Below, in pieces: positions 1 to 32,000 of a stretch of 32,000 bases of DNA. How positions within the stretch are numbered: the first letter of the stretch is position 1; each line of letters starts with the position of its first letter. Under the pieces are notes generated by a model, which worked only from the letters and a program-made list of their open reading frames with translations, had not been told where the DNA came from and searched no databases. The DNA is taken from contig JBAXVG010000033.1 of assembly GCA_037129255.1 (NCBI GenBank), positions 158 to 32,157 of the forward strand, read 5' to 3'. A program made the translations under genes and the position numbers. The DNA comes from Desulfuromonadales bacterium (GTDB lineage Bacteria > Desulfobacterota > Desulfuromonadia > Geobacterales > Pseudopelobacteraceae).

Positions 1-1
1 G

Positions 2-481
2 ATAGGGGATACTAAGGGAAAGAACTACATCTTTCCTTCTGCAGTTACCAAGACCGATGAAAATGATACAATTATTCCGTCACATATCACTGAACGGGCG
101 GTTGCTTATGCCTTACGTCGGAATCTATCAAGTCATAAGGTAAAGCATAAGGGCAAAGTAAAGGTTAAAGCGGTCCCCAAATCAAAACGAAAAAAGCCAT
201 TCGTCGTCGCCGAGGAGAAGAAACTGGATATTGAAAAATTCACACCACATGATCTTCGGCGTACTTGTGCAACCATGCTTTCTGAAATAGGGTTCTTGGA
301 CGAAATCGTAGATGCAGTTCTTGCACATCTCAAAAAAGGTGAAATTCGCACCTATAACAAAAACAAATATGATAAGGAAAAGCAGCTGGCTCTTGAAACA
401 TGGGAACTCAAGTTGAAGAGCATTATCAACGGCACAGAAAGCAATGCTATTCCAATGCCATCCGATAATAAATCTGAATGA
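2..481 (+). CDS. tyrosine recombinase / phage-type integrase, C-terminal part (5' end off-window)
   Basis: Frame 2 is open from nt 2 to the TGA at 479-481. The translation ...EKFTPHDLRRTCATMLSEIGFLDEIVDAVLAHLKKGEIRTYNKNKYDKEKQLALETW matches the C-terminal catalytic boxes of P4-type tyrosine integrases (HDLRRT, LAH, and Y in TYNKNKY). Confidence 0.85.
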   Translation: MGDTKGKNYIFPSAVTKTDENDTIIPSHITERAVAYALRRNLSSHKVKHKGKVKVKAVPKSKRKKPFVVAEEKKLDIEKFTPHDLRRTCATMLSEIGFLDEIVDAVLAHLKKGEIRTYNKNKYDKEKQLALETWELKLKSIINGTESNAIPMPSDNKSE

Positions 482-522
482 TTCCAGTTGCACTATTTTA
501 GCTTATAGGCTACGCTATAACC

Positions 523-861
523 ATGCAGGTATTTCCTCTCGAGATTGAATATTACATTTCCGCAAATGGAGATAGGCCCTTTAAGGAGTGGCTTGAAGGT
601 TTGCGAGATATAAATGGGCGTGCAAAGATACGTGTCCGACTTGACCGAGCGCGTCTTGGCAATTTGGGAGACCATAAGCATCTTGAACAAGGGGTGTGGG
701 AGCTGCGAATTGATTATGGACCGGGATACCGGGTTTATTTCGGAAAAGATGGTAACCGGATTATTCTGTTGCTGGTAGGCGGCGACAAAAGCACTCAGCG
801 GCGTGATATTGAAACAGCCGCTGCATATCTTCACGACCATGAAGAAAGGCAAAAACCATGA
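523..861 (+). CDS. RelE/ParE-superfamily toxin (HigB-like 'addiction module killer' family)
   Basis: 112-aa ORF with motifs PFKEWLEGL, RLGNLGDHK, GVWELRIDYGPGYRVYF and LLLVGGDKSTQRRDIETA, typical of this toxin family. Its stop overlaps the next ATG (ATGA at 858-861). Confidence 0.85.
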   Translation: MQVFPLEIEYYISANGDRPFKEWLEGLRDINGRAKIRVRLDRARLGNLGDHKHLEQGVWELRIDYGPGYRVYFGKDGNRIILLLVGGDKSTQRRDIETAAAYLHDHEERQKP

Positions 862-1169
862 AACAACAAACTGAATACCAGAGAGACCTGATTGAGGCAT
901 TAAAAGACCCTGCAGAGGCTGCCGCTTATCTGAACGCAGCGCTCGAAGATGGGGATAAAGAGACTTTTCTGCTTGCACTGAGAAATATTGCGGAAGCCAA
1001 CGGCGGAATGAAAGCAGTTGCAGATAAAGCTCACTTAAACAGGGAGAGCTTGTATCGCACTTTATCAAGCCGCGGCAATCCTGAAATTCGGACTGTGCTA
1101 AATCTATTGCATGGCATGGGACTGCGTCTGACAGTAGAACCAGAGTTGCAAACGCACGGTGCTGCATAA
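858..1169 (+). CDS. HigA-family antitoxin (HTH 'addiction module antidote' protein)
   Basis: 103-aa ORF with DPAEAAAYLNAALEDGD, ALRNIAEANG, LNRESLYRTLSSRGNPEIRTVLNLLHGMGLRL, the signature of the antidote partner of the preceding toxin. 4-nt overlap with the toxin gene. Confidence 0.85.
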   Translation: MKQQTEYQRDLIEALKDPAEAAAYLNAALEDGDKETFLLALRNIAEANGGMKAVADKAHLNRESLYRTLSSRGNPEIRTVLNLLHGMGLRLTVEPELQTHGAA

Positions 1170-1219
1170 TGAATTTTTCAAAAAAAAGTCGGGATGCATA
1201 AGTTGTTGAAAGCTCAAAA

Positions 1220-1786
1220 TTATCGGTAAGTAAATGGAAATTTAGTCTTGAGTTTAGCAAGACATTCTGCTGACAACACTTTATTTTCCAAGGCAGTCCT
1301 TCCTAACTCTTCCATCGAACGTATTGTCTCACCTTGCTGATCGAGGCACATTTCAACTGATTGTTGCCAATAATCTTTTTTTCTATTTTCGTCGTATTCA
1401 ATCCGTCCCATATTGAACAGCCATAGCTGCCATGGATGACGGTTTGTAAGACATGGATTATTTAGCGCCCATGCACGATACTCTGGTGATTGCGTGTTAG
1501 TATCAGCAAGATATCTGACCAAAAGCGAATGTTTAAATGGGTTTGCGTCATTAGCAAAATCGAAATCGCTCAAATGCGTTATTTCCAAGTATTTGAGGAG
1601 AGATTCCTCAGCGAGCTCAAGCCGGTTGGCATCAAGATATGCGTAGGTTAGATAGCAAAATTGCCTCAGGTAATCGTCACGATAATCTATGACATTTCCA
1701 TTTCCGAAGGCCTCTTGTGCTTTAAAAGAAAAGCCCACTGTATTATCAATATATTCAGGCCCGCAAAATGCGTAGTGCTGCATCAT
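1220..1786 (-). CDS. hypothetical alpha-helical protein, third gene of the Lon-like operon (start uncertain)
   Basis: The ORF is open to a TTG at 1885 and an ATG at 1882, which would overlap the upstream gene by about 60 nt. The first 33 residues of that extension look non-protein-like, so I place the start at the ATG-ATG at 1786 (MMQHYAFCGPEY...). No family recognised. The helical, TPR-like composition (YAYLDANRLELAEESLLKYLEI) and AT-rich sequence match its two neighbours. Confidence 0.5.
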   Translation of the reverse strand: MMQHYAFCGPEYIDNTVGFSFKAQEAFGNGNVIDYRDDYLRQFCYLTYAYLDANRLELAEESLLKYLEITHLSDFDFANDANPFKHSLLVRYLADTNTQSPEYRAWALNNPCLTNRHPWQLWLFNMGRIEYDENRKKDYWQQSVEMCLDQQGETIRSMEELGRTALENKVLSAECLAKLKTKFPFTYR

Positions 1787-1823
1787 TGTACCGAAATAAC
1801 AGCCTAAAGCATAATGTACGCAA

Positions 1824-3281
1824 TCACCCCAAACGCTCCTTGCTCTTTGCAAAAACCTGTTCGAGCCAAGGAATGATATCATCAAACTCTTTTTGAAATT
1901 CGTCCGGAATTACGGGAGAAAATGAGTACGAATTGTGCATTTTGCCAACAAATAAATTGACCATGAATTCTAATTTTTTATCATCAGCATTATGTGTACG
2001 AATCTGCTTATAAGCCTGCGAAGTGAACATTTCCAACTGCTGCAGACTTTCAATATCACCAGAATGGTTGGCTAGTTTCATCTGCAGTAGCGACAGACGA
2101 AATGCAAGTTCAGCCCTGTATAGTAAAATTGCTTCCAATAAAAGTGGCTCAAAAAAAGACAAACAGATTTGGCATTTTTTGTAATCCCAGTCTGGTCGAT
2201 TTAAAATAGATTCCATTTTTTGAGTAAAAATACCTAACGCTTCTAAAGCGGTCTTTTCTCCAATACTAAATAGCGGCGCTAATAGCTCGACGATTCGTCT
2301 GTACTCATCTTCAATTATGGGTAACAAGACTGTGCTCTGGTCTGGTAAAGCCTCAAGTAAATGCGAAGGATCATCAAGAAGTCGATCGAAATGAGCGATC
2401 TCATGGGCGCAACCGGTGCTATACCGGGACCAGATGATCTCTGCATCACGAAGTGTTCGAACAGGTATTTTCTTTATACCACATGAATCATTCGTATCTA
2501 ATGGGTCAGACGAGGTAAGTGCAGGATACATGAAAGCAGAAAACTGTTTTTCCTTCGCTACGCGCAGTTTGTCCGCCAAACAACCCACTTCTATAAGCGA
2601 TGCATCCACAGTTACATCACCTGTTGGCAAAATATCTGGAGGCTGCATACCCGTCACAAGTGAAAAAGCACCGAGGTAAGCTGACAGACCGACGGAAGGG
2701 CCATTAATCGTGCATGATGTATTTGAGCGATCAAGAATCGGACAATAAAATAACTGGTTGCAGTGAAAATGTTTCCTCACAAGATCTGCCACTTTCGTGA
2801 TGGATGCTCTGGCAGCATCATCTAAAAAAGTGTCTGTCCATTTGGGTAGTATCTTGCAATTCACTTTACTCGGAGAGAGTCCTATCAGTAGATTACGAAC
2901 AGTCGGAATACCATATTTATTATCCCCAGCAAGCGCGACTGGAATGGCGACCCATTTCCAGTACTGTAGTTGATTAAGAGTGAAATTATCGTCGAAAAGT
3001 TCACCCAAATCTATACGCGTAGCCAACCAATCTTGGAGCAGGTTCGGAGCTTTATCGGGTGCCAAAAGGAAACTAGCAACAAGTGATTGATAATAAAAAG
3101 GTCTTATCGTCATAGGAAGCACATTTTCCAATAGGCAAGTCTCATCTATAAAACGGCTATCATGACACGACCAGATTCCGGAATGTGGATATGGGAACCA
3201 CTGAGATAGGGCTTTACGCACAAAATGAGCGGAGTTAATTTGCGCGCAGATATTTTCGATGGTCCAACTAGGATCGAACAT
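1824..3281 (-). CDS. Lon-like (S16 family) Ser-Lys peptidase domain protein with unknown N-terminal region and helical C-terminal region
   Basis: 485 aa. Residues ~175-250 (FYCPILDRSNTSCTINGPSVGLSAYLGAFSLVTGMQPPDILPTGDVTVDASLIEVGCLADKLRVAKEKQFSAFMYP) align to the Lon proteolytic core (DGPSAG...ALxSxxTG...xTGEIxxxGxVxxIGGxxEKxxAA). The putative nucleophile is Ser196 (codon 2694-2696) and the putative general base is Lys238 (codon 2568-2570). They are 42 residues apart, against 43 in E. coli Lon (S679/K722). No AAA+ Walker motifs seen. The ATG at 3279-3281 overlaps the upstream ORF by 14 nt. Confidence 0.65.
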   Translation of the reverse strand: MFDPSWTIENICAQINSAHFVRKALSQWFPYPHSGIWSCHDSRFIDETCLLENVLPMTIRPFYYQSLVASFLLAPDKAPNLLQDWLATRIDLGELFDDNFTLNQLQYWKWVAIPVALAGDNKYGIPTVRNLLIGLSPSKVNCKILPKWTDTFLDDAARASITKVADLVRKHFHCNQLFYCPILDRSNTSCTINGPSVGLSAYLGAFSLVTGMQPPDILPTGDVTVDASLIEVGCLADKLRVAKEKQFSAFMYPALTSSDPLDTNDSCGIKKIPVRTLRDAEIIWSRYSTGCAHEIAHFDRLLDDPSHLLEALPDQSTVLLPIIEDEYRRIVELLAPLFSIGEKTALEALGIFTQKMESILNRPDWDYKKCQICLSFFEPLLLEAILLYRAELAFRLSLLQMKLANHSGDIESLQQLEMFTSQAYKQIRTHNADDKKLEFMVNLFVGKMHNSYSFSPVIPDEFQKEFDDIIPWLEQVFAKSKERLG

Positions 3282-4227
3282 GGCTTAAAATAAGAATGTG
3301 AAGGTTATCAAGGTTGCTTCCCTCTTTCGTAGCCCCACTAAAAAACAAGTCAAAATTAACATCGTTAGAAGTAAGGGTTACAAGGCCTGCATCCTTGCAA
3401 ACCCCCGATTCATTAATAAGACATCCCATAAGTTGCGTAGTAACATTGAGAGACTTGGTCAGCTTTCCTGAGACCAGGTACCCATCGCCCTGCCATTCCG
3501 AGAAATTGATTTCAATCAGCACGGGCTCAACAGATATTTCATCAGCATTTTTCCGGACATGATTAACCTGTTTGTATTTAAGCTTACTGGAAGCTGTCAG
3601 AGGTGATAATTCAGGTGGTGCAATAGCTGATGTCAAAAACTGAAAAACATCATCAGTAACTTGTGGAAGGTTCCAATCTTTCAATGCATCCTTTATAGCA
3701 TCATAAGAAAAATGCCGTTTACAGTAATTCTTTATTGATTCTGTTATAGGTAACTTCTCCAACTCGCGTGCCGACTTCACAGCCAACTGCACAGTTAGGT
3801 AAGTTCCTACTTCGACCTCCATTTCGCGAAAGAATGAAATGAGTGATCCTTCAGGCTCTGGATTGTGTGAGATAGTTGACGCGAGAATTGTCTGATTCAA
3901 AATTTCTGACTTTACTATGCCCAAACACTTATCAAAACAATCATCCTTTAGCGAATAGCAGTTCCAAGATTCGGCAAAACCGTAACGATCATCTAATGCG
4001 ACATCTCCGCTACCCATCAACTGTTTATCACTGTAGAGTTGTGCCACCTGCCAATCAGAAGTACCTTCAGTTATCTTCTGTGTGTTTAGAGGATGGATGC
4101 TGCCATGGGGTGTACGCGGTGTGTACCTCCTATCAGCAGTGAGGTGGTAAAACGCCGCACCATGATGATTTCCGCATATCGTTTCATACAAGCGCACCAC
4201 AAAACGGCAACAAAACGGCAACAACAT
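3268..4227 (-). CDS. hypothetical protein, first gene of the Lon-like operon (start uncertain)
   Basis: 319-aa ORF with no recognisable motifs. The C-terminal third is beta-rich (ISVEPVLIEINFSEWQGDGYLVSGKLTKSLNVTT...). The ATG at 4227 sits only 4 nt after the T-run of the tRNA-Pro terminator, so the true start may be internal, for example Met71 at 4017. Confidence 0.45.
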   Translation of the reverse strand: MLLPFCCRFVVRLYETICGNHHGAAFYHLTADRRYTPRTPHGSIHPLNTQKITEGTSDWQVAQLYSDKQLMGSGDVALDDRYGFAESWNCYSLKDDCFDKCLGIVKSEILNQTILASTISHNPEPEGSLISFFREMEVEVGTYLTVQLAVKSARELEKLPITESIKNYCKRHFSYDAIKDALKDWNLPQVTDDVFQFLTSAIAPPELSPLTASSKLKYKQVNHVRKNADEISVEPVLIEINFSEWQGDGYLVSGKLTKSLNVTTQLMGCLINESGVCKDAGLVTLTSNDVNFDLFFSGATKEGSNLDNLHILILSHVRS

Positions 4228-4230
4228 TTA

Positions 4231-4270
4231 AAAACAACAAAAAAGCACCTACAGAATTAACTGTAAGTGC
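4231..4270 (-). terminator. Rho-independent terminator downstream of tRNA-Pro
   Basis: On the minus strand, GCACTTACAG (4270-4261), a 6-nt loop, CTGTAGGTGC (4254-4245; 10 bp including one G-U pair), then TTTTTTGTTGTTTT (4244-4231). Confidence 0.55.
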
Positions 4271-4280
4271 TTGAATTTAC

Positions 4281-4357
4281 TGGTCGGTGAGACTGGAATC
4301 GAACCAGCGACCCCCTGCTCCCAAGGCAGGTGCGCTACCAGGCTGCGCTACTCACCG
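4281..4357 (-). tRNA. tRNA-Pro (anticodon UGG), CCA encoded
   Basis: The reverse complement reads CGGTGAG-TA-GCGC-AGCCTGGTA-GCGC-A-CCTGC-CTTGGGA-GCAGG-GGGTC-GCTGG-TTCGATT-CCAGT-CTCACCG-A-CCA. This gives a 7-bp acceptor stem, 4-bp D stem, 5-bp anticodon stem with loop CT-TGG-GA, and a T arm with TTCGATT. Confidence 0.93.
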
Positions 4358-4370
4358 ACGTAAAAAATCT

Positions 4371-4400
4371 TAAATAGCACACTTGATAGGAAATAGGCAA
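4371..4400 (-). promoter_or_regulatory. possible sigma70-type promoter of tRNA-Pro
   Basis: Minus strand: TTGCCT (4400-4395), 18 nt, TATTTA (4376-4371), about 13 nt upstream of the mature tRNA 5' end. Sequence pattern only. Confidence 0.3.
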
Positions 4401-4536
4401 GAAATTAATCACAACATCACTATTTCCCATACAACCTTTTCCCACCATTTATGCAACAATCCGTTCTAATCCTTGGCAAAATTCCCTTAACGGATCATCA
4501 CACTTCAGATAGGATACCGATTAAACTCTGCGTAGA

Positions 4537-6414
4537 TCATGGCTGCGACAGAAAGTTGCGAATTGAAGCTGCTATCCCTTTAGAATCAAGCCCCAGCATG
4601 GTGCGCAGCTCATGTTGCTCGCCCTGCGGGATATAACTGTCCGGATAGCCAAGGCGTAGTACTCGAACCCCGGACACCCCGTGTTGTTCCAACAATTCAA
4701 GCACCGCCGTACCGAAGCCACCCTGCAGGGCATTTTCCTCAATGCTGACCAAAAAACTATGCTTTCTGGCCAGATCAAGGATAAGCATCTCGTCCAGAGG
4801 CTTGACGAAACGGGAATTTACAACCGTCAGGGAAATGTTGTACTCGACTTCGAGGGCATTAGCTGCATCAAGAGAAGGATAGACCATGGCGCCAAGCGCC
4901 AGAATGACAGCATCACAACCTTCACGCAGGCATTCGGCGCGACCGACCGGAATCGTTGTCAGGGTCTGGTCCAATGCTATGCCATAACCATTGCCGCGAG
5001 GATAGCGCAGGGCGGCCGGACTTCCCAGACTGATTGCGGTTGCCAGCATGTGCTGCAATTCGTTCTCGTCCTTGGGCGCCATCAGAGTCATATTGGGGAG
5101 ATGCCGCAGATAGGAGATATCGAAAGCACCATGATGGGTAGGGCCGTCGCTTCCGACAACTCCTCCACGGTCTATGGCGAAGGTGACCGGCAGGTTCTGC
5201 AGACAGACATCGTGAAAGACCTGGTCATAGGCCCGCTGCAGGAAGCTTGAATAGACAGCAAATACCGGTCGGTAGCCCTCAGCGGCCAAGCCGGCGGCAA
5301 AGGTAACGCCATGTTGCTCAGCAATCCCCACATCGAAAAAACGTTCGGGAAACTCTTTGGAAAAGCCGGTCAGACCGGTGCCGTCAGGCATAGCGGCAGT
5401 GATGGCGATAATGCGTTCATCCTCGGCTGCCAGTTTGCAGAGAGCAGCACCAAAAATGGCGGTATAGGAGGCAGAACCTCCCTTACTTTTAAGCACCTTG
5501 CCGGTTTCTGTCTCGAACGGGCCGACTCCGTGGAACAGTGACGGGTTGTCTTCGGCAAATTTGTATCCTTTGCCTTTTTTTGTCAGAACGTGAATCAATA
5601 CGGAGTTATCGAACTTCCTGACATTCTCGAAGGTCTCAATAAGCGCCGGAAGGTCGTGGCCATTAATCGGGCCGATATACTCGAATCCGAATGCTTCGAA
5701 GAGCATTCCGGGGGTAAAGAGCCCTTTGAAGGACTCCTCCATCTTGCGAGCCACCTGAAGGACTCCTTTTCCCACGTCAAGGCGATTCAGGAATGATTCG
5801 GTACCCTTTTTGAAACGGTGGACGAACTCGCTGGAGGCGGTGCGGGAGAGGAAGTTGGAAAGGGCGCCGACGTTTTCTGCAATAGACATCTCGTTGTCAT
5901 TAAGAATGATGACCATGTCTTTGTTGAGATGGCCCGCATGATTTATGCCTTCATAGGCAATACCACCAGTCATGGAGCCGTCGCCGATTACAGCCAGAAC
6001 CTTGTTTTTCCGGCCGTCCAGATCGCGAGCAACGGCAAATCCTGTGGTTGCCGAGATTGATGTGGACGAGTGACCGACATCGAAAACATCGTGAGGGGAT
6101 TCATGACGCTTGGGAAAACCGCTGATGCCGTTAAGGGTGCGCAGGGTGTGGAAATTATCGCGCCGCCCGGTCAGAATCTTGTGAGCATAGGCTTGGTGAC
6201 CTACGTCCCAGATGATCTTGTCGTCAGGAGTTTTAAAGACCCGGTGCAGAGCGATGGTCAACTCGACAACTCCCAGACTGGGGGCAAGGTGACCGCCATT
6301 GGTGGCACAGGTCGCGATGATCATCCGGCGCAGTTCCGCCGCAACGTCCGGGAGTTGAGCAGCCGGAAGTCTCCGTAAGTCGTCGGGGGAGTTTATGGTT
6401 TCGAGGGTAGTCAT
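4537..6414 (-). CDS. dxs: 1-deoxy-D-xylulose-5-phosphate synthase
   Basis: The translation has the hallmark Dxs blocks ([74 protein letters not shown]). The ORF-track M1 is a TTG. I prefer the ATG at 6414 ([10 protein letters not shown]), which follows AGGGGA. Confidence 0.95.
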
Positions 6415-6441
6415 TGAATTCCCCTGTAATTTCAATAGTGG

Positions 6442-7335
6442 TCAGTTTTTTCTATGAACAACATAACTGGCGATCTCACGCAGCGGGTCGGCTTCGACAC
6501 CGAATATTTCCAGTGCTCGCATGGCTTCGTCCATCATGGACTGAGCCTCCTGTTTGGCAGCAGCCAAGCCGATCACGGCAGGGTACGTGGCCTTGCCTCG
6601 CGCTTCATCACTTCCGGCATCCTTGCCGATCTCTTCAGTAGTCCCTTCGATATCGAGAATGTCATCGGCAATCTGGAATGCAAGGCCGGCCGCCTCGCCG
6701 TAGCGGGTAATGGCAGCCAGCGCCTTTTCTTCGGCTCCTCCCAGAATTGCACCTGCCACAACTGAGGCTTTGATCAGGGCGCCGGTTTTGTGCGTATGAA
6801 TATATTGCACCGTCGGAAGGTCGATGCCGGGTTTCCCTTCGCTTTCCATATCCACCACCTGACCGCCGACCATTCCGAAGGAACCGGCGCAGGTCGCGAT
6901 TTCGTGGAGCACGGCCAGACGGGCAGTTGGTTTGCACCCGAAGTCAAAGCGCGGGTCGCTGATCAGCCTGAAGGCCTCGGTTAGCAGGGCATCACCGGCC
7001 AGTATGGCTATCGCTTCTCCAAAAATCTTGTGATTGGTCGGGTTACCGCGACGGAAGTCGTCATCGTCCATGGCCGGCAGATCGTCATGGATAAGGGAAT
7101 ACGTGTGGATCATCTCCATGGCGCAGGCAGTCGGAATGGCGCACTCGGTATCGCCGCCAACCGCCTGGCAGGCCGCAAGCATAAGAATTGGACGTACCCG
7201 TTTGCCACCAGCGAATACCGAGTAGCGCATAGCCTTATGGATGCTGTGCGGAAGCATGGTCTCTCTGGGGAGAAAACGGTCCAGCGCCTCGTCTATCCGG
7301 GCAGATTGCTCTTTGAGATATGTTTTTAAATTCAT
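6442..7335 (-). CDS. ispA: (2E,6E)-farnesyl diphosphate synthase / polyprenyl synthetase
   Basis: Two aspartate-rich motifs (LIHDDLPAMDDDDFRRG and FQIADDILD) and position within the classical xseB-ispA-dxs operon. The ATG at 7335 (MNLKTYL) is preferred over the upstream GTG at 7347. Confidence 0.9.
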   Translation of the reverse strand: MNLKTYLKEQSARIDEALDRFLPRETMLPHSIHKAMRYSVFAGGKRVRPILMLAACQAVGGDTECAIPTACAMEMIHTYSLIHDDLPAMDDDDFRRGNPTNHKIFGEAIAILAGDALLTEAFRLISDPRFDFGCKPTARLAVLHEIATCAGSFGMVGGQVVDMESEGKPGIDLPTVQYIHTHKTGALIKASVVAGAILGGAEEKALAAITRYGEAAGLAFQIADDILDIEGTTEEIGKDAGSDEARGKATYPAVIGLAAAKQEAQSMMDEAMRALEIFGVEADPLREIASYVVHRKN

Positions 7336-7354
7336 AATGAGTAACACCTTGTTG

Positions 7355-7585
7355 TCAGTTGTCTTCCGGTTCGAACGGTTCCCGCTTCAAGGAACCGTCT
7401 TTTTGTCTCAGGAGGACGTCAACCCTCCGTTCAGCTTCGTTCAGCTTTCCGGAGCAGAAGGTTGAATATTTGACACCCTCTTCAAAGGCTTTCAAAGAGT
7501 CTTCGAGTGAGAGAGAACCACCCTCCAACCGTTTTACAATATCTTCCAGCTTCTTCAGGGATGTTTCGAATTTGTCGATTGCCAT
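7355..7585 (-). CDS. xseB: exodeoxyribonuclease VII small subunit
   Basis: 76 aa. FETSLKKLEDIVKRLEGGSLSLEDSLKAFEEGVKY is the XseB signature. First gene of xseB-ispA-dxs. Confidence 0.9.
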   Translation of the reverse strand: MAIDKFETSLKKLEDIVKRLEGGSLSLEDSLKAFEEGVKYSTFCSGKLNEAERRVDVLLRQKDGSLKREPFEPEDN

Positions 7586-7698
7586 GCTGTCTTCCCGGTC
7601 TCATGAAATGAAAGTGCATTATACAGATATGCCGTTTGCCGTCAAGCATCGGGCTGGATATCTGTTCCAAAACATTAAATTTTCGACATGGCTATAAA

Positions 7699-7743
7699 TT
7701 AAAAAAAAAGCCGCGCACTCAGATTTCGCTGATGCGGCGGCGC
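7699..7743 (-). terminator. probable Rho-independent terminator after sucD
   Basis: Minus strand: GCCGCCGCATCAG...CTGAGTGCGCGGC (an imperfect GC-rich stem with one bulge) followed by TTTTTTTTT (7709-7701). It lies about 75 nt downstream of the sucD stop. Confidence 0.5.
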
Positions 7744-7817
7744 TTGAAACGGGGAGTTACTAACATTTACATCAAAGATCAAAAGCTACTAAAGCTAACA
7801 AAATGAAATATAAACTG

Positions 7818-8744
7818 TTATTTTTTTATTTTTTTAGCAACCACATTAGATGCTACTTTTGTGACTCTGTCGGATGCTTTCAGCGCTTCCAGCATAGACT
7901 CTCCCATGCGGGTTGGGCTGGACGAAACAGTGACGCCACACTCATTCAAGGTGCGGATTTTATCTTCGGCCTTCCCTTTGCCGCCCGTGATGATAGCACC
8001 GGCGTGTCCCATACGCTTGCCCTGAGGAGCTGTGACGCCGGCGATAAAAGCGGCTACCGGTTTTTTCATGTTATTCCTGATCCACTCCGCAGCAGCTTCT
8101 TCAGCTCCGCCACCGATTTCACCGATCATGAAAACTCCTTCGGTATCCTGGTCCTCGTTAAAGAGCTGCAATACGTCGATAAAATGCATGCCGATGATCG
8201 GGTCGCCACCGATTCCAACACAGGTAGACTGTCCCAACCCCATATCGGTAAGTTGTTTGACCGCTTCATATGTCAGTGTTCCACTGCGTGAAACAACGCC
8301 GATTTTCCCTTTTTTATGAATATGCCCAGGCATGATACCTACTTTGCACTCACCGGGAGTTATGACACCGGGACAGTTGGGACCTACCAGGCGGGTTTTG
8401 CCTCCTTGCAGCATAGCCTTGACCGGCACCATGTCGCGGACAGGAATGCCTTCGGTGATGCAGACTGCCAGCTCAAGACCTGCGTCAGCAGCTTCAAGGA
8501 TGGCGTCTGCCGCTCCGGGGGGCGGAACGAAGATCATCGAGACATTGGCATCAGTGTATTTGACCGCTTCAGCAACAGTATTGAATACCGGAATCCCTTC
8601 GATGTGGATACCGCCTTTACCGGGTGTAACACCGGCTACGATGTTGGCGCCGTACTCGCGACACTGCTGGGTGTGAAACAGTCCGCTGCGCCCGGTGATT
8701 CCCTGCACGAGTATTCTTGAATGTTTATTGAGTAGTATGGACAT
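7818..8744 (-). CDS. sucD: succinate--CoA ligase (ADP-forming) subunit alpha
   Basis: [33 protein letters not shown] and the phosphohistidine loop [17 protein letters not shown] upstream. It appears to carry about 17 extra C-terminal residues ending KKIKK relative to my recollection of E. coli SucD. Confidence 0.95.
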
Positions 8745-8776
8745 GAGTTTTCTCCGTATGATGGTATGTTGGGCGA

Positions 8777-9934
8777 CTAACCCAGCATTTTCACAATTCG
8801 CGCCGCTGCATCGCCCAAGTTATCGCCAACCTGAACATTGAGCCCTGATTCCCGAAGGAGTGTCTTGCCTTCTTCGACCTTGCTGCCATCCATGCGCACG
8901 ACGATCGGCAGGGTACAGTTAACCTCGCTGGCCGCTTCTATGATGCCGTGAGCGATGACGTCACAACGCATGATTCCACCGAAAATATTGACGAAAATTC
9001 CTTTGACGTCGTGATCCTGCAGGATGATCTTGAAGGCTTCGGCGACCTTTTCGCGGGTTGCCCCACCCCCAACGTCCAGGAAGTTAGCAGGTTCGCCTCC
9101 GAACTCTTTGAGCACATCCAGGGTGGCCATGGCGAGACCTGCACCATTGACCAGGCACCCGATGGATCCGTTCAGCTTGATATAGGCCAGATCGTATTTG
9201 CCAGCGTTTATTTCCAGCGGATCAAGTTGAGAATAGTCCATCATGTCGGGATATTCACGATGACGATAGATGGCGTTGTCGTCAAAGGTGATCTTGGCGT
9301 CCATGGCCATCAGCCAGCCCGCTTTGGTGACCACCAGCGGATTGATCTCGATCAGGGCACAGTCCTTCTCCTGACAAGCGCGGTAAAGATTCATTATCAG
9401 TTCTACACAATCTTCGCAGACCGTTCCGATCAGCCCCAGGGCCAGCGCAATCTTGCGGGCCTGGTAGGGGCGCATTCCGGTAAAAGGATCTATAGCCAGA
9501 GTGTGGATCTTCTCCGGGCTTTTGTTGGCCACCTCTTCGATATCCATACCCCCTTCGGCCGATGCGATCAGAATATATCGTGAAGATTCGCGGTCAAGCG
9601 TAATGGACAGATAAAATTCACGGGCAATTTCAACCGCTTCTTCTACCAGGATACGACGAACTCGTAAACCTTGCGGGCCGGTCTGGTTAGTAACCAGTGT
9701 ACGGCCAAACAGCTCCTTGCCGTATTCCTGCGCCTGCTCGGGATAGTGGACCAGCTTGACTCCGCCCGCCTTGCCGCGCCCTCCGGCGTAGATCTGCGCT
9801 TTGACAACACAGCGGCCTCCCATCATCTTGGCGGCCCGTTCGACCTGGTCAGAGGTCAGTGCCACTCGACCTCTCGGTATCGGTATCCCGTAACTGTTCA
9901 GAATTTCCTTGGCCTGATACTCATGAATGTTCAT
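8777..9934 (-). CDS. sucC: succinate--CoA ligase (ADP-forming) subunit beta
   Basis: [12 protein letters not shown]..., [42 protein letters not shown]. Canonical SucC sitting directly upstream of sucD. Confidence 0.95.
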
Positions 9935-10033
9935 GTTGTACGCTCCATCGGATGAAATTTTCCGGAATTATAACAGGAAAAATCATGTATACAAGATATT
10001 TTATCAAAATTAAACTCTTTTATTCAAGCTAAA

Positions 10034-10753
10034 TTAGTTGTGAGAGGCTGTCGGAAATTTCAAGGAGCGATTAATTTCTGCGTCGGATTTACGCAGGTAA
10101 ACCGGCAGCAGTCGGGATGGCTCCAGCAAGTCTCCCCGATTGAACAGATCCAGTGCCAATAGTGTACCGTTTGAGGCGCGAGACAGGTGAAACGGAAAAG
10201 GGGCAAAAATGGCTTGATCAAGCATGCGGCTGGTGATCAGTTCATGATAACACAGAGCCCCCTCTCCGGCAAAGATCACCGGCTTGTCGGTCGCTGAAGC
10301 AAGCTGATCAAGAAAATGGGCAGGCGACATGACGCAATCGCTTAAAATAGCAGTTGGATGTGGAGTCGAACAGTCGTAGAGAGCTGCATAGACCTCGCTT
10401 TTACGGGCATCAAGCAACGCACAGACCGGATAAAGCGAGTGCGGAAAATTCATGGCCAAGAGAGCCAGCGATGAAAAGCCGGCGCATGGCTTGCCGGTTG
10501 CAAGTGCCAGCCCCTGAACTGTCGCTACACCGCCGCGCACGCCCGTGAACGAGCCGGGCCCGATGGAAGCGGCAAAGAGATCGATATCCGCGATGGCAAG
10601 GCCTGCCGTTACCACGAGACGTTCTATTTCAGAGATCAAACGGACAGACAGCGTTCTCTCGGAGTTGAAGAGCGATTCGGCAACTATCTTTTCTTTAGCT
10701 GATATCGCGACAGTGGCCATTGATGTGGATGTGTCGATAGCAAGAATGATCAT
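10034..10753 (-). CDS. tsaB: tRNA threonylcarbamoyladenosine (t6A) biosynthesis protein TsaB (YeaZ family)
   Basis: MIILAIDTSTS... and IGPGSFTGVRGGVATVQGLA are TsaB hallmarks. The start is set at the ATG at 10753, which follows AAAGGAG. The 21 residues upstream in the ORF track look non-coding. Confidence 0.85.
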   Translation of the reverse strand: MIILAIDTSTSMATVAISAKEKIVAESLFNSERTLSVRLISEIERLVVTAGLAIADIDLFAASIGPGSFTGVRGGVATVQGLALATGKPCAGFSSLALLAMNFPHSLYPVCALLDARKSEVYAALYDCSTPHPTAILSDCVMSPAHFLDQLASATDKPVIFAGEGALCYHELITSRMLDQAIFAPFPFHLSRASNGTLLALDLFNRGDLLEPSRLLPVYLRKSDAEINRSLKFPTASHN

Positions 10754-10870
10754 GAGCCGGTTCACTCCTTTTGGGTTTGAGCAGTATGGAGATGCACAAT
10801 ATACGTTGAGCGGCAATTCGTCAAAATAGAATCAGAAAAAAATCCGTTTTCATTGCCAGCAGTATTTATC

Positions 10871-10899
10871 TTGACAGCGAAAGTGTGATTACGTAAACA
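10871..10899 (+). promoter_or_regulatory. possible sigma70-type promoter for the Rrf2 regulator gene
   Basis: TTGACA (10871-10876), 17 nt, TAAACA (10894-10899), about 40 nt upstream of the ATG. Pattern only. Confidence 0.3.
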
Positions 10900-10936
10900 T
10901 CGCCCTGTTTATATTCTCCCACACAGGAAGGACGTC

Positions 10937-11413
10937 ATGCGCCTTTCAACTAAAAGCAGATATGGCCTGCGTGCCCTGTTTGATATCGCCTACAACTGCG
11001 GCAGCACTCCGACCCAGATACAGGATATTTCACGTCGACAACAGATTTCACCGCGCTATCTTGAACAGATTTTTCAAAATCTGAAGCGTGCCGGGATTTT
11101 AAAAAGCAAGCGAGGGCCTCAAGGTGGTTACGTCCTGGCCAGAAAACCTGATGAAATTACCGTTCTTGAAATATTGAACGCCACAGAACAGGATGTCCTG
11201 CTGGTTGATTGCGCCGGTATTACCCCCAAGAAACGCAAGCGCAAGACTGAATGCCCTTTTGAAGGCCAATGTGTCACTCAGACCGTCTGGGAAGAGGCCA
11301 GCACTCTTCTTGACACGCTCTTTTCTGGAATGACCCTGCAGACACTCTGCCAGAGAGGCCATGACATGGGAATTAAAAAGGAGCAGGATCCCAGCGTCAT
11401 GTACTATATCTGA
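10937..11413 (+). CDS. Rrf2-family transcriptional regulator (IscR/NsrR-like, three Cys ligands)
   Basis: MRLSTKSRYGLRALFDIA, wHTH region ISRRQQISPRYLEQIFQNLKRAGILKSKRGPQGGYVLA, and a Cys cluster VDC-x13-C-x5-C. AGGAAGGA RBS. Confidence 0.85.
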   Translation: MRLSTKSRYGLRALFDIAYNCGSTPTQIQDISRRQQISPRYLEQIFQNLKRAGILKSKRGPQGGYVLARKPDEITVLEILNATEQDVLLVDCAGITPKKRKRKTECPFEGQCVTQTVWEEASTLLDTLFSGMTLQTLCQRGHDMGIKKEQDPSVMYYI

Positions 11414-11503
11414 CAACACCGAAGACACCTTCGATCTTTTCGACTTCGCCCCTGTCCGGGCGTTTCGTCGTTTATGGTGTGTAACCGCCAAGGAGGAACG
11501 ACC

Positions 11504-12412
11504 ATGCTTGAAACTGTTGATTTCTACCGCGAGATATTGGACAACCTCTACGATGGCATTTTTTTTGTCGATACGGAAGGCCACGTTACCTACTGGAATA
11601 AGGGCGCCACCAGCCTGACCGGCTACGAATCTGATGAAGTTTATGGCAGAGATTATTGGGAAATTTTTAAACCGTTGGACAAGAACGGCAACCAGCTCTT
11701 CGAAAGCGATTCCTGCCCTATCCGAAAAGTACTTGATTCATCCTCCCTGAGTGAAGTCGAAGCTTACATCTGCCACAAGGAAGGCCACCTGATGGCGATT
11801 TCCATCAGAATCGCTCCGGTTCGAGAGGTAGATCGGCAATTCGTGGTAGCGGTTGAAATTCACAACAGCAATTCTCCCCGTTACGTTATGCGACAGCGAC
11901 TTGAAGAATTGCAGGAATTGGCCATGAATGACCCGCTGACCGGCATTGCCAACCGCCGCTTCGTCGAGATCAGCCTTGCAGCGCGCCTTGAAGAGCTTAA
12001 GCGCTACGGTTTTTCTTTTGGGATCATGTTTGTTGATGTTGATAATTTCAAGCAGATCAATGACACCCTTGGTCATCAGGTAGGAGACCGCATCCTCAAA
12101 ATGATCAGCGCAACATCGGCAAACAGCCTGCGTCCTTTCGATTTGGTCGGTCGCTGGGGTGGCGAGGAATTTATCATTCTGCTGGTCAATATTCAGCCCG
12201 AGACTCTGTTTACCCTTTCTGAACGGTTACGCCGCCTGGTAGAAAATTCGCAACTGATTCTTGACAGCGGCGAAAAAGTCCAGGTTACCGTTTCTATCGG
12301 GGCTACTATTGCGAGAATTCAGGATACAACCGATTCTCTGATAGCACGGGCCGACAAGCTTATGTACAGAAGTAAACGGGGCGGCAGGAATCTGGTTTCC
12401 ATGGATGAGTAA
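11504..12412 (+). CDS. PAS-domain diguanylate cyclase (GGDEF)
   Basis: PAS-like N-terminus (GIFFVDTEGHVTYWNKGATSLTGY) and a GGDEF domain (DPLTGIANRR, FVDVDNFKQINDTLGH, I-site RPFD five residues before GGEEF, KLMYRSKRGGRN). The start is set at the ATG at 11504, which follows AAGGAGG. Confidence 0.85.
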   Translation: MLETVDFYREILDNLYDGIFFVDTEGHVTYWNKGATSLTGYESDEVYGRDYWEIFKPLDKNGNQLFESDSCPIRKVLDSSSLSEVEAYICHKEGHLMAISIRIAPVREVDRQFVVAVEIHNSNSPRYVMRQRLEELQELAMNDPLTGIANRRFVEISLAARLEELKRYGFSFGIMFVDVDNFKQINDTLGHQVGDRILKMISATSANSLRPFDLVGRWGGEEFIILLVNIQPETLFTLSERLRRLVENSQLILDSGEKVQVTVSIGATIARIQDTTDSLIARADKLMYRSKRGGRNLVSMDE

Positions 12413-12862
12413 TTACAGATCGAGAATCATGGCGTTCTCGTCGCAGTCCGGGAACTTGACACATTTGATGCAGTCCCCCCAGACCTTGTGGGGCAATTCG
12501 GATTTGTCTACCAGACGGAAACCGAATCGGGCAAAGAAATCGGGTTTATAGGTCAGGCAGAATATGCGCCCAAGGCCGATTTCGCGAGCCTCAGCTATGC
12601 AGGCCTCCACCAGTCGGCTGCCGATGCCCTTTTGGCCGGCTTCCTCGGAAACCGCAACTGAACGCACCTCCGCCAGGTTGTCCCAGACAATATGCAGGGC
12701 GGCTGTTCCCATCAGTCTGCCATTCTCTGCAGCAACATTGTAATCACGCAACGATTCATACAACTCAGACAACGAACGGGAAAGCATATCCCCCCTGCTT
12801 GCAAAGTTGGTCAACAGTTTATGGATGTCTTTCACATCTCCCATTTGTGCTTTTCGTATCAT
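12413..12862 (-). CDS. GNAT-family N-acetyltransferase
   Basis: 149 aa. Acetyl-CoA binding motif VAVSEEAGQKGIGSRLVEA and a C-terminal Cys cluster (CIKCVKFPDC). Convergent with the GGDEF gene with no intergenic gap. Confidence 0.8.
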   Translation of the reverse strand: MIRKAQMGDVKDIHKLLTNFASRGDMLSRSLSELYESLRDYNVAAENGRLMGTAALHIVWDNLAEVRSVAVSEEAGQKGIGSRLVEACIAEAREIGLGRIFCLTYKPDFFARFGFRLVDKSELPHKVWGDCIKCVKFPDCDENAMILDL

Positions 12863-12874
12863 GACTACTCCTTT

Positions 12875-13360
12875 TTAGCGTAATCCAACCGTAACCATCA
12901 CAGGCTTTAACACCCTGATCAGCTCCGAGGGTTTCATACCGACCAGATAGCCCCGTTTGCCGCCGTTGATGTAGATATAGTGAAGGGCGGCGATACTTTC
13001 CTCCAAATACAAAGGCATCTGTAGACGCGTACCAAAAGGAGAGGTGCCGCCTACCAGATAACCGGTATGTTTTTGCGCTCTGTCCGGCTGGCAGGGTGTT
13101 ACCTGCTTAACACTCATGATGCGGGCAAGTTCCTTTGTCGATACCTGCCGATCGCCATGCATCAGGATGATCAGCGGCTGCCCGGCATCATCCTCCATTA
13201 CCAGGGTCTTTATGACGGCATGTTCGTCTACACCGAGTTCGCGCGAGGAAGCTGACGTGCCCCCTTTTTCCTCATAGGTGTAGAGATGATCCGTGAAGTC
13301 CACTTTTTCGGACCGCAAGGTACGCACGGCAGCGGTTACAGGTGGTTTCTCCTTTGCCAT
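12875..13360 (-). CDS. ybaK: Cys-tRNA(Pro)/Cys-tRNA(Cys) deacylase, YbaK/EbsC family
   Basis: TAAVRTL..., HAVIKTLVMEDD, LIILMHGDRQVSTKELA, TGYLVGGTSPFG, YINGGKRG are YbaK-family blocks. The ATG at 13360 lies 1 nt after the hypE stop, whereas the longer ORF-track start would overlap hypE. Confidence 0.8.
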   Translation of the reverse strand: MAKEKPPVTAAVRTLRSEKVDFTDHLYTYEEKGGTSASSRELGVDEHAVIKTLVMEDDAGQPLIILMHGDRQVSTKELARIMSVKQVTPCQPDRAQKHTGYLVGGTSPFGTRLQMPLYLEESIAALHYIYINGGKRGYLVGMKPSELIRVLKPVMVTVGLR

Positions 13361-13361
13361 A

Positions 13362-14381
13362 TCAACAGATCCTGGGGAGCTGTTCCCCGGACAGCATCTC
13401 AACCGATCGCATGCCTCCGATTCTCGTTTCCATTCTTACCCTCCCTGCCGGAGCAGCTTCTACTGTTCCTATGATAGCGGCGCTACTGCCAAGAGGGTGG
13501 CATCTGATGGCGGCCAAAGCTGAATCAGCTGCCTCCGCCGCCACAAAGGCCAGCAATTTACCCTCGTTTGCTACGAAAAGAGGGTCGAGCCCCAGGATCG
13601 AACAGACGCCCCGCACGGCCGGTTTAACCGGTAGCGCCGTCTCGTACAGGGTAATCGACACTCCGGATTGCATTGCGATTTCCTTGATGGTGGTGGCCAC
13701 GCCACCCCGGGTCGGATCACGCAGCACATGCAGGGCATTGCCGACTGCTCGGATTAATTCAGTTACCAGCCCGTTCAGAGAGGCAGAGTCACTTATGACA
13801 TCAGGCCCGACCTCAAGGCCTTCTCGACCCGCCATGACGGCAATACCGTGGTCGCCAACCGTTCCGCTGATGATGATTGCGTCTCCCGGACAGGCATTGG
13901 CGCCGTGAATCCGCAGTTCGTGATCCATAACCCCTATTCCGGAAGTAGTTATGAATATTTTGTCTGCTTTGCCGCGCGGCACGACTTTGGTGTCGCCGGT
14001 TACAATTCTTACACCGGCCATGTCAGCCGCTTTCCTCATGTCTTCAAGAATAATGGTAAGATCACCCTTGCTGAATCCCTCTTCGATAATAAGGCCGACA
14101 CTGAGCCAGAGCGGTCTGGCCCCCATCATGGCCAGGTCGTTGACCGTGCCGTGCACCGCCAGACTGCCGATGGTGCCTCCCGGGAAAAAGATCGGGTCGA
14201 CTACAAAAGAATCGGTGGTAAAGGCCAGGCGTCCGGTCAGAGTCTCCAGCTCCAAAAGAGCGGCATCGTTCTGACCTGACTGCGCCACTCCACTGATGAT
14301 CGGGATTATCAGTTCATCCAGAAGCTGATGTGAAAGTCTGCCGCCGCTTCCGTGGCCCAGAAGAATCAGATCATTATTCAT
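13362..14381 (-). CDS. hypE: hydrogenase maturation (carbamoyl dehydratase) protein HypE
   Basis: AIR-synthase-like fold motifs (ILLGHGSGG, DAALLE, FFPGG.IGSLAVHGTVNDLAM, GDTKV) and the diagnostic C-terminal PRIC ending in the catalytic Cys. Confidence 0.9.
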   Translation of the reverse strand: MNNDLILLGHGSGGRLSHQLLDELIIPIISGVAQSGQNDAALLELETLTGRLAFTTDSFVVDPIFFPGGTIGSLAVHGTVNDLAMMGARPLWLSVGLIIEEGFSKGDLTIILEDMRKAADMAGVRIVTGDTKVVPRGKADKIFITTSGIGVMDHELRIHGANACPGDAIIISGTVGDHGIAVMAGREGLEVGPDVISDSASLNGLVTELIRAVGNALHVLRDPTRGGVATTIKEIAMQSGVSITLYETALPVKPAVRGVCSILGLDPLFVANEGKLLAFVAAEAADSALAAIRCHPLGSSAAIIGTVEAAPAGRVRMETRIGGMRSVEMLSGEQLPRIC

Positions 14382-14576
14382 ATTGAAACAATTCCTTCCA
14401 CCGATACATGGGATCAGCCCGTTAACAAAACAGATATTTCTATTATGACTATTTCACGCAAACCGGTAAAAAGCAAATGCTAATAATTTCATTTTCCGAA
14501 TTTCAAAGATGGTTTTAAACGGAAGGTGCATGATCGTCAGTTGCCTGGTGTGTGTTCTTCAACTCCTACAAAATTC

Positions 14577-16679
14577 CTAGTAAGAAACCGGGATGGATGT
14601 TGAGATGCTGTTGGCCTTAAAGGTTCCACCTACTCCCATTTCAATACCGTTACTTCTCACAACATAGCCTTGATTGGCACAGTACAAGGTCGGATTCCAA
14701 GGCATGTACGTGCCGCTATGTGACGTGTTAAGCCATGTAGAATTAACGAGATATTTTGTATTTCCATAGATAGCACGGCGCTCTGCTACCGTCATGCAGC
14801 TCATATCATTTAGAATAAAATCTTCGACAAAAGACAGAGCCCATGTGAGGTCCGGAGTTCCATTTTGTCGTAATGTCGCAATGAATTTTTTCGTGTTGCT
14901 GGCCACATCGATAAAAGTGACTGTTATATCTGTTGTAGAGCTTGATGAGGCTACGGTCGTCATTTCGAATCGATAAGTTTTGCCTACCACCCATGGATAG
15001 GTATTGCTGCACATTACTCCACTTCCTTCATGGCTGAAATCCTGACATATCGATGTGCCGGCATTGACGATTGAAGAAGGAAGGCTGTTGTAATTCCAGA
15101 CTGAAAACTGGATTTGCCGGTCATAATATGATCCACCTCTCTGAATTCCGGTGTATCCATTATCCCAGTTAATGGCAGCATAATAGGTTCCGGTCTGATC
15201 GGTCAAAGGAGTTACATCTCTTGAGATACCGGTGGCTACAGGAAAATACTCTATGTAACTTGTTGCCAGATGATCAGGTCTTGTGGCCCAATTTTTCAAA
15301 GCGCCAGTATAAGATACGTTTGCAGTGCCTTGGCTGTTTGCAACCGTGGCTGTTAGTGTGGGAGGGGAGGATGAACCAGGCACCCAATAGACTGATGCTT
15401 GGCCGTTGGCCCCGGTAACGGTCACAGCAGGTATGGGCCAGCCGCCACTATCTGCCGACCAATTGACCGTTTGGTTATTTACAGGCAATCCGCTCTGATC
15501 GGTTACTTTGACGGTAAATGTCTGAGGGTAGGCGACTCCGGCATAATTTGCGCCAGGATCGGCATTCAGTTTTGTGATGGAAAGTTTGACTGGTGGCGGT
15601 ATAGCTGTTGTCGATGTCGTCGTTGTCACACCTTTGCCATAAACTTTGTCTCTCCATTCCGTTTCACCCTGAATATGCCAGATCGTGTTCGGTTCGGTAT
15701 AGAGCAGAGTAGCTCCCGGCGCAGTCGAAAGCCCATTCATCGGCATCAGGTAGACTTGTCCGGTCTGCTGGTTCCACCAGAGAAGCTCGGCTTTGTTGTC
15801 GCTGTTGTAGTTGCCGACACTCACGATCTCCCAGAAGGTGTTCGGTTCTGTGTACATCATGGCGCCGTTTGTAACCGATGAGCCGTTAGTCTGCATCCCA
15901 TAGACCTGTCCGGTTGTCTTATTGTGCCAGATAATCTCCGCCTTGCCGTCACCATCCAGATCGCCTGTTCCGGCTATCCGCCAGTTCGTGTTGGGTTCGG
16001 TATAGATGATTCCGGCTGTGGAGGCGTTTAATCCGTTTGTCTGGCCGATGGCCACCTGACCGGTAGTGCTGTTCCACCAGAGCAGTTCCGCTTTGCCATT
16101 GCCGTTGAAGTCAGCGGCGGCAACGCTCTTCCAGGCTGTATTCGGTTCAGTGTAGATTACGGCCCCTCCAGTCACTGTTGTTCCGTTCAGCAGCATGGCA
16201 TAGGCCTGGCCGGTCAGCTTGTTCCACCAGATCAGGTCACTCTTGCCGTCTCCGTTTATATCGCCAGTGGCTACAATACGCCAGTTGGTGTTCGATTCTG
16301 TGTAGACGACCATGCCCGACTTTACTATCGTGGCGCTGGACATCAACATGATATAGACCTGGCCGGTGCTGCTGTTCCACCAGACAAGGTCTCTGATACC
16401 ATCACCGTTAAAGTCCCCCTGTCCAACGATTGACCAGGATAAGTTCGGCTCCTGCCAGAATAGAGCGCCACCGGTGATGCTGCTCCCGTTGGCTGTCATG
16501 CCATAGACAGAGCCGTTTGTGCTGTTGTACCATGCAAAGGTGCTGTCAGTCACAGAAGCGCTGACGGTTTTTTGATTCAATTGATTCAAGCTGTTTTGGG
16601 CGGGATCGCCACAGCCCGCCAGGCTAAACAGCGTGGCAACAAGCAACCCCGCCAAGGTATTGTTAGTATGATTTCTCAT
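14577..16679 (-). CDS. lipoprotein with FG-GAP/VCBS-type beta-propeller repeats, Ig-like (Big) domain and C-terminal beta-sandwich domain
   Basis: Signal peptide plus lipobox (LFSLAGC). There are five full and two partial ~47-aa repeats of the form NTNWRIVATGDINGDGKSDLIWWNKLTGQAYAML.NG..VT.GAVIYTEP. An Ig-like segment follows (FTVKVTDQSGLPVNNQTVNWSA...GANGQASVYW). From memory, the last ~230 aa (YYAAINWDNGYTGIQRGGSYYDRQIQFSVWN) resemble DUF3472-type domains. Confidence 0.8.
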   Translation of the reverse strand: MRNHTNNTLAGLLVATLFSLAGCGDPAQNSLNQLNQKTVSASVTDSTFAWYNSTNGSVYGMTANGSSITGGALFWQEPNLSWSIVGQGDFNGDGIRDLVWWNSSTGQVYIMLMSSATIVKSGMVVYTESNTNWRIVATGDINGDGKSDLIWWNKLTGQAYAMLLNGTTVTGGAVIYTEPNTAWKSVAAADFNGNGKAELLWWNSTTGQVAIGQTNGLNASTAGIIYTEPNTNWRIAGTGDLDGDGKAEIIWHNKTTGQVYGMQTNGSSVTNGAMMYTEPNTFWEIVSVGNYNSDNKAELLWWNQQTGQVYLMPMNGLSTAPGATLLYTEPNTIWHIQGETEWRDKVYGKGVTTTTSTTAIPPPVKLSITKLNADPGANYAGVAYPQTFTVKVTDQSGLPVNNQTVNWSADSGGWPIPAVTVTGANGQASVYWVPGSSSPPTLTATVANSQGTANVSYTGALKNWATRPDHLATSYIEYFPVATGISRDVTPLTDQTGTYYAAINWDNGYTGIQRGGSYYDRQIQFSVWNYNSLPSSIVNAGTSICQDFSHEGSGVMCSNTYPWVVGKTYRFEMTTVASSSSTTDITVTFIDVASNTKKFIATLRQNGTPDLTWALSFVEDFILNDMSCMTVAERRAIYGNTKYLVNSTWLNTSHSGTYMPWNPTLYCANQGYVVRSNGIEMGVGGTFKANSISTSIPVSY

Positions 16680-16699
16680 GATTTACTCTCACTATCAGC

Positions 16700-18841
16700 T
16701 CAAGCGAAACGATAAAAAGCAAACGCCAAAAGTTCCATTTCTCTGATTTCGAACAGAATTTTGAAGGGCAGGTGCATAATCATCCGTTTCTCTGCATCCG
16801 GCACAGATGAGAGTATCGTATCAACCTGCGCCTTCATACGCTTGATCTCGTTTGCAAGCGCCCTGGTGCCCCTGAAGGAACTCTGCAGGTAATAGTCCGC
16901 CTTATCCCACACAGTCTTGTTTCCGGCATTGCCGATATTTATGGTGTGCTCAAGCAGGGCGATGTTGCCGATCTTCCAGATCCAGTCATCATAGTTCTCG
17001 TTAGTCGATTTCAGCCAGGTATCCTTCAACTCCTGATAATTCACGGCGCTCTGGGCCAGGATATGCTCTCGCTGTATCATAATTCCATCGTCCTCATCGA
17101 TGTCGTAATCGAAAATCACGCCCAACTCCTGGTCTGTGTAGTCATACACCATACGATCATACTCGTAGAGGACGTATTTGTAGTTTCCATATCCCAGATC
17201 CCTGACCAGGTAATCCTTCTTATACCAAAATGAAAAATTGCGGACATGCTCAATAATTTCATCCACCACATTGCTTCCCCAGACAAAGCTGCCGACCGGA
17301 CGCTTCCCGATAGTCCAGATTGCAAGTTCATTTTCCTCAATCAGATTGAAGATCGTTGCCGGTCTGGAAGCAAACTGTCTGAATTCGTCGATCCGCACCA
17401 GACACATCATGTAGCGGTCTTTCAGGAATCCGAACAGCTCCTTGTACGGCCTGATCAGTTCGATATCTCGTGCAATGCCGGATTCTTGAATCAGAGAGAC
17501 GAGCTTGACGTTTGCCCCTTTGATCCGGTCGATATCTTCAAACAGGTTTATGGAGGCCAATTCTTCCTTTTTGGCAAAGGTCTGTCCCGGCTCCAACAGT
17601 GACTGTTCGATTAACGGAGTATTAGTGAAGATGTCAACCAGAAGAGCTTTACTAAATACCGATAGCCCCAGAACACTGAAGAGCTGTTTGAACGGATACC
17701 AGGTCTTGGAGGCGTACGGGTCTTTGTGGTTATGGGCCATTTCTCCCGGAACTGCTGTTTCGGCAACATACCTCATGAACACGATGATGTTCCGGAGCCT
17801 GTCAGTCAGGATGGGTATGATCAGTTTTATGTTATCTCTTTGCAGCACAAGTGTTTCGCGGAACACTTTGTTGATGGATTCGTAGATCCTGTCCTCGCCG
17901 GATTCATACCAGACATCTACCTTGCGGTCCTTGTCATCATCGCCGGTAATCAGATCGTTCAGGTACTTTCGGTAAAAGTCCTCTTTCAGCAGCATGAAAT
18001 TCAGTATCCGAATCACATCTGCTTCGGCACTCTCCGGTTTTGGATACACCTTAAGCGAACAGAGCAATTCAATTGTTTCAAACAGACCGCCAAAAAGGTT
18101 GTCGATCTCTCCTTCCAGGTCAATGTCCTTTTCGACCTTCTGAGCGTAGAACATCAGTGTGCTCTTGAGTTTTTCGGTGTTGGTCAGGCGCTTGCCACGA
18201 TCAGTCTGCGAAACGAACAGGGTTCCGGCCAGTTTTAGATCATCCTCGACCAGAATCTGAACGACTTGGATGTTACTCTGAACAAATCGCTTCAGATCAT
18301 CACGGCGTGGAAAATTCGCAAGGTGGCGTTGGAAATAGAGGTATGTCGCCTTTATGCGCCGATTGCTTTTGGTCTTTGCCTCAACCTCTTTGCCGTTGAC
18401 GAGATGCAGGAAATATTCGTAATCCACTTTGCCGGGGATCAGCTTGGGGATGGCAGCGTTGAAGAGGTGGGAGTTGATTTCGGCATCCTGGAAAGCAAGC
18501 AGGAAGAGGAAAAAGGTAGTGGTACGCTGCTGTCCATCGATAACAAAGTAGAAATCGTTGCAACCAGCGAGCGGCTTTAGCTGTTCATGGTTCAAAATGT
18601 CCTGATTGACATATTCGCCAAGCTGGTCATAGCCAACCTTGGCCAGATAGATGCTCCCCAGCAGATAGGGCAACTCTCCGGCCTCTGCGATGGCAAAGAC
18701 CATATCGTTCCAGAAGTCCTCGATATGTTTCTCTTCCCACGAATAAGGGCGCTGGTATTTCGGCATCAGGAAATAGCGGCATTCGCCGAACATTTCGGTG
18801 TAGTAGTTGGAGATTGAGACTTTGATTTTGCCGGGGGTCAT
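16700..18841 (-). CDS. GmrSD-like type IV restriction enzyme (N-terminal DUF262 ParB-like NTPase, C-terminal DUF1524 His-Me/HNH-like nuclease)
   Basis: DUF262 motifs are PKYQRPYSWEEKHIEDFWNDM and VIDGQQRTTTFFLFL. The C-terminal nuclease-like motifs are REHILAQS and IGNIALLEHTINIGNAGNK. 713 aa is a typical size for fused DUF262-DUF1524 proteins. Confidence 0.85.
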   Translation of the reverse strand: MTPGKIKVSISNYYTEMFGECRYFLMPKYQRPYSWEEKHIEDFWNDMVFAIAEAGELPYLLGSIYLAKVGYDQLGEYVNQDILNHEQLKPLAGCNDFYFVIDGQQRTTTFFLFLLAFQDAEINSHLFNAAIPKLIPGKVDYEYFLHLVNGKEVEAKTKSNRRIKATYLYFQRHLANFPRRDDLKRFVQSNIQVVQILVEDDLKLAGTLFVSQTDRGKRLTNTEKLKSTLMFYAQKVEKDIDLEGEIDNLFGGLFETIELLCSLKVYPKPESAEADVIRILNFMLLKEDFYRKYLNDLITGDDDKDRKVDVWYESGEDRIYESINKVFRETLVLQRDNIKLIIPILTDRLRNIIVFMRYVAETAVPGEMAHNHKDPYASKTWYPFKQLFSVLGLSVFSKALLVDIFTNTPLIEQSLLEPGQTFAKKEELASINLFEDIDRIKGANVKLVSLIQESGIARDIELIRPYKELFGFLKDRYMMCLVRIDEFRQFASRPATIFNLIEENELAIWTIGKRPVGSFVWGSNVVDEIIEHVRNFSFWYKKDYLVRDLGYGNYKYVLYEYDRMVYDYTDQELGVIFDYDIDEDDGIMIQREHILAQSAVNYQELKDTWLKSTNENYDDWIWKIGNIALLEHTINIGNAGNKTVWDKADYYLQSSFRGTRALANEIKRMKAQVDTILSSVPDAEKRMIMHLPFKILFEIREMELLAFAFYRFA

Positions 18842-18895
18842 AGCTGCTTCTCCAAAATCAGATACGGATTGATGCCATTCTTCCGAAACCGGTTA

Positions 18896-19306
18896 TTACA
18901 AGGATTCCATACCAAGTTTCTTTATAGCAGATTTGAACTTTTCGTCAAAAGTGATGATTATAGAATTTTTGATTGCCTTTCCTGTCGCTGCAATCAGCGT
19001 ATCACCAAAATCCGCAACCTTTGAAGGCCAAAATGAGAGCAGCACAGTAAAGTCGGTTTGCTGGCATAACTCTACCCCAGGCATGGTTATAAAATCGCGG
19101 AGCATTGCGTTAATCGTCTCTTTTGGAGTGCCATATACTTTGTCCATGACAAAAACAAATTCAGTCAATACGAACTGATGGCATACAAGAGTACATTTCA
19201 AACGGTATGCTGACTCAAAAAAAGAAGCGACAATTGCTTGCTGGGCCGGGTCTCTATCCGTGACAAAAGAGATAAGAGCGTTGGTATCAATGATGTACTT
19301 TTTCAC
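18896..19306 (-). CDS. vapC: PIN-domain ribonuclease toxin VapC
   Basis: 136 aa with acidic PIN residues in context (YIIDTNALI, VLTEFVFV, DFGDTLIAAT, IITFDEKF). The GTG start overlaps the upstream antitoxin stop (GTGA). Confidence 0.85.
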   Translation of the reverse strand: MKKYIIDTNALISFVTDRDPAQQAIVASFFESAYRLKCTLVCHQFVLTEFVFVMDKVYGTPKETINAMLRDFITMPGVELCQQTDFTVLLSFWPSKVADFGDTLIAATGKAIKNSIIITFDEKFKSAIKKLGMESL

Positions 19307-19536
19307 CGATACTTCTCCAGGCAGTTCTCTCTAGCCTGCTGAATATCGTCGGCAATATTTCCGGCCCCGGTTTTCACGCTTCCTTGATAACGGAGAAAAT
19401 CGTTATGAACCGGATGAACAACCGCCTTCCCATTTTCAACGATCCACTCCAGCGAGTCATTGATGGAAATACCAATTTGTTCTCTCACTGCTTTAGGAAT
19501 TGTGGTTTGATATTTTACCGTTACTGTTGAGTTCAT
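19303..19536 (-). CDS. vapB: AbrB/MazE/SpoVT-family antitoxin VapB
   Basis: MNSTVTVKYQTTIPKAVREQIGI... is the swapped-hairpin SpoVT/AbrB motif. The ATG at 19536 follows GGAGG (the ORF-track M1 is a TTG). Translationally coupled to vapC. Confidence 0.8.
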   Translation of the reverse strand: MNSTVTVKYQTTIPKAVREQIGISINDSLEWIVENGKAVVHPVHNDFLRYQGSVKTGAGNIADDIQQARENCLEKYR

Positions 19537-19555
19537 GGCATCCTCCAAAGGTAAA

Positions 19556-19599
19556 ATTCCTTACGTTTTGATGTTAACGTAAGGAATACGGTTTGTCAA
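19556..19599 (-). promoter_or_regulatory. vapBC promoter with overlapping 12-bp inverted-repeat operator
   Basis: Minus strand: TTGACA (19599-19594), 17 nt, TAACAT (19576-19571). A perfect inverted repeat ATTCCTTACGTT / AACGTAAGGAAT (19556-19567 and 19576-19587) spans the -10 element, the layout expected for antitoxin autoregulation. Confidence 0.5.
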
Positions 19600-19607
19600 G
19601 TGTGGCA

Positions 19608-19630
19608 GGGCGAACGGCGTTCGCCCCTAC
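19608..19630. repeat. REP element (palindrome GGGCGAACGGCGTTCGCCCC followed by CTAC)
   Basis: CAGGGCGAACGGCGTTCGCCCCTAC lies between the RAYT stop and the vapBC promoter. It belongs to the same family as the eight copies listed below. Confidence 0.8.
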
Positions 19631-19645
19631 GTTGACATCATTTTT

Positions 19646-20323
19646 TTACACAATATTATCCGGGTGCAATTTGTCTTCAATCCATCGTTGCGGGTTATAT
19701 GCAACATATTCGGCAATCCGGTTGTAATCGGCATCATTGCGGATAACGTGTTCATGATAATTGCGTTGCCATACTGGTACACCAGGGGAATTGCGGGTTT
19801 CGTTGATACGTTTGGTTACGGCGGATTTGAAACCCGACAACAACGCGCCGATCGATTTTTGTTGTGGTCCAGACATCTGGACGACCGGCATTTGGGCGAC
19901 CGGCCGGTCGCCCCTACGTTGTTTTTCGTCTATACGGGTATCATCCGTTATCAAAACAATTCCATGAAAATGATTCGGCATTACCACAAATTCCCCCAAT
20001 TCAATCTCAGCACGAATTTCCGCCGAATGAATCCATTCAGCAGCAACAATCCTACCCAAATCATTCACAATCATTTCCCGTAGGGGCGAACGGCGTTCGC
20101 CCATGTTTTCGCGTTCGCCCAAGTTTTCGCGTACGTTTTCGCCCAGATTTTCGCCAGACATTTCAACGATCTCCCCAAACAGACATTCCCTGTTGTAAGC
20201 GCATATCGTCACAAAATACGCCCCTACCTGGGAATAATCATATCCCTTTAGACGGATTGAACGGCGATGATGTATATCCGGATTGAATTTCATATCGATA
20301 CCCAACATGCAATTTCCTGCCAT
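19646..20323 (-). CDS. REP-associated tyrosine transposase (RAYT; IS200/IS605 Y1 HUH family)
   Basis: MKFNPDIHHRRSIRLKGYDYSQVGAYFVTICAYNRECLFG, the HUH motif PNHFHGIVLI, and the catalytic Tyr region VWQRNYHEHVIRNDADYNRIAEYVAYNPQRW. Two in-frame ATGs are present (20323 and 20293); family N-termini favour 20293. The gene is surrounded by, and contains, GTAG-palindrome REPs. Confidence 0.8.
   Translation of the reverse strand: MAGNCMLGIDMKFNPDIHHRRSIRLKGYDYSQVGAYFVTICAYNRECLFGEIVEMSGENLGENVRENLGERENMGERRSPLREMIVNDLGRIVAAEWIHSAEIRAEIELGEFVVMPNHFHGIVLITDDTRIDEKQRRGDRPVAQMPVVQMSGPQQKSIGALLSGFKSAVTKRINETRNSPGVPVWQRNYHEHVIRNDADYNRIAEYVAYNPQRWIEDKLHPDNIV
19894..19917. repeat. REP copy inside the RAYT coding sequence
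   Basis: GGGCGACCGGCCGGTCGCCCCTAC is read in frame on the minus strand as ...RRGDRPVAQ... Confidence 0.75.
20080..20102. repeat. REP copy inside the RAYT coding sequence
   Basis: GTAGGGGCGAACGGCGTTCGCCC is read in frame on the minus strand as ...MGERRSPLR... It is flanked at 20103-20155 by short GTTTTCGC(N)CCC half-site repeats that encode GENLGENVRENLGEREN. Confidence 0.75.
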
Positions 20324-20352
20324 GTTCCGAATTCATTGATATATCGTCACAC

Positions 20353-20464
20353 GTAGGGGCGACCGGTGGTCGCCCTGTTGTTGATGTTCGTCCTGATGCA
20401 TCCGTTCGCCAATGTTTTCACCCTGCGATGATATCCAAACAGGGCGAACGCCGTTCGCCCCTAC
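20353..20464. repeat. REPIN (inverted REP doublet) copy 1
   Basis: GTAGGGGCGACCGGTGGTCGCCCTG, about 65 nt, then CAGGGCGAACGCCGTTCGCCCCTAC. Two REPs sit in inverted orientation with terminal GTAG/CTAC. Confidence 0.8.
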
Positions 20465-20596
20465 GATGATGTTTCGGTGCTTGCCGTATTCTTCAACGAC
20501 AACCCCGCCGTGCGGATGGTGCCGGTCTGAATTTCATATCGATACCCAACATGCAATTTCCTGCCATGTTCCGAATCCATTGATATATCGTCACAC

Positions 20597-20709
20597 GTAG
20601 GGGCGACCGGTGGTCGCCCTGGTGTTGATGTTCGTCCTGATGCATCCGTTCGCCAATGTTTTCACCCTGCGATGATATTCAAAACAGGGCGAACGCCGTT
20701 CGCCCCTAC
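20597..20709. repeat. REPIN copy 2
   Basis: Same architecture as copy 1, one tandem-repeat period downstream. Confidence 0.8.
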
Positions 20710-20841
20710 GATGATGTTTCGGTGCTTGCCTTATTCTTCAACGACAACCCCGCCGTGCGGATGGTGCCGGTATGAATTTCATATCGATACCCAACATGCA
20801 ATTTCCTGCCATGTTCCGAATTCATTGATATATCGTCACAC

Positions 20842-20951
20842 GTAGGGGCGACCGGTGGTCGCCCTGGTGTTGCTGTTCGCCCTGATGCATCCGTTCGCCA
20901 ATGTTTTCACCCTGCGATGACAATCATACAGGGCGAATCATTCGCCCCTAC
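20842..20951. repeat. REPIN copy 3 (distal REP degenerate)
   Basis: GTAGGGGCGACCGGTGGTCGCCCTG ... CAGGGCGAATCATTCGCCCCTAC. The second palindrome is shortened. Confidence 0.75.
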
Positions 20952-21119
20952 AAACCATCCCTAATACCACGGTAATCGTCTAATAAAACGTTTCAAGGCT
21001 TTTCTGGTTCTGTACCTCGCCCTGAATTGAAATTAGTTAGCATTCTCAAAGAAATTGTCATCATATATGCGCTCCTTTTGTATTAAATAGATGAATGCTG
21101 TATCAGATACATATTGAAA

Positions 21120-24071
21120 TCAATCTTTTTGCGTATCAGGTACCAGCATGGCTATTATTTCAGGTACTATATCTGTTTTTATTATGCTTAACTTGTCTCT
21201 GAAAAACTTTTGCATAACTTCCTGAGCCTTTTCGTTAATTACTTTCTTGTCTCTTCCTCCTGTCAATCTTGCATTCCATTCGGCATACTTGTACCAAGGC
21301 CAAGTATTAGATTGTCTCCCATAGCACAAGTTTTTATTATCATTCATCTGCTTACGTAGTATTTCCTTTTCTTCAGTCGTCAATAATCCTATATCAATTA
21401 TTCCATAATAGAGATCATCAAAATTTGCTTGCCCTGCTTCAATAGCAATGGTCAGTGTTCCTGGATCATGGCCAGTTCTTTTCCATGTTTCTTTGAATAT
21501 CCGAATGCTAGCCCAGCGTTCCAGTGATTTTGCATTTGATGTGATTTTCCAGCCATCTTTCGCCGGAAAAATGTCCTCTATTGACTTTGTCAGACCATCA
21601 ATCAAGTTATTCATCCCGCCAATAAAATAAACTAAGTCATTGTGATCATTACATAGCGATGAGATGAGTGGTTCAATTCTATTGATGCTTTTGGCCATCT
21701 CATTCAGGTAGTTCTCAAAAGATGACATTGCATCTCCAGCTATAAGAAGCGTGTCAAAATTGCTGCCGCCAGTGATGCTGTGTTTTGGCAAGGTTGCACT
21801 CCAAAACCCGTAGCGATTTTTGGCGTCATGCCCTTGTCCAAAAGCAAACTCACAGGCACCGCACACCATACCAAGTTTATGTTCGAACTGTGGATCAATC
21901 TGCTCATTCTGTCGGAGCGAAATAATTAGACCGTCGAAACAAGGCTTGGTTGGTATGATTTGAAGCATGAGCGGTGGGAGGTCATCATCCTTGGCTCCAT
22001 TATTCCTCCAAGAAGATCGCCAGATTTTAATTGCCGCATTGGGTTCTAGTGACGTAGCTTCGTTAATAACGTTCCAATCATTTCCCAAAAAGCCGGATAG
22101 CAGAACTCCAGAGCTTTCGGTGAATTTTACAACTTCTTCTAGGTGCTTTTTTAGAACAATAAATTCTGGAATCAGTTTATCAACTTGCTGAACTACATAA
22201 TTTTCAAAGCGATCAAACCATAGAGCGACTGCCCCACCGTCAAAATCTACTGAAACTTGTTCTTCAGTTTGAATGTAGGATTTTCTCGCCGTAATGAATG
22301 CCTGGATGGTTTTAGTTTCAAAGTCAGGTGGATCAAGATTTTTGAATTCAATCGCCATTCTTCTTGGGTTGCATTTGAACGCTGCTACAGCATCAAAATT
22401 AGCCACTTTAAGCTTTAGATATATTTCTTTATATGTCCACGGATGATCTAAATTAAACGTGCTGAATATCGCTTTAAACCCGTAGGGCTCTGTTTTTTTA
22501 GCGATCTCAGCTGTAATAAGTCTGAGCCTGTTGTATATATACATACCATTAGAGCATTGCTGGGGTTCTGGTGGAAACAAATCAATAGATCTATTCTGTA
22601 ATTCAGGTATGTTATGACAAGCATGGTCCATATCGTTTTCAAGTGCCTCTATAAGCTTCCTAAAAAAATCGACACAATATTTTACAAATTCACTTCTTTT
22701 TCCTTGCCAATTCTGACTTCTACTAGAAAGTCCACTGTTCCTCCAAGGGGTTTCCAGAGCAGCACACCATACAACTTTATCTTCTTTGGGCCCAGATTGA
22801 CCTTTCACAAGACTGTCTGCCTTTTGGAAAATATTTTCTCCTAAATCGCCTAACTCATACCAAGGTTCATATTTCAAAATTTCAATGTGAAGTTCTTCCA
22901 GTAATCTGACGCGACTTTCCAAAGTAAATGAGAGGATACCTCTAGCTCTGCTATCTTCTTTATCAATAGTTAAGGGGTATTTAGGCACCCATGCTTCTTT
23001 GTAGATGTTTATTTTGCCAAAAAAATGTTTATAGTAAGGGTGATTGCTAGTGCCTTCGTATGAATTAAAGGCATCAAGCCGTTCACCCTCTGGTGCGCCA
23101 ACTTTCCATTCAGGAAACTCTGCTCGCAATTTTATAAAAAGTTCAGTAATGGTTTCAGAAAGAAATTGTCCATAAAGAGCCCATTCAATTAGGTCAGGCA
23201 TGGTCTTCTCAAAGAATGCAATAACATTATCCCCAAAAATTCCAAAAAACTTATCCTCGGGCCAATCACAACGACCGATAGCCAAATGAAACGCCGGTTC
23301 AAAAATTGTAATTTTTTCTCGACGATTTGAAGTTTGAAGTGATCTAGGAAAATTTCTTTTTTGTTCCTTCGAAAATTCGTTGAATGCCCTCTTTAAAGGA
23401 TCATCCATAACAGCACAATCTACAAAAACCGACATTGTCTGGTTGCTAATATTCAATTGACATTTTAAGTCAACACCTGTTGCCCCAAGACGGAAAGGAA
23501 AGAAAACTTCAATTATCCCTCCCCCACAATCTTTGGCTGAAAACATGGAGTTAATTCTGCTCAAATCATTGGAATATTTCTTGTTTAGCACATTGGCTAA
23601 AATCCTTGCTAATGCAAGGTATCCAGACCCAGATCTTTCTCCCTCAGAAGTTTCTTTTCCCAAATTTTGTAAGACCGCCTCGATTGATGCGTTGTAGCGA
23701 GACAATGGATCATTTTCAAGAGCATCGATCCACTGCTTGTTTGAAAGATGGTACTTGAATGCTCCTAATAATTCTGTTTCTTCAATCCGGATAGGTAGGA
23801 TGGTCATGCGCCGTCCGTTTGCTAAATCAACTTCTTTTTCAACTTCAGCAGAACTCATTGAATCTTTTGATACAAGCAATACCATTATTGATGCTTTCTC
23901 GATTCCATCACTAATAGCTGTTGCCCACCTGCCACCTGGTGGGATATCCCGTGGAGCCATCCAACACGAGACACCAGCCCCTTCAACTACGTTGCAAAAC
24001 AGTTGGGCAAGTTCTTTATTTTTTGTACAGTAACTTATGAAAACTTCCTTCTTAACATTTTCATCTGCCAT
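21120..24071 (-). CDS. TIR-domain protein with ~840-aa C-terminal region built from five tandem ~165-aa modules
   Basis: N-terminal TIR domain: KKEVFISYCTKNKELAQ...GVSCWMAPRDIPPGGRW...ASIMVLLVSKDSMSSAEVEKEVDLA...ILPIRIE. The Glu in the xxEV position (probably E80) sits where the catalytic Glu of NADase TIRs lies. The rest is unassigned. AGGGGGA RBS 4-5 nt before the ATG. AT-rich (two rows counted, 35% and 43% G+C). Confidence 0.85.
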   Translation of the reverse strand: MADENVKKEVFISYCTKNKELAQLFCNVVEGAGVSCWMAPRDIPPGGRWATAISDGIEKASIMVLLVSKDSMSSAEVEKEVDLANGRRMTILPIRIEETELLGAFKYHLSNKQWIDALENDPLSRYNASIEAVLQNLGKETSEGERSGSGYLALARILANVLNKKYSNDLSRINSMFSAKDCGGGIIEVFFPFRLGATGVDLKCQLNISNQTMSVFVDCAVMDDPLKRAFNEFSKEQKRNFPRSLQTSNRREKITIFEPAFHLAIGRCDWPEDKFFGIFGDNVIAFFEKTMPDLIEWALYGQFLSETITELFIKLRAEFPEWKVGAPEGERLDAFNSYEGTSNHPYYKHFFGKINIYKEAWVPKYPLTIDKEDSRARGILSFTLESRVRLLEELHIEILKYEPWYELGDLGENIFQKADSLVKGQSGPKEDKVVWCAALETPWRNSGLSSRSQNWQGKRSEFVKYCVDFFRKLIEALENDMDHACHNIPELQNRSIDLFPPEPQQCSNGMYIYNRLRLITAEIAKKTEPYGFKAIFSTFNLDHPWTYKEIYLKLKVANFDAVAAFKCNPRRMAIEFKNLDPPDFETKTIQAFITARKSYIQTEEQVSVDFDGGAVALWFDRFENYVVQQVDKLIPEFIVLKKHLEEVVKFTESSGVLLSGFLGNDWNVINEATSLEPNAAIKIWRSSWRNNGAKDDDLPPLMLQIIPTKPCFDGLIISLRQNEQIDPQFEHKLGMVCGACEFAFGQGHDAKNRYGFWSATLPKHSITGGSNFDTLLIAGDAMSSFENYLNEMAKSINRIEPLISSLCNDHNDLVYFIGGMNNLIDGLTKSIEDIFPAKDGWKITSNAKSLERWASIRIFKETWKRTGHDPGTLTIAIEAGQANFDDLYYGIIDIGLLTTEEKEILRKQMNDNKNLCYGRQSNTWPWYKYAEWNARLTGGRDKKVINEKAQEVMQKFFRDKLSIIKTDIVPEIIAMLVPDTQKD

Positions 24072-24118
24072 AATTCCCCCTGTATGAAATTATTTTCTCG
24101 CAAAACATCTGCGCACCG

Positions 24119-25798
24119 TCAAACCTTATCAATAAACTCCCTGTGCATCTTCCACGCTTCACTATCAACAAGCTTCTTCAGATTCTTCACCATATCACGA
24201 TCTTTGTTTTTTTCATCCTCTGGCAGTTCACTATACGGTGTAGAACTCAACAAATTATGAAGCTTTCTGGGTTTGTCGGTAACCGCTGCATATCGCCAGC
24301 CGCTCATAAAGCGCTCTGCCTTCCAGCGCCGGTTTTCAAGTTCCGACAATGTTTCAATTGCATCATCCTGATTACAAAACTTTGCAAGTGTATCACCAGG
24401 GTTATCCTCGCATCTCAGCGCCCGAAGTTTAACTGAAACATGGTCAGCCGGCCAACGGTTTGCATCGCGCATGGTTTCATCGAGTTCTTCCCAAGGCGCT
24501 CCGCCACTATATGCCTGGTGAATGGCTTTGGCCAGTTCATCAGTCACCTCATCATGCAACACCTGATACCCGGTGCCAATATCCAGAATATTGAAGCCAT
24601 ACGTTTCAATATTTGCAGGTGAAGTGTTTCCACCTGACACCAGTTTTGAAAGCTGCGACTTCATATTTACTACTATCGGTGTGTTATCGTTACCCAGAAG
24701 TGTTCTGACACGTTGTGCCAGCGAAAGGCCAAGCGGATCATCATCCACAGCTACATAGACAATCACTGGTGCATGGTCTGCTGTTCCCATGATATCGGCA
24801 AGTGACGATATACATTCCGGGTCGCGATCCACAAAACGCACCTGAACATCAGACACAATCAAACCGGGTGGGTTCTTTCCATCGCCATACAGGGCAAAGA
24901 ACTTCTCTGAAACTGGCTTTATATTCCGGTCAAGTACTGTTATCTCCAGATTCTTCCAATCAACGTAATGCCCAACCCGCGCGGCTTGCTTTACTACTGC
25001 CTCCCCCGTCCTGCCAAATCCGATAACCGCAATCCGCAACGTATCGCCGGTGAAACCCTGCTCTATCGCATATTTGTCCGGTGGATATTTCTCAAACATC
25101 ACACGAGAGGCGGTTTCGTAAACATTGAAGATACTTGCGTCAAACGCCGTGCCCTGCTTTTTATACAGATCATGACCGGCAAAAATGTCCCGCAGGCTTG
25201 GACTTGCAATATGAGTGAAACAACGCAAGTTAGATTTATTGTCGTCCGCCTTGCTGACAAGTTCTTGTGCCTGATGTGTAATCTCTATGTTATCGTGGTC
25301 GCTTCCGGTAACTGCAAACAGATATCTGGCACAGGTGATATTTGCTTCTTCCAGAATAACAGGATCGCCGGAATCACCGATAATAACCGTCGCGCCTCTC
25401 TCACGGCAGCCGCTGATATCCGGGTGATCTTTTTTTGATTCTATGACCACAACACGTTTTTCCCGCTTGATATATTCTTCCACCAGTCTCATCCCTTTTT
25501 CACCAAGTCCGCAGATAACAACATGGCCGCGTGACTGGTGCAGGCGGATCAAAGCGTACTTCTCGCAAATTTCCTTCCAGAAGGCCTGGATGGAACCGAG
25601 AGCAGTTCCACCGGCACCTAAAAACTTGGCTATCTTGAAGAGCGTTTTCTGTTGCTCTGATGTTCCAAAGAAAACGGCTGCAATACCGCCGATCAAGGCC
25701 AGTACTGCGATCACCAGCAGAGCAATTACAAACCACCAGGAATAGCGACGGCTCCAACGGCCAATTGTGGAATACGTGGAAATACTCTTTTCTGTCAT
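24119..25798 (-). CDS. membrane protein: N-terminal TM segments, two Rossmann (TrkA-N-like NAD-binding) domains, C-terminal RyR domain
   Basis: TM helix WWFVIALLVIAVLALIGGIAAVFF. GxGxxG with an acidic beta2 end (HVVICGLGEKGMRLV...RVVVIE). Second Rossmann IAVIGFGRTGEAVV...EITVLD. C-terminal LAKAIHQAY...PWEELDETMRDANRWPADHVSVKL and ENRRWKAERFMSGWRY...KLHNLLSSTPYSELPEDEKNKDRDMV match the bacterial RyR-domain pattern. The ATG lies 4 nt after the upstream stop. Confidence 0.7.
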   Translation of the reverse strand: MTEKSISTYSTIGRWSRRYSWWFVIALLVIAVLALIGGIAAVFFGTSEQQKTLFKIAKFLGAGGTALGSIQAFWKEICEKYALIRLHQSRGHVVICGLGEKGMRLVEEYIKREKRVVVIESKKDHPDISGCRERGATVIIGDSGDPVILEEANITCARYLFAVTGSDHDNIEITHQAQELVSKADDNKSNLRCFTHIASPSLRDIFAGHDLYKKQGTAFDASIFNVYETASRVMFEKYPPDKYAIEQGFTGDTLRIAVIGFGRTGEAVVKQAARVGHYVDWKNLEITVLDRNIKPVSEKFFALYGDGKNPPGLIVSDVQVRFVDRDPECISSLADIMGTADHAPVIVYVAVDDDPLGLSLAQRVRTLLGNDNTPIVVNMKSQLSKLVSGGNTSPANIETYGFNILDIGTGYQVLHDEVTDELAKAIHQAYSGGAPWEELDETMRDANRWPADHVSVKLRALRCEDNPGDTLAKFCNQDDAIETLSELENRRWKAERFMSGWRYAAVTDKPRKLHNLLSSTPYSELPEDEKNKDRDMVKNLKKLVDSEAWKMHREFIDKV

Positions 25799-25802
25799 GG
25801 CA

Positions 25803-27581
25803 TCACCCCTGAGGTACTTCTATGGGACGTTCACGGTGCATGAGTACCCAATCGCCGTTCTCGGCCAAGGCCTCCTTGCCAACCGCCAGAATAATTTCCC
25901 GCTGGCACGTTTTGTCATAAGTACCGCTATCCAGCAGTTGCAGGCTTTTTGTGAAAACGCCGTACATCCGGGCATACTGCTTGGCCTGCTCGGCATACAG
26001 CATCCGTTCGGCATAAAACTTCAGAGCTCCGGAAATAACAAAGATAAGCGGGGTAGCAACCTGCATCCAGGGGTCAAGCGTATCCCCTCCCAGTTTCATA
26101 CCATGAATGATCAGCATGGCAGGGGTTACTGCGAAGAAGCCCAGGCGGAAAAGGAAGGTTGATATTGTATCCAATTTTTCAGCTTCCTTTTTATTCCAGC
26201 GCGCTTTTTTTCCGAAATAGTCCCTTTGGTTTTCCAGCCAATACTCGCGTATAGCTGAAAGGTTACAAGGTGCCGCCGTCTCTGCACAACCTCTGTAGGC
26301 CAACAGATTCCAAGTCTTGACCGCGTAACGTATCCAGTTAAGCTCTGACTGCTGCTTGCTCAAGTAGAACGAGGCCGGATTTTCGCTGACCCCGGCCAGT
26401 TGCCAGAACAGACTGACCCGCATCCCCTCAGCCAGAGCACGGTAGTCGAGAAACTTCTCCGGGGCACCCTGGCGATGGGTGATACTATAGATACCGTAAG
26501 CAAGCCCCAGAAAGAGCAGGTATCCGGAAATGGCAAACATAGCTGTGGTCACGTTGGTATAGGTTTCACCGAAGAAAACGATAAACGGAACCAGCGAGGC
26601 CAGCAGCAGCAAGACACTGTAGGTTTCCTTTTGAAACTGTTGAGAAAGAACGTCAGCATGAGTAAAGTAGTGCAGCAGTTGTCTGGCTGATGGTGAAAGG
26701 TCTGCCTGGGTGAAGGGGGGCTGATCTATGGGAATCACATATTTTGCCGCTTCCTTGCGCCTGTCGTCAAAATCAGGAACCAGCCGGTATATATCATTCG
26801 AATCCCCATTGAAAAGTTCGATACAGGCCAGGGTGCGCAGGTGCTCGTCTTCCCGGATTCCCTTCCCGTCATCAGTAAGCGGGTACAGCAGTTGCACCCC
26901 TGCCGGCGCATCCCGTTCTGCCCGGTGCTTCTCGATAAAGTCAACATCCTGCGATACGTTGGAAGCATTTGTTCGCCTGGTTGGAACGTAATAAACCACT
27001 CCGGTTTGCACGGGGTTGAACAGCGATATACCGGGCTGTCGGGAATCGTCAGCGCCATACAATTGCATGCGTACAACGTGCGATGTGCCGCCGGACGGAC
27101 CATTTGTCGCACCGTCCCACAGGGCAATCAGCACCTGACTCTGCTCAACGATGAAGCGGCCAACAGCGAGGTATTGCAGATCCCGTGAAATTTCTTCGGC
27201 AGCTGCCGCTTCCGAATTCCCATTTTCAAGCGGCAATTCGAGCGAAAACACTGCCTGCGCCAACAAGTACCGAAACTGACTGACCGATTCCGGGGAAAAA
27301 TCCTGTTCATACAGTTCCTGCGACATCGGTAACGGCACAACAAGTTCAATACCGGCATCCAGCGCCGCTTCAGCAGCCAAACGGTCTGCTCCATCAGCCA
27401 GGGCAGAGACGAGCATCAACGGGGTACGAGGATACTCCTCATGCAGATGATCAATAATAGCCCGTATCTTTTGCTTCAAGTCAGGTTTATCTTCGTCAAG
27501 GATGTCACGGTGACCAGTGACCCCAATCAGTAGCGGTAATGTGGTCTGGTTTAGTGTTTGAGCGTTACTGGTATCTGCCAT
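25803..27581 (-). CDS. SLOG-superfamily (YpsA/LOG/DprA-like) nucleotide-sensor domain fused to a four-TM region with SLATT-like C-terminal 2TM module
   Basis: SLOG-type motifs are LIGVTGHRD, LVSALADGADRLAAEAALDAG and WDGATNGPSGGTSHVV (Gly-rich phosphate loop). Hydrophobic helices are VLLLLASLVPFIVFFG, AMFAISGYLLFLGLAYGIYSI, ISTFLFRLGFFAVTPAMLII and VATPLIFVISGALKFY. The last pair is preceded by YWLENQRDYFGKKARWNKKEAEKL, as in DUF4231/SLATT modules. The ATG at 27581 follows AAGGAG (the ORF-track M1 is a GTG at 27590). Confidence 0.7.
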   Translation of the reverse strand: MADTSNAQTLNQTTLPLLIGVTGHRDILDEDKPDLKQKIRAIIDHLHEEYPRTPLMLVSALADGADRLAAEAALDAGIELVVPLPMSQELYEQDFSPESVSQFRYLLAQAVFSLELPLENGNSEAAAAEEISRDLQYLAVGRFIVEQSQVLIALWDGATNGPSGGTSHVVRMQLYGADDSRQPGISLFNPVQTGVVYYVPTRRTNASNVSQDVDFIEKHRAERDAPAGVQLLYPLTDDGKGIREDEHLRTLACIELFNGDSNDIYRLVPDFDDRRKEAAKYVIPIDQPPFTQADLSPSARQLLHYFTHADVLSQQFQKETYSVLLLLASLVPFIVFFGETYTNVTTAMFAISGYLLFLGLAYGIYSITHRQGAPEKFLDYRALAEGMRVSLFWQLAGVSENPASFYLSKQQSELNWIRYAVKTWNLLAYRGCAETAAPCNLSAIREYWLENQRDYFGKKARWNKKEAEKLDTISTFLFRLGFFAVTPAMLIIHGMKLGGDTLDPWMQVATPLIFVISGALKFYAERMLYAEQAKQYARMYGVFTKSLQLLDSGTYDKTCQREIILAVGKEALAENGDWVLMHRERPIEVPQG

Positions 27582-27594
27582 AATGATCACTCCT

Positions 27595-29057
27595 TCAGGC
27601 GTTATTGAGGCTCAGGTGCTGAACAATCCTCACCATCGCCAGAGAATCCTGTCCACAGTATTTCAGCATATTCTGCCGCAGAGCCTCACGACGTTCCGGT
27701 GCTGTCGTTTCATGAATCGCTTCCAGAAATGCAGTCTGAGCTTCCATCCCGTTGCTTACTTCTTCAAGGTTGTCGTAGGAGAGGTCAGGGGCGATGGTCG
27801 GCAGTACCGCCTTAATTGACCATGAACCGTGCATATCCGGGTGGTAATAATTCTGGCGGAGCAGCGGCAGCAGGTCGATAATTCGCTCCTGAAGGGTGGC
27901 AAGCGAGGCCTGCAGGTCCGGGTACAGTTCGATCAGAATACCGATAACCATTCGTTCAAAATGTCCATACGTGATAATTGGGCCGACTGTTCCTAAGTCG
28001 GCAATCATTTGATCAGCAAGTGAGCGCATGGGTGGACCACCGCTGATATCTAGGAATTCGAGATGTGTGACAGTATCATCTGGCTGTTCAACATGGCAGG
28101 AATATTGGAACGGAAGCTGTTGGTAAGGGCGAGTGCCGGCCCAGATCGGGATGGCAAACATAATTGTCTCGAAATCGAGGTAATAGCGCGGGAAACCAAT
28201 CTGCTGCAGTTCAGATTGCAGGGCGGGATCTACCTGCGGCTTACCAGTTGAGACCGCATCCCAAATCCTTCGATGTTTCTCGTTAGTCAGCCGCTCCGTG
28301 GGACATTTCGGAGGTCGGTAAAACCTTCATCCAACAATTGAAGTTCAATACGGGTTGCTCCGGGGAGGGTTTCCGTCGGGTATTCAAAGCCGGATTGAGC
28401 GGGTGAACAGTGTAAGCAGTAGGGGCACTCAAAGGGCGAATAGCACTGATCTCCCGGCATTATTTCAGGTTCACTACCCGTAAGCATTTCCCGGAAATCG
28501 CTTACCCATTTCGGAATCTCAACCCTCAGAGAATTTACCTGCTCAGTTACATCCTCTGACTGAAAAAGTCCGCGGTAGTCGTTACCTCCGGGATACACAA
28601 AGCTGTTGTCAATGTGGGTCAGATGGACGGTAGACAGCGGGATGTTATTGCCGATAACCCATGCCTGGATAGAAATGTCCGGAACATGGTAGTCCTTTAC
28701 GGAGGTGGATGATTTGGCTTCGTAAAGTTTATAGGAAGCATTATCCTTTTCGAGAAGATCGGCACGAATCAGAACCCCCTGATGTGAAAATGTGGCCTCA
28801 AATATTCGGAGCTCCCCTGCTTGTACCAACCGTTCCGTTTCCTGAAGCGCCTTGCCGAGACCTTGCTCACCCTTTACAAATTTTCCATCGGGATACAAGG
28901 TTCGGAAAACATCATGCAGCGCAAGCCCCGCCTGAAGACGCTCATTTGTCTCGTCAGAGACCTCGGCACATTCAGGGCGGTTTACTGTCAACCAGAGTCT
29001 TTTTCTGCATTGCAGACCTTCGATTATTTTTGACTTGGAAAGGTTGCAGGGGTGCAT
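27595..29057 (-). pseudogene. DUF2779-family protein (N-terminal PD-(D/E)xK/Cas4-like region, C-terminal RNase H-like region) split by a single frameshift
   Basis: The upstream half (28287-29057/29105) has LSKSKIIEGLQCRKRLW and EAKSSTSVKDYHVPDISIQAWV. The downstream frame is open from 28326 and reads ...ERLTNEKHRRIWDAVSTGKPQVDPALQSELQQIGFPRYYLDFETIMFAIPIWAGTRPYQQLPFQYSCH, the DUF2779 core, before the ORF-track ATG at 28161. The two frames overlap at 28290-28326, so one indel there restores a protein of about 500 aa. Its stop overlaps the RBS of the SLOG gene. Confidence 0.7.
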
Positions 29058-29162
29058 AAGCTTAAACCTCGACACTGAAAGGCTCGGCATGACCGTTATC
29101 GGCACCGCCGTACTGGTGGGATGAGGACTTCCTCCACAAATAAATGGAGGCGGAAGATAATT

Positions 29163-30314
29163 CTACCTGACAAGTAAAGCAGTTTTCATCCTCTGCAACG
29201 CCTCAATAAGCAGGGATCTGTTGCAGCCGAAATTGAGCCGTACGAATCCGGGAGCGTCAAAGTCTGCGCCGTTCGACAGCCCAACCCCTGCTTCTTCAAA
29301 AAAATGGCCGGGATTTTCAATACCGGTGGCACGTGCATCAATCCAGGCCAGATATGTCGCTTCCGCATGTGCGACTGTCAGACCCGGCATGGCGGATATT
29401 TCACGTTCCACCAGATCACGATTGTCGCGCAGATAGTCCAGCAGAGCGGCACGCCACGGTTCTCCATCCCGGTACACCGATTCAGCCGCAGTATATGCAA
29501 ACAGGTTCAGGTGCGGCACCAGCCTTCCCATAGCTTTTTTAAAGAGGTTACGCAGCCCGGGGTTTGAGATGACAGCAAACGAACAGCCCAGGCCGGGAAT
29601 GTTATACGTCTTGCTTGGAGCCAGCAGGGTAATGGTACGACTCGCAATTTCCGGAGCCAGCGCGGCGATAGGGATATGACGCAGATTTCTGTCCAGGATC
29701 AGCTCGGAATGAATATCGTCAGAACCGATGGTCAGATTATGGCGCTCGGCAATATCGAAAAACTGCAGAAGCTCCTCCTGATGCCAGGCTCTCCCGACCG
29801 GATTGTGCGGGTTGCAGAGGAGCAGCAGTTTTGTGCGCGGCGTAATTGCCTTTTCAAGCGAGACAAAGTCCGGTATCCAGCGGCCGCCGCTCAGCGTCAG
29901 CGGAACTTTGCTGACGGTGCGTTCAGTCAGCAGCGGCGCCGACATGAAAGGGGGATAGACCGGAGTAAAGGTCAACACATCATCGCCCGATTCACCGATG
30001 GCACGACAGAGAACGTTAAGCCCGCAGACCAGACCCGGCAGCCAGACAAGCCATTCCGGGGCAATCGTCCAGTCATAGTCACGAATCAAGGCAGCTTGAA
30101 CTATATCGATCAACCCCTGTTCGGGGTAGGTATACCCGAATACACCATGCTCGACACGATCATGCAGAGCCTTAATCAGGGCAGGCGGTGAACGGAAATC
30201 CATATCCGCAACCCAGAGAGGAAGTATGTCACGCCCTTTGTATTTGTTCCATTTTTCACTGCCGGTATTGTTACGATTTATCGGGGTGTCAAAATCAAAG
30301 TGTGATTTTATCAT
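29163..30314 (-). CDS. PatB/MalY-family PLP-dependent C-S lyase (cystathionine beta-lyase-like aminotransferase class I/II)
   Basis: FDTPINRNNTGSEKWNKY, ILPLWVADMDF, LCNPHNPVGR, and the PLP-lysine motif APSKTYNIPGLG. Confidence 0.85.
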   Translation of the reverse strand: MIKSHFDFDTPINRNNTGSEKWNKYKGRDILPLWVADMDFRSPPALIKALHDRVEHGVFGYTYPEQGLIDIVQAALIRDYDWTIAPEWLVWLPGLVCGLNVLCRAIGESGDDVLTFTPVYPPFMSAPLLTERTVSKVPLTLSGGRWIPDFVSLEKAITPRTKLLLLCNPHNPVGRAWHQEELLQFFDIAERHNLTIGSDDIHSELILDRNLRHIPIAALAPEIASRTITLLAPSKTYNIPGLGCSFAVISNPGLRNLFKKAMGRLVPHLNLFAYTAAESVYRDGEPWRAALLDYLRDNRDLVEREISAMPGLTVAHAEATYLAWIDARATGIENPGHFFEEAGVGLSNGADFDAPGFVRLNFGCNRSLLIEALQRMKTALLVR

Positions 30315-30349
30315 GTAAAAACTCCTTATTATCAGGTAGATGCTCCGGA

Positions 30350-31621
30350 CTACGCTTCGGTGATTTGCACTGGTATCCGCCGGCCGATCTGCAACACCAG
30401 CCCTACGGCGATCATGCAGAGCAGGCCTGATGTCAGGAAGGCCCCCAGGTAGTCTCCCAGATACGTACGCACGGCGCCGGCCCCGAAGGCGGCCAGGGCA
30501 GCGCCAATCTGGTGGCAGGCAAAGATCCAGCCGAACATGACCCCCACCTTGTTACGGCCGAAGACATCGGCCGTCAGCCGCACCGTGGGTGGAACCGTGG
30601 CTATCCAGTCCAGACCGTAGAAGATGGCGAAGACAGTCAGGCCCCAGGAGTGCCCGGCCAGGGCCTGGGGCAGTCCCAGCAGGGACAATCCTCGCAGCCC
30701 GTAGTACCAGGCCAGCAGGTAACGGTTGTTGTAGCGGTCGGATAGCCAGCCCGAGAAGGTCGTGCCGGCCAGATCAAGGATGCCCATCATGGCCAGCAGG
30801 CCTGCGGCCCGGACCTCGGGGATGCCGTGATCGACACAGGCCGGAATCAGGTGTGTGCCGATCAAACCGTTGGTGCTGGCACCGCAGACAAAGAAACTGC
30901 CCCCCAGAAGCCAGAAATCACGTGACCGCAGCCCCACCTTCAGACCTTTAAACGCGCTCCGGAAGGGGTTTCGATCCGCCCCCGGATCGGCGGAGGCATC
31001 GGGCGCACTGCCGTCGTCACCGTACTGGCGCAGACCGACATCGTGGGGAAAGTTGCGCATCAGCAGCAGTACCAGCGGGGCGATCACCGCGATAACAGTG
31101 ACCATGAACAGCACCGAACTGCGCCAGCCGTGACGTTCGTTGATCATGGCCAGAAGCGGCAGGAAGATCATCTGACCGGTGGCGGTACTTGCGGTGAGGA
31201 GCCCCATCACCATACCGCGGCTGCTGTGAAACCAGCGTGTCACCACCGTGGCGCTCAGGCTTGATGAGGACATGCCGGTGCCGCAGCCGACCACGACACC
31301 CCACAGCAGCACCATCTGCCACGGCTGGGTCATGCGAGTCGTCAGGATTGCCCCGACTCCGACCAGAGTCATGGACAGGGCCATGGTGCGACGCACTCCG
31401 ATGCTGTCCAGCAGGGCTGCGGCAAAAGGGCTCATCAGACCGAACAGCAGCAGGTTGATGGAAACCGCCGACGAGATGGTGGCGCGGCTCCAGCCGAATT
31501 CGTGTTCCAGCGGCACGATCAGGATGCCCGGAGTTGAGCGGATACCGGCAGCAGCCAGCAGTGTGACGAAGGTCACCGCCACCACGATCCAGGCGTAGTG
31601 CAGTTTGCGGGTCGAAGGCAT
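30350..31621 (-). CDS. MFS transporter
   Basis: About 12 hydrophobic segments, with typical MFS loop motifs (GIRSTPGI, LDSIGVRRT, SDRYNNRY). The start is set at the ATG at 31621 (MPSTRKLHYAWIVV). The 35 upstream ORF-track residues look non-coding. Confidence 0.85.
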   Translation of the reverse strand: MPSTRKLHYAWIVVAVTFVTLLAAAGIRSTPGILIVPLEHEFGWSRATISSAVSINLLLFGLMSPFAAALLDSIGVRRTMALSMTLVGVGAILTTRMTQPWQMVLLWGVVVGCGTGMSSSSLSATVVTRWFHSSRGMVMGLLTASTATGQMIFLPLLAMINERHGWRSSVLFMVTVIAVIAPLVLLLMRNFPHDVGLRQYGDDGSAPDASADPGADRNPFRSAFKGLKVGLRSRDFWLLGGSFFVCGASTNGLIGTHLIPACVDHGIPEVRAAGLLAMMGILDLAGTTFSGWLSDRYNNRYLLAWYYGLRGLSLLGLPQALAGHSWGLTVFAIFYGLDWIATVPPTVRLTADVFGRNKVGVMFGWIFACHQIGAALAAFGAGAVRTYLGDYLGAFLTSGLLCMIAVGLVLQIGRRIPVQITEA

Positions 31622-31903
31622 CAGAGATACTCCGGCAGATAAATATAAAACTTGCGGATAATAACGAAGAACAGGGCGTTGGGCAATATAAACCGTCTCA
31701 TGCCCGCCGACATGGATGCCCGCCATTCAGAAGGATACCGGCAAGGACTATTGATCGAGAACACCAGCAGTTCTGGCTGAAGCTCAGGAACGGTATCCGA
31801 AAATACGCCATCTGTCAGGGCGCTTTTTGGGACATTATTTTGGCAATGCTCCCGTATTTTATGATACTATTTCCTACCTTTGAATTCAGCGAAGGGAGGT
31901 TGC

Positions 31904-32000
31904 ATGGCACATTCTCCAGTTATAAAAATGACAGCAGGAAGATTCAAAACCATCATGGTAATTGGCATCCTGGTGCTTAACCTTTTTGTCATCGGTATTT
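31904..32000 (+). CDS. 5' end of an unknown membrane-anchored protein (continues off-window)
   Basis: The ATG at 31904 is preceded by GAAGGGAGG. The translation MAHSPVIKMTAGRFKTIMVIGILVLNLFVIGI begins a TM helix. Too short to name. Confidence 0.4.
   Translation, partial: MAHSPVIKMTAGRFKTIMVIGILVLNLFVIGI

What the first reader, a model, noticed from the sequence alone, without database searches (positions are those of the whole stretch)
1220..4227. Candidate novel system: stand-alone Lon-type Ser-Lys protease flanked by two unknown proteins, next to HigBA on a tRNA island
Three minus-strand ORFs are packed with overlaps: 14 nt between genes 1 and 2, and an overlap or small gap between genes 2 and 3. 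The middle protein keeps the Lon S16 catalytic geometry, with GPS196VG and K238 42 residues apart (43 in E. coli Lon). It has no AAA+ module, and instead carries an unknown ~100-aa N-terminal region and a ~180-aa helical tail. ATPase-less Lon-like proteases act as proteolytic switches in known immunity systems, for example CalpL in type III CRISPR signalling and BrxL in BREX. I could not place either partner protein (319 aa, partly beta-rich; ~190-220 aa, helical/TPR-like) in any family. The mobile-island context and adjacent TA pair fit a protease-triggered defence or abortive-infection module.
Basis: partly seen in the sequence, partly recalled or inferred. Interest (0 to 1): 0.72.

Follow-up and report, generated by a model that had tools for sequence, protein, structure and literature searches.

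The report
Decayed CRISPR-linked Lon protease switch
The three "genes" are the broken remains of a four-gene cassette (small protein, sigma factor, anti-sigma factor, ATPase-less Lon protease) that in related bacteria usually sits beside type III CRISPR-Cas genes. The cassette resembles the known CalpL/CalpT/CalpS protease switch but lacks its nucleotide-sensing SAVED domain.

Summary
The ORFs, the Ser196/Lys238 Lon dyad, HigBA, tRNA-Pro and the low-GC island are real. The "three-gene system" is not.

- **Genes 2 and 3 are one gene.** A 2-nt loss in a G-run (about 1827-1830) splits it. About 400 homologues are single proteins of about 710 aa.
- **Gene 1 is a truncated anti-sigma-like gene.** It lacks the first ~115 codons, which in homologues carry a zinc-motif domain and the start of a MazF-like domain.

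In relatives (all Desulfobacterota) these two genes end a conserved, colinear cassette: A (~155 aa, unknown), B (sigma-70 region 4 protein), C (Cys/His motif, MazF-like fold, Ala-rich linker, beta domain) and D (Lon protease plus ~400-aa helical region). Thirteen of 22 loci lie within 10 kb of type III cas genes or CRISPR arrays, and every Cas10 checked has GGDD. Where C carries a different C-terminal domain, TPR-CHAT proteases replace D.

The best reading is a CalpL/CalpT/CalpS-like switch in which the protease cleaves the anti-sigma factor and releases the sigma factor, without a SAVED sensor. I found no description of this family.

The window copy has no A, no B and no cas genes, and sits behind a terminator. 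It is most likely a dead relic.

The parts
4281..4357 (-). tRNA-Pro (anticodon TGG). It marks the upstream border of the low-GC island.
   Evidence: ARAGORN; Rfam RF00005, 65.9 bits.
4243..4272 (-). Intrinsic terminator-like hairpin plus T-run directly after the tRNA, ending 16 nt before the ATG of gene 1.
   Evidence: 12-bp stem plus T-run; sequence read. No sigma-70-like promoter was found on the minus strand in 1000-4500.
4072..4227 (-). 5' part of ORF 'gene 1' (residues 1-52) with no homology to the C family. It is junction sequence created by the truncation.
   Evidence: tblastn of three full-length C proteins starts only at their residues 115-122, at window 4059-4071. Alignments.
3268..4071 (-). 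Truncated gene C, the CalpT-like anti-sigma protein. It retains the last part of the MazF-like domain (about 3915-4068), the long helix, the Ala/Ser-rich linker 'SPLTASS' (3586-3606) and the C-terminal beta domain (3268-3579). It has lost the Cys/His zinc motif and the first MazF strands.
   Evidence: 40% identity to P0162 residues 116-377. AF2 model of P0162 (pLDDT 88.7) matches MazF toxins (TM on target 0.6-0.72). Motif C23/H41/C45/C48 is conserved in homologues. Linker alignment; coordinates.
1824..3281 (-). Gene D, 5' part (485 codons). It holds an N-terminal helical domain, the Lon S16 protease domain (about 2427-2951) with catalytic Ser196 (2694-2696), T220-G221 (2619-2624) and Lys238 (2568-2570), and the first half of the helical region.
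1827..1830 (-). Frameshift site: a GGGG run followed by an in-frame TGA (1824-1826). Restoring GG gives '...ERLGGDCVHYALG...', colinear with homologue P0002 '...DRQGGNCVHATLG...', and a single 687-codon ORF.
   Evidence: Sequence. The two tblastn HSPs of P0002 abut at 1827/1828. In-silico repair. An independent Logan assembly has the identical sequence.
1220..1828 (-). Gene D, 3' part (the former 'gene 3'). It is the rest of the all-alpha region, with the family motifs HPWQLW and C-terminal FPFxYR.
   Evidence: 53% identity to P0002 residues 477-677. Family alignments. About 400 homologues are single ORFs of about 710 aa.
523..1169 (+). HigB-like (Gp49, 523-861) and HigA-like (HI1420-type antidote, 858-1169) toxin-antitoxin pair on the opposite strand. 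It is a neighbour, not part of the cassette.
   Evidence: Pfam PF05973 at 2.3e-6 and PF21716 at 1.4e-19. A HigBA pair was not seen next to the cassette in any other locus whose flanks were annotated.
2..481 (+). 3' end of a tyrosine recombinase (phage integrase family) gene that runs off the window start. It suggests that the whole stretch 1-4280 is integrated mobile DNA.
   Evidence: Pfam PF00589 at 1e-7, matching the C-terminal part of the profile. A 14-nt stretch resembling the tRNA 3' end lies at 480-493 in inverted orientation (I9).

Best explanation
Window 1220-4227 holds the last 1.7 genes of a four-gene cassette found intact in other Desulfobacterota.

The intact cassette has these parts:
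- A: about 155 aa, function unknown.
- B: about 350 aa, a sigma-70-family protein with a region 4 helix-turn-helix.
- C: about 380 aa, with an N-terminal Cys-x17-His-x3-Cys-x2-Cys motif, a MazF-like barrel, a long helix, a flexible Ala-rich linker and a C-terminal beta domain.
- D: about 710 aa, with a helical N-domain, a Lon-fold Ser-Lys protease and a ~400-aa alpha-helical region.

Inferred mechanism of the intact cassette, by analogy with CalpL/CalpT/CalpS:
1. C holds sigma factor B inactive and docks on D through its C-terminal domain.
2. A signal activates D. In most loci this is probably activation of an adjacent type III CRISPR complex whose Cas10 has an intact GGDD cyclase motif. The signal is sensed either by D's helical region or through direct contact.
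3. D's Lon domain cuts C in the Ala-rich linker.
4. The rest of C is degraded.
5. B is freed to redirect RNA polymerase.

The window copy is a relic. It lacks A, B and the sigma-binding N-terminus of C. D is split by a 2-nt deletion in a G-run. The remnant lies directly behind the tRNA-Pro terminator on a degraded integrative island, and there are no cas genes within 32 kb. It most likely does nothing.

Shown here: gene structure, homology, folds, conserved catalytic residues, gene order and CRISPR adjacency. Inferred: the cleavage of C, the sigma release and the nature of the signal.
For: One gene, not two:
- P0002 (677 aa) spans gene 2 plus gene 3.
- An exhaustive HMMER search finds 397 family representatives, 219 at E<=1e-30. 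Nearly all are about 700-720 aa and match the profile end to end.
- The two tblastn HSPs abut at 1827/1828.
- Adding GG restores a 687-aa ORF that aligns 1-687 to P0002 1-677 at 45% identity.

Truncated C:
- Homologues are 373-402 aa, and similarity starts at their residue ~115.

Cassette:
- HMM mapping shows A-B-C-D colinear in L002, L003, L006, L008-L012, L014-L016 and L018-L021. L026 has the same order. L028 is the same locus as L002. L029 shows B-C-D, with A not called.

Protein assignments:
- B: profile against PDB gives FliA 6.4e-7 and an ECF sigma factor 3e-4 over region 4. Eight of 12 members hit Pfam Sigma70_r4.
- C: the AF2 model matches MazF toxins. The Cys/His motif is conserved. 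A 'P-(L/M)-A-A-(A/S)'-type linker is present in most Lon-paired C proteins (about 12 of 18).
- CalpT is described as a MazF-like domain plus DUF2080 and is cut at LAA|A by CalpL (preprint 10.1101/2024.05.08.593097).
- D: Lon fold and dyad. Its only PADLOC hits are the CRISPR-Lon, SAVED-Lon and CARF-TM-Lon models, over the dyad stretch only.

CRISPR link:
- Cas10, Cas6, RAMP, Cas1 or CRISPR arrays lie within 10 kb in 13 of 22 loci.
- GGDD is intact in all 7 Cas10 proteins checked.

Protease swapping:
- C proteins with a different C-terminal domain (P0006-P0012) are followed by two TPR-CHAT proteases instead of D (CHAT 3.6e-52). This is what is expected if C's C-terminus is the protease-specific docking and cleavage module.

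Relic status:
- No A or B homology is found anywhere in the window.
- A terminator sits before the ATG, and no minus-strand promoter-like site is found.
- No CRISPR array is present, Rfam finds only the tRNA, and none of the window ORFs checked with Pfam is a cas gene.
Against: - No biochemical evidence exists for any member. Cleavage of C by D, B binding to RNA polymerase and the activating signal are all inferred.
- D has no recognisable CARF or SAVED sensor, so how a Cas10 product would be sensed is unknown.
- Nine of 22 related loci show no cas genes within the available flanks. These include several close relatives of the window copy (L001, L002/L028, L003, L006), although the closest full-length relative found (P0014, L026) is CRISPR-linked. 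The family is therefore not strictly CRISPR-dependent.
- Sigma region 2 of B and the anti-sigma fold of C's N-terminus were not demonstrated. Pfam zf-HC2 did not hit.
- C shows no sequence similarity to the solved CalpT fragment.
- D carries only one lesion, and the identical truncated, frameshifted allele is found in assemblies of two further sequencing runs. Residual function of the pieces cannot be excluded.
- The promoter scan covers only sigma-70-type consensus sites.
Confidence: 0.75

Rival explanations
1. One reading: an intact, self-contained three-gene defence or abortive-infection system (unknown protein, stand-alone Lon protease, helical protein) on a tRNA island, working together with or alongside HigBA.
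For: The ORFs are tightly packed and the Ser-Lys dyad is intact. The island context, with integrase, toxin-antitoxin pair and low GC, is real. The same arrangement occurs in independent assemblies of two other sequencing runs.
Against: About 400 homologues have genes 2 and 3 as one ORF. Gene 1 lacks about 115 N-terminal residues that are conserved in all full-length homologues. The trio in this form was found only in the window and in identical sequence from other assemblies. The conserved unit is A-B-C-D. HigBA was not seen beside the cassette elsewhere.
Confidence: 0.05
2. The split is functional. Either a programmed +1 ribosomal frameshift at GGG-UGA (an AAGGAG Shine-Dalgarno-like motif lies 6 nt upstream) makes full-length D, or the two D fragments assemble non-covalently. 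The protease would stay active on a new substrate or as a toxin.
For: The slippery-looking 'UUU GGG GUG A' with an upstream AAGGAG was read. The frameshift is the only lesion in D. The allele is stable across samples.
Against: Homologues are in frame at this position (P0002 'RQGGNC', P0014 'RRGGPC'). Other split D genes (L012, L020) break at different places, so nothing is conserved. The SD-like motif is 6 nt from the shift site, whereas my recollection of the prfB precedent is 3 nt. The cognate sigma factor and the sigma-binding part of C are gone, so the switch has no output.
Confidence: 0.07
3. The A-B-C-D family is an ordinary stress-response sigma/anti-sigma module controlled by regulated proteolysis. 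It would have no role in immunity, and its adjacency to CRISPR would be a by-product of residing in variable genomic islands.
For: Nine of 22 loci have no cas genes in the flanks seen. Sigma/anti-sigma pairs controlled by proteolysis are common in bacteria (general knowledge).
Against: In 13 of 22 loci, type III genes or arrays are adjacent, often starting within 50-250 nt downstream of D on the same strand (L013, L014, L018, L029). The non-CRISPR loci sit among other defence genes: NACHT, a PDC-M16A-type helicase fusion, DarT/NADAR, AbiE and PIN. The two known protease/anti-sigma/sigma triads of this design are both type III CRISPR accessories.
Confidence: 0.08
4. The variable C-terminal region of D is an effector rather than a sensor. 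The Lon domain would mainly process or activate D itself, or act as a toxic protease, and sigma release would be secondary or absent.
For: The region after the Lon domain is replaced by a PIF1/RecD-like helicase plus HNH in L003 and by a transmembrane-rich region in Pelobacter propionicus L002. That modularity is typical of effector domains.
Against: More than 90% of listed members share the same helical region with strongly conserved motifs and no enzymatic signature. The tight, overlapping C-D gene pair and the co-variation of C's C-terminus with the protease type point to C as the substrate.
Confidence: 0.12

Closest known systems
CalpL-CalpT-CalpS (type III CRISPR-associated SAVED-Lon protease, MazF-like anti-sigma factor, ECF-like sigma factor; Rouillon et al. 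2023 as cited in PMC11417357; Smalakyte et al. 2024 preprint 10.1101/2024.05.08.593097)
   Same: Both have an ATPase-less Lon-fold Ser-Lys protease with an extra N-terminal domain. Both have an operon partner with a MazF-like fold, an Ala-rich linker and a separate C-terminal domain, plus a sigma-70-family partner. Both are adjacent to type III CRISPR-Cas loci whose Cas10 has GGDD. CalpL is a profile hit of D at 1.2e-4, and the PADLOC CRISPR-Lon and SAVED-Lon models are among D's only three PADLOC hits.
   Different: D has no SAVED domain. It carries instead a ~400-aa all-alpha region with no detectable relatives. C has an additional N-terminal Cys/His zinc-type motif, and no DUF2080 is detectable. 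B is about 350 aa, roughly twice my recollection of ECF-sigma size. A fourth conserved gene (A) is present. By sequence, the D protease domain is closer to archaeal-type LonB (1e-14) than to CalpL (1e-4). Part of the family is not next to CRISPR.
Craspase module of type III-E systems (TPR-CHAT protease Csx29, substrate Csx30, CASP-sigma/RpoE, Csx31), as summarised in 10.1101/2024.05.08.593097 and PMC10028731
   Same: Both follow the logic of protease plus cleavable inhibitor plus sigma factor, with four components. The protease carries a large helical-repeat region that could dock on the CRISPR effector rather than sense a nucleotide. A sister branch of the same A-B-C core is paired with TPR-CHAT proteases (L004, L005).
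   Different: The protease class differs: Lon Ser-Lys here, caspase-like Cys-His there. The associated loci here have Cas10-based type III systems, not Cas7-11. Homology of C to Csx30 or of A to Csx31 was not tested.
LonB-type / Lon S16 proteolytic domain
   Same: They share the fold and the catalytic Ser-Lys dyad with the 'TG(D/E)' strand.
   Different: D has no AAA+ ATPase and no membrane anchor. Its domain context and operon are entirely different.
CARF-2TM-Lon fusions linked to type III CRISPR (Shmakov et al. 2018 preprint 10.1101/270033; PADLOC model PDLC01159)
   Same: Both are diverged Lon protease domains genetically linked to type III loci. There is a weak PADLOC hit over the dyad (1.3e-3).
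   Different: Those proteins have a CARF sensor and transmembrane helices. D has neither.

Membership tests
CalpL (CRISPR-associated SAVED-Lon protease) | Lon S16-fold protease domain with a catalytic Ser-Lys dyad and no AAA+ module | tested here: met
   Window S196/K238. Ser invariant and Lys at least 90% conserved in 43 homologues. Foldseek matches Lon P domains. Profile against PDB 1e-14. No AAA+ hit.
CalpL (CRISPR-associated SAVED-Lon protease) | C-terminal SAVED4 domain that binds cA4 and drives oligomerisation | tested here: not met
   The AF2 model is all-alpha from residue ~283 to the end. There are no Pfam hits. PADLOC SAVED-Lon models match only residues ~185-252. The profile has no PDB match beyond the Lon domain.
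CalpL (CRISPR-associated SAVED-Lon protease) | Encoded with a MazF-like substrate or anti-sigma protein (CalpT) that it cleaves at an Ala-rich site | tested here: inconclusive
   C has a MazF-like fold and a P-L-A-A-A-type linker, and it overlaps D by 8-14 nt. Cleavage itself is not testable here. There is no sequence match to solved CalpT. In the window, C is truncated.
CalpL (CRISPR-associated SAVED-Lon protease) | [quoted passage not shown] | tested here: not met
   The family has sigma-70 region 4 protein B, but the window has no B homologue anywhere.
CalpL (CRISPR-associated SAVED-Lon protease) | Located in or next to a type III CRISPR-Cas locus | tested here: not met
   This holds for 13 of 22 related loci. 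In the window itself no cas gene or array was found in 32 kb.
ATP-dependent Lon (LonA/LonB) | AAA+ ATPase module fused to the protease domain | tested here: not met
   No AAA family hit in Pfam or NCBIfam. LonB models match only their C-terminal ~120 positions, far below cut-off.
BrxL (BREX Lon-like protein) | Sequence similarity to the BrxL Lon-related domain, and a BREX gene context | tested here: not met
   Profile against BrxL 8eil E=0.24. No PADLOC BREX hit. No BREX genes were seen in the loci.
Zinc-binding anti-sigma factors (ZAS) | N-terminal H-x3-C-x2-C motif with an upstream fourth ligand, in a helical anti-sigma domain encoded next to its sigma factor | tested here: inconclusive
   C23...H41-x3-C45-x2-C48 is at least 90% conserved in full-length C proteins, lies in predicted helices, and follows the sigma-like gene B. 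Pfam zf-HC2 gave no hit, and binding was not tested. The motif is deleted in the window copy.
MazF/PemK toxin fold | SH3-like barrel of MazF endoribonucleases | tested here: met
   The model of P0162 matches more than 45 MazF chains, with TM on target 0.58-0.72 and probability 1.0. Catalytic competence was not assessed. The window retains only the C-terminal part of the domain.
HigBA-type toxin-antitoxin pair (neighbour) | Gp49/HigB-like toxin followed by an HI1420-type HTH antidote, with overlapping genes | tested here: met
   PF05973 at 2.3e-6 and PF21716 at 1.4e-19; 4-nt overlap at 858-861.

The most novel reading that the evidence does not exclude
The A-B-C-D cassette, of which the window holds a relic, may be an undescribed family of type III CRISPR accessory modules.

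- It is a SAVED-less Lon protease whose ~400-aa helical domain would be a new kind of sensor, either for a Cas10 product or for the activated effector complex itself.
- The protease would control a zinc-motif, MazF-fold anti-sigma factor and an unusually large sigma factor.
- The sigma/anti-sigma core is exchangeable between Lon and TPR-CHAT proteases.
- In some lineages the Lon module has left CRISPR and been fused to helicase-HNH or membrane effectors.
Probability: 0.5. Interest if true: 0.75.

Novelty: new variant of a known kind. Interest (0 to 1): 0.5.

Why it matters
The window locus itself is a dead end: a pseudogenised fragment. It did, however, lead to a family of about 400 sequence clusters, all annotated 'hypothetical', that extends the protease/anti-sigma/sigma design known from CalpL/T/S and Craspase.

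- **A sensor question.** The protease has no CARF or SAVED sensor, yet it sits beside Cas10 proteins with intact cyclase motifs. That gives a concrete, testable handle on how type III CRISPR signals are read by non-canonical sensors.
- **Modular assembly.** The same sigma/anti-sigma core pairs with either a Lon or a CHAT protease. This natural domain swap shows how CRISPR-coupled transcriptional responses are put together.

The case also shows how frameshifts and truncations in MAG islands can mimic novel multi-gene systems.

Tried and rejected
- **Single-sequence searches.** Pfam, NCBIfam and PADLOC searches of the three window ORFs gave almost nothing.
- **Word-indexed homologue search.** It found only 3 relatives of the protease. 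The exhaustive profile search was needed to reach 397.
- **Locus scan.** The search for related loci with the 43-sequence alignment failed for lack of a conserved stretch. A 9-sequence alignment worked.
- **Structure prediction of C.** It was redone with database proteins.
- **Protein A.** The programs aligned the same 'THPVF' and 'CPCSS' segments I had matched by eye, so a MazF-like fold for A remains an unsupported lead.
- **C-terminal domain of C.** It shows no similarity to solved CalpT.
- **Island borders.** A direct-repeat copy of the tRNA 3' end was not found. Only a 14-nt inverted near-match lies at 480-493.
- **Prophage morphogenesis or housekeeping origin.** Rejected. None of the related loci has phage structural genes.
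- **Programmed frameshift.** Considered and judged unlikely (see rivals).
- **Literature.** Searches found CalpL, Craspase, SAVED-CHAT and CARF-TM-Lon, but no description of this SAVED-less family. The library is incomplete, so prior description cannot be excluded.

Full report
**1. What is in the window**

Three minus-strand ORFs occupy 3268-4227 (319 aa, 'g1'), 1824-3281 (485 aa, 'g2') and 1220-1885 (221 aa from a TTG, 'g3'). Upstream lies tRNA-Pro(TGG) at 4281-4357. A strong terminator-like hairpin follows it at 4272-4243, only 16 nt before the g1 ATG.

Downstream on the other strand are a Gp49/HigB-like gene and an HI1420/HigA-like gene at 523-1169. The 3' end of a tyrosine recombinase gene lies at 2-481. 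The stretch 494-4280 has 42% GC, against 52% for the housekeeping genes that follow (dxs, ispA, xseB, sucCD).

g2 does contain GPS196VG and K238.

**2. The Lon assignment**

With the single sequence the signal is marginal: Pfam Lon_C E=0.027, LonB TIGR02902 1e-4, PDB 1xhk 0.08.

- A profile of 43 homologues hits Lon protease domains at up to 1.1e-14, CalpL (7qda, 8b0r) at 1.2e-4 and BrxL only at 0.24.
- An AF2 model of homologue P0002 (pLDDT 90.4, pTM 0.85) superposes on Lon proteolytic domains with TM on target about 0.7.
- The Ser is invariant. The Lys and the preceding T-G are at least 90% conserved.
- There is no AAA+ module.
- The model shows a helical N-domain (about 1-100), the Lon domain (about 103-277) and an uninterrupted all-alpha region to the C-terminus.

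**3. g2 and g3 are one gene**

The homologue P0002 (677 aa) covers g2 and then g3 without a break. An exhaustive HMMER search of 1.84 billion representatives finds 397 family members, 219 at E<=1e-30. Almost all are 700-720 aa and match the profile end to end.

In the window, the two tblastn HSPs of P0002 abut at 1827/1828. The sequence there is CGT TTG GGG TGA. Restoring two G gives '...KERLGGDCVHYALG...', which is colinear, residue for residue, with P0002 '...IDRQGGNCVHATLG...'. The result is a single 687-codon ORF that aligns 1-687 to P0002 1-677 at 45% identity.

An independent Logan assembly of another run has the identical sequence at this site, so it is not an assembler quirk. Other family members are in frame here. 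The two other split copies, L012 and L020, break elsewhere. I therefore read the split as a mutation, not a programmed frameshift.

**4. g1 is a truncated gene**

Its homologues are 373-402 aa. Similarity begins at their residue ~115, at window ~4071, and runs to the stop. The first 52 codons of the window ORF match nothing.

Full-length proteins ('C') have the following parts:
- An N-terminal helical segment with C23...H41-x3-C45-x2-C48, conserved at 90% or more. This is the spacing of zinc-binding anti-sigma factors.
- A beta domain.
- A long helix.
- A lower-confidence linker.
- A C-terminal beta domain.

Foldseek places the first beta domain with MazF toxins, at TM on target 0.6-0.72 and probability 1.0. 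The window copy has lost the zinc motif and the first MazF strands.

**5. The real unit is a four-gene cassette**

Contigs encoding C or D homologues were fetched. HMM mapping shows A (~155 aa), B (~350 aa), C (~380 aa) and D colinear. They are often overlapping, and the order holds wherever enough upstream DNA is present: L002 (the same locus as L028), L003, L006, L008-L012, L014-L016 and L018-L021. L026 has the same order, and L029 shows B-C-D with A not called.

All loci come from Desulfobacterota: Geomonas, Pelobacter propionicus, Geobacteraceae, Desulfobacteraceae, Syntrophobacteraceae and others.

- **B** has a sigma-70 region 4. The profile against PDB gives FliA 6.4e-7 and an ECF sigma factor 3e-4, and 8 of 12 members hit Pfam Sigma70_r4.
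- **A** has no detectable relatives.

tblastn finds no trace of A or B anywhere in the 32-kb window.

**6. Link to type III CRISPR-Cas**

Several loci have type III genes downstream of D on the same strand: Cas10/Cmr2 in L010, L014, L015, L016 and L018, Cas6 in L014, and a RAMP protein in L016.

| Locus | CRISPR-Cas evidence |
|---|---|
| L013 | Cas6 |
| L017 | Cas6, RAMP |
| L008 | Cas1 |
| L009 | Cas1, two 9-repeat arrays |
| L007, L020 | short arrays |
| L026 | Cas1, Cas2, Cas6, CARF, Cas10, RAMP |
| L029 | full Csm (III-A) operon |

That makes 13 of 22 distinct D loci. L026 carries the closest full-length relative of the window's D that I found. All seven Cas10 proteins checked keep the GGDD cyclase motif.

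The remaining loci sit among other defence genes:
- a NACHT protein in L001;
- a Lon N-terminus fused to a PDC-M16A-type helicase plus HNH in L003;
- toxin-antitoxin and DarT genes elsewhere.

The window has no array and no cas gene.

**7. Comparison with the known systems**

[quoted passage not shown] CalpT is a MazF-like domain plus DUF2080 and is cut at LAA|A.

The present family shares four features with it:
- the Lon fold and dyad;
- the MazF-fold partner;
- a sigma partner;
- the CRISPR context.

Most Lon-paired C proteins (about 12 of 18) carry a 'P-(L/M)-A-A-(A/S)'-type motif in the flexible linker before the last domain. The window has 'SPLTASS'.

A sister group of C proteins (P0006-P0012) keeps A, B and the N-terminal two-thirds of C but has a different C-terminal domain and linker. 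It is followed by two TPR-CHAT proteases instead of D. This echoes the Craspase/Csx30/CASP-sigma triad, and it is what one expects if C's C-terminus is the protease-specific docking and cleavage module.

The differences from CalpL are substantive:
- There is no SAVED domain. It is replaced by a ~400-aa helical region with no relatives.
- C has an extra zinc-type motif.
- B is much larger.
- There is a fourth gene.
- CRISPR linkage is only partial.

Membership in the CalpL family therefore fails on a defining feature, while 'works like CalpL/T/S' remains the best model.

**8. Mechanism and status**

Shown here are gene structures, folds, conserved residues, synteny and CRISPR adjacency.

Inferred: C sequesters B and docks on D. 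A signal from the activated type III system, or another cue in the CRISPR-free loci, switches D on. D cuts the linker of C, and B is released to RNA polymerase. How D is activated without CARF or SAVED is open. Its helical region may be a new ligand sensor or a docking surface for the effector complex.

The window copy has no sigma factor, no sigma-binding part of C, a split protease, no recognisable promoter behind the tRNA terminator and no CRISPR partner. I judge it a relic on a degraded integrative island. The alternatives are listed as rivals.

**9. Verdict**

- The thing in the window is ordinary decay.
- The family it belongs to appears to be an undescribed variant of a known kind. I found no paper on it in the searchable library, which is not proof of absence.

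Noticed in passing
window 14577-25798: A second, partly low-GC (38-46%) stretch carries defence-type genes on the minus strand. These are GmrSD type IV restriction (16700-18841), a 983-aa protein with an N-terminal TIR domain (21120-24071) and a TrkA_N plus RyR-domain protein (24119-25798). An FG-GAP/DUF3472 protein lies at 14577-16679.
   Followed up: partly
window 2-493: An integrase 3' fragment ends at 481. It is followed at once by a 14-nt stretch (480-493) resembling the 3' end of tRNA-Pro, but in inverted orientation relative to the intact tRNA at 4281-4357. This may be a trace of rearrangement between att sites, or it may be chance.
   Followed up: partly
L004 3182-14095 and L005 1885-11012: The same A-B-C core has a different C-terminal domain on C. 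It is followed by a 155-aa protein and two TPR-CHAT proteases (902 and 999 aa), then DarT and NADAR. A DnaB-like helicase gene lies upstream on the other strand.
   Followed up: partly
L003 11128-13704: A D variant in which the N-domain and Lon domain are fused to a PIF1/RecD-like helicase. The helicase matches the PADLOC candidate system PDC-M16A at 7e-176, and a C-terminal HNH motif follows. A sigma-54 activator/AAA protein lies downstream.
   Followed up: partly
L001 2720-5836: Directly after D lies a 1038-aa protein with a Schlafen/AlbA_2-like N-terminus, a NACHT NTPase and a possible cold-shock-like C-terminus.
   Followed up: no
L008 1-3936 and L009 12828-16910: Cas1 is encoded next to an AEP-TOTE-type primase domain protein and a TPR protein in two unrelated loci. 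This looks like a recurring variant adaptation module.
   Followed up: no
L026 12956-15858: The type III locus beside the closest full-length relative of the window's D has an unusually short Cas10-palm protein (505 aa, GGDD present, no HD in the first 120 residues) next to a CARF_Card1-like protein. Its relation to the 'miniature Cas10' enzymes listed was not examined.
   Followed up: no
L002 5944-8583 (residues 708-865) and L006 10190-11500 (residues 247-424): Two proteins show weak to moderate similarity to the extreme C-terminus of Druantia DruE (PADLOC PDLC00037, 1e-3 and 7e-9). One is the aberrant C-terminal part of Pelobacter propionicus D. The other is the gene that follows D in Geomonas limicola.
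   Followed up: no
L012 4159-6266 and L020 6882-8211: Two further D genes are split into two ORFs, at positions different from the window's. Either this family is often pseudogenised or these MAG contigs carry indel errors.
   Followed up: no
window 4072-4227: The 156 nt between the tRNA terminator and the start of C homology form the 5' end of the g1 ORF but match nothing among the cassette proteins. Their origin is unexplained.
   Followed up: partly

Follow-up and report, generated by a model that had tools for sequence, protein, structure and literature searches.

A conserved, probably Thoeris-like TIR operon of a Desulfuromonadales bacterium with two putative signal-binding membrane proteins

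The SLOG fold of the Thoeris effector ThsA binds 3'cADPR. In type VII Thoeris the signal is canonical cADPR and oligomeric breaching of the membrane is predicted, the proposed cADPR-binding pockets of the SLATT effector ThsH lying between SLATT protomers (10.64898/2025.12.03.692087). In the same work, Yirmiya et al. nominated 'SLOG and 4TM' proteins encoded beside a TIR gene (TIR cluster 2691454909) as candidate Thoeris effectors; neither of two such operons, taken from Streptomyces and Ca. Nitrospira, protected E. coli when tested. The TIRs of their type X fall in cluster 2598792572, which is type II-like, and no domain make-up is given for the accompanying channel. According to two preprints of 2026, 2'/3'cADPR is bound or cleaved by phage proteins with an RyR domain, and in such proteins the fold binds 2'cADPR, 3'cADPR and cADPR with nM to µM affinity (PMC13232231; 10.64898/2026.06.04.730250). 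Direct evidence of binding to TIR-made cyclic ADPR isomers exists for two folds, SLOG and RyR.

Here we analysed a window of 32,000 nucleotides, the whole stretch of DNA examined, from a Desulfuromonadales bacterium. A sequence-only reading had proposed that four of its genes, encoding TIR, SLOG-transmembrane, TrkA_N/RyR and DUF2779 proteins, form a novel Thoeris-like system. The four minus-strand genes lie within positions 21120-29057, and the ORF listing together with the sequence bore out the claimed spacing of 13, 4 and 47 nt; the 13-nt gap separates the DUF2779 stop from the ATG of the SLOG gene, the stop codon TGA abutting its AGGAG. The operon is real and conserved. Its core, positions 21120-27581, is in our view a Thoeris-like TIR signalling operon with two signal-binding membrane components, a reading to which we give a probability of about 60 per cent; the domains, motifs and neighbourhoods described below are what it is built on, and from them we infer every biochemical step and the defence role. 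The operon is probably an anti-phage system with an RyR-domain partner that has not been reported before.

The TIR gene (21120-24071, minus strand) encodes 983 aa. Its TIR domain (residues 8-137; 23661-24050, minus strand) was recognised by the Pfam model TIR_2 with E = 2.4e-21 and carries the putative catalytic Glu80 in the motif SAEVEKEVDLA, a residue invariant in alignment A6. Foldseek searches with the AF2 model (pLDDT 81) returned TIR folds only, among them the AbTir, SARM1, SPARTA and B. cereus TIR structures, in full agreement with the original assignment. No TM helices were found in the protein, and the 840-aa region C-terminal to the TIR domain occurs in only 15 proteins, every one of them TIR-fused. 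The TIR protein is a candidate infection sensor and signal producer.

The SLOG-4TM protein (592 aa; ORF 25803-27590, minus strand, with the likely start ATG at 27581 after AGGAG) has a YpsA-type SLOG domain at its N terminus, then two SLATT 2TM modules in tandem, and belongs to a family of 4,293 clusters (50% identity) at E <= 1e-30. The SLOG domain (residues ~16-240; 26862-27536, minus strand) has invariant GxTGHRD, EGAD and GGT motifs (alignments A1 and A4). The Pfam YAcAr call, at 28.2 bits, falls exactly on its cut-off, and this borderline assignment is confirmed by the AF2 model (pLDDT 92, pTM 0.91), from which Foldseek recovered the SLOG fold: the best PDB matches are YpsA 2NX2 (E = 2.3e-4, probability 1.00, TM 0.60 on target), DprA, ShosA and LOG-like proteins. 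The first SLATT-like module spans residues ~297-395 (26397-26693, minus strand), with TM1 at 320-338 and TM2 at 346-364 by hydropathy; the second spans residues ~438-551 (25929-26270, minus strand), with TM3 at 473-491 and TM4 at ~505-525 by hydropathy and AF2 helices. In the window protein no SLATT model of Pfam or NCBIfam passes its cut-off, a weak NCBIfam SLATT_3 match lying at 304-394. Its homologues match SLATT_3/DUF4231 at ~290-375 and SLATT_1 at ~440-538 (the latter in P0031 and P0086). The last TM pair is therefore SLATT-like, as had been suggested, but so is the first, both pairs being of the SLATT clan. We consider the protein a candidate signal-gated membrane effector.

Between these two genes lies the TrkA_N/RyR gene (24119-25798, minus strand; 559 aa), whose assignment was confirmed by Pfam matches to TrkA_N (E = 8.4e-22) and RyR (E = 1.5e-8, 35.2 bits, the cut-off being 27.4) and, for RyR, by matches to the RyR1 repeats (E = 1e-11 to 9e-14) and to 3NRT of B. 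thetaiotaomicron. The first Rossmann (TrkA_N/RCK) domain (residues 93-183; 25250-25522, minus strand) has an intact GLGEKG at 97-102, and its PDB matches are the RCK domains of YbaL, Kch and TrkA. TrkA_N/RCK domains are classic binders of NAD(H) and ATP. A second Rossmann-like domain (residues ~255-400; 24599-25036, minus strand) carries GFGRTG at 260-265 and gives weak Pfam matches to F420_oxidored and Sacchrp_dh_NADP at 255-298; a motif check found both GxGxxG motifs intact. The RyR/R12 region (residues ~420-554; 24137-24541, minus strand) comprises two repeats: the first is degenerate, with invariant H427, W436 and N447-R448, and the second, which is canonical, carries N489, W492, H514 and D533. 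The spacing of these four residues fits that of H75/W78/H100/D117 in RyDEP and H129/W132/H154/D171 in RyR Tad, so that the window protein keeps three of the four ligand residues, with Asn in place of the catalytic His. Across the family the tetrad is His in 25/28, Trp in 28/28, His in 23/28 and Asp in 24/28 members. The distant members P0159 and P0172 keep a TTIGYGD filter that is deleted in the window clade (alignment A5). Judged by these alignments, the protein is a membrane-anchored, pore-less descendant of the RCK-type K+ channel family. Asn for the catalytic His, the three remaining ligand residues and the absence of a K+ pore lead us to favour a binding role over that of a hydrolase or channel; the protein is a candidate for a second receptor, an effector or a buffer of the TIR signal.

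The DUF2779 gene (27595-29057, minus strand) does not belong to this core. It is split into two ORFs (27595-28161 and 28287-29105), its true start being the ATG at 29057, and combines a Cas4-like N-terminal part with an RNase H-like DUF2779 C-terminal part (Pfam, E = 4e-33 for the C-terminal ORF). Alignment of the intact 489-aa orthologue of L081 runs in frame -1 as far as 28296 and continues in frame -3 at 28302, placing the frameshift at ~28296-28302, and the 7,986-nt operon is, with this frameshift, 100% identical in two further assemblies from other sequencing runs. The frameshift noticed earlier is thus genuine and the gene a reproducible pseudogene, dead in this organism. Only L081/L082 and L091 have DUF2779 immediately upstream of SLOG-4TM; the gene lies a few kb away in L001 and is missing from the more distant triple loci. 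It is an accessory neighbour accompanying the module in close relatives, and its earlier inclusion in the system has to be given up. As this upstream gene is a pseudogene, the locus may be decaying. The other neighbours in the window are GmrSD, VapBC and a REP transposase, which lend some substance to the term 'defence island', although the setting is modest. Just downstream lie the remnant of a toxin-antitoxin (TA) module and a REP/RAYT repeat array.

The genes recur as neighbours in other genomes, as the sequence-only reading implied. Of the 80 genome loci of the SLOG-4TM survey, 30 have a TIR domain within 2 kb and 39 have one within 10 kb. Up to 1 kb from SLOG-4TM the TIR density is 14.7 per 100 kb; at a distance of 7.5-10 kb it is 0.8 per 100 kb, an 18-fold drop. 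TrkA_N/RyR adjoins SLOG-4TM, on either side, in 7 of the 80 genomes, while a TIR or an SLOG-4TM-type SLOG lies near TrkA_N/RyR in 20 of 29 well-flanked loci. Such an association greatly exceeds what chance would produce. The genes occur in every pairwise and triple combination, in differing gene orders and phyla. An unbroken operon is present in L081/L082 and L091; L085 and L001 have the same three genes, and in L081, L091, L085 and L001 these keep the same order, with 45-86% identity. In L007, L042, L048, L070 and L071, representing five phylum-level lineages, TrkA_N/RyR lies on the opposite side of the SLOG gene. TIR and TrkA_N/RyR occur together without SLOG-4TM in L086 and L092-L100, L090 has a K+-channel version of TrkA_N/RyR inside a TIR-containing gene cluster, and an annotated SLOG-4TM and TIR pair is found on a Caballeronia plasmid. 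A single SLOG-4TM gene may have several TIR neighbours: L070 and L048 each have four, L023 has three and L001 two. Possession of more than one thsB gene per effector is a trait of Thoeris loci. The TIR partners carry varied sensor-like parts (WD40-NACHT, RHS, SAP, or TM with a periplasmic domain), and short TIR-only partners of ~220 aa are common. Comparative genomics thus supports the view that the three genes form a functional module.

The recurrence of TIR-SLOG-4TM and TIR-TrkA_N/RyR neighbourhoods in many phyla supports the proposed logic of signal producer, sensor and membrane effector. The independent nomination of 'SLOG and 4TM' as a Thoeris effector (10.64898/2025.12.03.692087) also favours our reading. 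The cytoplasmic TIR protein would sense infection through its clade-specific 840-aa C-terminal region, and its active site, in which Glu80 is present, would turn NAD+ into a cyclic-ADPR-type signal. The SLOG-2xSLATT protein would detect this signal with its SLOG domain, and its four-helix part would then open or oligomerise; the membrane potential would collapse, with growth arrest or abortive infection as the outcome. The TrkA_N/RyR protein would detect the signal too, through its RyR/R12 domain, and would serve either as a second effector or as co-receptor for, or regulator of, the SLOG-SLATT pore. NAD(H)/ADPR status may be sensed at its two intact Rossmann sites. The parallel drawn earlier between TIR, SLOG and RyR and eukaryotic NAD-metabolite signalling has been strengthened by the finding that RyR/R12 domains bind or cleave TIR-made cADPR isomers (PMC13232231; 10.64898/2026.06.04.730250). 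Several observations speak against our reading: the two 'SLOG and 4TM' operons tried by Yirmiya et al. did not protect E. coli; in 41 of the 80 SLOG-4TM loci no TIR was detected within 10 kb, the nearest relative, P0004, standing alone; distant TrkA_N/RyR homologues sit in ordinary housekeeping contexts; the window RyR domain is devoid of the His that contacts the terminal ribose in RyDEP; and the SLOG is YpsA/DprA-like and not of the STALD type of ThsA. Some TrkA_N/RyR genes are paired with a stand-alone SLOG protein and no TIR, so that SLOG could be an enzyme rather than a receptor.

The TrkA_N/RyR protein might instead be a host brake on a TIR-to-SLOG-SLATT defence that otherwise stays as proposed, sequestering the signal (hydrolysing it in relatives with a His/Asp dyad) to set the activation threshold or end signalling, a mirror of phage RyDEP and RyR Tad. 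Every RyR-domain protein characterised to date removes signal, as a sponge or a glycosidase (PMC13232231; 10.64898/2026.06.04.730250); the dyad is kept in 25/28 family members, Asn at the His position in the window clade is compatible with a non-catalytic binder, and the protein has no pore. We nevertheless think this unlikely, as a brake alone would make no system in the TIR and TrkA_N/RyR pairs lacking another candidate effector (L086, L092-L100), relatives with an intact K+ filter resemble effectors, and a sponge needs neither a membrane anchor nor two Rossmann domains. It seems rather improbable that the TIR protein is the effector and depletes NAD+ as an NADase, in the manner of TIR-STAND/Avs, SPARTA and the TIR effectors of CBASS, with the membrane proteins answering the fall in NAD+ or rise in ADPR through their Rossmann, SLOG and RyR domains, or unrelated to signalling. 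The fusion of some partner TIRs to NACHT-WD40, a self-contained sensor-effector architecture, would suit such a role, as would the nucleotide-binding habit of TrkA_N/RCK domains and the Foldseek proximity of the TIR to the SPARTA and SARM1 NADases. However, the direct evidence for binding of TIR-made cyclic ADPR isomers by SLOG and RyR folds, the multi-TIR arrays by one SLOG-4TM gene, which fit many sensors feeding one effector, and the common short TIR-only partners point the other way.

We give equally little credence to a non-immune role, in which the module would signal at the membrane in the normal physiology of the cell to keep ions or NAD in balance, SLOG and RyR handling an endogenous nucleotide and TIR being one of several optional inputs. 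About half of the SLOG-4TM loci are indeed TIR-less, five of them adjoining FBPase in Ignavibacteria/Kapaibacteria, and the K+-channel descent of TrkA_N/RyR, its distant members among housekeeping genes and its TIR-less pairing with SLOG would all be in keeping with such a function. Yet TA modules, transposases, GmrSD and STAND NTPases surround the genes in the window and in its relatives, the shuffled gene order and patchy phyletic pattern are typical of mobile defence genes, and the TIR partners show the variable sensor-like architecture of immune TIRs. Finally, the pseudogene status of DUF2779 and the downstream TA remnant and REP/RAYT array could indicate chance neighbours or a decaying remnant without current function; this is hardly credible given that the three core ORFs (TIR, TrkA_N/RyR and SLOG-4TM) are unbroken and 100% identical in three assemblies, are conserved in order in the four related loci, and recur in association in both gene orders across phyla.

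Compared with known systems, the four domains and the operon of the original proposal hold and its signalling logic is supported, whereas the complete novelty of the architecture and DUF2779 as a core part do not hold. The architecture had been thought undescribed, but SLOG-4TM with TIR is already listed (10.64898/2025.12.03.692087); what stands is the TrkA_N/RyR partner of TIR systems, for which our literature search found no report, TrkA, RyR and DUF2779 receiving no mention in the text and accessible supplements of Yirmiya et al. Matched by domain description, their 'SLOG and 4TM' system shares with the window the TIR neighbour, the N-terminal SLOG, the four TM helices and a predicted signal-activated membrane effector, but their operons have two genes and the window core three; a TIR related to their Nitrospira TIR directly follows an SLOG-4TM family member in L023. 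Type I Thoeris (ThsB TIR and ThsA SIR2-SLOG) likewise pairs a TIR producer, sometimes several, with an SLOG-bearing effector. The window differs in having no SIR2, in its YpsA/YAcAr/DprA-like rather than STALD-type SLOG, and in its predicted output, membrane disruption instead of NAD+ depletion. In type VII Thoeris a SLATT-type membrane effector, ThsH, also adjoins the TIR, whereas the window has two tandem SLATT modules after a separate SLOG domain.

Type X Thoeris, likened here by the description 'ion channel', combines a TIR with a channel-type membrane protein, and relatives such as that of L090 are bona fide K+ channels; the plasmid relatives of the type X TIR all adjoin Macro proteins. 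With RCK/KTN K+ channels and TrkA (Kch, MthK, YbaL, TrkA) the window protein shares the TrkA_N Rossmann domain with GxGxxG, and distant family members also share the 2TM pore with TTIGYGD; the window clade, in contrast, has no pore loop or filter and no TrkA_C, and has a C-terminal RyR. RyDEP and RyR Tad share Pfam PF02026 with the window RyR, W492, H514 and D533 corresponding to W78/H100/D117 and W132/H154/D171, respectively. These are small, soluble, phage-encoded proteins that destroy or soak up the host signal, whereas the window protein, with Asn in place of the catalytic His, is host-encoded, membrane-anchored, fused to two Rossmann domains and placed inside a TIR operon.

The window derives from a Desulfuromonadales metagenome-assembled genome, and its operon consists of four minus-strand genes separated by 13, 4 and 47 nt, gaps that agree exactly with the sequence-only reading. 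The leading DUF2779 gene (Pfam DUF2779, 4e-33) is broken into ORFs at 28287-29105 and 27595-28161, its true start being the ATG at 29057. It is followed by a gene for a SLOG domain joined to four transmembrane (TM) helices (SLOG-4TM, 592 aa; 25803-27581), by a gene for a membrane protein with two Rossmann domains and an RyR domain (TrkA_N/RyR, 559 aa; 24119-25798) and by a TIR gene (983 aa; 21120-24071). The SLOG-4TM protein is identical to that of NCBI locus tag WCP20_14795; the AGGAG preceding the ATG of its gene sits immediately 3' of the DUF2779 stop. A consensus scan of the operon block gave no promoter- or terminator-like sites above the level of shuffled sequence.

The DUF2779 protein, initially proposed as a nuclease component of the system, has to be removed from it. 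An intact 489-aa orthologue from another locus, L081, can be aligned in frame -1 as far as 28296, the match resuming in frame -3 at 28302, and the assemblies of SRR12676967 and SRR7053307 contain the complete 7,986-nt operon with its frameshift at 100% identity. Since the lesion is the same in the assemblies of two other runs, it represents a real pseudogene in the population and not a single-assembly error. The gene is also missing from L085 and other loci carrying the remaining three genes; it is a clade-specific neighbour. In L081 a DUF1963 gene (1169-2059) precedes the intact DUF2779 gene; the window has no DUF1963 gene and an aminotransferase gene lies upstream instead.

The identity of the TIR protein is firm: residues 8-137 match TIR_2 (E = 2.4e-21), Foldseek finds the TIR fold, and the putative catalytic Glu80 occupies the usual S-x-x-E position and is invariant in 15 homologues. 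The other 840 residues represent a tiny family, of which 15 proteins were found, all of them TIR-fused. The AlphaFold2 model (pLDDT 81) is built of repeated units of beta-sheet and long helix; nothing outside the TIR domain was recognised by Foldseek on the full-length model, and no internal repeats were detected by BLAST in the C-terminal region. The long TIR-APAZ alignments have an rmsd of >24 Å, are not meaningful and were rejected as evidence for an APAZ-like domain. The protein has no TM helices.

SLOG-4TM proteins form a family well conserved over its full length of ~590 aa, with >821 matches in a word-indexed search, 515 loci among one-genome-per-species contigs and, in a full HMM scan, 4,293 clusters (50% identity) passing E <= 1e-30 and 11,810 passing E <= 1e-3. 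The Pfam YAcAr SLOG score of the window protein, 28.2 bits, is exactly the cut-off, and a PDB sequence search with the SLOG-4TM profile gave no match; fold search alone succeeded. In the AlphaFold2 model (80 homologues; pLDDT 92, pTM 0.91), the N-terminal alpha/beta domain is matched by Foldseek, with a probability of 1.00, to YpsA (2NX2), DprA, ShosA and LOG/MoCo-carrier structures. These fold matches settle the borderline Pfam call, and the assignment made from sequence stands: as modelled, the domain is a SLOG of the YpsA/YAcAr/DprA kind. Its invariant motifs are GxTGHRD, EGAD and GGT.

The C-terminal half of the SLOG-4TM protein is a long helical bundle containing four hydrophobic helices, according to the model and to hydropathy. 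SLATT domains are SMODS and SLOG-associating 2TM effectors; SLOG and SLATT were reportedly defined by Burroughs et al. in 2015. The last TM pair had been called SLATT-like, and this second hairpin does resemble SLATT_1 in homologues, below the cut-off (24.0 and 18.7 bits vs 26.3). The description was incomplete in that the first hairpin is SLATT-like too: in full-length homologues it scores above the cut-offs for DUF4231 (28.5-30.9 bits vs 24.7) and SLATT_3 (27.0 vs 26.3). A Pfam search of the window protein itself gave no SLATT match, its SLATT_3 similarity at residues 304-394 being sub-threshold (18.6 bits vs a cut-off of 45). The hairpin matches in homologues therefore suggest a SLOG domain followed by two tandem SLATT-like modules.

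In the TrkA_N/RyR protein, residues 93-183 form an RCK/KTN-type Rossmann domain (TrkA_N, E = 8.4e-22) with an intact GLGEKG at 97-102, and GFGRTG at 260-265 belongs to a second, Rossmann-like domain. In the family alignment, the distant members P0159 and P0172 possess a TTIGYGD-bearing 2TM pore (Pfam Ion_trans/Ion_trans_2); the pore segment is degenerate in intermediate members and fully deleted in the window clade, leaving one strongly hydrophobic TM helix and one weaker. This graded loss indicates that the window protein descends from a family of RCK-gated K+ channels, has lost their pore and ends in an RyR domain. Proteins of its clade are more likely to act as a binder or regulator than as a hydrolase or channel. 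P0159 itself is encoded in locus L090 (5190-8794), where a TIR_2 protein is followed by a Tll0287-like/HAMP protein and then by this K+ channel (TTIGYGD + TrkA_N + RyR), a candidate TIR-signal-gated ion channel.

The RyR assignment was confirmed by a Pfam match above the gathering score (35.2 bits vs 27.4, E = 1.5e-8) and by direct matches of residues 482-554 to ryanodine-receptor repeats (RyR1 repeat, E = 9e-14) and to Bacteroides thetaiotaomicron RyR-domain structures. Two phage anti-Thoeris proteins with this domain have been characterized. The ligand residues of RyDEP are H75, W78, H100 and D117, with H75 and D117 forming a catalytic dyad (PMC13232231). RyR Tad binds 3'cADPR with a Kd of 43 nM, and 2'cADPR and cADPR too, through residues including H129/W132, H154 and K170/D171 (10.64898/2026.06.04.730250). 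RyDEP and RyR Tad share the spacing His-x2-Trp-x21-His-x16-Asp with the B. thetaiotaomicron/RyR1 sequence to which the window was aligned, and from this identical spacing we infer that the window equivalents are N489, W492, H514 and D533, with a two-residue insert ahead of the Asp. Across 28 family members, the tetrad is occupied by His in 25, Trp in all 28, His in 23 and Asp in 24; Asn at the first position was found only in the window and its two closest relatives.

Gene neighbourhoods support a functional unit and bear out the predicted co-occurrence of the operon genes: TIR–SLOG-4TM, TIR–TrkA_N/RyR and SLOG-4TM–TrkA_N/RyR adjacencies all recur across the surveyed loci. Longest-ORF gene calling proved unreliable in GC-rich loci, and a TIR profile was used instead against six-frame translations of 80 SLOG-4TM-anchored genome loci. 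A TIR domain lies within 2 kb in 30 of them and within 10 kb in 39, leaving 41 with no TIR within 10 kb; TIR density, 14.7 per 100 kb within the nearest 1 kb, has dropped 18-fold to 0.8 per 100 kb in the interval of 7.5-10 kb. Several loci contain more than one TIR gene (four ThsB-like TIRs in L070, four TIRs in L048, three in L023, two in L001), and TIRs near SLOG-4TM occur as fusions to NACHT-WD40, RHS or SAP modules. A search of plasmids with the SLOG-4TM protein found solely a distant relative from Caballeronia, likewise adjoining a TIR gene: in the RefSeq annotation, the SLOG-4TM protein, named 'DUF4231 protein', comes ahead of a TIR and then a WD40 protein. TrkA_N/RyR adjoins SLOG-4TM in seven of the 80 loci, lying downstream of it in two (the window, L001) and upstream in five (L007, L042, L048, L070, L071); the lineages involved are Nitrospirae, Armatimonadetes, delta- and gamma-proteobacteria and Acidobacteria.

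Among 80 metagenome loci anchored on TrkA_N/RyR, 31 contain a TIR and 14 a SLOG of the SLOG-4TM type; for the 29 flanked by 2 kb or more at each end, the figures are 12 for TIR, 11 for SLOG, 20 for either and three for both. The full order DUF2779–SLOG-4TM–TrkA_N/RyR–TIR (~980 aa), with DUF2779 intact, is found in L081/L082 and L091. L085 carries SLOG-4TM, TrkA_N/RyR and a 407-aa TIR protein with SAP, L061 has a large TIR directly after SLOG-4TM and no TrkA_N/RyR, and the homologous protein P0004 (59% identity) stands alone. The closest clade outside the window group (L086, L092-L100) has a two-gene arrangement, a 418-aa TIR followed by TrkA_N/RyR, and no SLOG-4TM. As TIR occurs with either membrane protein or with both, the core is modular. 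Besides its TIR domain, the 418-aa protein of this clade (L086, 5641-6897; L092-L100) has a single TM helix and a presumably periplasmic, beta-rich C-terminal part, which makes it an unusual membrane-spanning TIR; a 342-aa gene after TrkA_N/RyR in L086 was rejected as a partner because it is not conserved.

Stand-alone SLOGs of ~190-210 aa, which share their type with the N-terminal domain of SLOG-4TM, lie directly beside TrkA_N/RyR in five loci (L131, 6084-6725; L139, 6602-7180; L162, 5478-6068; L155, ~7140-7571; L150, 2680-3285). No TIR was detectable in four of these, and L155 has a TIR domain ~3 kb away. Such pairs suggest a link between SLOG and RyR that needs neither TIR nor the SLATT part. 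In 5 of 41 scanned upstream neighbours, the gene directly upstream of SLOG-4TM codes for fructose-1,6-bisphosphatase, and no TIR is nearby. As judged by upstream-gene sizes, the scan itself giving counts, these loci are probably from Ignavibacteria and Kapaibacteria, among L014, L016, L018, L026, L029 and L049; they suggest a TIR-independent context for part of the SLOG-4TM family. Genes for TIR-NACHT(NPHP3_N)-WD40 proteins of 1,430 and 1,834 aa (L007, 14430-18722; L048, 9441-14945) lie just downstream of paired TrkA_N/RyR and SLOG-4TM genes; a membrane effector possibly acting below an NLR-like sensor would be reminiscent of plant TNL logic.

By inspection, the surroundings of the operon include defence-type and mobile elements, namely GmrSD, VapBC and RAYT in the window and toxin-antitoxin modules, transposases and STAND NTPases in relatives. 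Directly downstream of the TIR gene is a 245-bp tandem repeat (20284-20951; 2.7 copies, 95% identical), each unit of which combines GC-rich REP-like palindromes (GGGGCGACCGGTGGTCGCCC, GGGGCGAACGGCGTTCGCCC) with a copy of the 5'-terminal part of the neighbouring gene for the REP-associated tyrosine transposase, RAYT (19646-20323). Between the repeat and the TIR gene, a 23-codon minus-strand ORF with an AAGGAG ribosome-binding site (20993-21064) looks, from sequence, like the scar of a deleted toxin-antitoxin module: one half resembles the start of a 78-aa gene and the other a region a short way into a PemK toxin gene, both of which come after the TIR gene in L081. On the minus strand at 16700-19548 lies a GmrSD-type DUF262/DUF1524 restriction enzyme gene, matching PADLOC HEC-06, Orf5 and SspE and followed by a MazE-like/PIN (VapBC-type) toxin-antitoxin pair. 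Four consecutive overlapping minus-strand ORFs of 255, 221, 485 and 319 aa occupy a low-GC stretch (41-44%) at 493-4227; none of the four has a Pfam or PADLOC match, and they could be an uncharacterised mobile or defence cassette.

We interpret the operon as a Thoeris-like system, a reading to which we assign a probability of about 0.6. The TIR protein would serve as infection sensor and signal producer, the SLOG-2xSLATT protein as a membrane effector gated by the TIR signal, and the TrkA_N/RyR protein as a second signal-binding membrane component. An adjoining effector with domains able to bind an ADPR-derived signal is predicted by the SLOG fold and by the RyR/R12 domain with its ligand residues. 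One main caveat counting against the Thoeris-like interpretation concerns these residues, namely the Asn at the first RyR ligand position. A less likely rival explanation makes TrkA_N/RyR a host-encoded brake; in its favour, some RyDEP homologues are nM sponges (PMC13232231), and against it, the TIR and TrkA_N/RyR pairs of the two-gene clade include no other candidate effector. Alternatively, and also less likely, the TIR protein itself could be the effector, acting as an NADase.

A physiological signalling role is a further, less likely rival. TrkA_N/RyR homologues at ~30% identity can sit among housekeeping genes, and two more of the main caveats, the half of SLOG-4TM loci with no nearby TIR and the SLOG-only and RyR pairs without TIR, belong here. 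Decay or chance is an unlikely rival: DUF2779 is a pseudogene, but all three genes downstream of its frameshift are intact, and the same adjacencies recur in distant lineages. Another main caveat to the Thoeris-like interpretation is that published tests of SLOG-4TM operons were negative. Their silence may be due to the absence of some host factor, of a suitable phage or of a partner protein.

Bacterial, plant and animal immunity are linked by TIR-derived ADP-ribose signals, and the window offers a natural three-gene module joining a TIR enzyme to both fold types known to bind such signals, each membrane-attached. If the Thoeris-like model holds, it adds a widespread effector family (the 4,293 clusters at E <= 1e-30) to Thoeris-type immunity, provides a first host-side role for bacterial RyR domains that would explain the origin of the phage anti-Thoeris RyR proteins, and supplies simple bacterial proteins, including true K+ channels with RyR in TIR clusters, for direct tests of gating by cADPR isomers. 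A bolder and distinctly more tentative proposal, which we consider somewhat doubtful, is that host RyR/R12 membrane proteins derived from RCK K+ channels are natural receptors of TIR-made cADPR, forming an axis from TIR through a cADPR-type signal to an RyR channel or regulator. Were this true, the axis would operate by itself where TIR is paired with TrkA_N/RyR or, as in L090, with a K+-channel version, and in combination with a SLOG-SLATT pore in the window; RyDEP and RyR Tad would be captured copies of a host receptor domain; and a tractable prokaryotic model would be available for the long-disputed direct action of cADPR on ryanodine receptors, an unresolved question in eukaryotic Ca2+ signalling.

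Part of this architecture has been anticipated. In December 2025, Yirmiya et al. listed 29 putative Thoeris types including 'SLOG and 4TM', two examples of which, one from Streptomyces GKU 895 and one from Ca. Nitrospira nitrosa, conferred no defence on E. coli; the authors validated type VII (TIR + SLATT, signal cADPR) and type X (TIR + 'ion channel') (bioRxiv 10.64898/2025.12.03.692087). By tblastn, the TIRs of the preprint's '4TM SLOG' type gave a single weak match among the surveyed loci, to L023 (E = 1.7e-4), and did not match the window TIR; the TIR partners being too diverse for such a link, the preprint's effectors are putative members of the window family. TIR relatives gave no information on the type X 'ion channel': all plasmid relatives of a type X-cluster TIR adjoin Macro proteins, i.e. 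type II Thoeris. On Klebsiella variicola plasmid pKLVA-1 (L176, 2672-8159), four TIR genes accompany one for a patatin-like 'CBASS cGAMP-activated phospholipase' and one for a LOG/STALD-like protein of 189 aa; this locus was rejected as a relative in the type III/SLOG-patatin-like comparison, as the SLOG-4TM profile does not match the 189-aa protein, which belongs to a different SLOG family.

TrkA, RyR and DUF2779 are absent from the text and the searched supplements of the preprint (10.64898/2025.12.03.692087), and neither the RyDEP (PMC13232231) nor the RyR Tad (10.64898/2026.06.04.730250) paper mentions host-encoded RyR proteins or TIR operons. A literature search for 'Thoeris' together with 'RyR' returned nothing else relevant beyond these two 2026 papers, and we found no report of recurrent TrkA_N/RyR linkage with TIR genes and with SLOG of the SLOG-4TM type. 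Thus, the sequence-only view of the architecture as undescribed survives for the TrkA_N/RyR linkage and not for the TIR + SLOG-4TM core, which was already predicted and is therefore not categorically new. Type I Thoeris ThsA joins a SIR2 NADase to a STALD-type SLOG, whereas the window protein has a SLOG matching YAcAr/YpsA/DprA and no SIR2 domain, none having been found by Pfam search of the window genes. The TrkA_N/RyR protein shares the GxGxxG TrkA_N/KTN Rossmann domain with RCK-gated K+ channels, whereas their pore helix and TxGYG filter are gone from it. Its recurrent linkage, together with the 2026 biochemistry of RyR-cADPR binding in phage proteins, turns the once loose analogy of TIR, SLOG and RyR into a specific, testable proposal.

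Follow-up and report, generated by a model that had tools for sequence, protein, structure and literature searches.

The 983-residue protein P0001, which is encoded in the analyzed window (a 32,000-nucleotide stretch of genomic DNA from a Desulfuromonadales bacterium), combines an N-terminal TIR domain with five C-terminal modules. These modules belong to two families (A and B) and are arranged in the order A-B-A-B-B. Infection recognition by bacterial TIR proteins is understood for few systems only. For P0001, we favor on balance the explanation that this protein is a ThsB-like TIR enzyme, in which the A-B-A-B-B array constitutes the infection-sensing or regulatory part, and that an old duplication of a portable A-B cassette, together with one extra B module, gave rise to the array. 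Within a Thoeris-like TIR signal generator, the array would most likely be the scaffold that senses or regulates.

The coordinates of the gene, of its parts and of the conserved neighboring genes are summarized in Table 1. The TIR fold of the N-terminal domain was recognized by Pfam (TIR_2) and by Foldseek. When the full-length model was used as Foldseek query, the TIR structures of BtpA, AbTir, SARM1, and SpbK were matched with a probability of 1.0, and only TIR matches were obtained, plus poor alignments with SPARTA TIR-APAZ (rmsd of about 29 Å); this search is thus uninformative on the modules. Two glutamates of the TIR domain (Glu80, Glu76) do not vary among 12 sequences and are retained in at least 90% of 21 sequences. 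We assigned Glu80 as putative catalytic residue solely from the motif register, in which E-V-E-K-E80 corresponds to W-V-R-Y-E of BcThsB (S-x-W-V/C-x-x-E region); local pairwise alignment instead puts Glu76 opposite the BcThsB glutamate. P0001 has 11 full-length homologues (31%–61% identity) and the TIR domain is the most conserved region of the protein (58% mean pairwise identity vs. 30%–42% for the modules). The modules are moderately conserved and not hypervariable, and this degree of conservation fits a structural scaffold equally well as a sensor.

Table 1. Location of the P0001 gene, of its domains and modules, and of conserved neighboring genes in the window
Feature	P0001 residues	Position in window	Strand	Basis of assignment
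Whole TIR-(A-B)-(A-B)-B gene (P0001, 983 aa)		21120..24071	(-)	ORF list and translation
TIR domain	8-140	23652..24050	(-)	Pfam TIR_2, E 2.4e-21 (residues 10-120)
Module A1	150-299	23175..23624	(-)	AlphaFold2 secondary structure; hhalign vs. A2
Module B1	300-478	22638..23174	(-)	hhalign vs. B3; alignment with B2/B3 over 7 proteins
Linker	479-504	22560..22637	(-)	AlphaFold2: helix 459-491, loop, helix 509-530
Module A2	505-642	22146..22559	(-)	AlphaFold2 secondary structure; homologous to A1
Module B2	643-806	21654..22145	(-)	hhalign vs. B3; Smith-Waterman
Module B3	816-978	21138..21626	(-)	AlphaFold2 model of the module alone; PADLOC PDC-S26 match
TrkA_N and RyR-domain protein, directly upstream of the TIR gene		24119..25798	(-)	Pfam
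SLOG (YspA-type) protein, putative signal receptor and effector		25803..27590	(-)	Pfam YAcAr/SLOG, E 1.7e-6
GmrSD-type nuclease		16700..18841	(-)	Pfam GmrSD_N/GmrSD_C
DUF2779 gene, split in two ORFs (28287-29105, 27595-28161)		27595..29105	(-)	Pfam DUF2779

A previous sequence-only reading of this DNA had interpreted residues 145–983 (positions 21123–23639) as five divergent copies of one repeat. All of the 18 motifs cited for this interpretation were found at their positions (18/18), and the AlphaFold2 model of the full-length protein (mean pLDDT 74.8) supported the existence of five alpha/beta units with an identical order of elements (helix, four strands, helix, strand, helix in 5/5 units). 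The helices that had been proposed to close the units are real and form long bridges between neighboring units (272–318, 459–491/509–530, 615–662, 779–832). However, the five units are not copies of one detectable repeat but fall into two families: units 1 and 3 were named A1 and A2, and units 2, 4, and 5 were named B1, B2, and B3.

This classification was obtained by profile–profile comparison (hhalign) with column-shuffle controls, in which shuffled profiles scored about 12–13 with a maximum of about 18. Here, we found that B1 matched B3 with scores of 131–138 (E 1e-21 to 1e-22) and that B2 matched B3 with scores of 68–100 (E 1e-10 to 3e-16), while the third pair within units 2, 4, and 5 scored 26–36. 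For A1 versus A2 a score of 31.9 over 121 columns (E 1e-4) was determined (shuffles 12.0 ± 1.8, maximum 16.3). This significance required profiles of 30–34 sequences; with 12-sequence profiles the E-value was 0.02 and the score did not exceed those of the shuffles. No A-to-B sequence signal was detected, with hhalign scores of 10–16 remaining at shuffle level even for profiles of 30–130 sequences. Significant pairwise similarity was thus seen for B1/B2/B3 and for A1/A2, and every A-B pair remained at shuffle level. Self-BLAST of the 983-residue protein gave zero off-diagonal matches, and therefore single-sequence methods badly under-detect these repeats. In Smith-Waterman alignments (200 shuffles), unit 4 versus unit 5 was the only supported pair (z = 8.0), unit 2 versus unit 5 was marginal (z = 2.2), and the remaining pairs were at chance. 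At the DNA level, no repeats were found.

When B1, B2, and B3 were aligned across seven proteins, two invariant tryptophans were seen. The W-x-V and I-x-I-x-K-x-x-W motifs, which had been suggested as common elements of the units, align in units 2, 4, and 5, each with an invariant tryptophan, but this does not apply to unit 3, the motifs of which (YGFKAIF, EIYLKLKV) are out of register with these units. Similarly, the IIEVFFPF segment of unit 1 aligned with KEIYLKLKV of unit 3 and not with MAIEFKN.

Although we consider it rather unlikely, all five units might be diverged copies of a single ancestral fold, with a relation between A and B that lies beyond the reach of sequence methods. The same element order and the similar lengths of the five units in the AlphaFold2 model are in line with this possibility, and so is the finding that A always directly precedes B, which an ancient tandem duplication could explain. 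In global profile alignments that included AlphaFold2 secondary structure, A2 versus B2/B3 reached secondary-structure scores of about 34, as compared with 39–49 within the families. However, the sequence term was negative in these global A/B alignments, the A-B sequence scores (12–16) were at shuffle level with profiles of 30–130 sequences, and the hallmarks of B (the two invariant tryptophans and an FD-x-L motif) are without counterparts in A. In the models, it is the order of secondary-structure elements alone that might point to a shared ancestry of the two families.

Both module families are also used by other effectors. A profile search with B retrieved only 71 proteins among 1.84e9 (1.84 billion) representatives. 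These proteins carry three, two, or one B copies behind a TIR domain, one B behind a KAP NTPase, or consist of B alone (about 200 aa), and the A1 profile matched the segment directly upstream of B in the KAP NTPase and TIR-linker proteins. P0001 shares the A-B cassette with KAP-family P-loop NTPases of conflict systems (PifA/QatA-like), where it is located C-terminal of the KAP NTPase domain in three representatives of full length (P0051, P0059, P0061) and in a fragment (P0055). The natural series of proteins with one, two, or three B modules could relate module number to specificity or activation.

The genes for standalone B overlap the 3′ end of a PDDEXK_4 nuclease gene, and this nuclease matches the N-terminal two-thirds of the PADLOC PDC-S26 models. 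For one of these models (PDLC04980), the C-terminal third (positions 250–383) matched residues 821–965 of P0001 (E 3.6e-7), and its C-terminal 160 residues or so matched standalone B (E 6e-9). Judged from these matches, the pair of PDDEXK_4 nuclease and standalone B is a split form of PDC-S26, a PDDEXK_4 (PF14281) nuclease with an uncharacterized C-terminal domain, which obtains its first annotation in this way. PDC-S26, which we take to be only a candidate system, has one B behind the nuclease, and neither a TIR domain nor an A module was detected in it. When a standalone B protein was used as homologue query, it matched itself only, and an alignment-based search yielded six proteins. A and B modules were absent from 80 generic TIR loci, which had been retrieved from genome contigs by TIR motifs, and a search of viral contigs gave no relatives. 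Likewise, 40 related genomes lack the TIR gene, which is what one would expect of an accessory defense island. Because the same modules join two other defense-type effectors, they probably represent a portable infection-sensing or regulatory part, and it is for a sensor or regulatory module that such sharing by three kinds of defense effector would be expected.

In the genomic neighborhood of the TIR gene, we observed a cluster of SLOG, RyR, TIR, GmrSD, and DUF2779 genes, which is present at 11 loci and in which stop and start codons overlap. In 10 of these 11 loci, the gene immediately upstream of the TIR gene encodes a RyR-domain protein. The SLOG gene is the second gene upstream of the TIR gene, in the same orientation, and its assignment is based on a score that exactly equals the Pfam gathering score (28.2 bits). 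Homologues of the SLOG protein (about 600 aa) are encoded in 7 of the 11 loci, and in one of them (L099) the SLOG gene adjoins the TIR gene. The GmrSD gene adjoins or overlaps the TIR gene in eight other loci, and here the two genes are separated by an insertion. The two DUF2779 ORFs match residues 20–270 and 317–499 of an intact orthologue of 502 residues. GmrSD and DUF2779 may form an independent neighboring system and not be partners of the TIR protein. The TIR protein is tied to a conserved SLOG/RyR/GmrSD/DUF2779 cluster, which could be tested as one unit. Since the modules are also attached to a KAP NTPase and to the PDDEXK_4 nuclease of PDC-S26, and since the TIR gene is part of a conserved operon that contains a SLOG gene, a role of the modules as sensor or scaffold is plausible.

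In Thoeris, infection is sensed by the ThsB proteins, which bind phage capsid protein (PMC12578639). With Thoeris ThsB (types I–XI; Yirmiya et al., 10.64898/2025.12.03.692087; Roberts et al., PMC12578639), P0001 shares the N-terminal TIR_2/ThsB-like domain with a conserved, putatively catalytic glutamate. Further common features are the SLOG-domain neighbor, the location in an accessory island, and two paralogous TIR genes at some loci. A putative adjacent effector with a nucleotide-signal-binding domain, which characterizes Thoeris-type systems, is also present (SLOG/YAcAr, at gathering threshold). In the supplementary tables of Yirmiya et al. (10.64898/2025.12.03.692087), "SLOG and 4TM" is listed as predicted Thoeris effector class, and the two "SLOG and 4TM" systems tested in this preprint provided no defense in E. 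coli. However, ThsB comprises about 200–400 residues, whereas P0001 has an extra 840 residues in five modules. Moreover, unlike in Thoeris, the RyR-domain protein, GmrSD, and DUF2779 are also conserved in the P0001 operon.

In the AlphaFold2 model, the last helix of each module continues into the following module, where it forms the first helix, except for the B1/A2 boundary, and thus, the A/B array is likely to form a fairly stiff rod. The linker at this boundary, which shows 33% mean pairwise identity, is the sole interruption of the helical connections between modules. The model confidence was low for residues 141–149, which lie between the TIR domain and the array, and the TIR domain may hang from the array via a flexible linker. 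Because the pTM of the full-length model was only 0.54, the rod-like arrangement of the modules is uncertain.

For the function of this array, we infer ligand sensing, TIR activation, and signaling to the SLOG protein. The array would sense infection or regulate, and it would keep the TIR domains separate or inactive. Binding of the array to a phage-derived ligand, or its assembly on such a ligand, would bring the TIR domains together. Such clustered TIR domains could convert NAD+ to a signaling nucleotide, which would then be read by the SLOG protein next door, and the RyR-domain, GmrSD, and DUF2779 genes might encode conserved accessory or parallel arms.

That the array is mainly a structural scaffold, which oligomerizes the TIR protein or docks it to the RyR, SLOG, or GmrSD partners and is no receptor for phage components, appears unlikely to us. 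Long continuous helices that join the modules, a degree of identity across the family (30%–42%) that is not hypervariable, and tightly conserved, translationally coupled partner genes would all be consistent with such a scaffold. However, B also accompanies unrelated effectors (PDDEXK_4 nuclease, KAP NTPase) at loci that lack RyR, SLOG, and GmrSD, and therefore B is not a dedicated adaptor for these proteins. In addition, the terminal B3 is the most variable module (30% mean pairwise identity) and the most divergent one between tandem paralogues, with only 22% identity in the one tandem paralogue pair compared. Tandem paralogues of the whole protein were found at two loci, and Thoeris loci with several thsB genes resemble such loci.

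The reading of the array as infection-sensing or regulatory part can be extended, but only tentatively and with little confidence, to a more specific scenario. Here, A and B would be new folds and form a portable sensing cassette, which is reused by at least three effector classes (TIR, KAP NTPase, PDC-S26 PDDEXK_4 nuclease), and in the five-module TIR protein they would build a rigid multivalent rod that recognizes a repetitive phage structure (capsid or tail lattice), leading to TIR clustering and signaling.

When B3 was modeled alone by AlphaFold2, a pLDDT of 95.7 and a pTM of 0.90 were reached. Foldseek searches with this model gave no significant match in the PDB (best E 0.8, TM ≤ 0.35) or in BFVD (best E 0.16, TM ≤ 0.37). 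No Pfam or NCBIfam family matched the B module, and searches of PDB sequences with profiles from the A and B alignments returned no match. For B, these data bear out the earlier proposal of an appendage without known fold. Taken together, two uncharacterized domain families are defined, and B is confidently modeled, yet without a solved counterpart. The DUF4268-like or PD-(D/E)xK-like fold, which had been put forward as candidate, gained no support from hmmscan or Foldseek. It is very improbable that the modules are degenerate PD-(D/E)xK-like or other nucleic acid-binding domains recognizing phage DNA or RNA: the alpha-beta-beta-beta-(beta)-alpha-beta order is reminiscent of the restriction endonuclease core, A2 has D560 followed by E-F-K (574–576), and nucleases are neighbors (GmrSD, DUF2779) or partners of B (PDDEXK_4), but there were zero nucleases among the 142 weak PDB matches of the B model, no Pfam nuclease or DUF4268 match was obtained at E ≤ 0.1, and neither E574 nor K576 is conserved in at least 90% of the family.

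By analogy, the architecture of P0001 may be compared with the tandem GAF/PAS arrays of phytochromes and phosphodiesterases, in which alpha/beta modules are likewise placed on long connecting helices beside an enzymatic output domain. There is no sequence or Foldseek similarity to GAF or PAS, and in P0001 the output domain is N-terminal and, according to the model, flexibly linked.

The five-module TIR gene is a single ORF whose DNA lacks internal repeats, and no competing ORF of at least 80 aa overlaps it on the opposite strand. Beyond TIR_2 its product matched no other Pfam domain at E <= 0.1, and an NCBIfam search returned no match. Two glutamates of the TIR domain, E76 and E80, are conserved in 21 full-length members of the family. 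For the W-V-x-x-E motif of the Bacillus cereus ThsB TIR, we take the Glu to be the catalytic residue of the ThsB literature. The segment E-V-E-K-E80 fits this motif in the ThsB sequence tabulated by Yirmiya et al. (preprint 10.64898/2025.12.03.692087), a correspondence of motif register only, and local alignment alternatively places E76, not E80, opposite the ThsB Glu.

Residues 145-983, which correspond exactly to window positions 21123-23639, had been described in a sequence-only reading as five tandem, divergent modules of unknown fold, and all 18 motifs quoted there were located at the positions given for them. Self-BLAST of the protein yielded no off-diagonal matches. In Smith-Waterman comparisons against 200 shuffles, units 4 and 5 were the sole supported pair (z = 8.0), units 2 and 5 were marginal (z = 2.2) and the remaining pairs stayed at chance level. 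Single-sequence tests are nearly blind to these repeats. We collected and aligned homologues (11 full-length, 31-61% identity), divided the alignment by unit and ran hhalign between the resulting profiles, using column-shuffled profiles as control (scores of about 13, maximum about 18). Here, units 2, 4 and 5 were clearly homologous (scores of 131, 68 and 26), and a 21-row alignment from seven proteins showed that they share two invariant Trp, within G-W-x-V and K-x-x-W, and conserve FD-x-L and T/S-G-G. For units 1 and 3, these first-depth profiles gave no significant relationship (19.3 vs. 13.3 +/- 2.8 for shuffles). With deeper profiles (30-34 sequences retrieved from 1.84 billion representatives), they aligned over 121 columns (score 31.9, E 1e-4; shuffles 12.0 +/- 1.8, maximum 16.3), and the 21-sequence family alignment linked them again (27.2, E 7e-4). 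No profile comparison connected units 1 and 3 with units 2, 4 and 5 (scores 10-16) and, therefore, we named two families, A (A1, A2) and B (B1, B2, B3). The architecture is TIR-(A-B)-(A-B)-B; sequence homology is supported within each family, with no signal between them.

Positions of features in the window, in the five-module TIR protein and in the compared loci
Feature	Sequence	Position	Remark
Five-module TIR gene	window	21120-24071	minus strand; single ORF, 983 aa
TIR_2 domain	TIR protein	residues 10-120	Pfam E 2.4e-21
Family A modules	TIR protein	residues 150-299, 505-642	
Family B modules	TIR protein	residues 300-478, 643-806, 816-978	
GmrSD gene	window	16700-18841	parted from TIR gene by the next four features
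PIN toxin, VapBC-like pair	window	18896-19306	
MazE-type antitoxin, VapBC-like pair	window	19303-19548	
RAYT-like Y1 transposase	window	19646-20323	
245-bp tandem repeat	window	20284-20951	2.7 copies, REP-like palindromes
DUF2779 gene	window	27595-29105	split into two ORFs
DUF2779 ORF	window	28287-29105	residues 20-270 of intact 502-aa orthologue, 60% identity
DUF2779 ORF	window	27595-28161	residues 317-499 of the same orthologue, 71% identity
Tandem TIR paralogues	L003	3861-6830, 8001-11003	
Tandem TIR paralogues	L098	1152-4130, 5283-5966	
RyR-only gene upstream of TIR	L005	994-2802	
RyR-only gene upstream of TIR	L006	1587-3416	
RyR-only gene upstream of TIR	L097	3-1478	
Extra TIR gene	L001	2938-4086	382 aa
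PDDEXK_4 nuclease and standalone B	L087	6220-8496	
PDDEXK_4 nuclease and standalone B	L088	2071-3487	

Alternatively, all five units may descend from a single ancestral fold. In the AlphaFold2 model of the full-length protein (mean pLDDT 74.8, pTM 0.54) they share one element order (helix, four strands, helix, strand, helix) and thus the units and "closing helices" of the sequence-only reading are correct at the secondary-structure level. When global hhalign comparisons included the AlphaFold2 secondary structure, A2 vs. B2/B3 reached secondary-structure scores of about 34 (39-49 for within-family pairs) but their sequence scores were negative. Thus, modules A and B may share one fold, but a common origin is only possible. 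In the model, long helices (272-318, 615-662, 779-832) run continuously from one module into the next; the only broken junction is B1/A2 (helix 459-491, loop, helix 509-530). The segment joining the TIR domain to the array (141-149) is of low confidence.

Both families are rare and uncharacterised. Among 1.84e9 representative proteins, the B profile found only 71 matches at E <= 1e-3, and the own genome carries no further B copies beyond the TIR gene. The modules are reused with three kinds of effector: TIR, KAP NTPase and PDDEXK_4. The 71 proteins were sorted by local domain mapping and by Pfam and PADLOC scans. The architectures include TIR-(A-B)-(A-B)-B (three B stretches; ~970-1000 aa), TIR-(A-B)-(A-B) (~780-830 aa), TIR followed by a helical TerB-like linker and A-B or A-B-B (~600-790 aa; P0039, P0049, P0052, P0034, P0042), KAP NTPase-A-B with N-termini resembling PifA/QatA (~770-790 aa; P0051, P0059, P0061), a single 1468-aa protein without a recognised domain, and ~25 proteins of 160-235 aa that consist of B alone. 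When built from the five-module family only, an A profile matched the ~150 residues immediately N-terminal to B in several other B proteins (E-values scaled to a million sequences: P0059, 1e-5; P0052, 2e-4; P0051, 3e-3; P0049, 0.014), and the pooled upstream-of-B regions scored 69.7 against A1 (E 7e-11) and 29.3 against A2. These sequence matches therefore show A-B to be a portable cassette. The linker proteins carry two or three ~45-residue helical repeats between TIR and A-B, which read …ERAKLEG…ISPERAKELEE… and weakly match TerB and PADLOC PDC-S48.

In both loci with enough flanking DNA, the standalone B gene lies directly 3' of a PDDEXK_4 (PF14281) nuclease gene, with an 11-base overlap. 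The nuclease matches N-terminal positions ~25-210 of 15 models of the PADLOC candidate system PDC-S26 (E down to 2e-42), and the match of B falls on positions ~225-385 of model PDLC04980. The pair is therefore a split PDC-S26, with B as the uncharacterised C-terminal domain of this candidate system. In L087, a second B paralogue adjoins the first, and in both loci ClpP and an AAA/WHD ATPase follow the B genes.

We compared 11 loci, comprising the window and loci obtained via homologues and a metagenome scan, and found that the operon is conserved, including its SLOG protein. In 10 loci the TIR gene is immediately preceded by a RyR-domain gene, usually with TrkA_N; a gene for a ~600-aa protein (Pfam SLOG/YspA match for the window copy) is present in seven and directly adjoins the TIR gene in L099, and DUF2779 occurs in eight. 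GmrSD directly follows the TIR gene in 8/11 loci, and in four of these its start codon overlaps the TIR stop codon. Since the two genes are adjacent or overlapping in these eight other loci, the block between them in the window (18896-20951) looks like an insertion; L096 retains the window's gene order uninterrupted (DUF2779, SLOG-TM, RyR, TIR, GmrSD). In L005, L006 and L097 the gene upstream of TIR encodes ~600 aa with a C-terminal RyR only, TrkA_N being absent. These loci showed no SLOG membrane gene, which for L097 holds only as far as its upstream contig end. Variants of the cluster may, therefore, use different proteins as the presumed signal receptor. In L001, an extra TIR protein without A or B is encoded immediately 5' of the membrane-protein gene.

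Domains that different effectors of conflict systems have in common usually act as sensors or regulators. TIR defence proteins that carry a sensor region at the C terminus are already known from bacteria, and defence is the putative function of the five-module protein. ThsB proteins, the infection sensors of Thoeris, bind a phage capsid protein (PMC12578639). SLOG domains bind cADPR isomers produced by TIR proteins, and one of the predicted effector classes of Thoeris is 'SLOG and 4TM' (Yirmiya preprint 10.64898/2025.12.03.692087), whose two examples tested there gave no defence in E. coli. Because of these ThsB and SLOG/cADPR precedents and the domain sharing among effectors, we infer that the A-B-A-B-B array more probably serves a Thoeris-like signal generator as its sensing or regulatory scaffold than as a purely structural or adaptor element. 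Trigger binding or assembly would bring the TIR domains together, these would produce an NAD-derived signal, and the SLOG membrane protein would read it. That the modules are degenerate nuclease-like nucleic-acid binders is unlikely, and the DUF4268-like or PD-(D/E)xK-like fold suggested from sequence is unsupported: a very confident model of B3 alone (21-row alignment as input; pLDDT 95.7, pTM 0.90) gave no significant Foldseek match in PDB (best E 0.8, TM <= 0.35) or BFVD (best E 0.16, TM <= 0.37), the A and B profiles matched no PDB sequences, and no such Pfam match was obtained. Thus B, the family searched, has no detectable known fold. Pfam, NCBIfam, PDB and the literature searched yielded no description of the A-B-A-B-B array, the A-B cassette or the links to KAP NTPase and PDC-S26.

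No orthologue of the TIR gene was present in 40 related genomes, and viral contigs yielded no relatives. Its G+C content is 39% vs. 48-52% in the SLOG, RyR, GmrSD and DUF2779 genes; the same dip recurs in the closest orthologue (L006) but not in more distant loci. The dip may indicate that the TIR gene was exchanged as a cassette inside the operon. Mean pairwise identity among the 21 full-length members is 58% for TIR, 39% for A1, 42% for B1, 34% for A2, 39% for B2 and 30% for B3. L003 and L098 each carry two tandem paralogues, and for the L003 pair identity is 54% over the TIR domain and 22% over B3.

Follow-up and report, generated by a model that had tools for sequence, protein, structure and literature searches.

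Gene content of the window

The window (the whole stretch of DNA analysed, 32,000 nucleotides) carries three adjacent genes on the reverse strand. They encode a protein joining a SLOG-type domain to four predicted transmembrane (TM) helices (hereafter SLOG-4TM), a partner protein with TM, RCK and RyR segments, and a TIR-domain protein. The features are as follows:

25803..27581, (-): SLOG-4TM gene, 592 aa (ORF, AGGAG ribosome-binding site, full-length homologues)
26877..27539, (-): SLOG (YspA/YpsA-like) Rossmannoid domain, residues ~15-235, as predicted from the YAcAr HMM, motifs and Foldseek
26382..26684, (-): first SLATT-like module (SLATT_3-type), residues ~300-400 (SLATT_3, hydropathy, helices, conservation)
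25929..26270, (-): second SLATT-like module (SLATT_1/DUF4231-type), residues ~438-551 (SLATT_1, family hits, hydropathy)
24119..25798, (-): partner gene, 559 aa, TM-TrkA_N(RCK)-RyR (Pfam, PDB sequence matches, junction)
21120..24071, (-): TIR-domain gene, 983 aa (Pfam TIR_2, 76.9 bits)
23712-24044, (-): TIR_2 domain, residues 10-120 of the TIR protein, with the catalytic-type Glu E80
27595..29105, (-): frameshifted DUF2779 (RecB-like) gene (Pfam DUF2779 on a 188-aa fragment, blastx)

The SLOG-4TM gene lies in an ORF spanning 25803..27590(-). Its ATG at 27581 is preceded by AGGAG at a spacing of 8 nt and is also the start used by independent gene calls (592 aa). As these two lines agree on the start, the extent of 25803-27581 given in the original prediction is right, and the gene is a real ORF. 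The predicted linkage to a TIR gene was borne out as well: the genes share a strand, the SLOG-4TM stop codon lies 4 nt from the start of the partner gene, and the partner gene lies 47 nt from the TIR gene. The middle gene of the three had been passed over in the earlier reading of this DNA. The G+C content was 52.2% for the SLOG-4TM gene versus 39.3% for the TIR gene, a contrast also seen in four related loci. The contrast itself had been anticipated, whereas the figure then given for the SLOG-4TM gene, 58%, was too high.

The column of the catalytic-type E80 was invariant in 41 of 42 TIRs adjoining members of the SLOG-4TM family. The TIR_2 domain is followed by a C-terminal region of ~840 aa that is presumed to be an infection sensor. 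These C-terminal 843 aa matched nothing in the PDB or Pfam, and the sole match in the region was a weak one to PADLOC PDC-S26 at residues 821-965. On the other side of the cassette, the DUF2779 gene sits directly upstream of the SLOG-4TM gene with a gap of 13 nt. A blastx comparison with the intact DUF2779 protein of locus L095 placed a frame change at ~28296-28302, and the two closest loci, L095 and L096, carry an unbroken copy (483-489 aa) in the corresponding place. Its membership of the system is uncertain. A promoter and terminator scan of positions 20300-29400 returned counts equal to the shuffled expectation and was uninformative.

A SLOG domain joined to two SLATT-like modules

The N-terminal part of the SLOG-4TM protein matched Pfam PF10686 YAcAr (YspA/cpYpsA-related SLOG family) over residues 24-85 at 28.2 bits, a borderline score exactly at the gathering threshold, and 16 of 83 family members matched the same model at E<=0.01. 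In the 83-member alignment, four sets of residues were invariant or at least 90% conserved, namely G20, T22, G23, H24, R25 and D26; G64, A65, D66 and R67; W155, D156 and G157; and G164, G165 and T166. The GHR, GAD and GGT motifs on which the original prediction had based a SLOG-type N-terminus are thus invariant or nearly so, and the GHRD, GADR, W155-D-G and GGT motifs sit at strand ends of the SLOG fold. The AF2 model of the protein (pLDDT 93.1, pTM 0.92) was most similar in the PDB to YpsA (2nx2; Foldseek E 1.2e-4, target TM-score 0.63), with further matches to DprA, ShosA, TM1055 and the MoCo carrier protein. Against BFVD, phage DprA-like and YspA SLOG proteins matched with TM-scores up to 0.74. 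A non-SLOG fold, the outcome named beforehand as damaging to the prediction, was therefore not what the model returned. Judged from the model, the N-terminal domain is a SLOG fold, closest to YpsA/DprA, and it is predicted to form a cytoplasmic pocket for a nucleotide-derived ligand. Pfam, NCBIfam and PADLOC searches detected no SIR2 domain in the protein.

The SLOG domain had been thought to be followed by a linker of ~120 aa. The region is present, but it is not a loose linker: strands and helices were modelled confidently at residues 195-232 and 244-282, followed by a long helix at 297-343. Hydropathy peaks occurred at residues ~322-342 (TM1), 345-368 (TM2), 472-495 (TM3) and 503-525 (TM4), and all four were retained in the family-mean profile, in agreement with the four TM helices originally proposed. 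The TM helices form two 2TM hairpins (322-368 and 472-525) with outer loops of ~3-8 residues and a positive-inside charge pattern. Lys and Arg are scarce in the two short loops and abundant on the flanks, and this distribution gives the topology, for which a prediction had been suggested, as N-in/C-in.

The first hairpin belongs to a SLATT-like module with model helices at 297-343, 348-371 and 373-395, which also contains the most conserved juxtamembrane helix, LDYRALAEGxRVxxFW. In the second module, amphipathic helices flank TM3 and TM4, as had been foreseen by comparison with SLATT/DUF4231 proteins. HMM scores of the window protein itself were weak and fell under the curated cut-offs, with NCBIfam SLATT_3 matching residues 307-397 (E 1.5e-3, 18.6 bits, cut-off 45) and SLATT_1 matching residues 451-521 (E 0.05, 13.6 bits, cut-off 41). 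At the family level, DUF4231 matched 35, SLATT_1 19 and SLATT_3 18 of the 83 members at E<=0.01, and the order SLATT_3 then SLATT_1 was also found in a paralogue. Pfam describes SLATT as 'SMODS and SLOG-associating 2TM effector domain'. The proposed anatomy of a SLOG sensor with a SLATT-like 4TM module is upheld. An origin of the two TM modules by internal duplication was rejected, as hhalign aligned them with a probability of only 4.8%, and they are treated here as distinct modules of SLATT type, not as repeats. Neither Foldseek against the PDB nor a family-alignment profile run against PDB sequences found a solved structure resembling the TM module, so pore formation by SLOG-4TM is proposed by analogy only. 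The profile search yielded nothing but chance matches to occludin. Foldseek matches to TRPM, ClyA and XaxA had low probabilities and an RMSD of ~30 Å, and they were not used as evidence.

A different possibility is that the SLOG domain is an enzyme that cleaves or remodels a nucleotide, for instance to degrade the TIR signal or make a second messenger, with the 4TM part merely anchoring or localising it. SLOG roles are known to span from enzyme to sensor, and LOG-clade SLOG domains are N-glycosidases (PMC9503650). The invariant polar residues H24, D66 and R133 are potentially catalytic. In the LOG-type motif GGxGTxxE, the Glu stands three residues after the Thr. That Glu is not conserved here, where the family consensus after GGT is xxIVxFKL, and the nearest folds, YpsA and DprA, are non-catalytic. 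The TM module and its juxtamembrane helices are also conserved end to end, which exceeds the need of a simple anchor. We consider an enzymatic SLOG domain very unlikely.

The RCK-RyR partner and conservation of the cassette

From N- to C-terminus, the partner protein comprises a TM segment at residues ~17-48, a TrkA_N/RCK Rossmann domain at 93-183, a second Rossmann-like stretch at ~255-300 and a RyR (Repeat12) domain at 478-549. Both Pfam assignments exceeded the gathering score (TrkA_N, 78 bits; RyR, PF02026, 35.2 bits versus a cut-off of 27.4). PDB sequence matches comprised RyR1 repeats 1-2 (chimera 6uhi, E 1.3e-11), the Bacteroides entry 3nrt, YbaL, Kch and TrkA. In an alignment to RyDEP, the RyR domain keeps equivalents of the ligand-pocket residues W78, H100 and D117, while the window partner has Asn, and most homologues His, in the place of the catalytic H75. 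Asn at this position with the W/H/D residues kept favours binding over cleavage. Through its RyR domain, the partner is likely to bind an ADPR derivative identical or related to the one proposed for SLOG-4TM. It could serve as a co-effector, a gating partner or a threshold-setting buffer.

A pore loop and a TxGYG selectivity filter are absent from the window partner. In its homologue from locus L036, TrkA_N and RyR are preceded by an Ion_trans_2 pore (67.7 bits) that contains a TTIGYGD filter. Sequence comparison indicates a K+ channel-RCK ancestry for the partner, and the L036 protein would be a candidate cADPR-gated ion channel. This ancestry bears on a reading in which SLOG-4TM and RCK-RyR form a regulated ion-channel complex, Trk/Ktr- or MthK-like, instead of a lytic pore. 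A membrane subunit with an RCK ring would then mediate ligand-gated and possibly reversible ion flux (K+ loss, dormancy), regulated by ADPR derivatives together with NAD(H). The 4-nt gap between the two genes is retained in four of five close loci, and the partner is the best-conserved cassette member (86% versus 71% for SLOG-4TM), both of which fit such a complex. Type X Thoeris likewise has an ion-channel effector (10.64898/2025.12.03.692087). Nevertheless, the pore loop and filter have been lost in the window partner, and most TIR-linked family members have no RCK-RyR gene beside them. We regard a channel complex as unlikely.

The SLOG-4TM family is large: a 50% identity threshold gives at least 4,225 clusters (E<=1e-30), full-length homologues number at least 821, and relatives occur in 556 or more GTDB species from many phyla, including at least one archaeal MAG. 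Its distribution is patchy and crosses phyla. Among the best 120 homologues listed, all but one, a 'Ca2+/Na+ antiporter', bore the source name 'hypothetical protein'. The trio of SLOG-4TM, RCK-RyR and TIR genes was found in nine loci across phyla, including four with 45-71% identity to the window (L095, L096, L004 and L097) and the distant L036, L042, L056 and L093. A TIR gene lay at most three genes away in 26 and a RyR gene in 11 of the 83 loci. TIR was the commonest neighbouring domain, with TIR_2 leading the Pfam families of the 116 immediate neighbours (14 hits, against 5 for RyR and 4 for DUF4062). Many loci carry only TIR and SLOG-4TM genes, so that SLOG-4TM is the sole conserved effector candidate there. 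Several neighbouring TIRs are borne by STAND/NLR-type proteins, in which the TIR may be an NAD-depleting effector and not a signal maker.

Approximately 65% of the 83 loci have neither a TIR nor a RyR gene within three genes, and given this proportion (about two thirds of members) the family may respond to other ligands as well. The same proportion speaks for an alternative in which the family has no antiphage role and serves housekeeping or developmental NAD/ADPR membrane signalling, or an NLR-type conflict system of multicellular bacteria, a TIR neighbour being just one context among several. Members occur in Thioploca and Thiomargarita; neighbours include cyclases, HAMP proteins and ion channels, as well as NACHT-WD40, CHAT and TPR proteins; and the two 'SLOG and 4TM' systems published so far, each tested once in E. 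coli, gave no defence (10.64898/2025.12.03.692087). On the other hand, the window cassette has a defence-island setting, with GmrSD and a MazE/PIN pair close by, and the cassettes of its closest relatives likewise adjoin transposases, GmrSD and toxin-antitoxin pairs. SLOG-4TM and RCK-RyR co-evolve, whereas their TIR partner is divergent or has been exchanged, a pattern typical of defence sensors, and the patchy, cross-phylum distribution also argues for defence. A non-antiphage role is, in our judgement, quite unlikely.

Proposed mechanism and comparison with known systems

We favour, with moderate confidence, the reading that the three genes form a Thoeris-like TIR signalling system in which SLOG-4TM acts on the membrane as the effector. 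By analogy, signal-gated membrane damage is its most plausible function. In an infected cell, the TIR protein (983 aa) would detect a phage component through its large C-terminal region, and its TIR domain would turn NAD+ into an ADPR-derived signal. The SLOG pocket, with its GHRD, GADR, W155-D-G and GGT motifs, would take up this signal, upon which the juxtamembrane helices and SLATT hairpins might rearrange or oligomerise. The inner membrane would become leaky or depolarised, and phage replication would be halted through growth arrest or death of the cell.

The wiring could in principle run the other way, with the TIR protein as an NAD+-depleting killer and SLOG-4TM, RCK-RyR or both as upstream membrane or metabolite sensors. 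An NADase effector role is common among bacterial TIRs, and RCK domains are sensors of NAD(H) or ions. However, the TIR protein has its own variable C-terminal region, which fits a sensor, and characterised SLOG and RyR domains receive TIR products. Reverse wiring thus appears extremely unlikely, and we retain SLOG-4TM as the effector.

More tentatively, the host-encoded RyR domain on a membrane-anchored RCK protein might be a second receptor for a TIR-made cADPR isomer alongside the SLOG-gated SLATT effector, which would make the cassette a previously undescribed three-component Thoeris variant; we hold this to be possible rather than probable. The SLOG + 4TM architecture itself has already been predicted elsewhere. 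If its members are TIR-signal-gated membrane effectors, the family of ~4,000 clusters would be a class of bacterial immune effectors so far only predicted. A host RyR domain in a TIR operon, if confirmed in this role, would extend what phage RyR domains have shown about binding of cADPR isomers, and would put RyR domains on the defence as well as the counter-defence side. It would further offer a simple bacterial model for the disputed direct action of cADPR on RyR-type domains gating ion flux. The logic of TIR, SLOG-TM and RyR (cf. SARM1/CD38, TRPM2 and RyR) would then lie within one prokaryotic operon, linking bacterial immunity to eukaryotic cADPR/RyR and ADPR/TRPM2 signalling.

The original prediction had presented the protein as a hybrid of two Thoeris logics, on the premise that effectors are either SIR2-SLOG or TM-Macro proteins. 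This claim is outdated, because a December 2025 preprint that distinguishes Thoeris types I-XI, along with 29 classes of putative effector, lists 'SLOG and 4TM' explicitly as one such class (Tables S1/S2) as well as a SLATT effector (10.64898/2025.12.03.692087), and SLATT itself owes its name to its association with SLOG. Compared by description, that class and the window protein are alike in stated architecture, TIR adjacency and predicted activation by a TIR signal. The description of the class does not mention an RCK-RyR third gene, whereas the window cassette has one. The two systems tested, from Streptomyces sp. GKU 895 and Ca. Nitrospira nitrosa COMA1, were two-gene constructs (10.64898/2025.12.03.692087), and the conserved trio suggests why such constructs might fail, as a coupled RCK-RyR protein may be required in this lineage. 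The published 'SLOG and 4TM' TIR sequences gave only a weak BLAST match to the loci compared here. A search of the protein database returned no sequence identical to the N. nitrosa TIR (best match 64%), and nothing for the Streptomyces TIR. The one N. nitrosa TIR homologue with a usable contig had no SLOG-4TM neighbour. The window TIR is absent from the part of Table S1 that was compared (10.64898/2025.12.03.692087).

Among characterised systems, type I ThsA resembles the window protein in that its gene adjoins a TIR gene and its SLOG domain receives a TIR-made cADPR isomer, namely 3'cADPR (10.64898/2025.12.03.692087). Its output is a soluble SIR2 NADase in contrast to two SLATT-like TM hairpins, and its SLOG subfamily differs, the window protein matching YAcAr/YspA. 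Type VII Thoeris uses the SLATT effector ThsH with canonical cADPR as its signal (10.64898/2025.12.03.692087). ThsH and the CBASS SLATT effectors (2TM/4TM) share with the window protein a SLATT-type TM hairpin and activation by a nucleotide signal. ThsH, however, is annotated with nothing beyond a SLATT domain, and its positively charged pockets between protomers are an AF3 prediction, whereas in the window protein a separate SLOG domain at the N-terminus precedes a tandem of two SLATT modules that are not identical. The type II TM-Macro effector likewise places a cytoplasmic domain that binds an ADPR derivative on membrane-damaging TM helices, but its sensor is a Macro domain that binds His-ADPR instead of a SLOG domain, and the TM modules are unrelated.

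The likeness to TRPM2 and the ryanodine receptor is a functional analogy only. It lies in the linkage of TM helices to a SLOG-type domain, as in TRPM, and in a RyR Repeat12 domain carried by a channel-derived protein, both genes adjoining that of a TIR enzyme of the cADPR-making type. The window protein differs from TRPM in having no 6TM channel core, and the Foldseek matches had probabilities of 0.2-0.33 and an RMSD of ~30 Å. Finally, two 2026 preprints show that RyR domains encoded by phages bind cADPR isomers, with 2'/3'cADPR and cADPR being bound or cleaved (PMC13232231; 10.64898/2026.06.04.730250). RyDEP and RyR Tad share PF02026 with the C-terminus of the partner, in which the ligand-pocket W/H/D equivalents are kept. 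Both are small soluble proteins that phages encode as sponges or glycosidases against Thoeris, whereas the RyR domain of the partner is host-encoded, fused to TM and RCK segments and located inside a TIR operon.

The SLOG-4TM gene and its products

The gene encoding the predicted membrane effector SLOG-4TM occupies most of one open frame:

25803-27590, (-) strand, SLOG-4TM open frame of 595 codons

An AGGAG lies 8 nt upstream of the ATG at 27581, and this start (592 aa) was called in three independent metagenome assemblies; the originally predicted coordinates, 25803-27581, are therefore correct. The G+C content, first put at 58%, was 52.2% when the whole gene was counted, and that of the TIR gene was 39.3%. 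The gene is real and conserved. A word-indexed search recovered at least 821 full-length homologues (550-840 aa, query coverage 96-100%), and among 1.84 billion cluster representatives searched with a profile, at least 4,225 scored E≤1e-30 and at least 11,672 scored E≤1e-3. A scan of GTDB species genomes showed relatives in 556 or more stretches, spread over many phyla and including one Thermoplasmatales MAG. Among the best 120 matches, the source names given were 'hypothetical protein' except for one 'Ca2+/Na+ antiporter', and PADLOC held no model for the protein. Locus L005 carries two paralogues (1341-2981 and 5926-7713) with two LPP20-like lipoprotein genes between them; no TIR gene is near them, which places this family member in a context independent of TIR.

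An N-terminal SLOG-type domain with GHR, GAD and GGT motifs had been predicted. GVTGHRD, LAEGADR and WDG...GGT were invariant or nearly so in an alignment of 83 family sequences, and the Pfam YAcAr family (YspA/cpYpsA-related SLOG) matched residues 24-85 at a borderline score, exactly the gathering score. With the same alignment as input, AlphaFold2 gave a confident model (pLDDT 93.1, pTM 0.92), whose N-terminal ~235 residues matched YpsA in Foldseek (2nx2, E 1.2e-4, target TM-score 0.63), followed by DprA, ShosA, TM1055 and MoCo carrier protein, as well as phage DprA-like and YspA proteins. The SLOG assignment holds because fold, motifs and, marginally, HMM agree. LOG-type SLOG domains carry a Glu after GGxGT. 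This Glu showed no conservation in the 83-sequence alignment and the closest folds are non-catalytic; on these grounds we favour a putative sensor role for the domain, and a catalytic one appears highly improbable.

The connector that follows (residues ~236-300), once described as a ~120-aa linker, is not loose and was confidently modelled as helices. The four predicted TM helices were borne out as hydrophobic helices in the C-terminal half (about 322-342, 345-368, 472-495 and 503-525), and the average hydropathy profile of the family keeps all four peaks. Short, K/R-poor outer loops and K/R-rich flanks indicate an N-in/C-in topology with a cytoplasmic SLOG domain. The proposed SLATT/DUF4231 likeness was weak in the window protein, in which the first TM pair resembled SLATT_3 and the second SLATT_1, an order shared by an L005 paralogue; family-wide, DUF4231 matched 35, SLATT_1 19 and SLATT_3 18 of 83 members. 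No similarity between the two modules was detectable by hhalign (probability 4.8%). The TM helices themselves were weakly conserved (mean column identity 0.38-0.43), and conservation in the C-terminal half peaked in the juxtamembrane segment that follows TM2 (LDYRALAEGxRVxxFW, 0.67) and at the very end of the protein (ENGDW..HRERP, 0.59).

A three-gene cassette and its surroundings

Two genes follow SLOG-4TM:

24119-25798, (-) strand, RCK-RyR partner gene (559 aa), starting 4 nt after the SLOG-4TM stop codon
21120-24071, (-) strand, TIR_2 gene (983 aa), starting 47 nt beyond the RCK-RyR gene

The order SLOG-4TM, TrkA_N-RyR, TIR recurs in four other loci, and the 4-nt junction is retained in four of the five.

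Identity of cassette proteins to those of the window
Locus; SLOG-4TM; RCK-RyR; TIR
L095; 71%; 86%; 44%
L096; 63%; 72%; 64%
L004; 45%; 57%; 44%
L097; 49%; 47%; different, shorter TIR-SAP protein

This pattern indicates that SLOG-4TM and RCK-RyR co-evolve and that the TIR protein is swapped or fast-evolving, as is typical of defence sensors. Its discordance points to swapping of modules, or to diversifying selection acting on the putative sensor. Furthermore, the TIR gene had the lowest G+C of the cassette in all five loci: 39% versus 48-52% for the other cassette genes in the window (24119-27581), and ~2-14 points below them in the four relatives. Related arrangements were found in the distant loci L036, L042, L056 and L093, the last reading TrkA_N-RyR, SLOG-4TM, DUF4062, TIR-NACHT-WD40.

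Around the cassettes lay GmrSD, MazE/PIN or PemK, and transposases, surroundings that are defence-island-like. Neighbouring features in the window were:

27595-29105, (-) strand, DUF2779 (RecB-like) gene immediately upstream of the cassette, frameshift-split near 28296-28302
20278-20937, ~245-bp unit repeated three times in tandem directly downstream of the TIR gene, each with 26-28-nt G+C-rich palindromes (GGGGCGACCGGTGGTCGCCC-like)
19646-20323, (-) strand, gene whose start the repeats overlap, weakly matching the IS200-like Y1 transposase family (E 0.0014, 19.2 bits, under Pfam's 23-bit cut-off)
16700-19306, (-) strand, GmrSD-type restriction gene (713 aa) and MazE/PIN toxin-antitoxin pair after the cassette, annotated on an identical contig

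The DUF2779 split was identical in three independent assemblies of the window sequence, and L095 and L096 carry an unbroken copy of the gene (483-489 aa) in the corresponding place. GmrSD comes after the cassette in L096 and L004 as well. The repeats and Y1-like gene may form a REP/RAYT-type arrangement.

Across 83 non-redundant loci, a TIR gene lay within three genes of SLOG-4TM in 26 and a RyR gene in 11 (either in 29). TIR_2 led the Pfam scan of 116 immediate neighbours (14), followed by ThsB_TIR (7), RyR (5) and DUF4062 (4), with STAND/TPR/NACHT proteins also present, and the catalytic-type Glu (window E80) was found in 41 of 42 neighbouring TIR domains. About two thirds of the 83 loci had neither gene nearby; the association is strong, not universal. 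A non-defence signalling module seems quite improbable. Many loci hold TIR and SLOG-4TM alone, where SLOG-4TM is the only conserved candidate receiver.

The RCK-RyR partner

The partner begins with an N-terminal TM segment and a TrkA_N/RCK domain (78 bits); another Rossmann-like region follows, and an RyR domain (35 bits, over cut-off) lies at the C-terminus. In the partner alignment, the L036 protein has a canonical K+ channel pore (…TMTTIGYGDFFP…) ahead of TrkA_N and RyR (Ion_trans_2, 67.7 bits; TTIGYGD filter). The pore region is degenerate in L042, L056 and L093, and the pore loop is entirely gone in window-clade partners. A selective channel complex, to which the L036 pore would point, is thus rather unlikely. 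The L036 protein (6054-7862, (+) strand, Armatimonadetes MAG) unites K+ pore, TrkA_N/RCK and RyR in a single chain and is a candidate K+ channel gated by cADPR isomers. To one side of it lie a small RyR protein and a TIR protein of 1,122 aa, and to the other SLOG-4TM.

Next to SLOG-4TM genes, RyR also occurs by itself in a small protein or fused to AAA/STAND ATPases, a third context of host-encoded RyR domains, with RyR on the C-termini of AAA/STAND-type NTPases beside SLOG-4TM at L019:2546-4651, L035:11148-13901 and L055:1744-4869. RyR Repeat12 domains from phages have nanomolar to sub-micromolar affinity for 3'cADPR, 2'cADPR and cADPR, and the phage RyR protein RyDEP cleaves the ribose-ribose bond via H75 and D117 (2026 preprints PMC13232231; 10.64898/2026.06.04.730250). 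When partner RyR domains were aligned to RyDEP (MN234187 gene 78), the window protein retained the W78, H100 and D117 equivalents and had Asn at the H75 position, where most partner homologues keep His. From these residues we infer ligand binding without glycosidase activity for the window RyR.

Proposed mechanism and known Thoeris systems

Taking fold, topology, operon structure, the recurring trio, the enrichment of TIR and the conserved RyR pocket as established, we consider the following mechanism reasonably likely as a whole. The TIR protein would sense infection through its variable C-terminal region and make an ADPR-derived signal, to be bound by the SLOG pocket. The juxtamembrane helices would relay the binding event to the SLATT hairpins; these would oligomerise or open, and the membrane would be compromised. 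RCK-RyR would bind the same or a related ligand, and possibly NAD(H) as well, acting as co-effector, gate or buffer. The ligand-gated pore formation or membrane disruption first predicted for the protein agrees with this mechanism. A reverse wiring, in which SLOG-4TM and/or RCK-RyR would act as sensors upstream of an NAD+-depleting TIR protein, is hardly credible.

The name SLATT itself stands for SMODS- and SLOG-associating 2TM effector domain, and the domain was earlier predicted, according to citing papers (PMC9503650), to be a nucleotide-responsive pore former. A recent preprint defined Thoeris types I to XI along with 29 classes of putative effectors, including a type VII SLATT effector activated by canonical cADPR and a type X ion channel effector (10.64898/2025.12.03.692087). 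It also lists 'SLOG and 4TM' as a putative class, two systems of which (from Streptomyces sp. GKU 895 and Ca. Nitrospira nitrosa COMA1) gave no defence in E. coli. Our family shares the described architecture of this class and may belong to it. The original prediction of a novel hybrid of two known Thoeris logics thus had an outdated premise: the SLOG and 4TM architecture is an already predicted class. The main text of that study contains neither RyR nor TrkA, and the parts of its supplements that were searched do not mention TrkA, RCK or ryanodine (10.64898/2025.12.03.692087). The new element here is a conserved form with three genes, in which the host itself encodes the RCK-RyR partner, along with the relatives that bear a channel.
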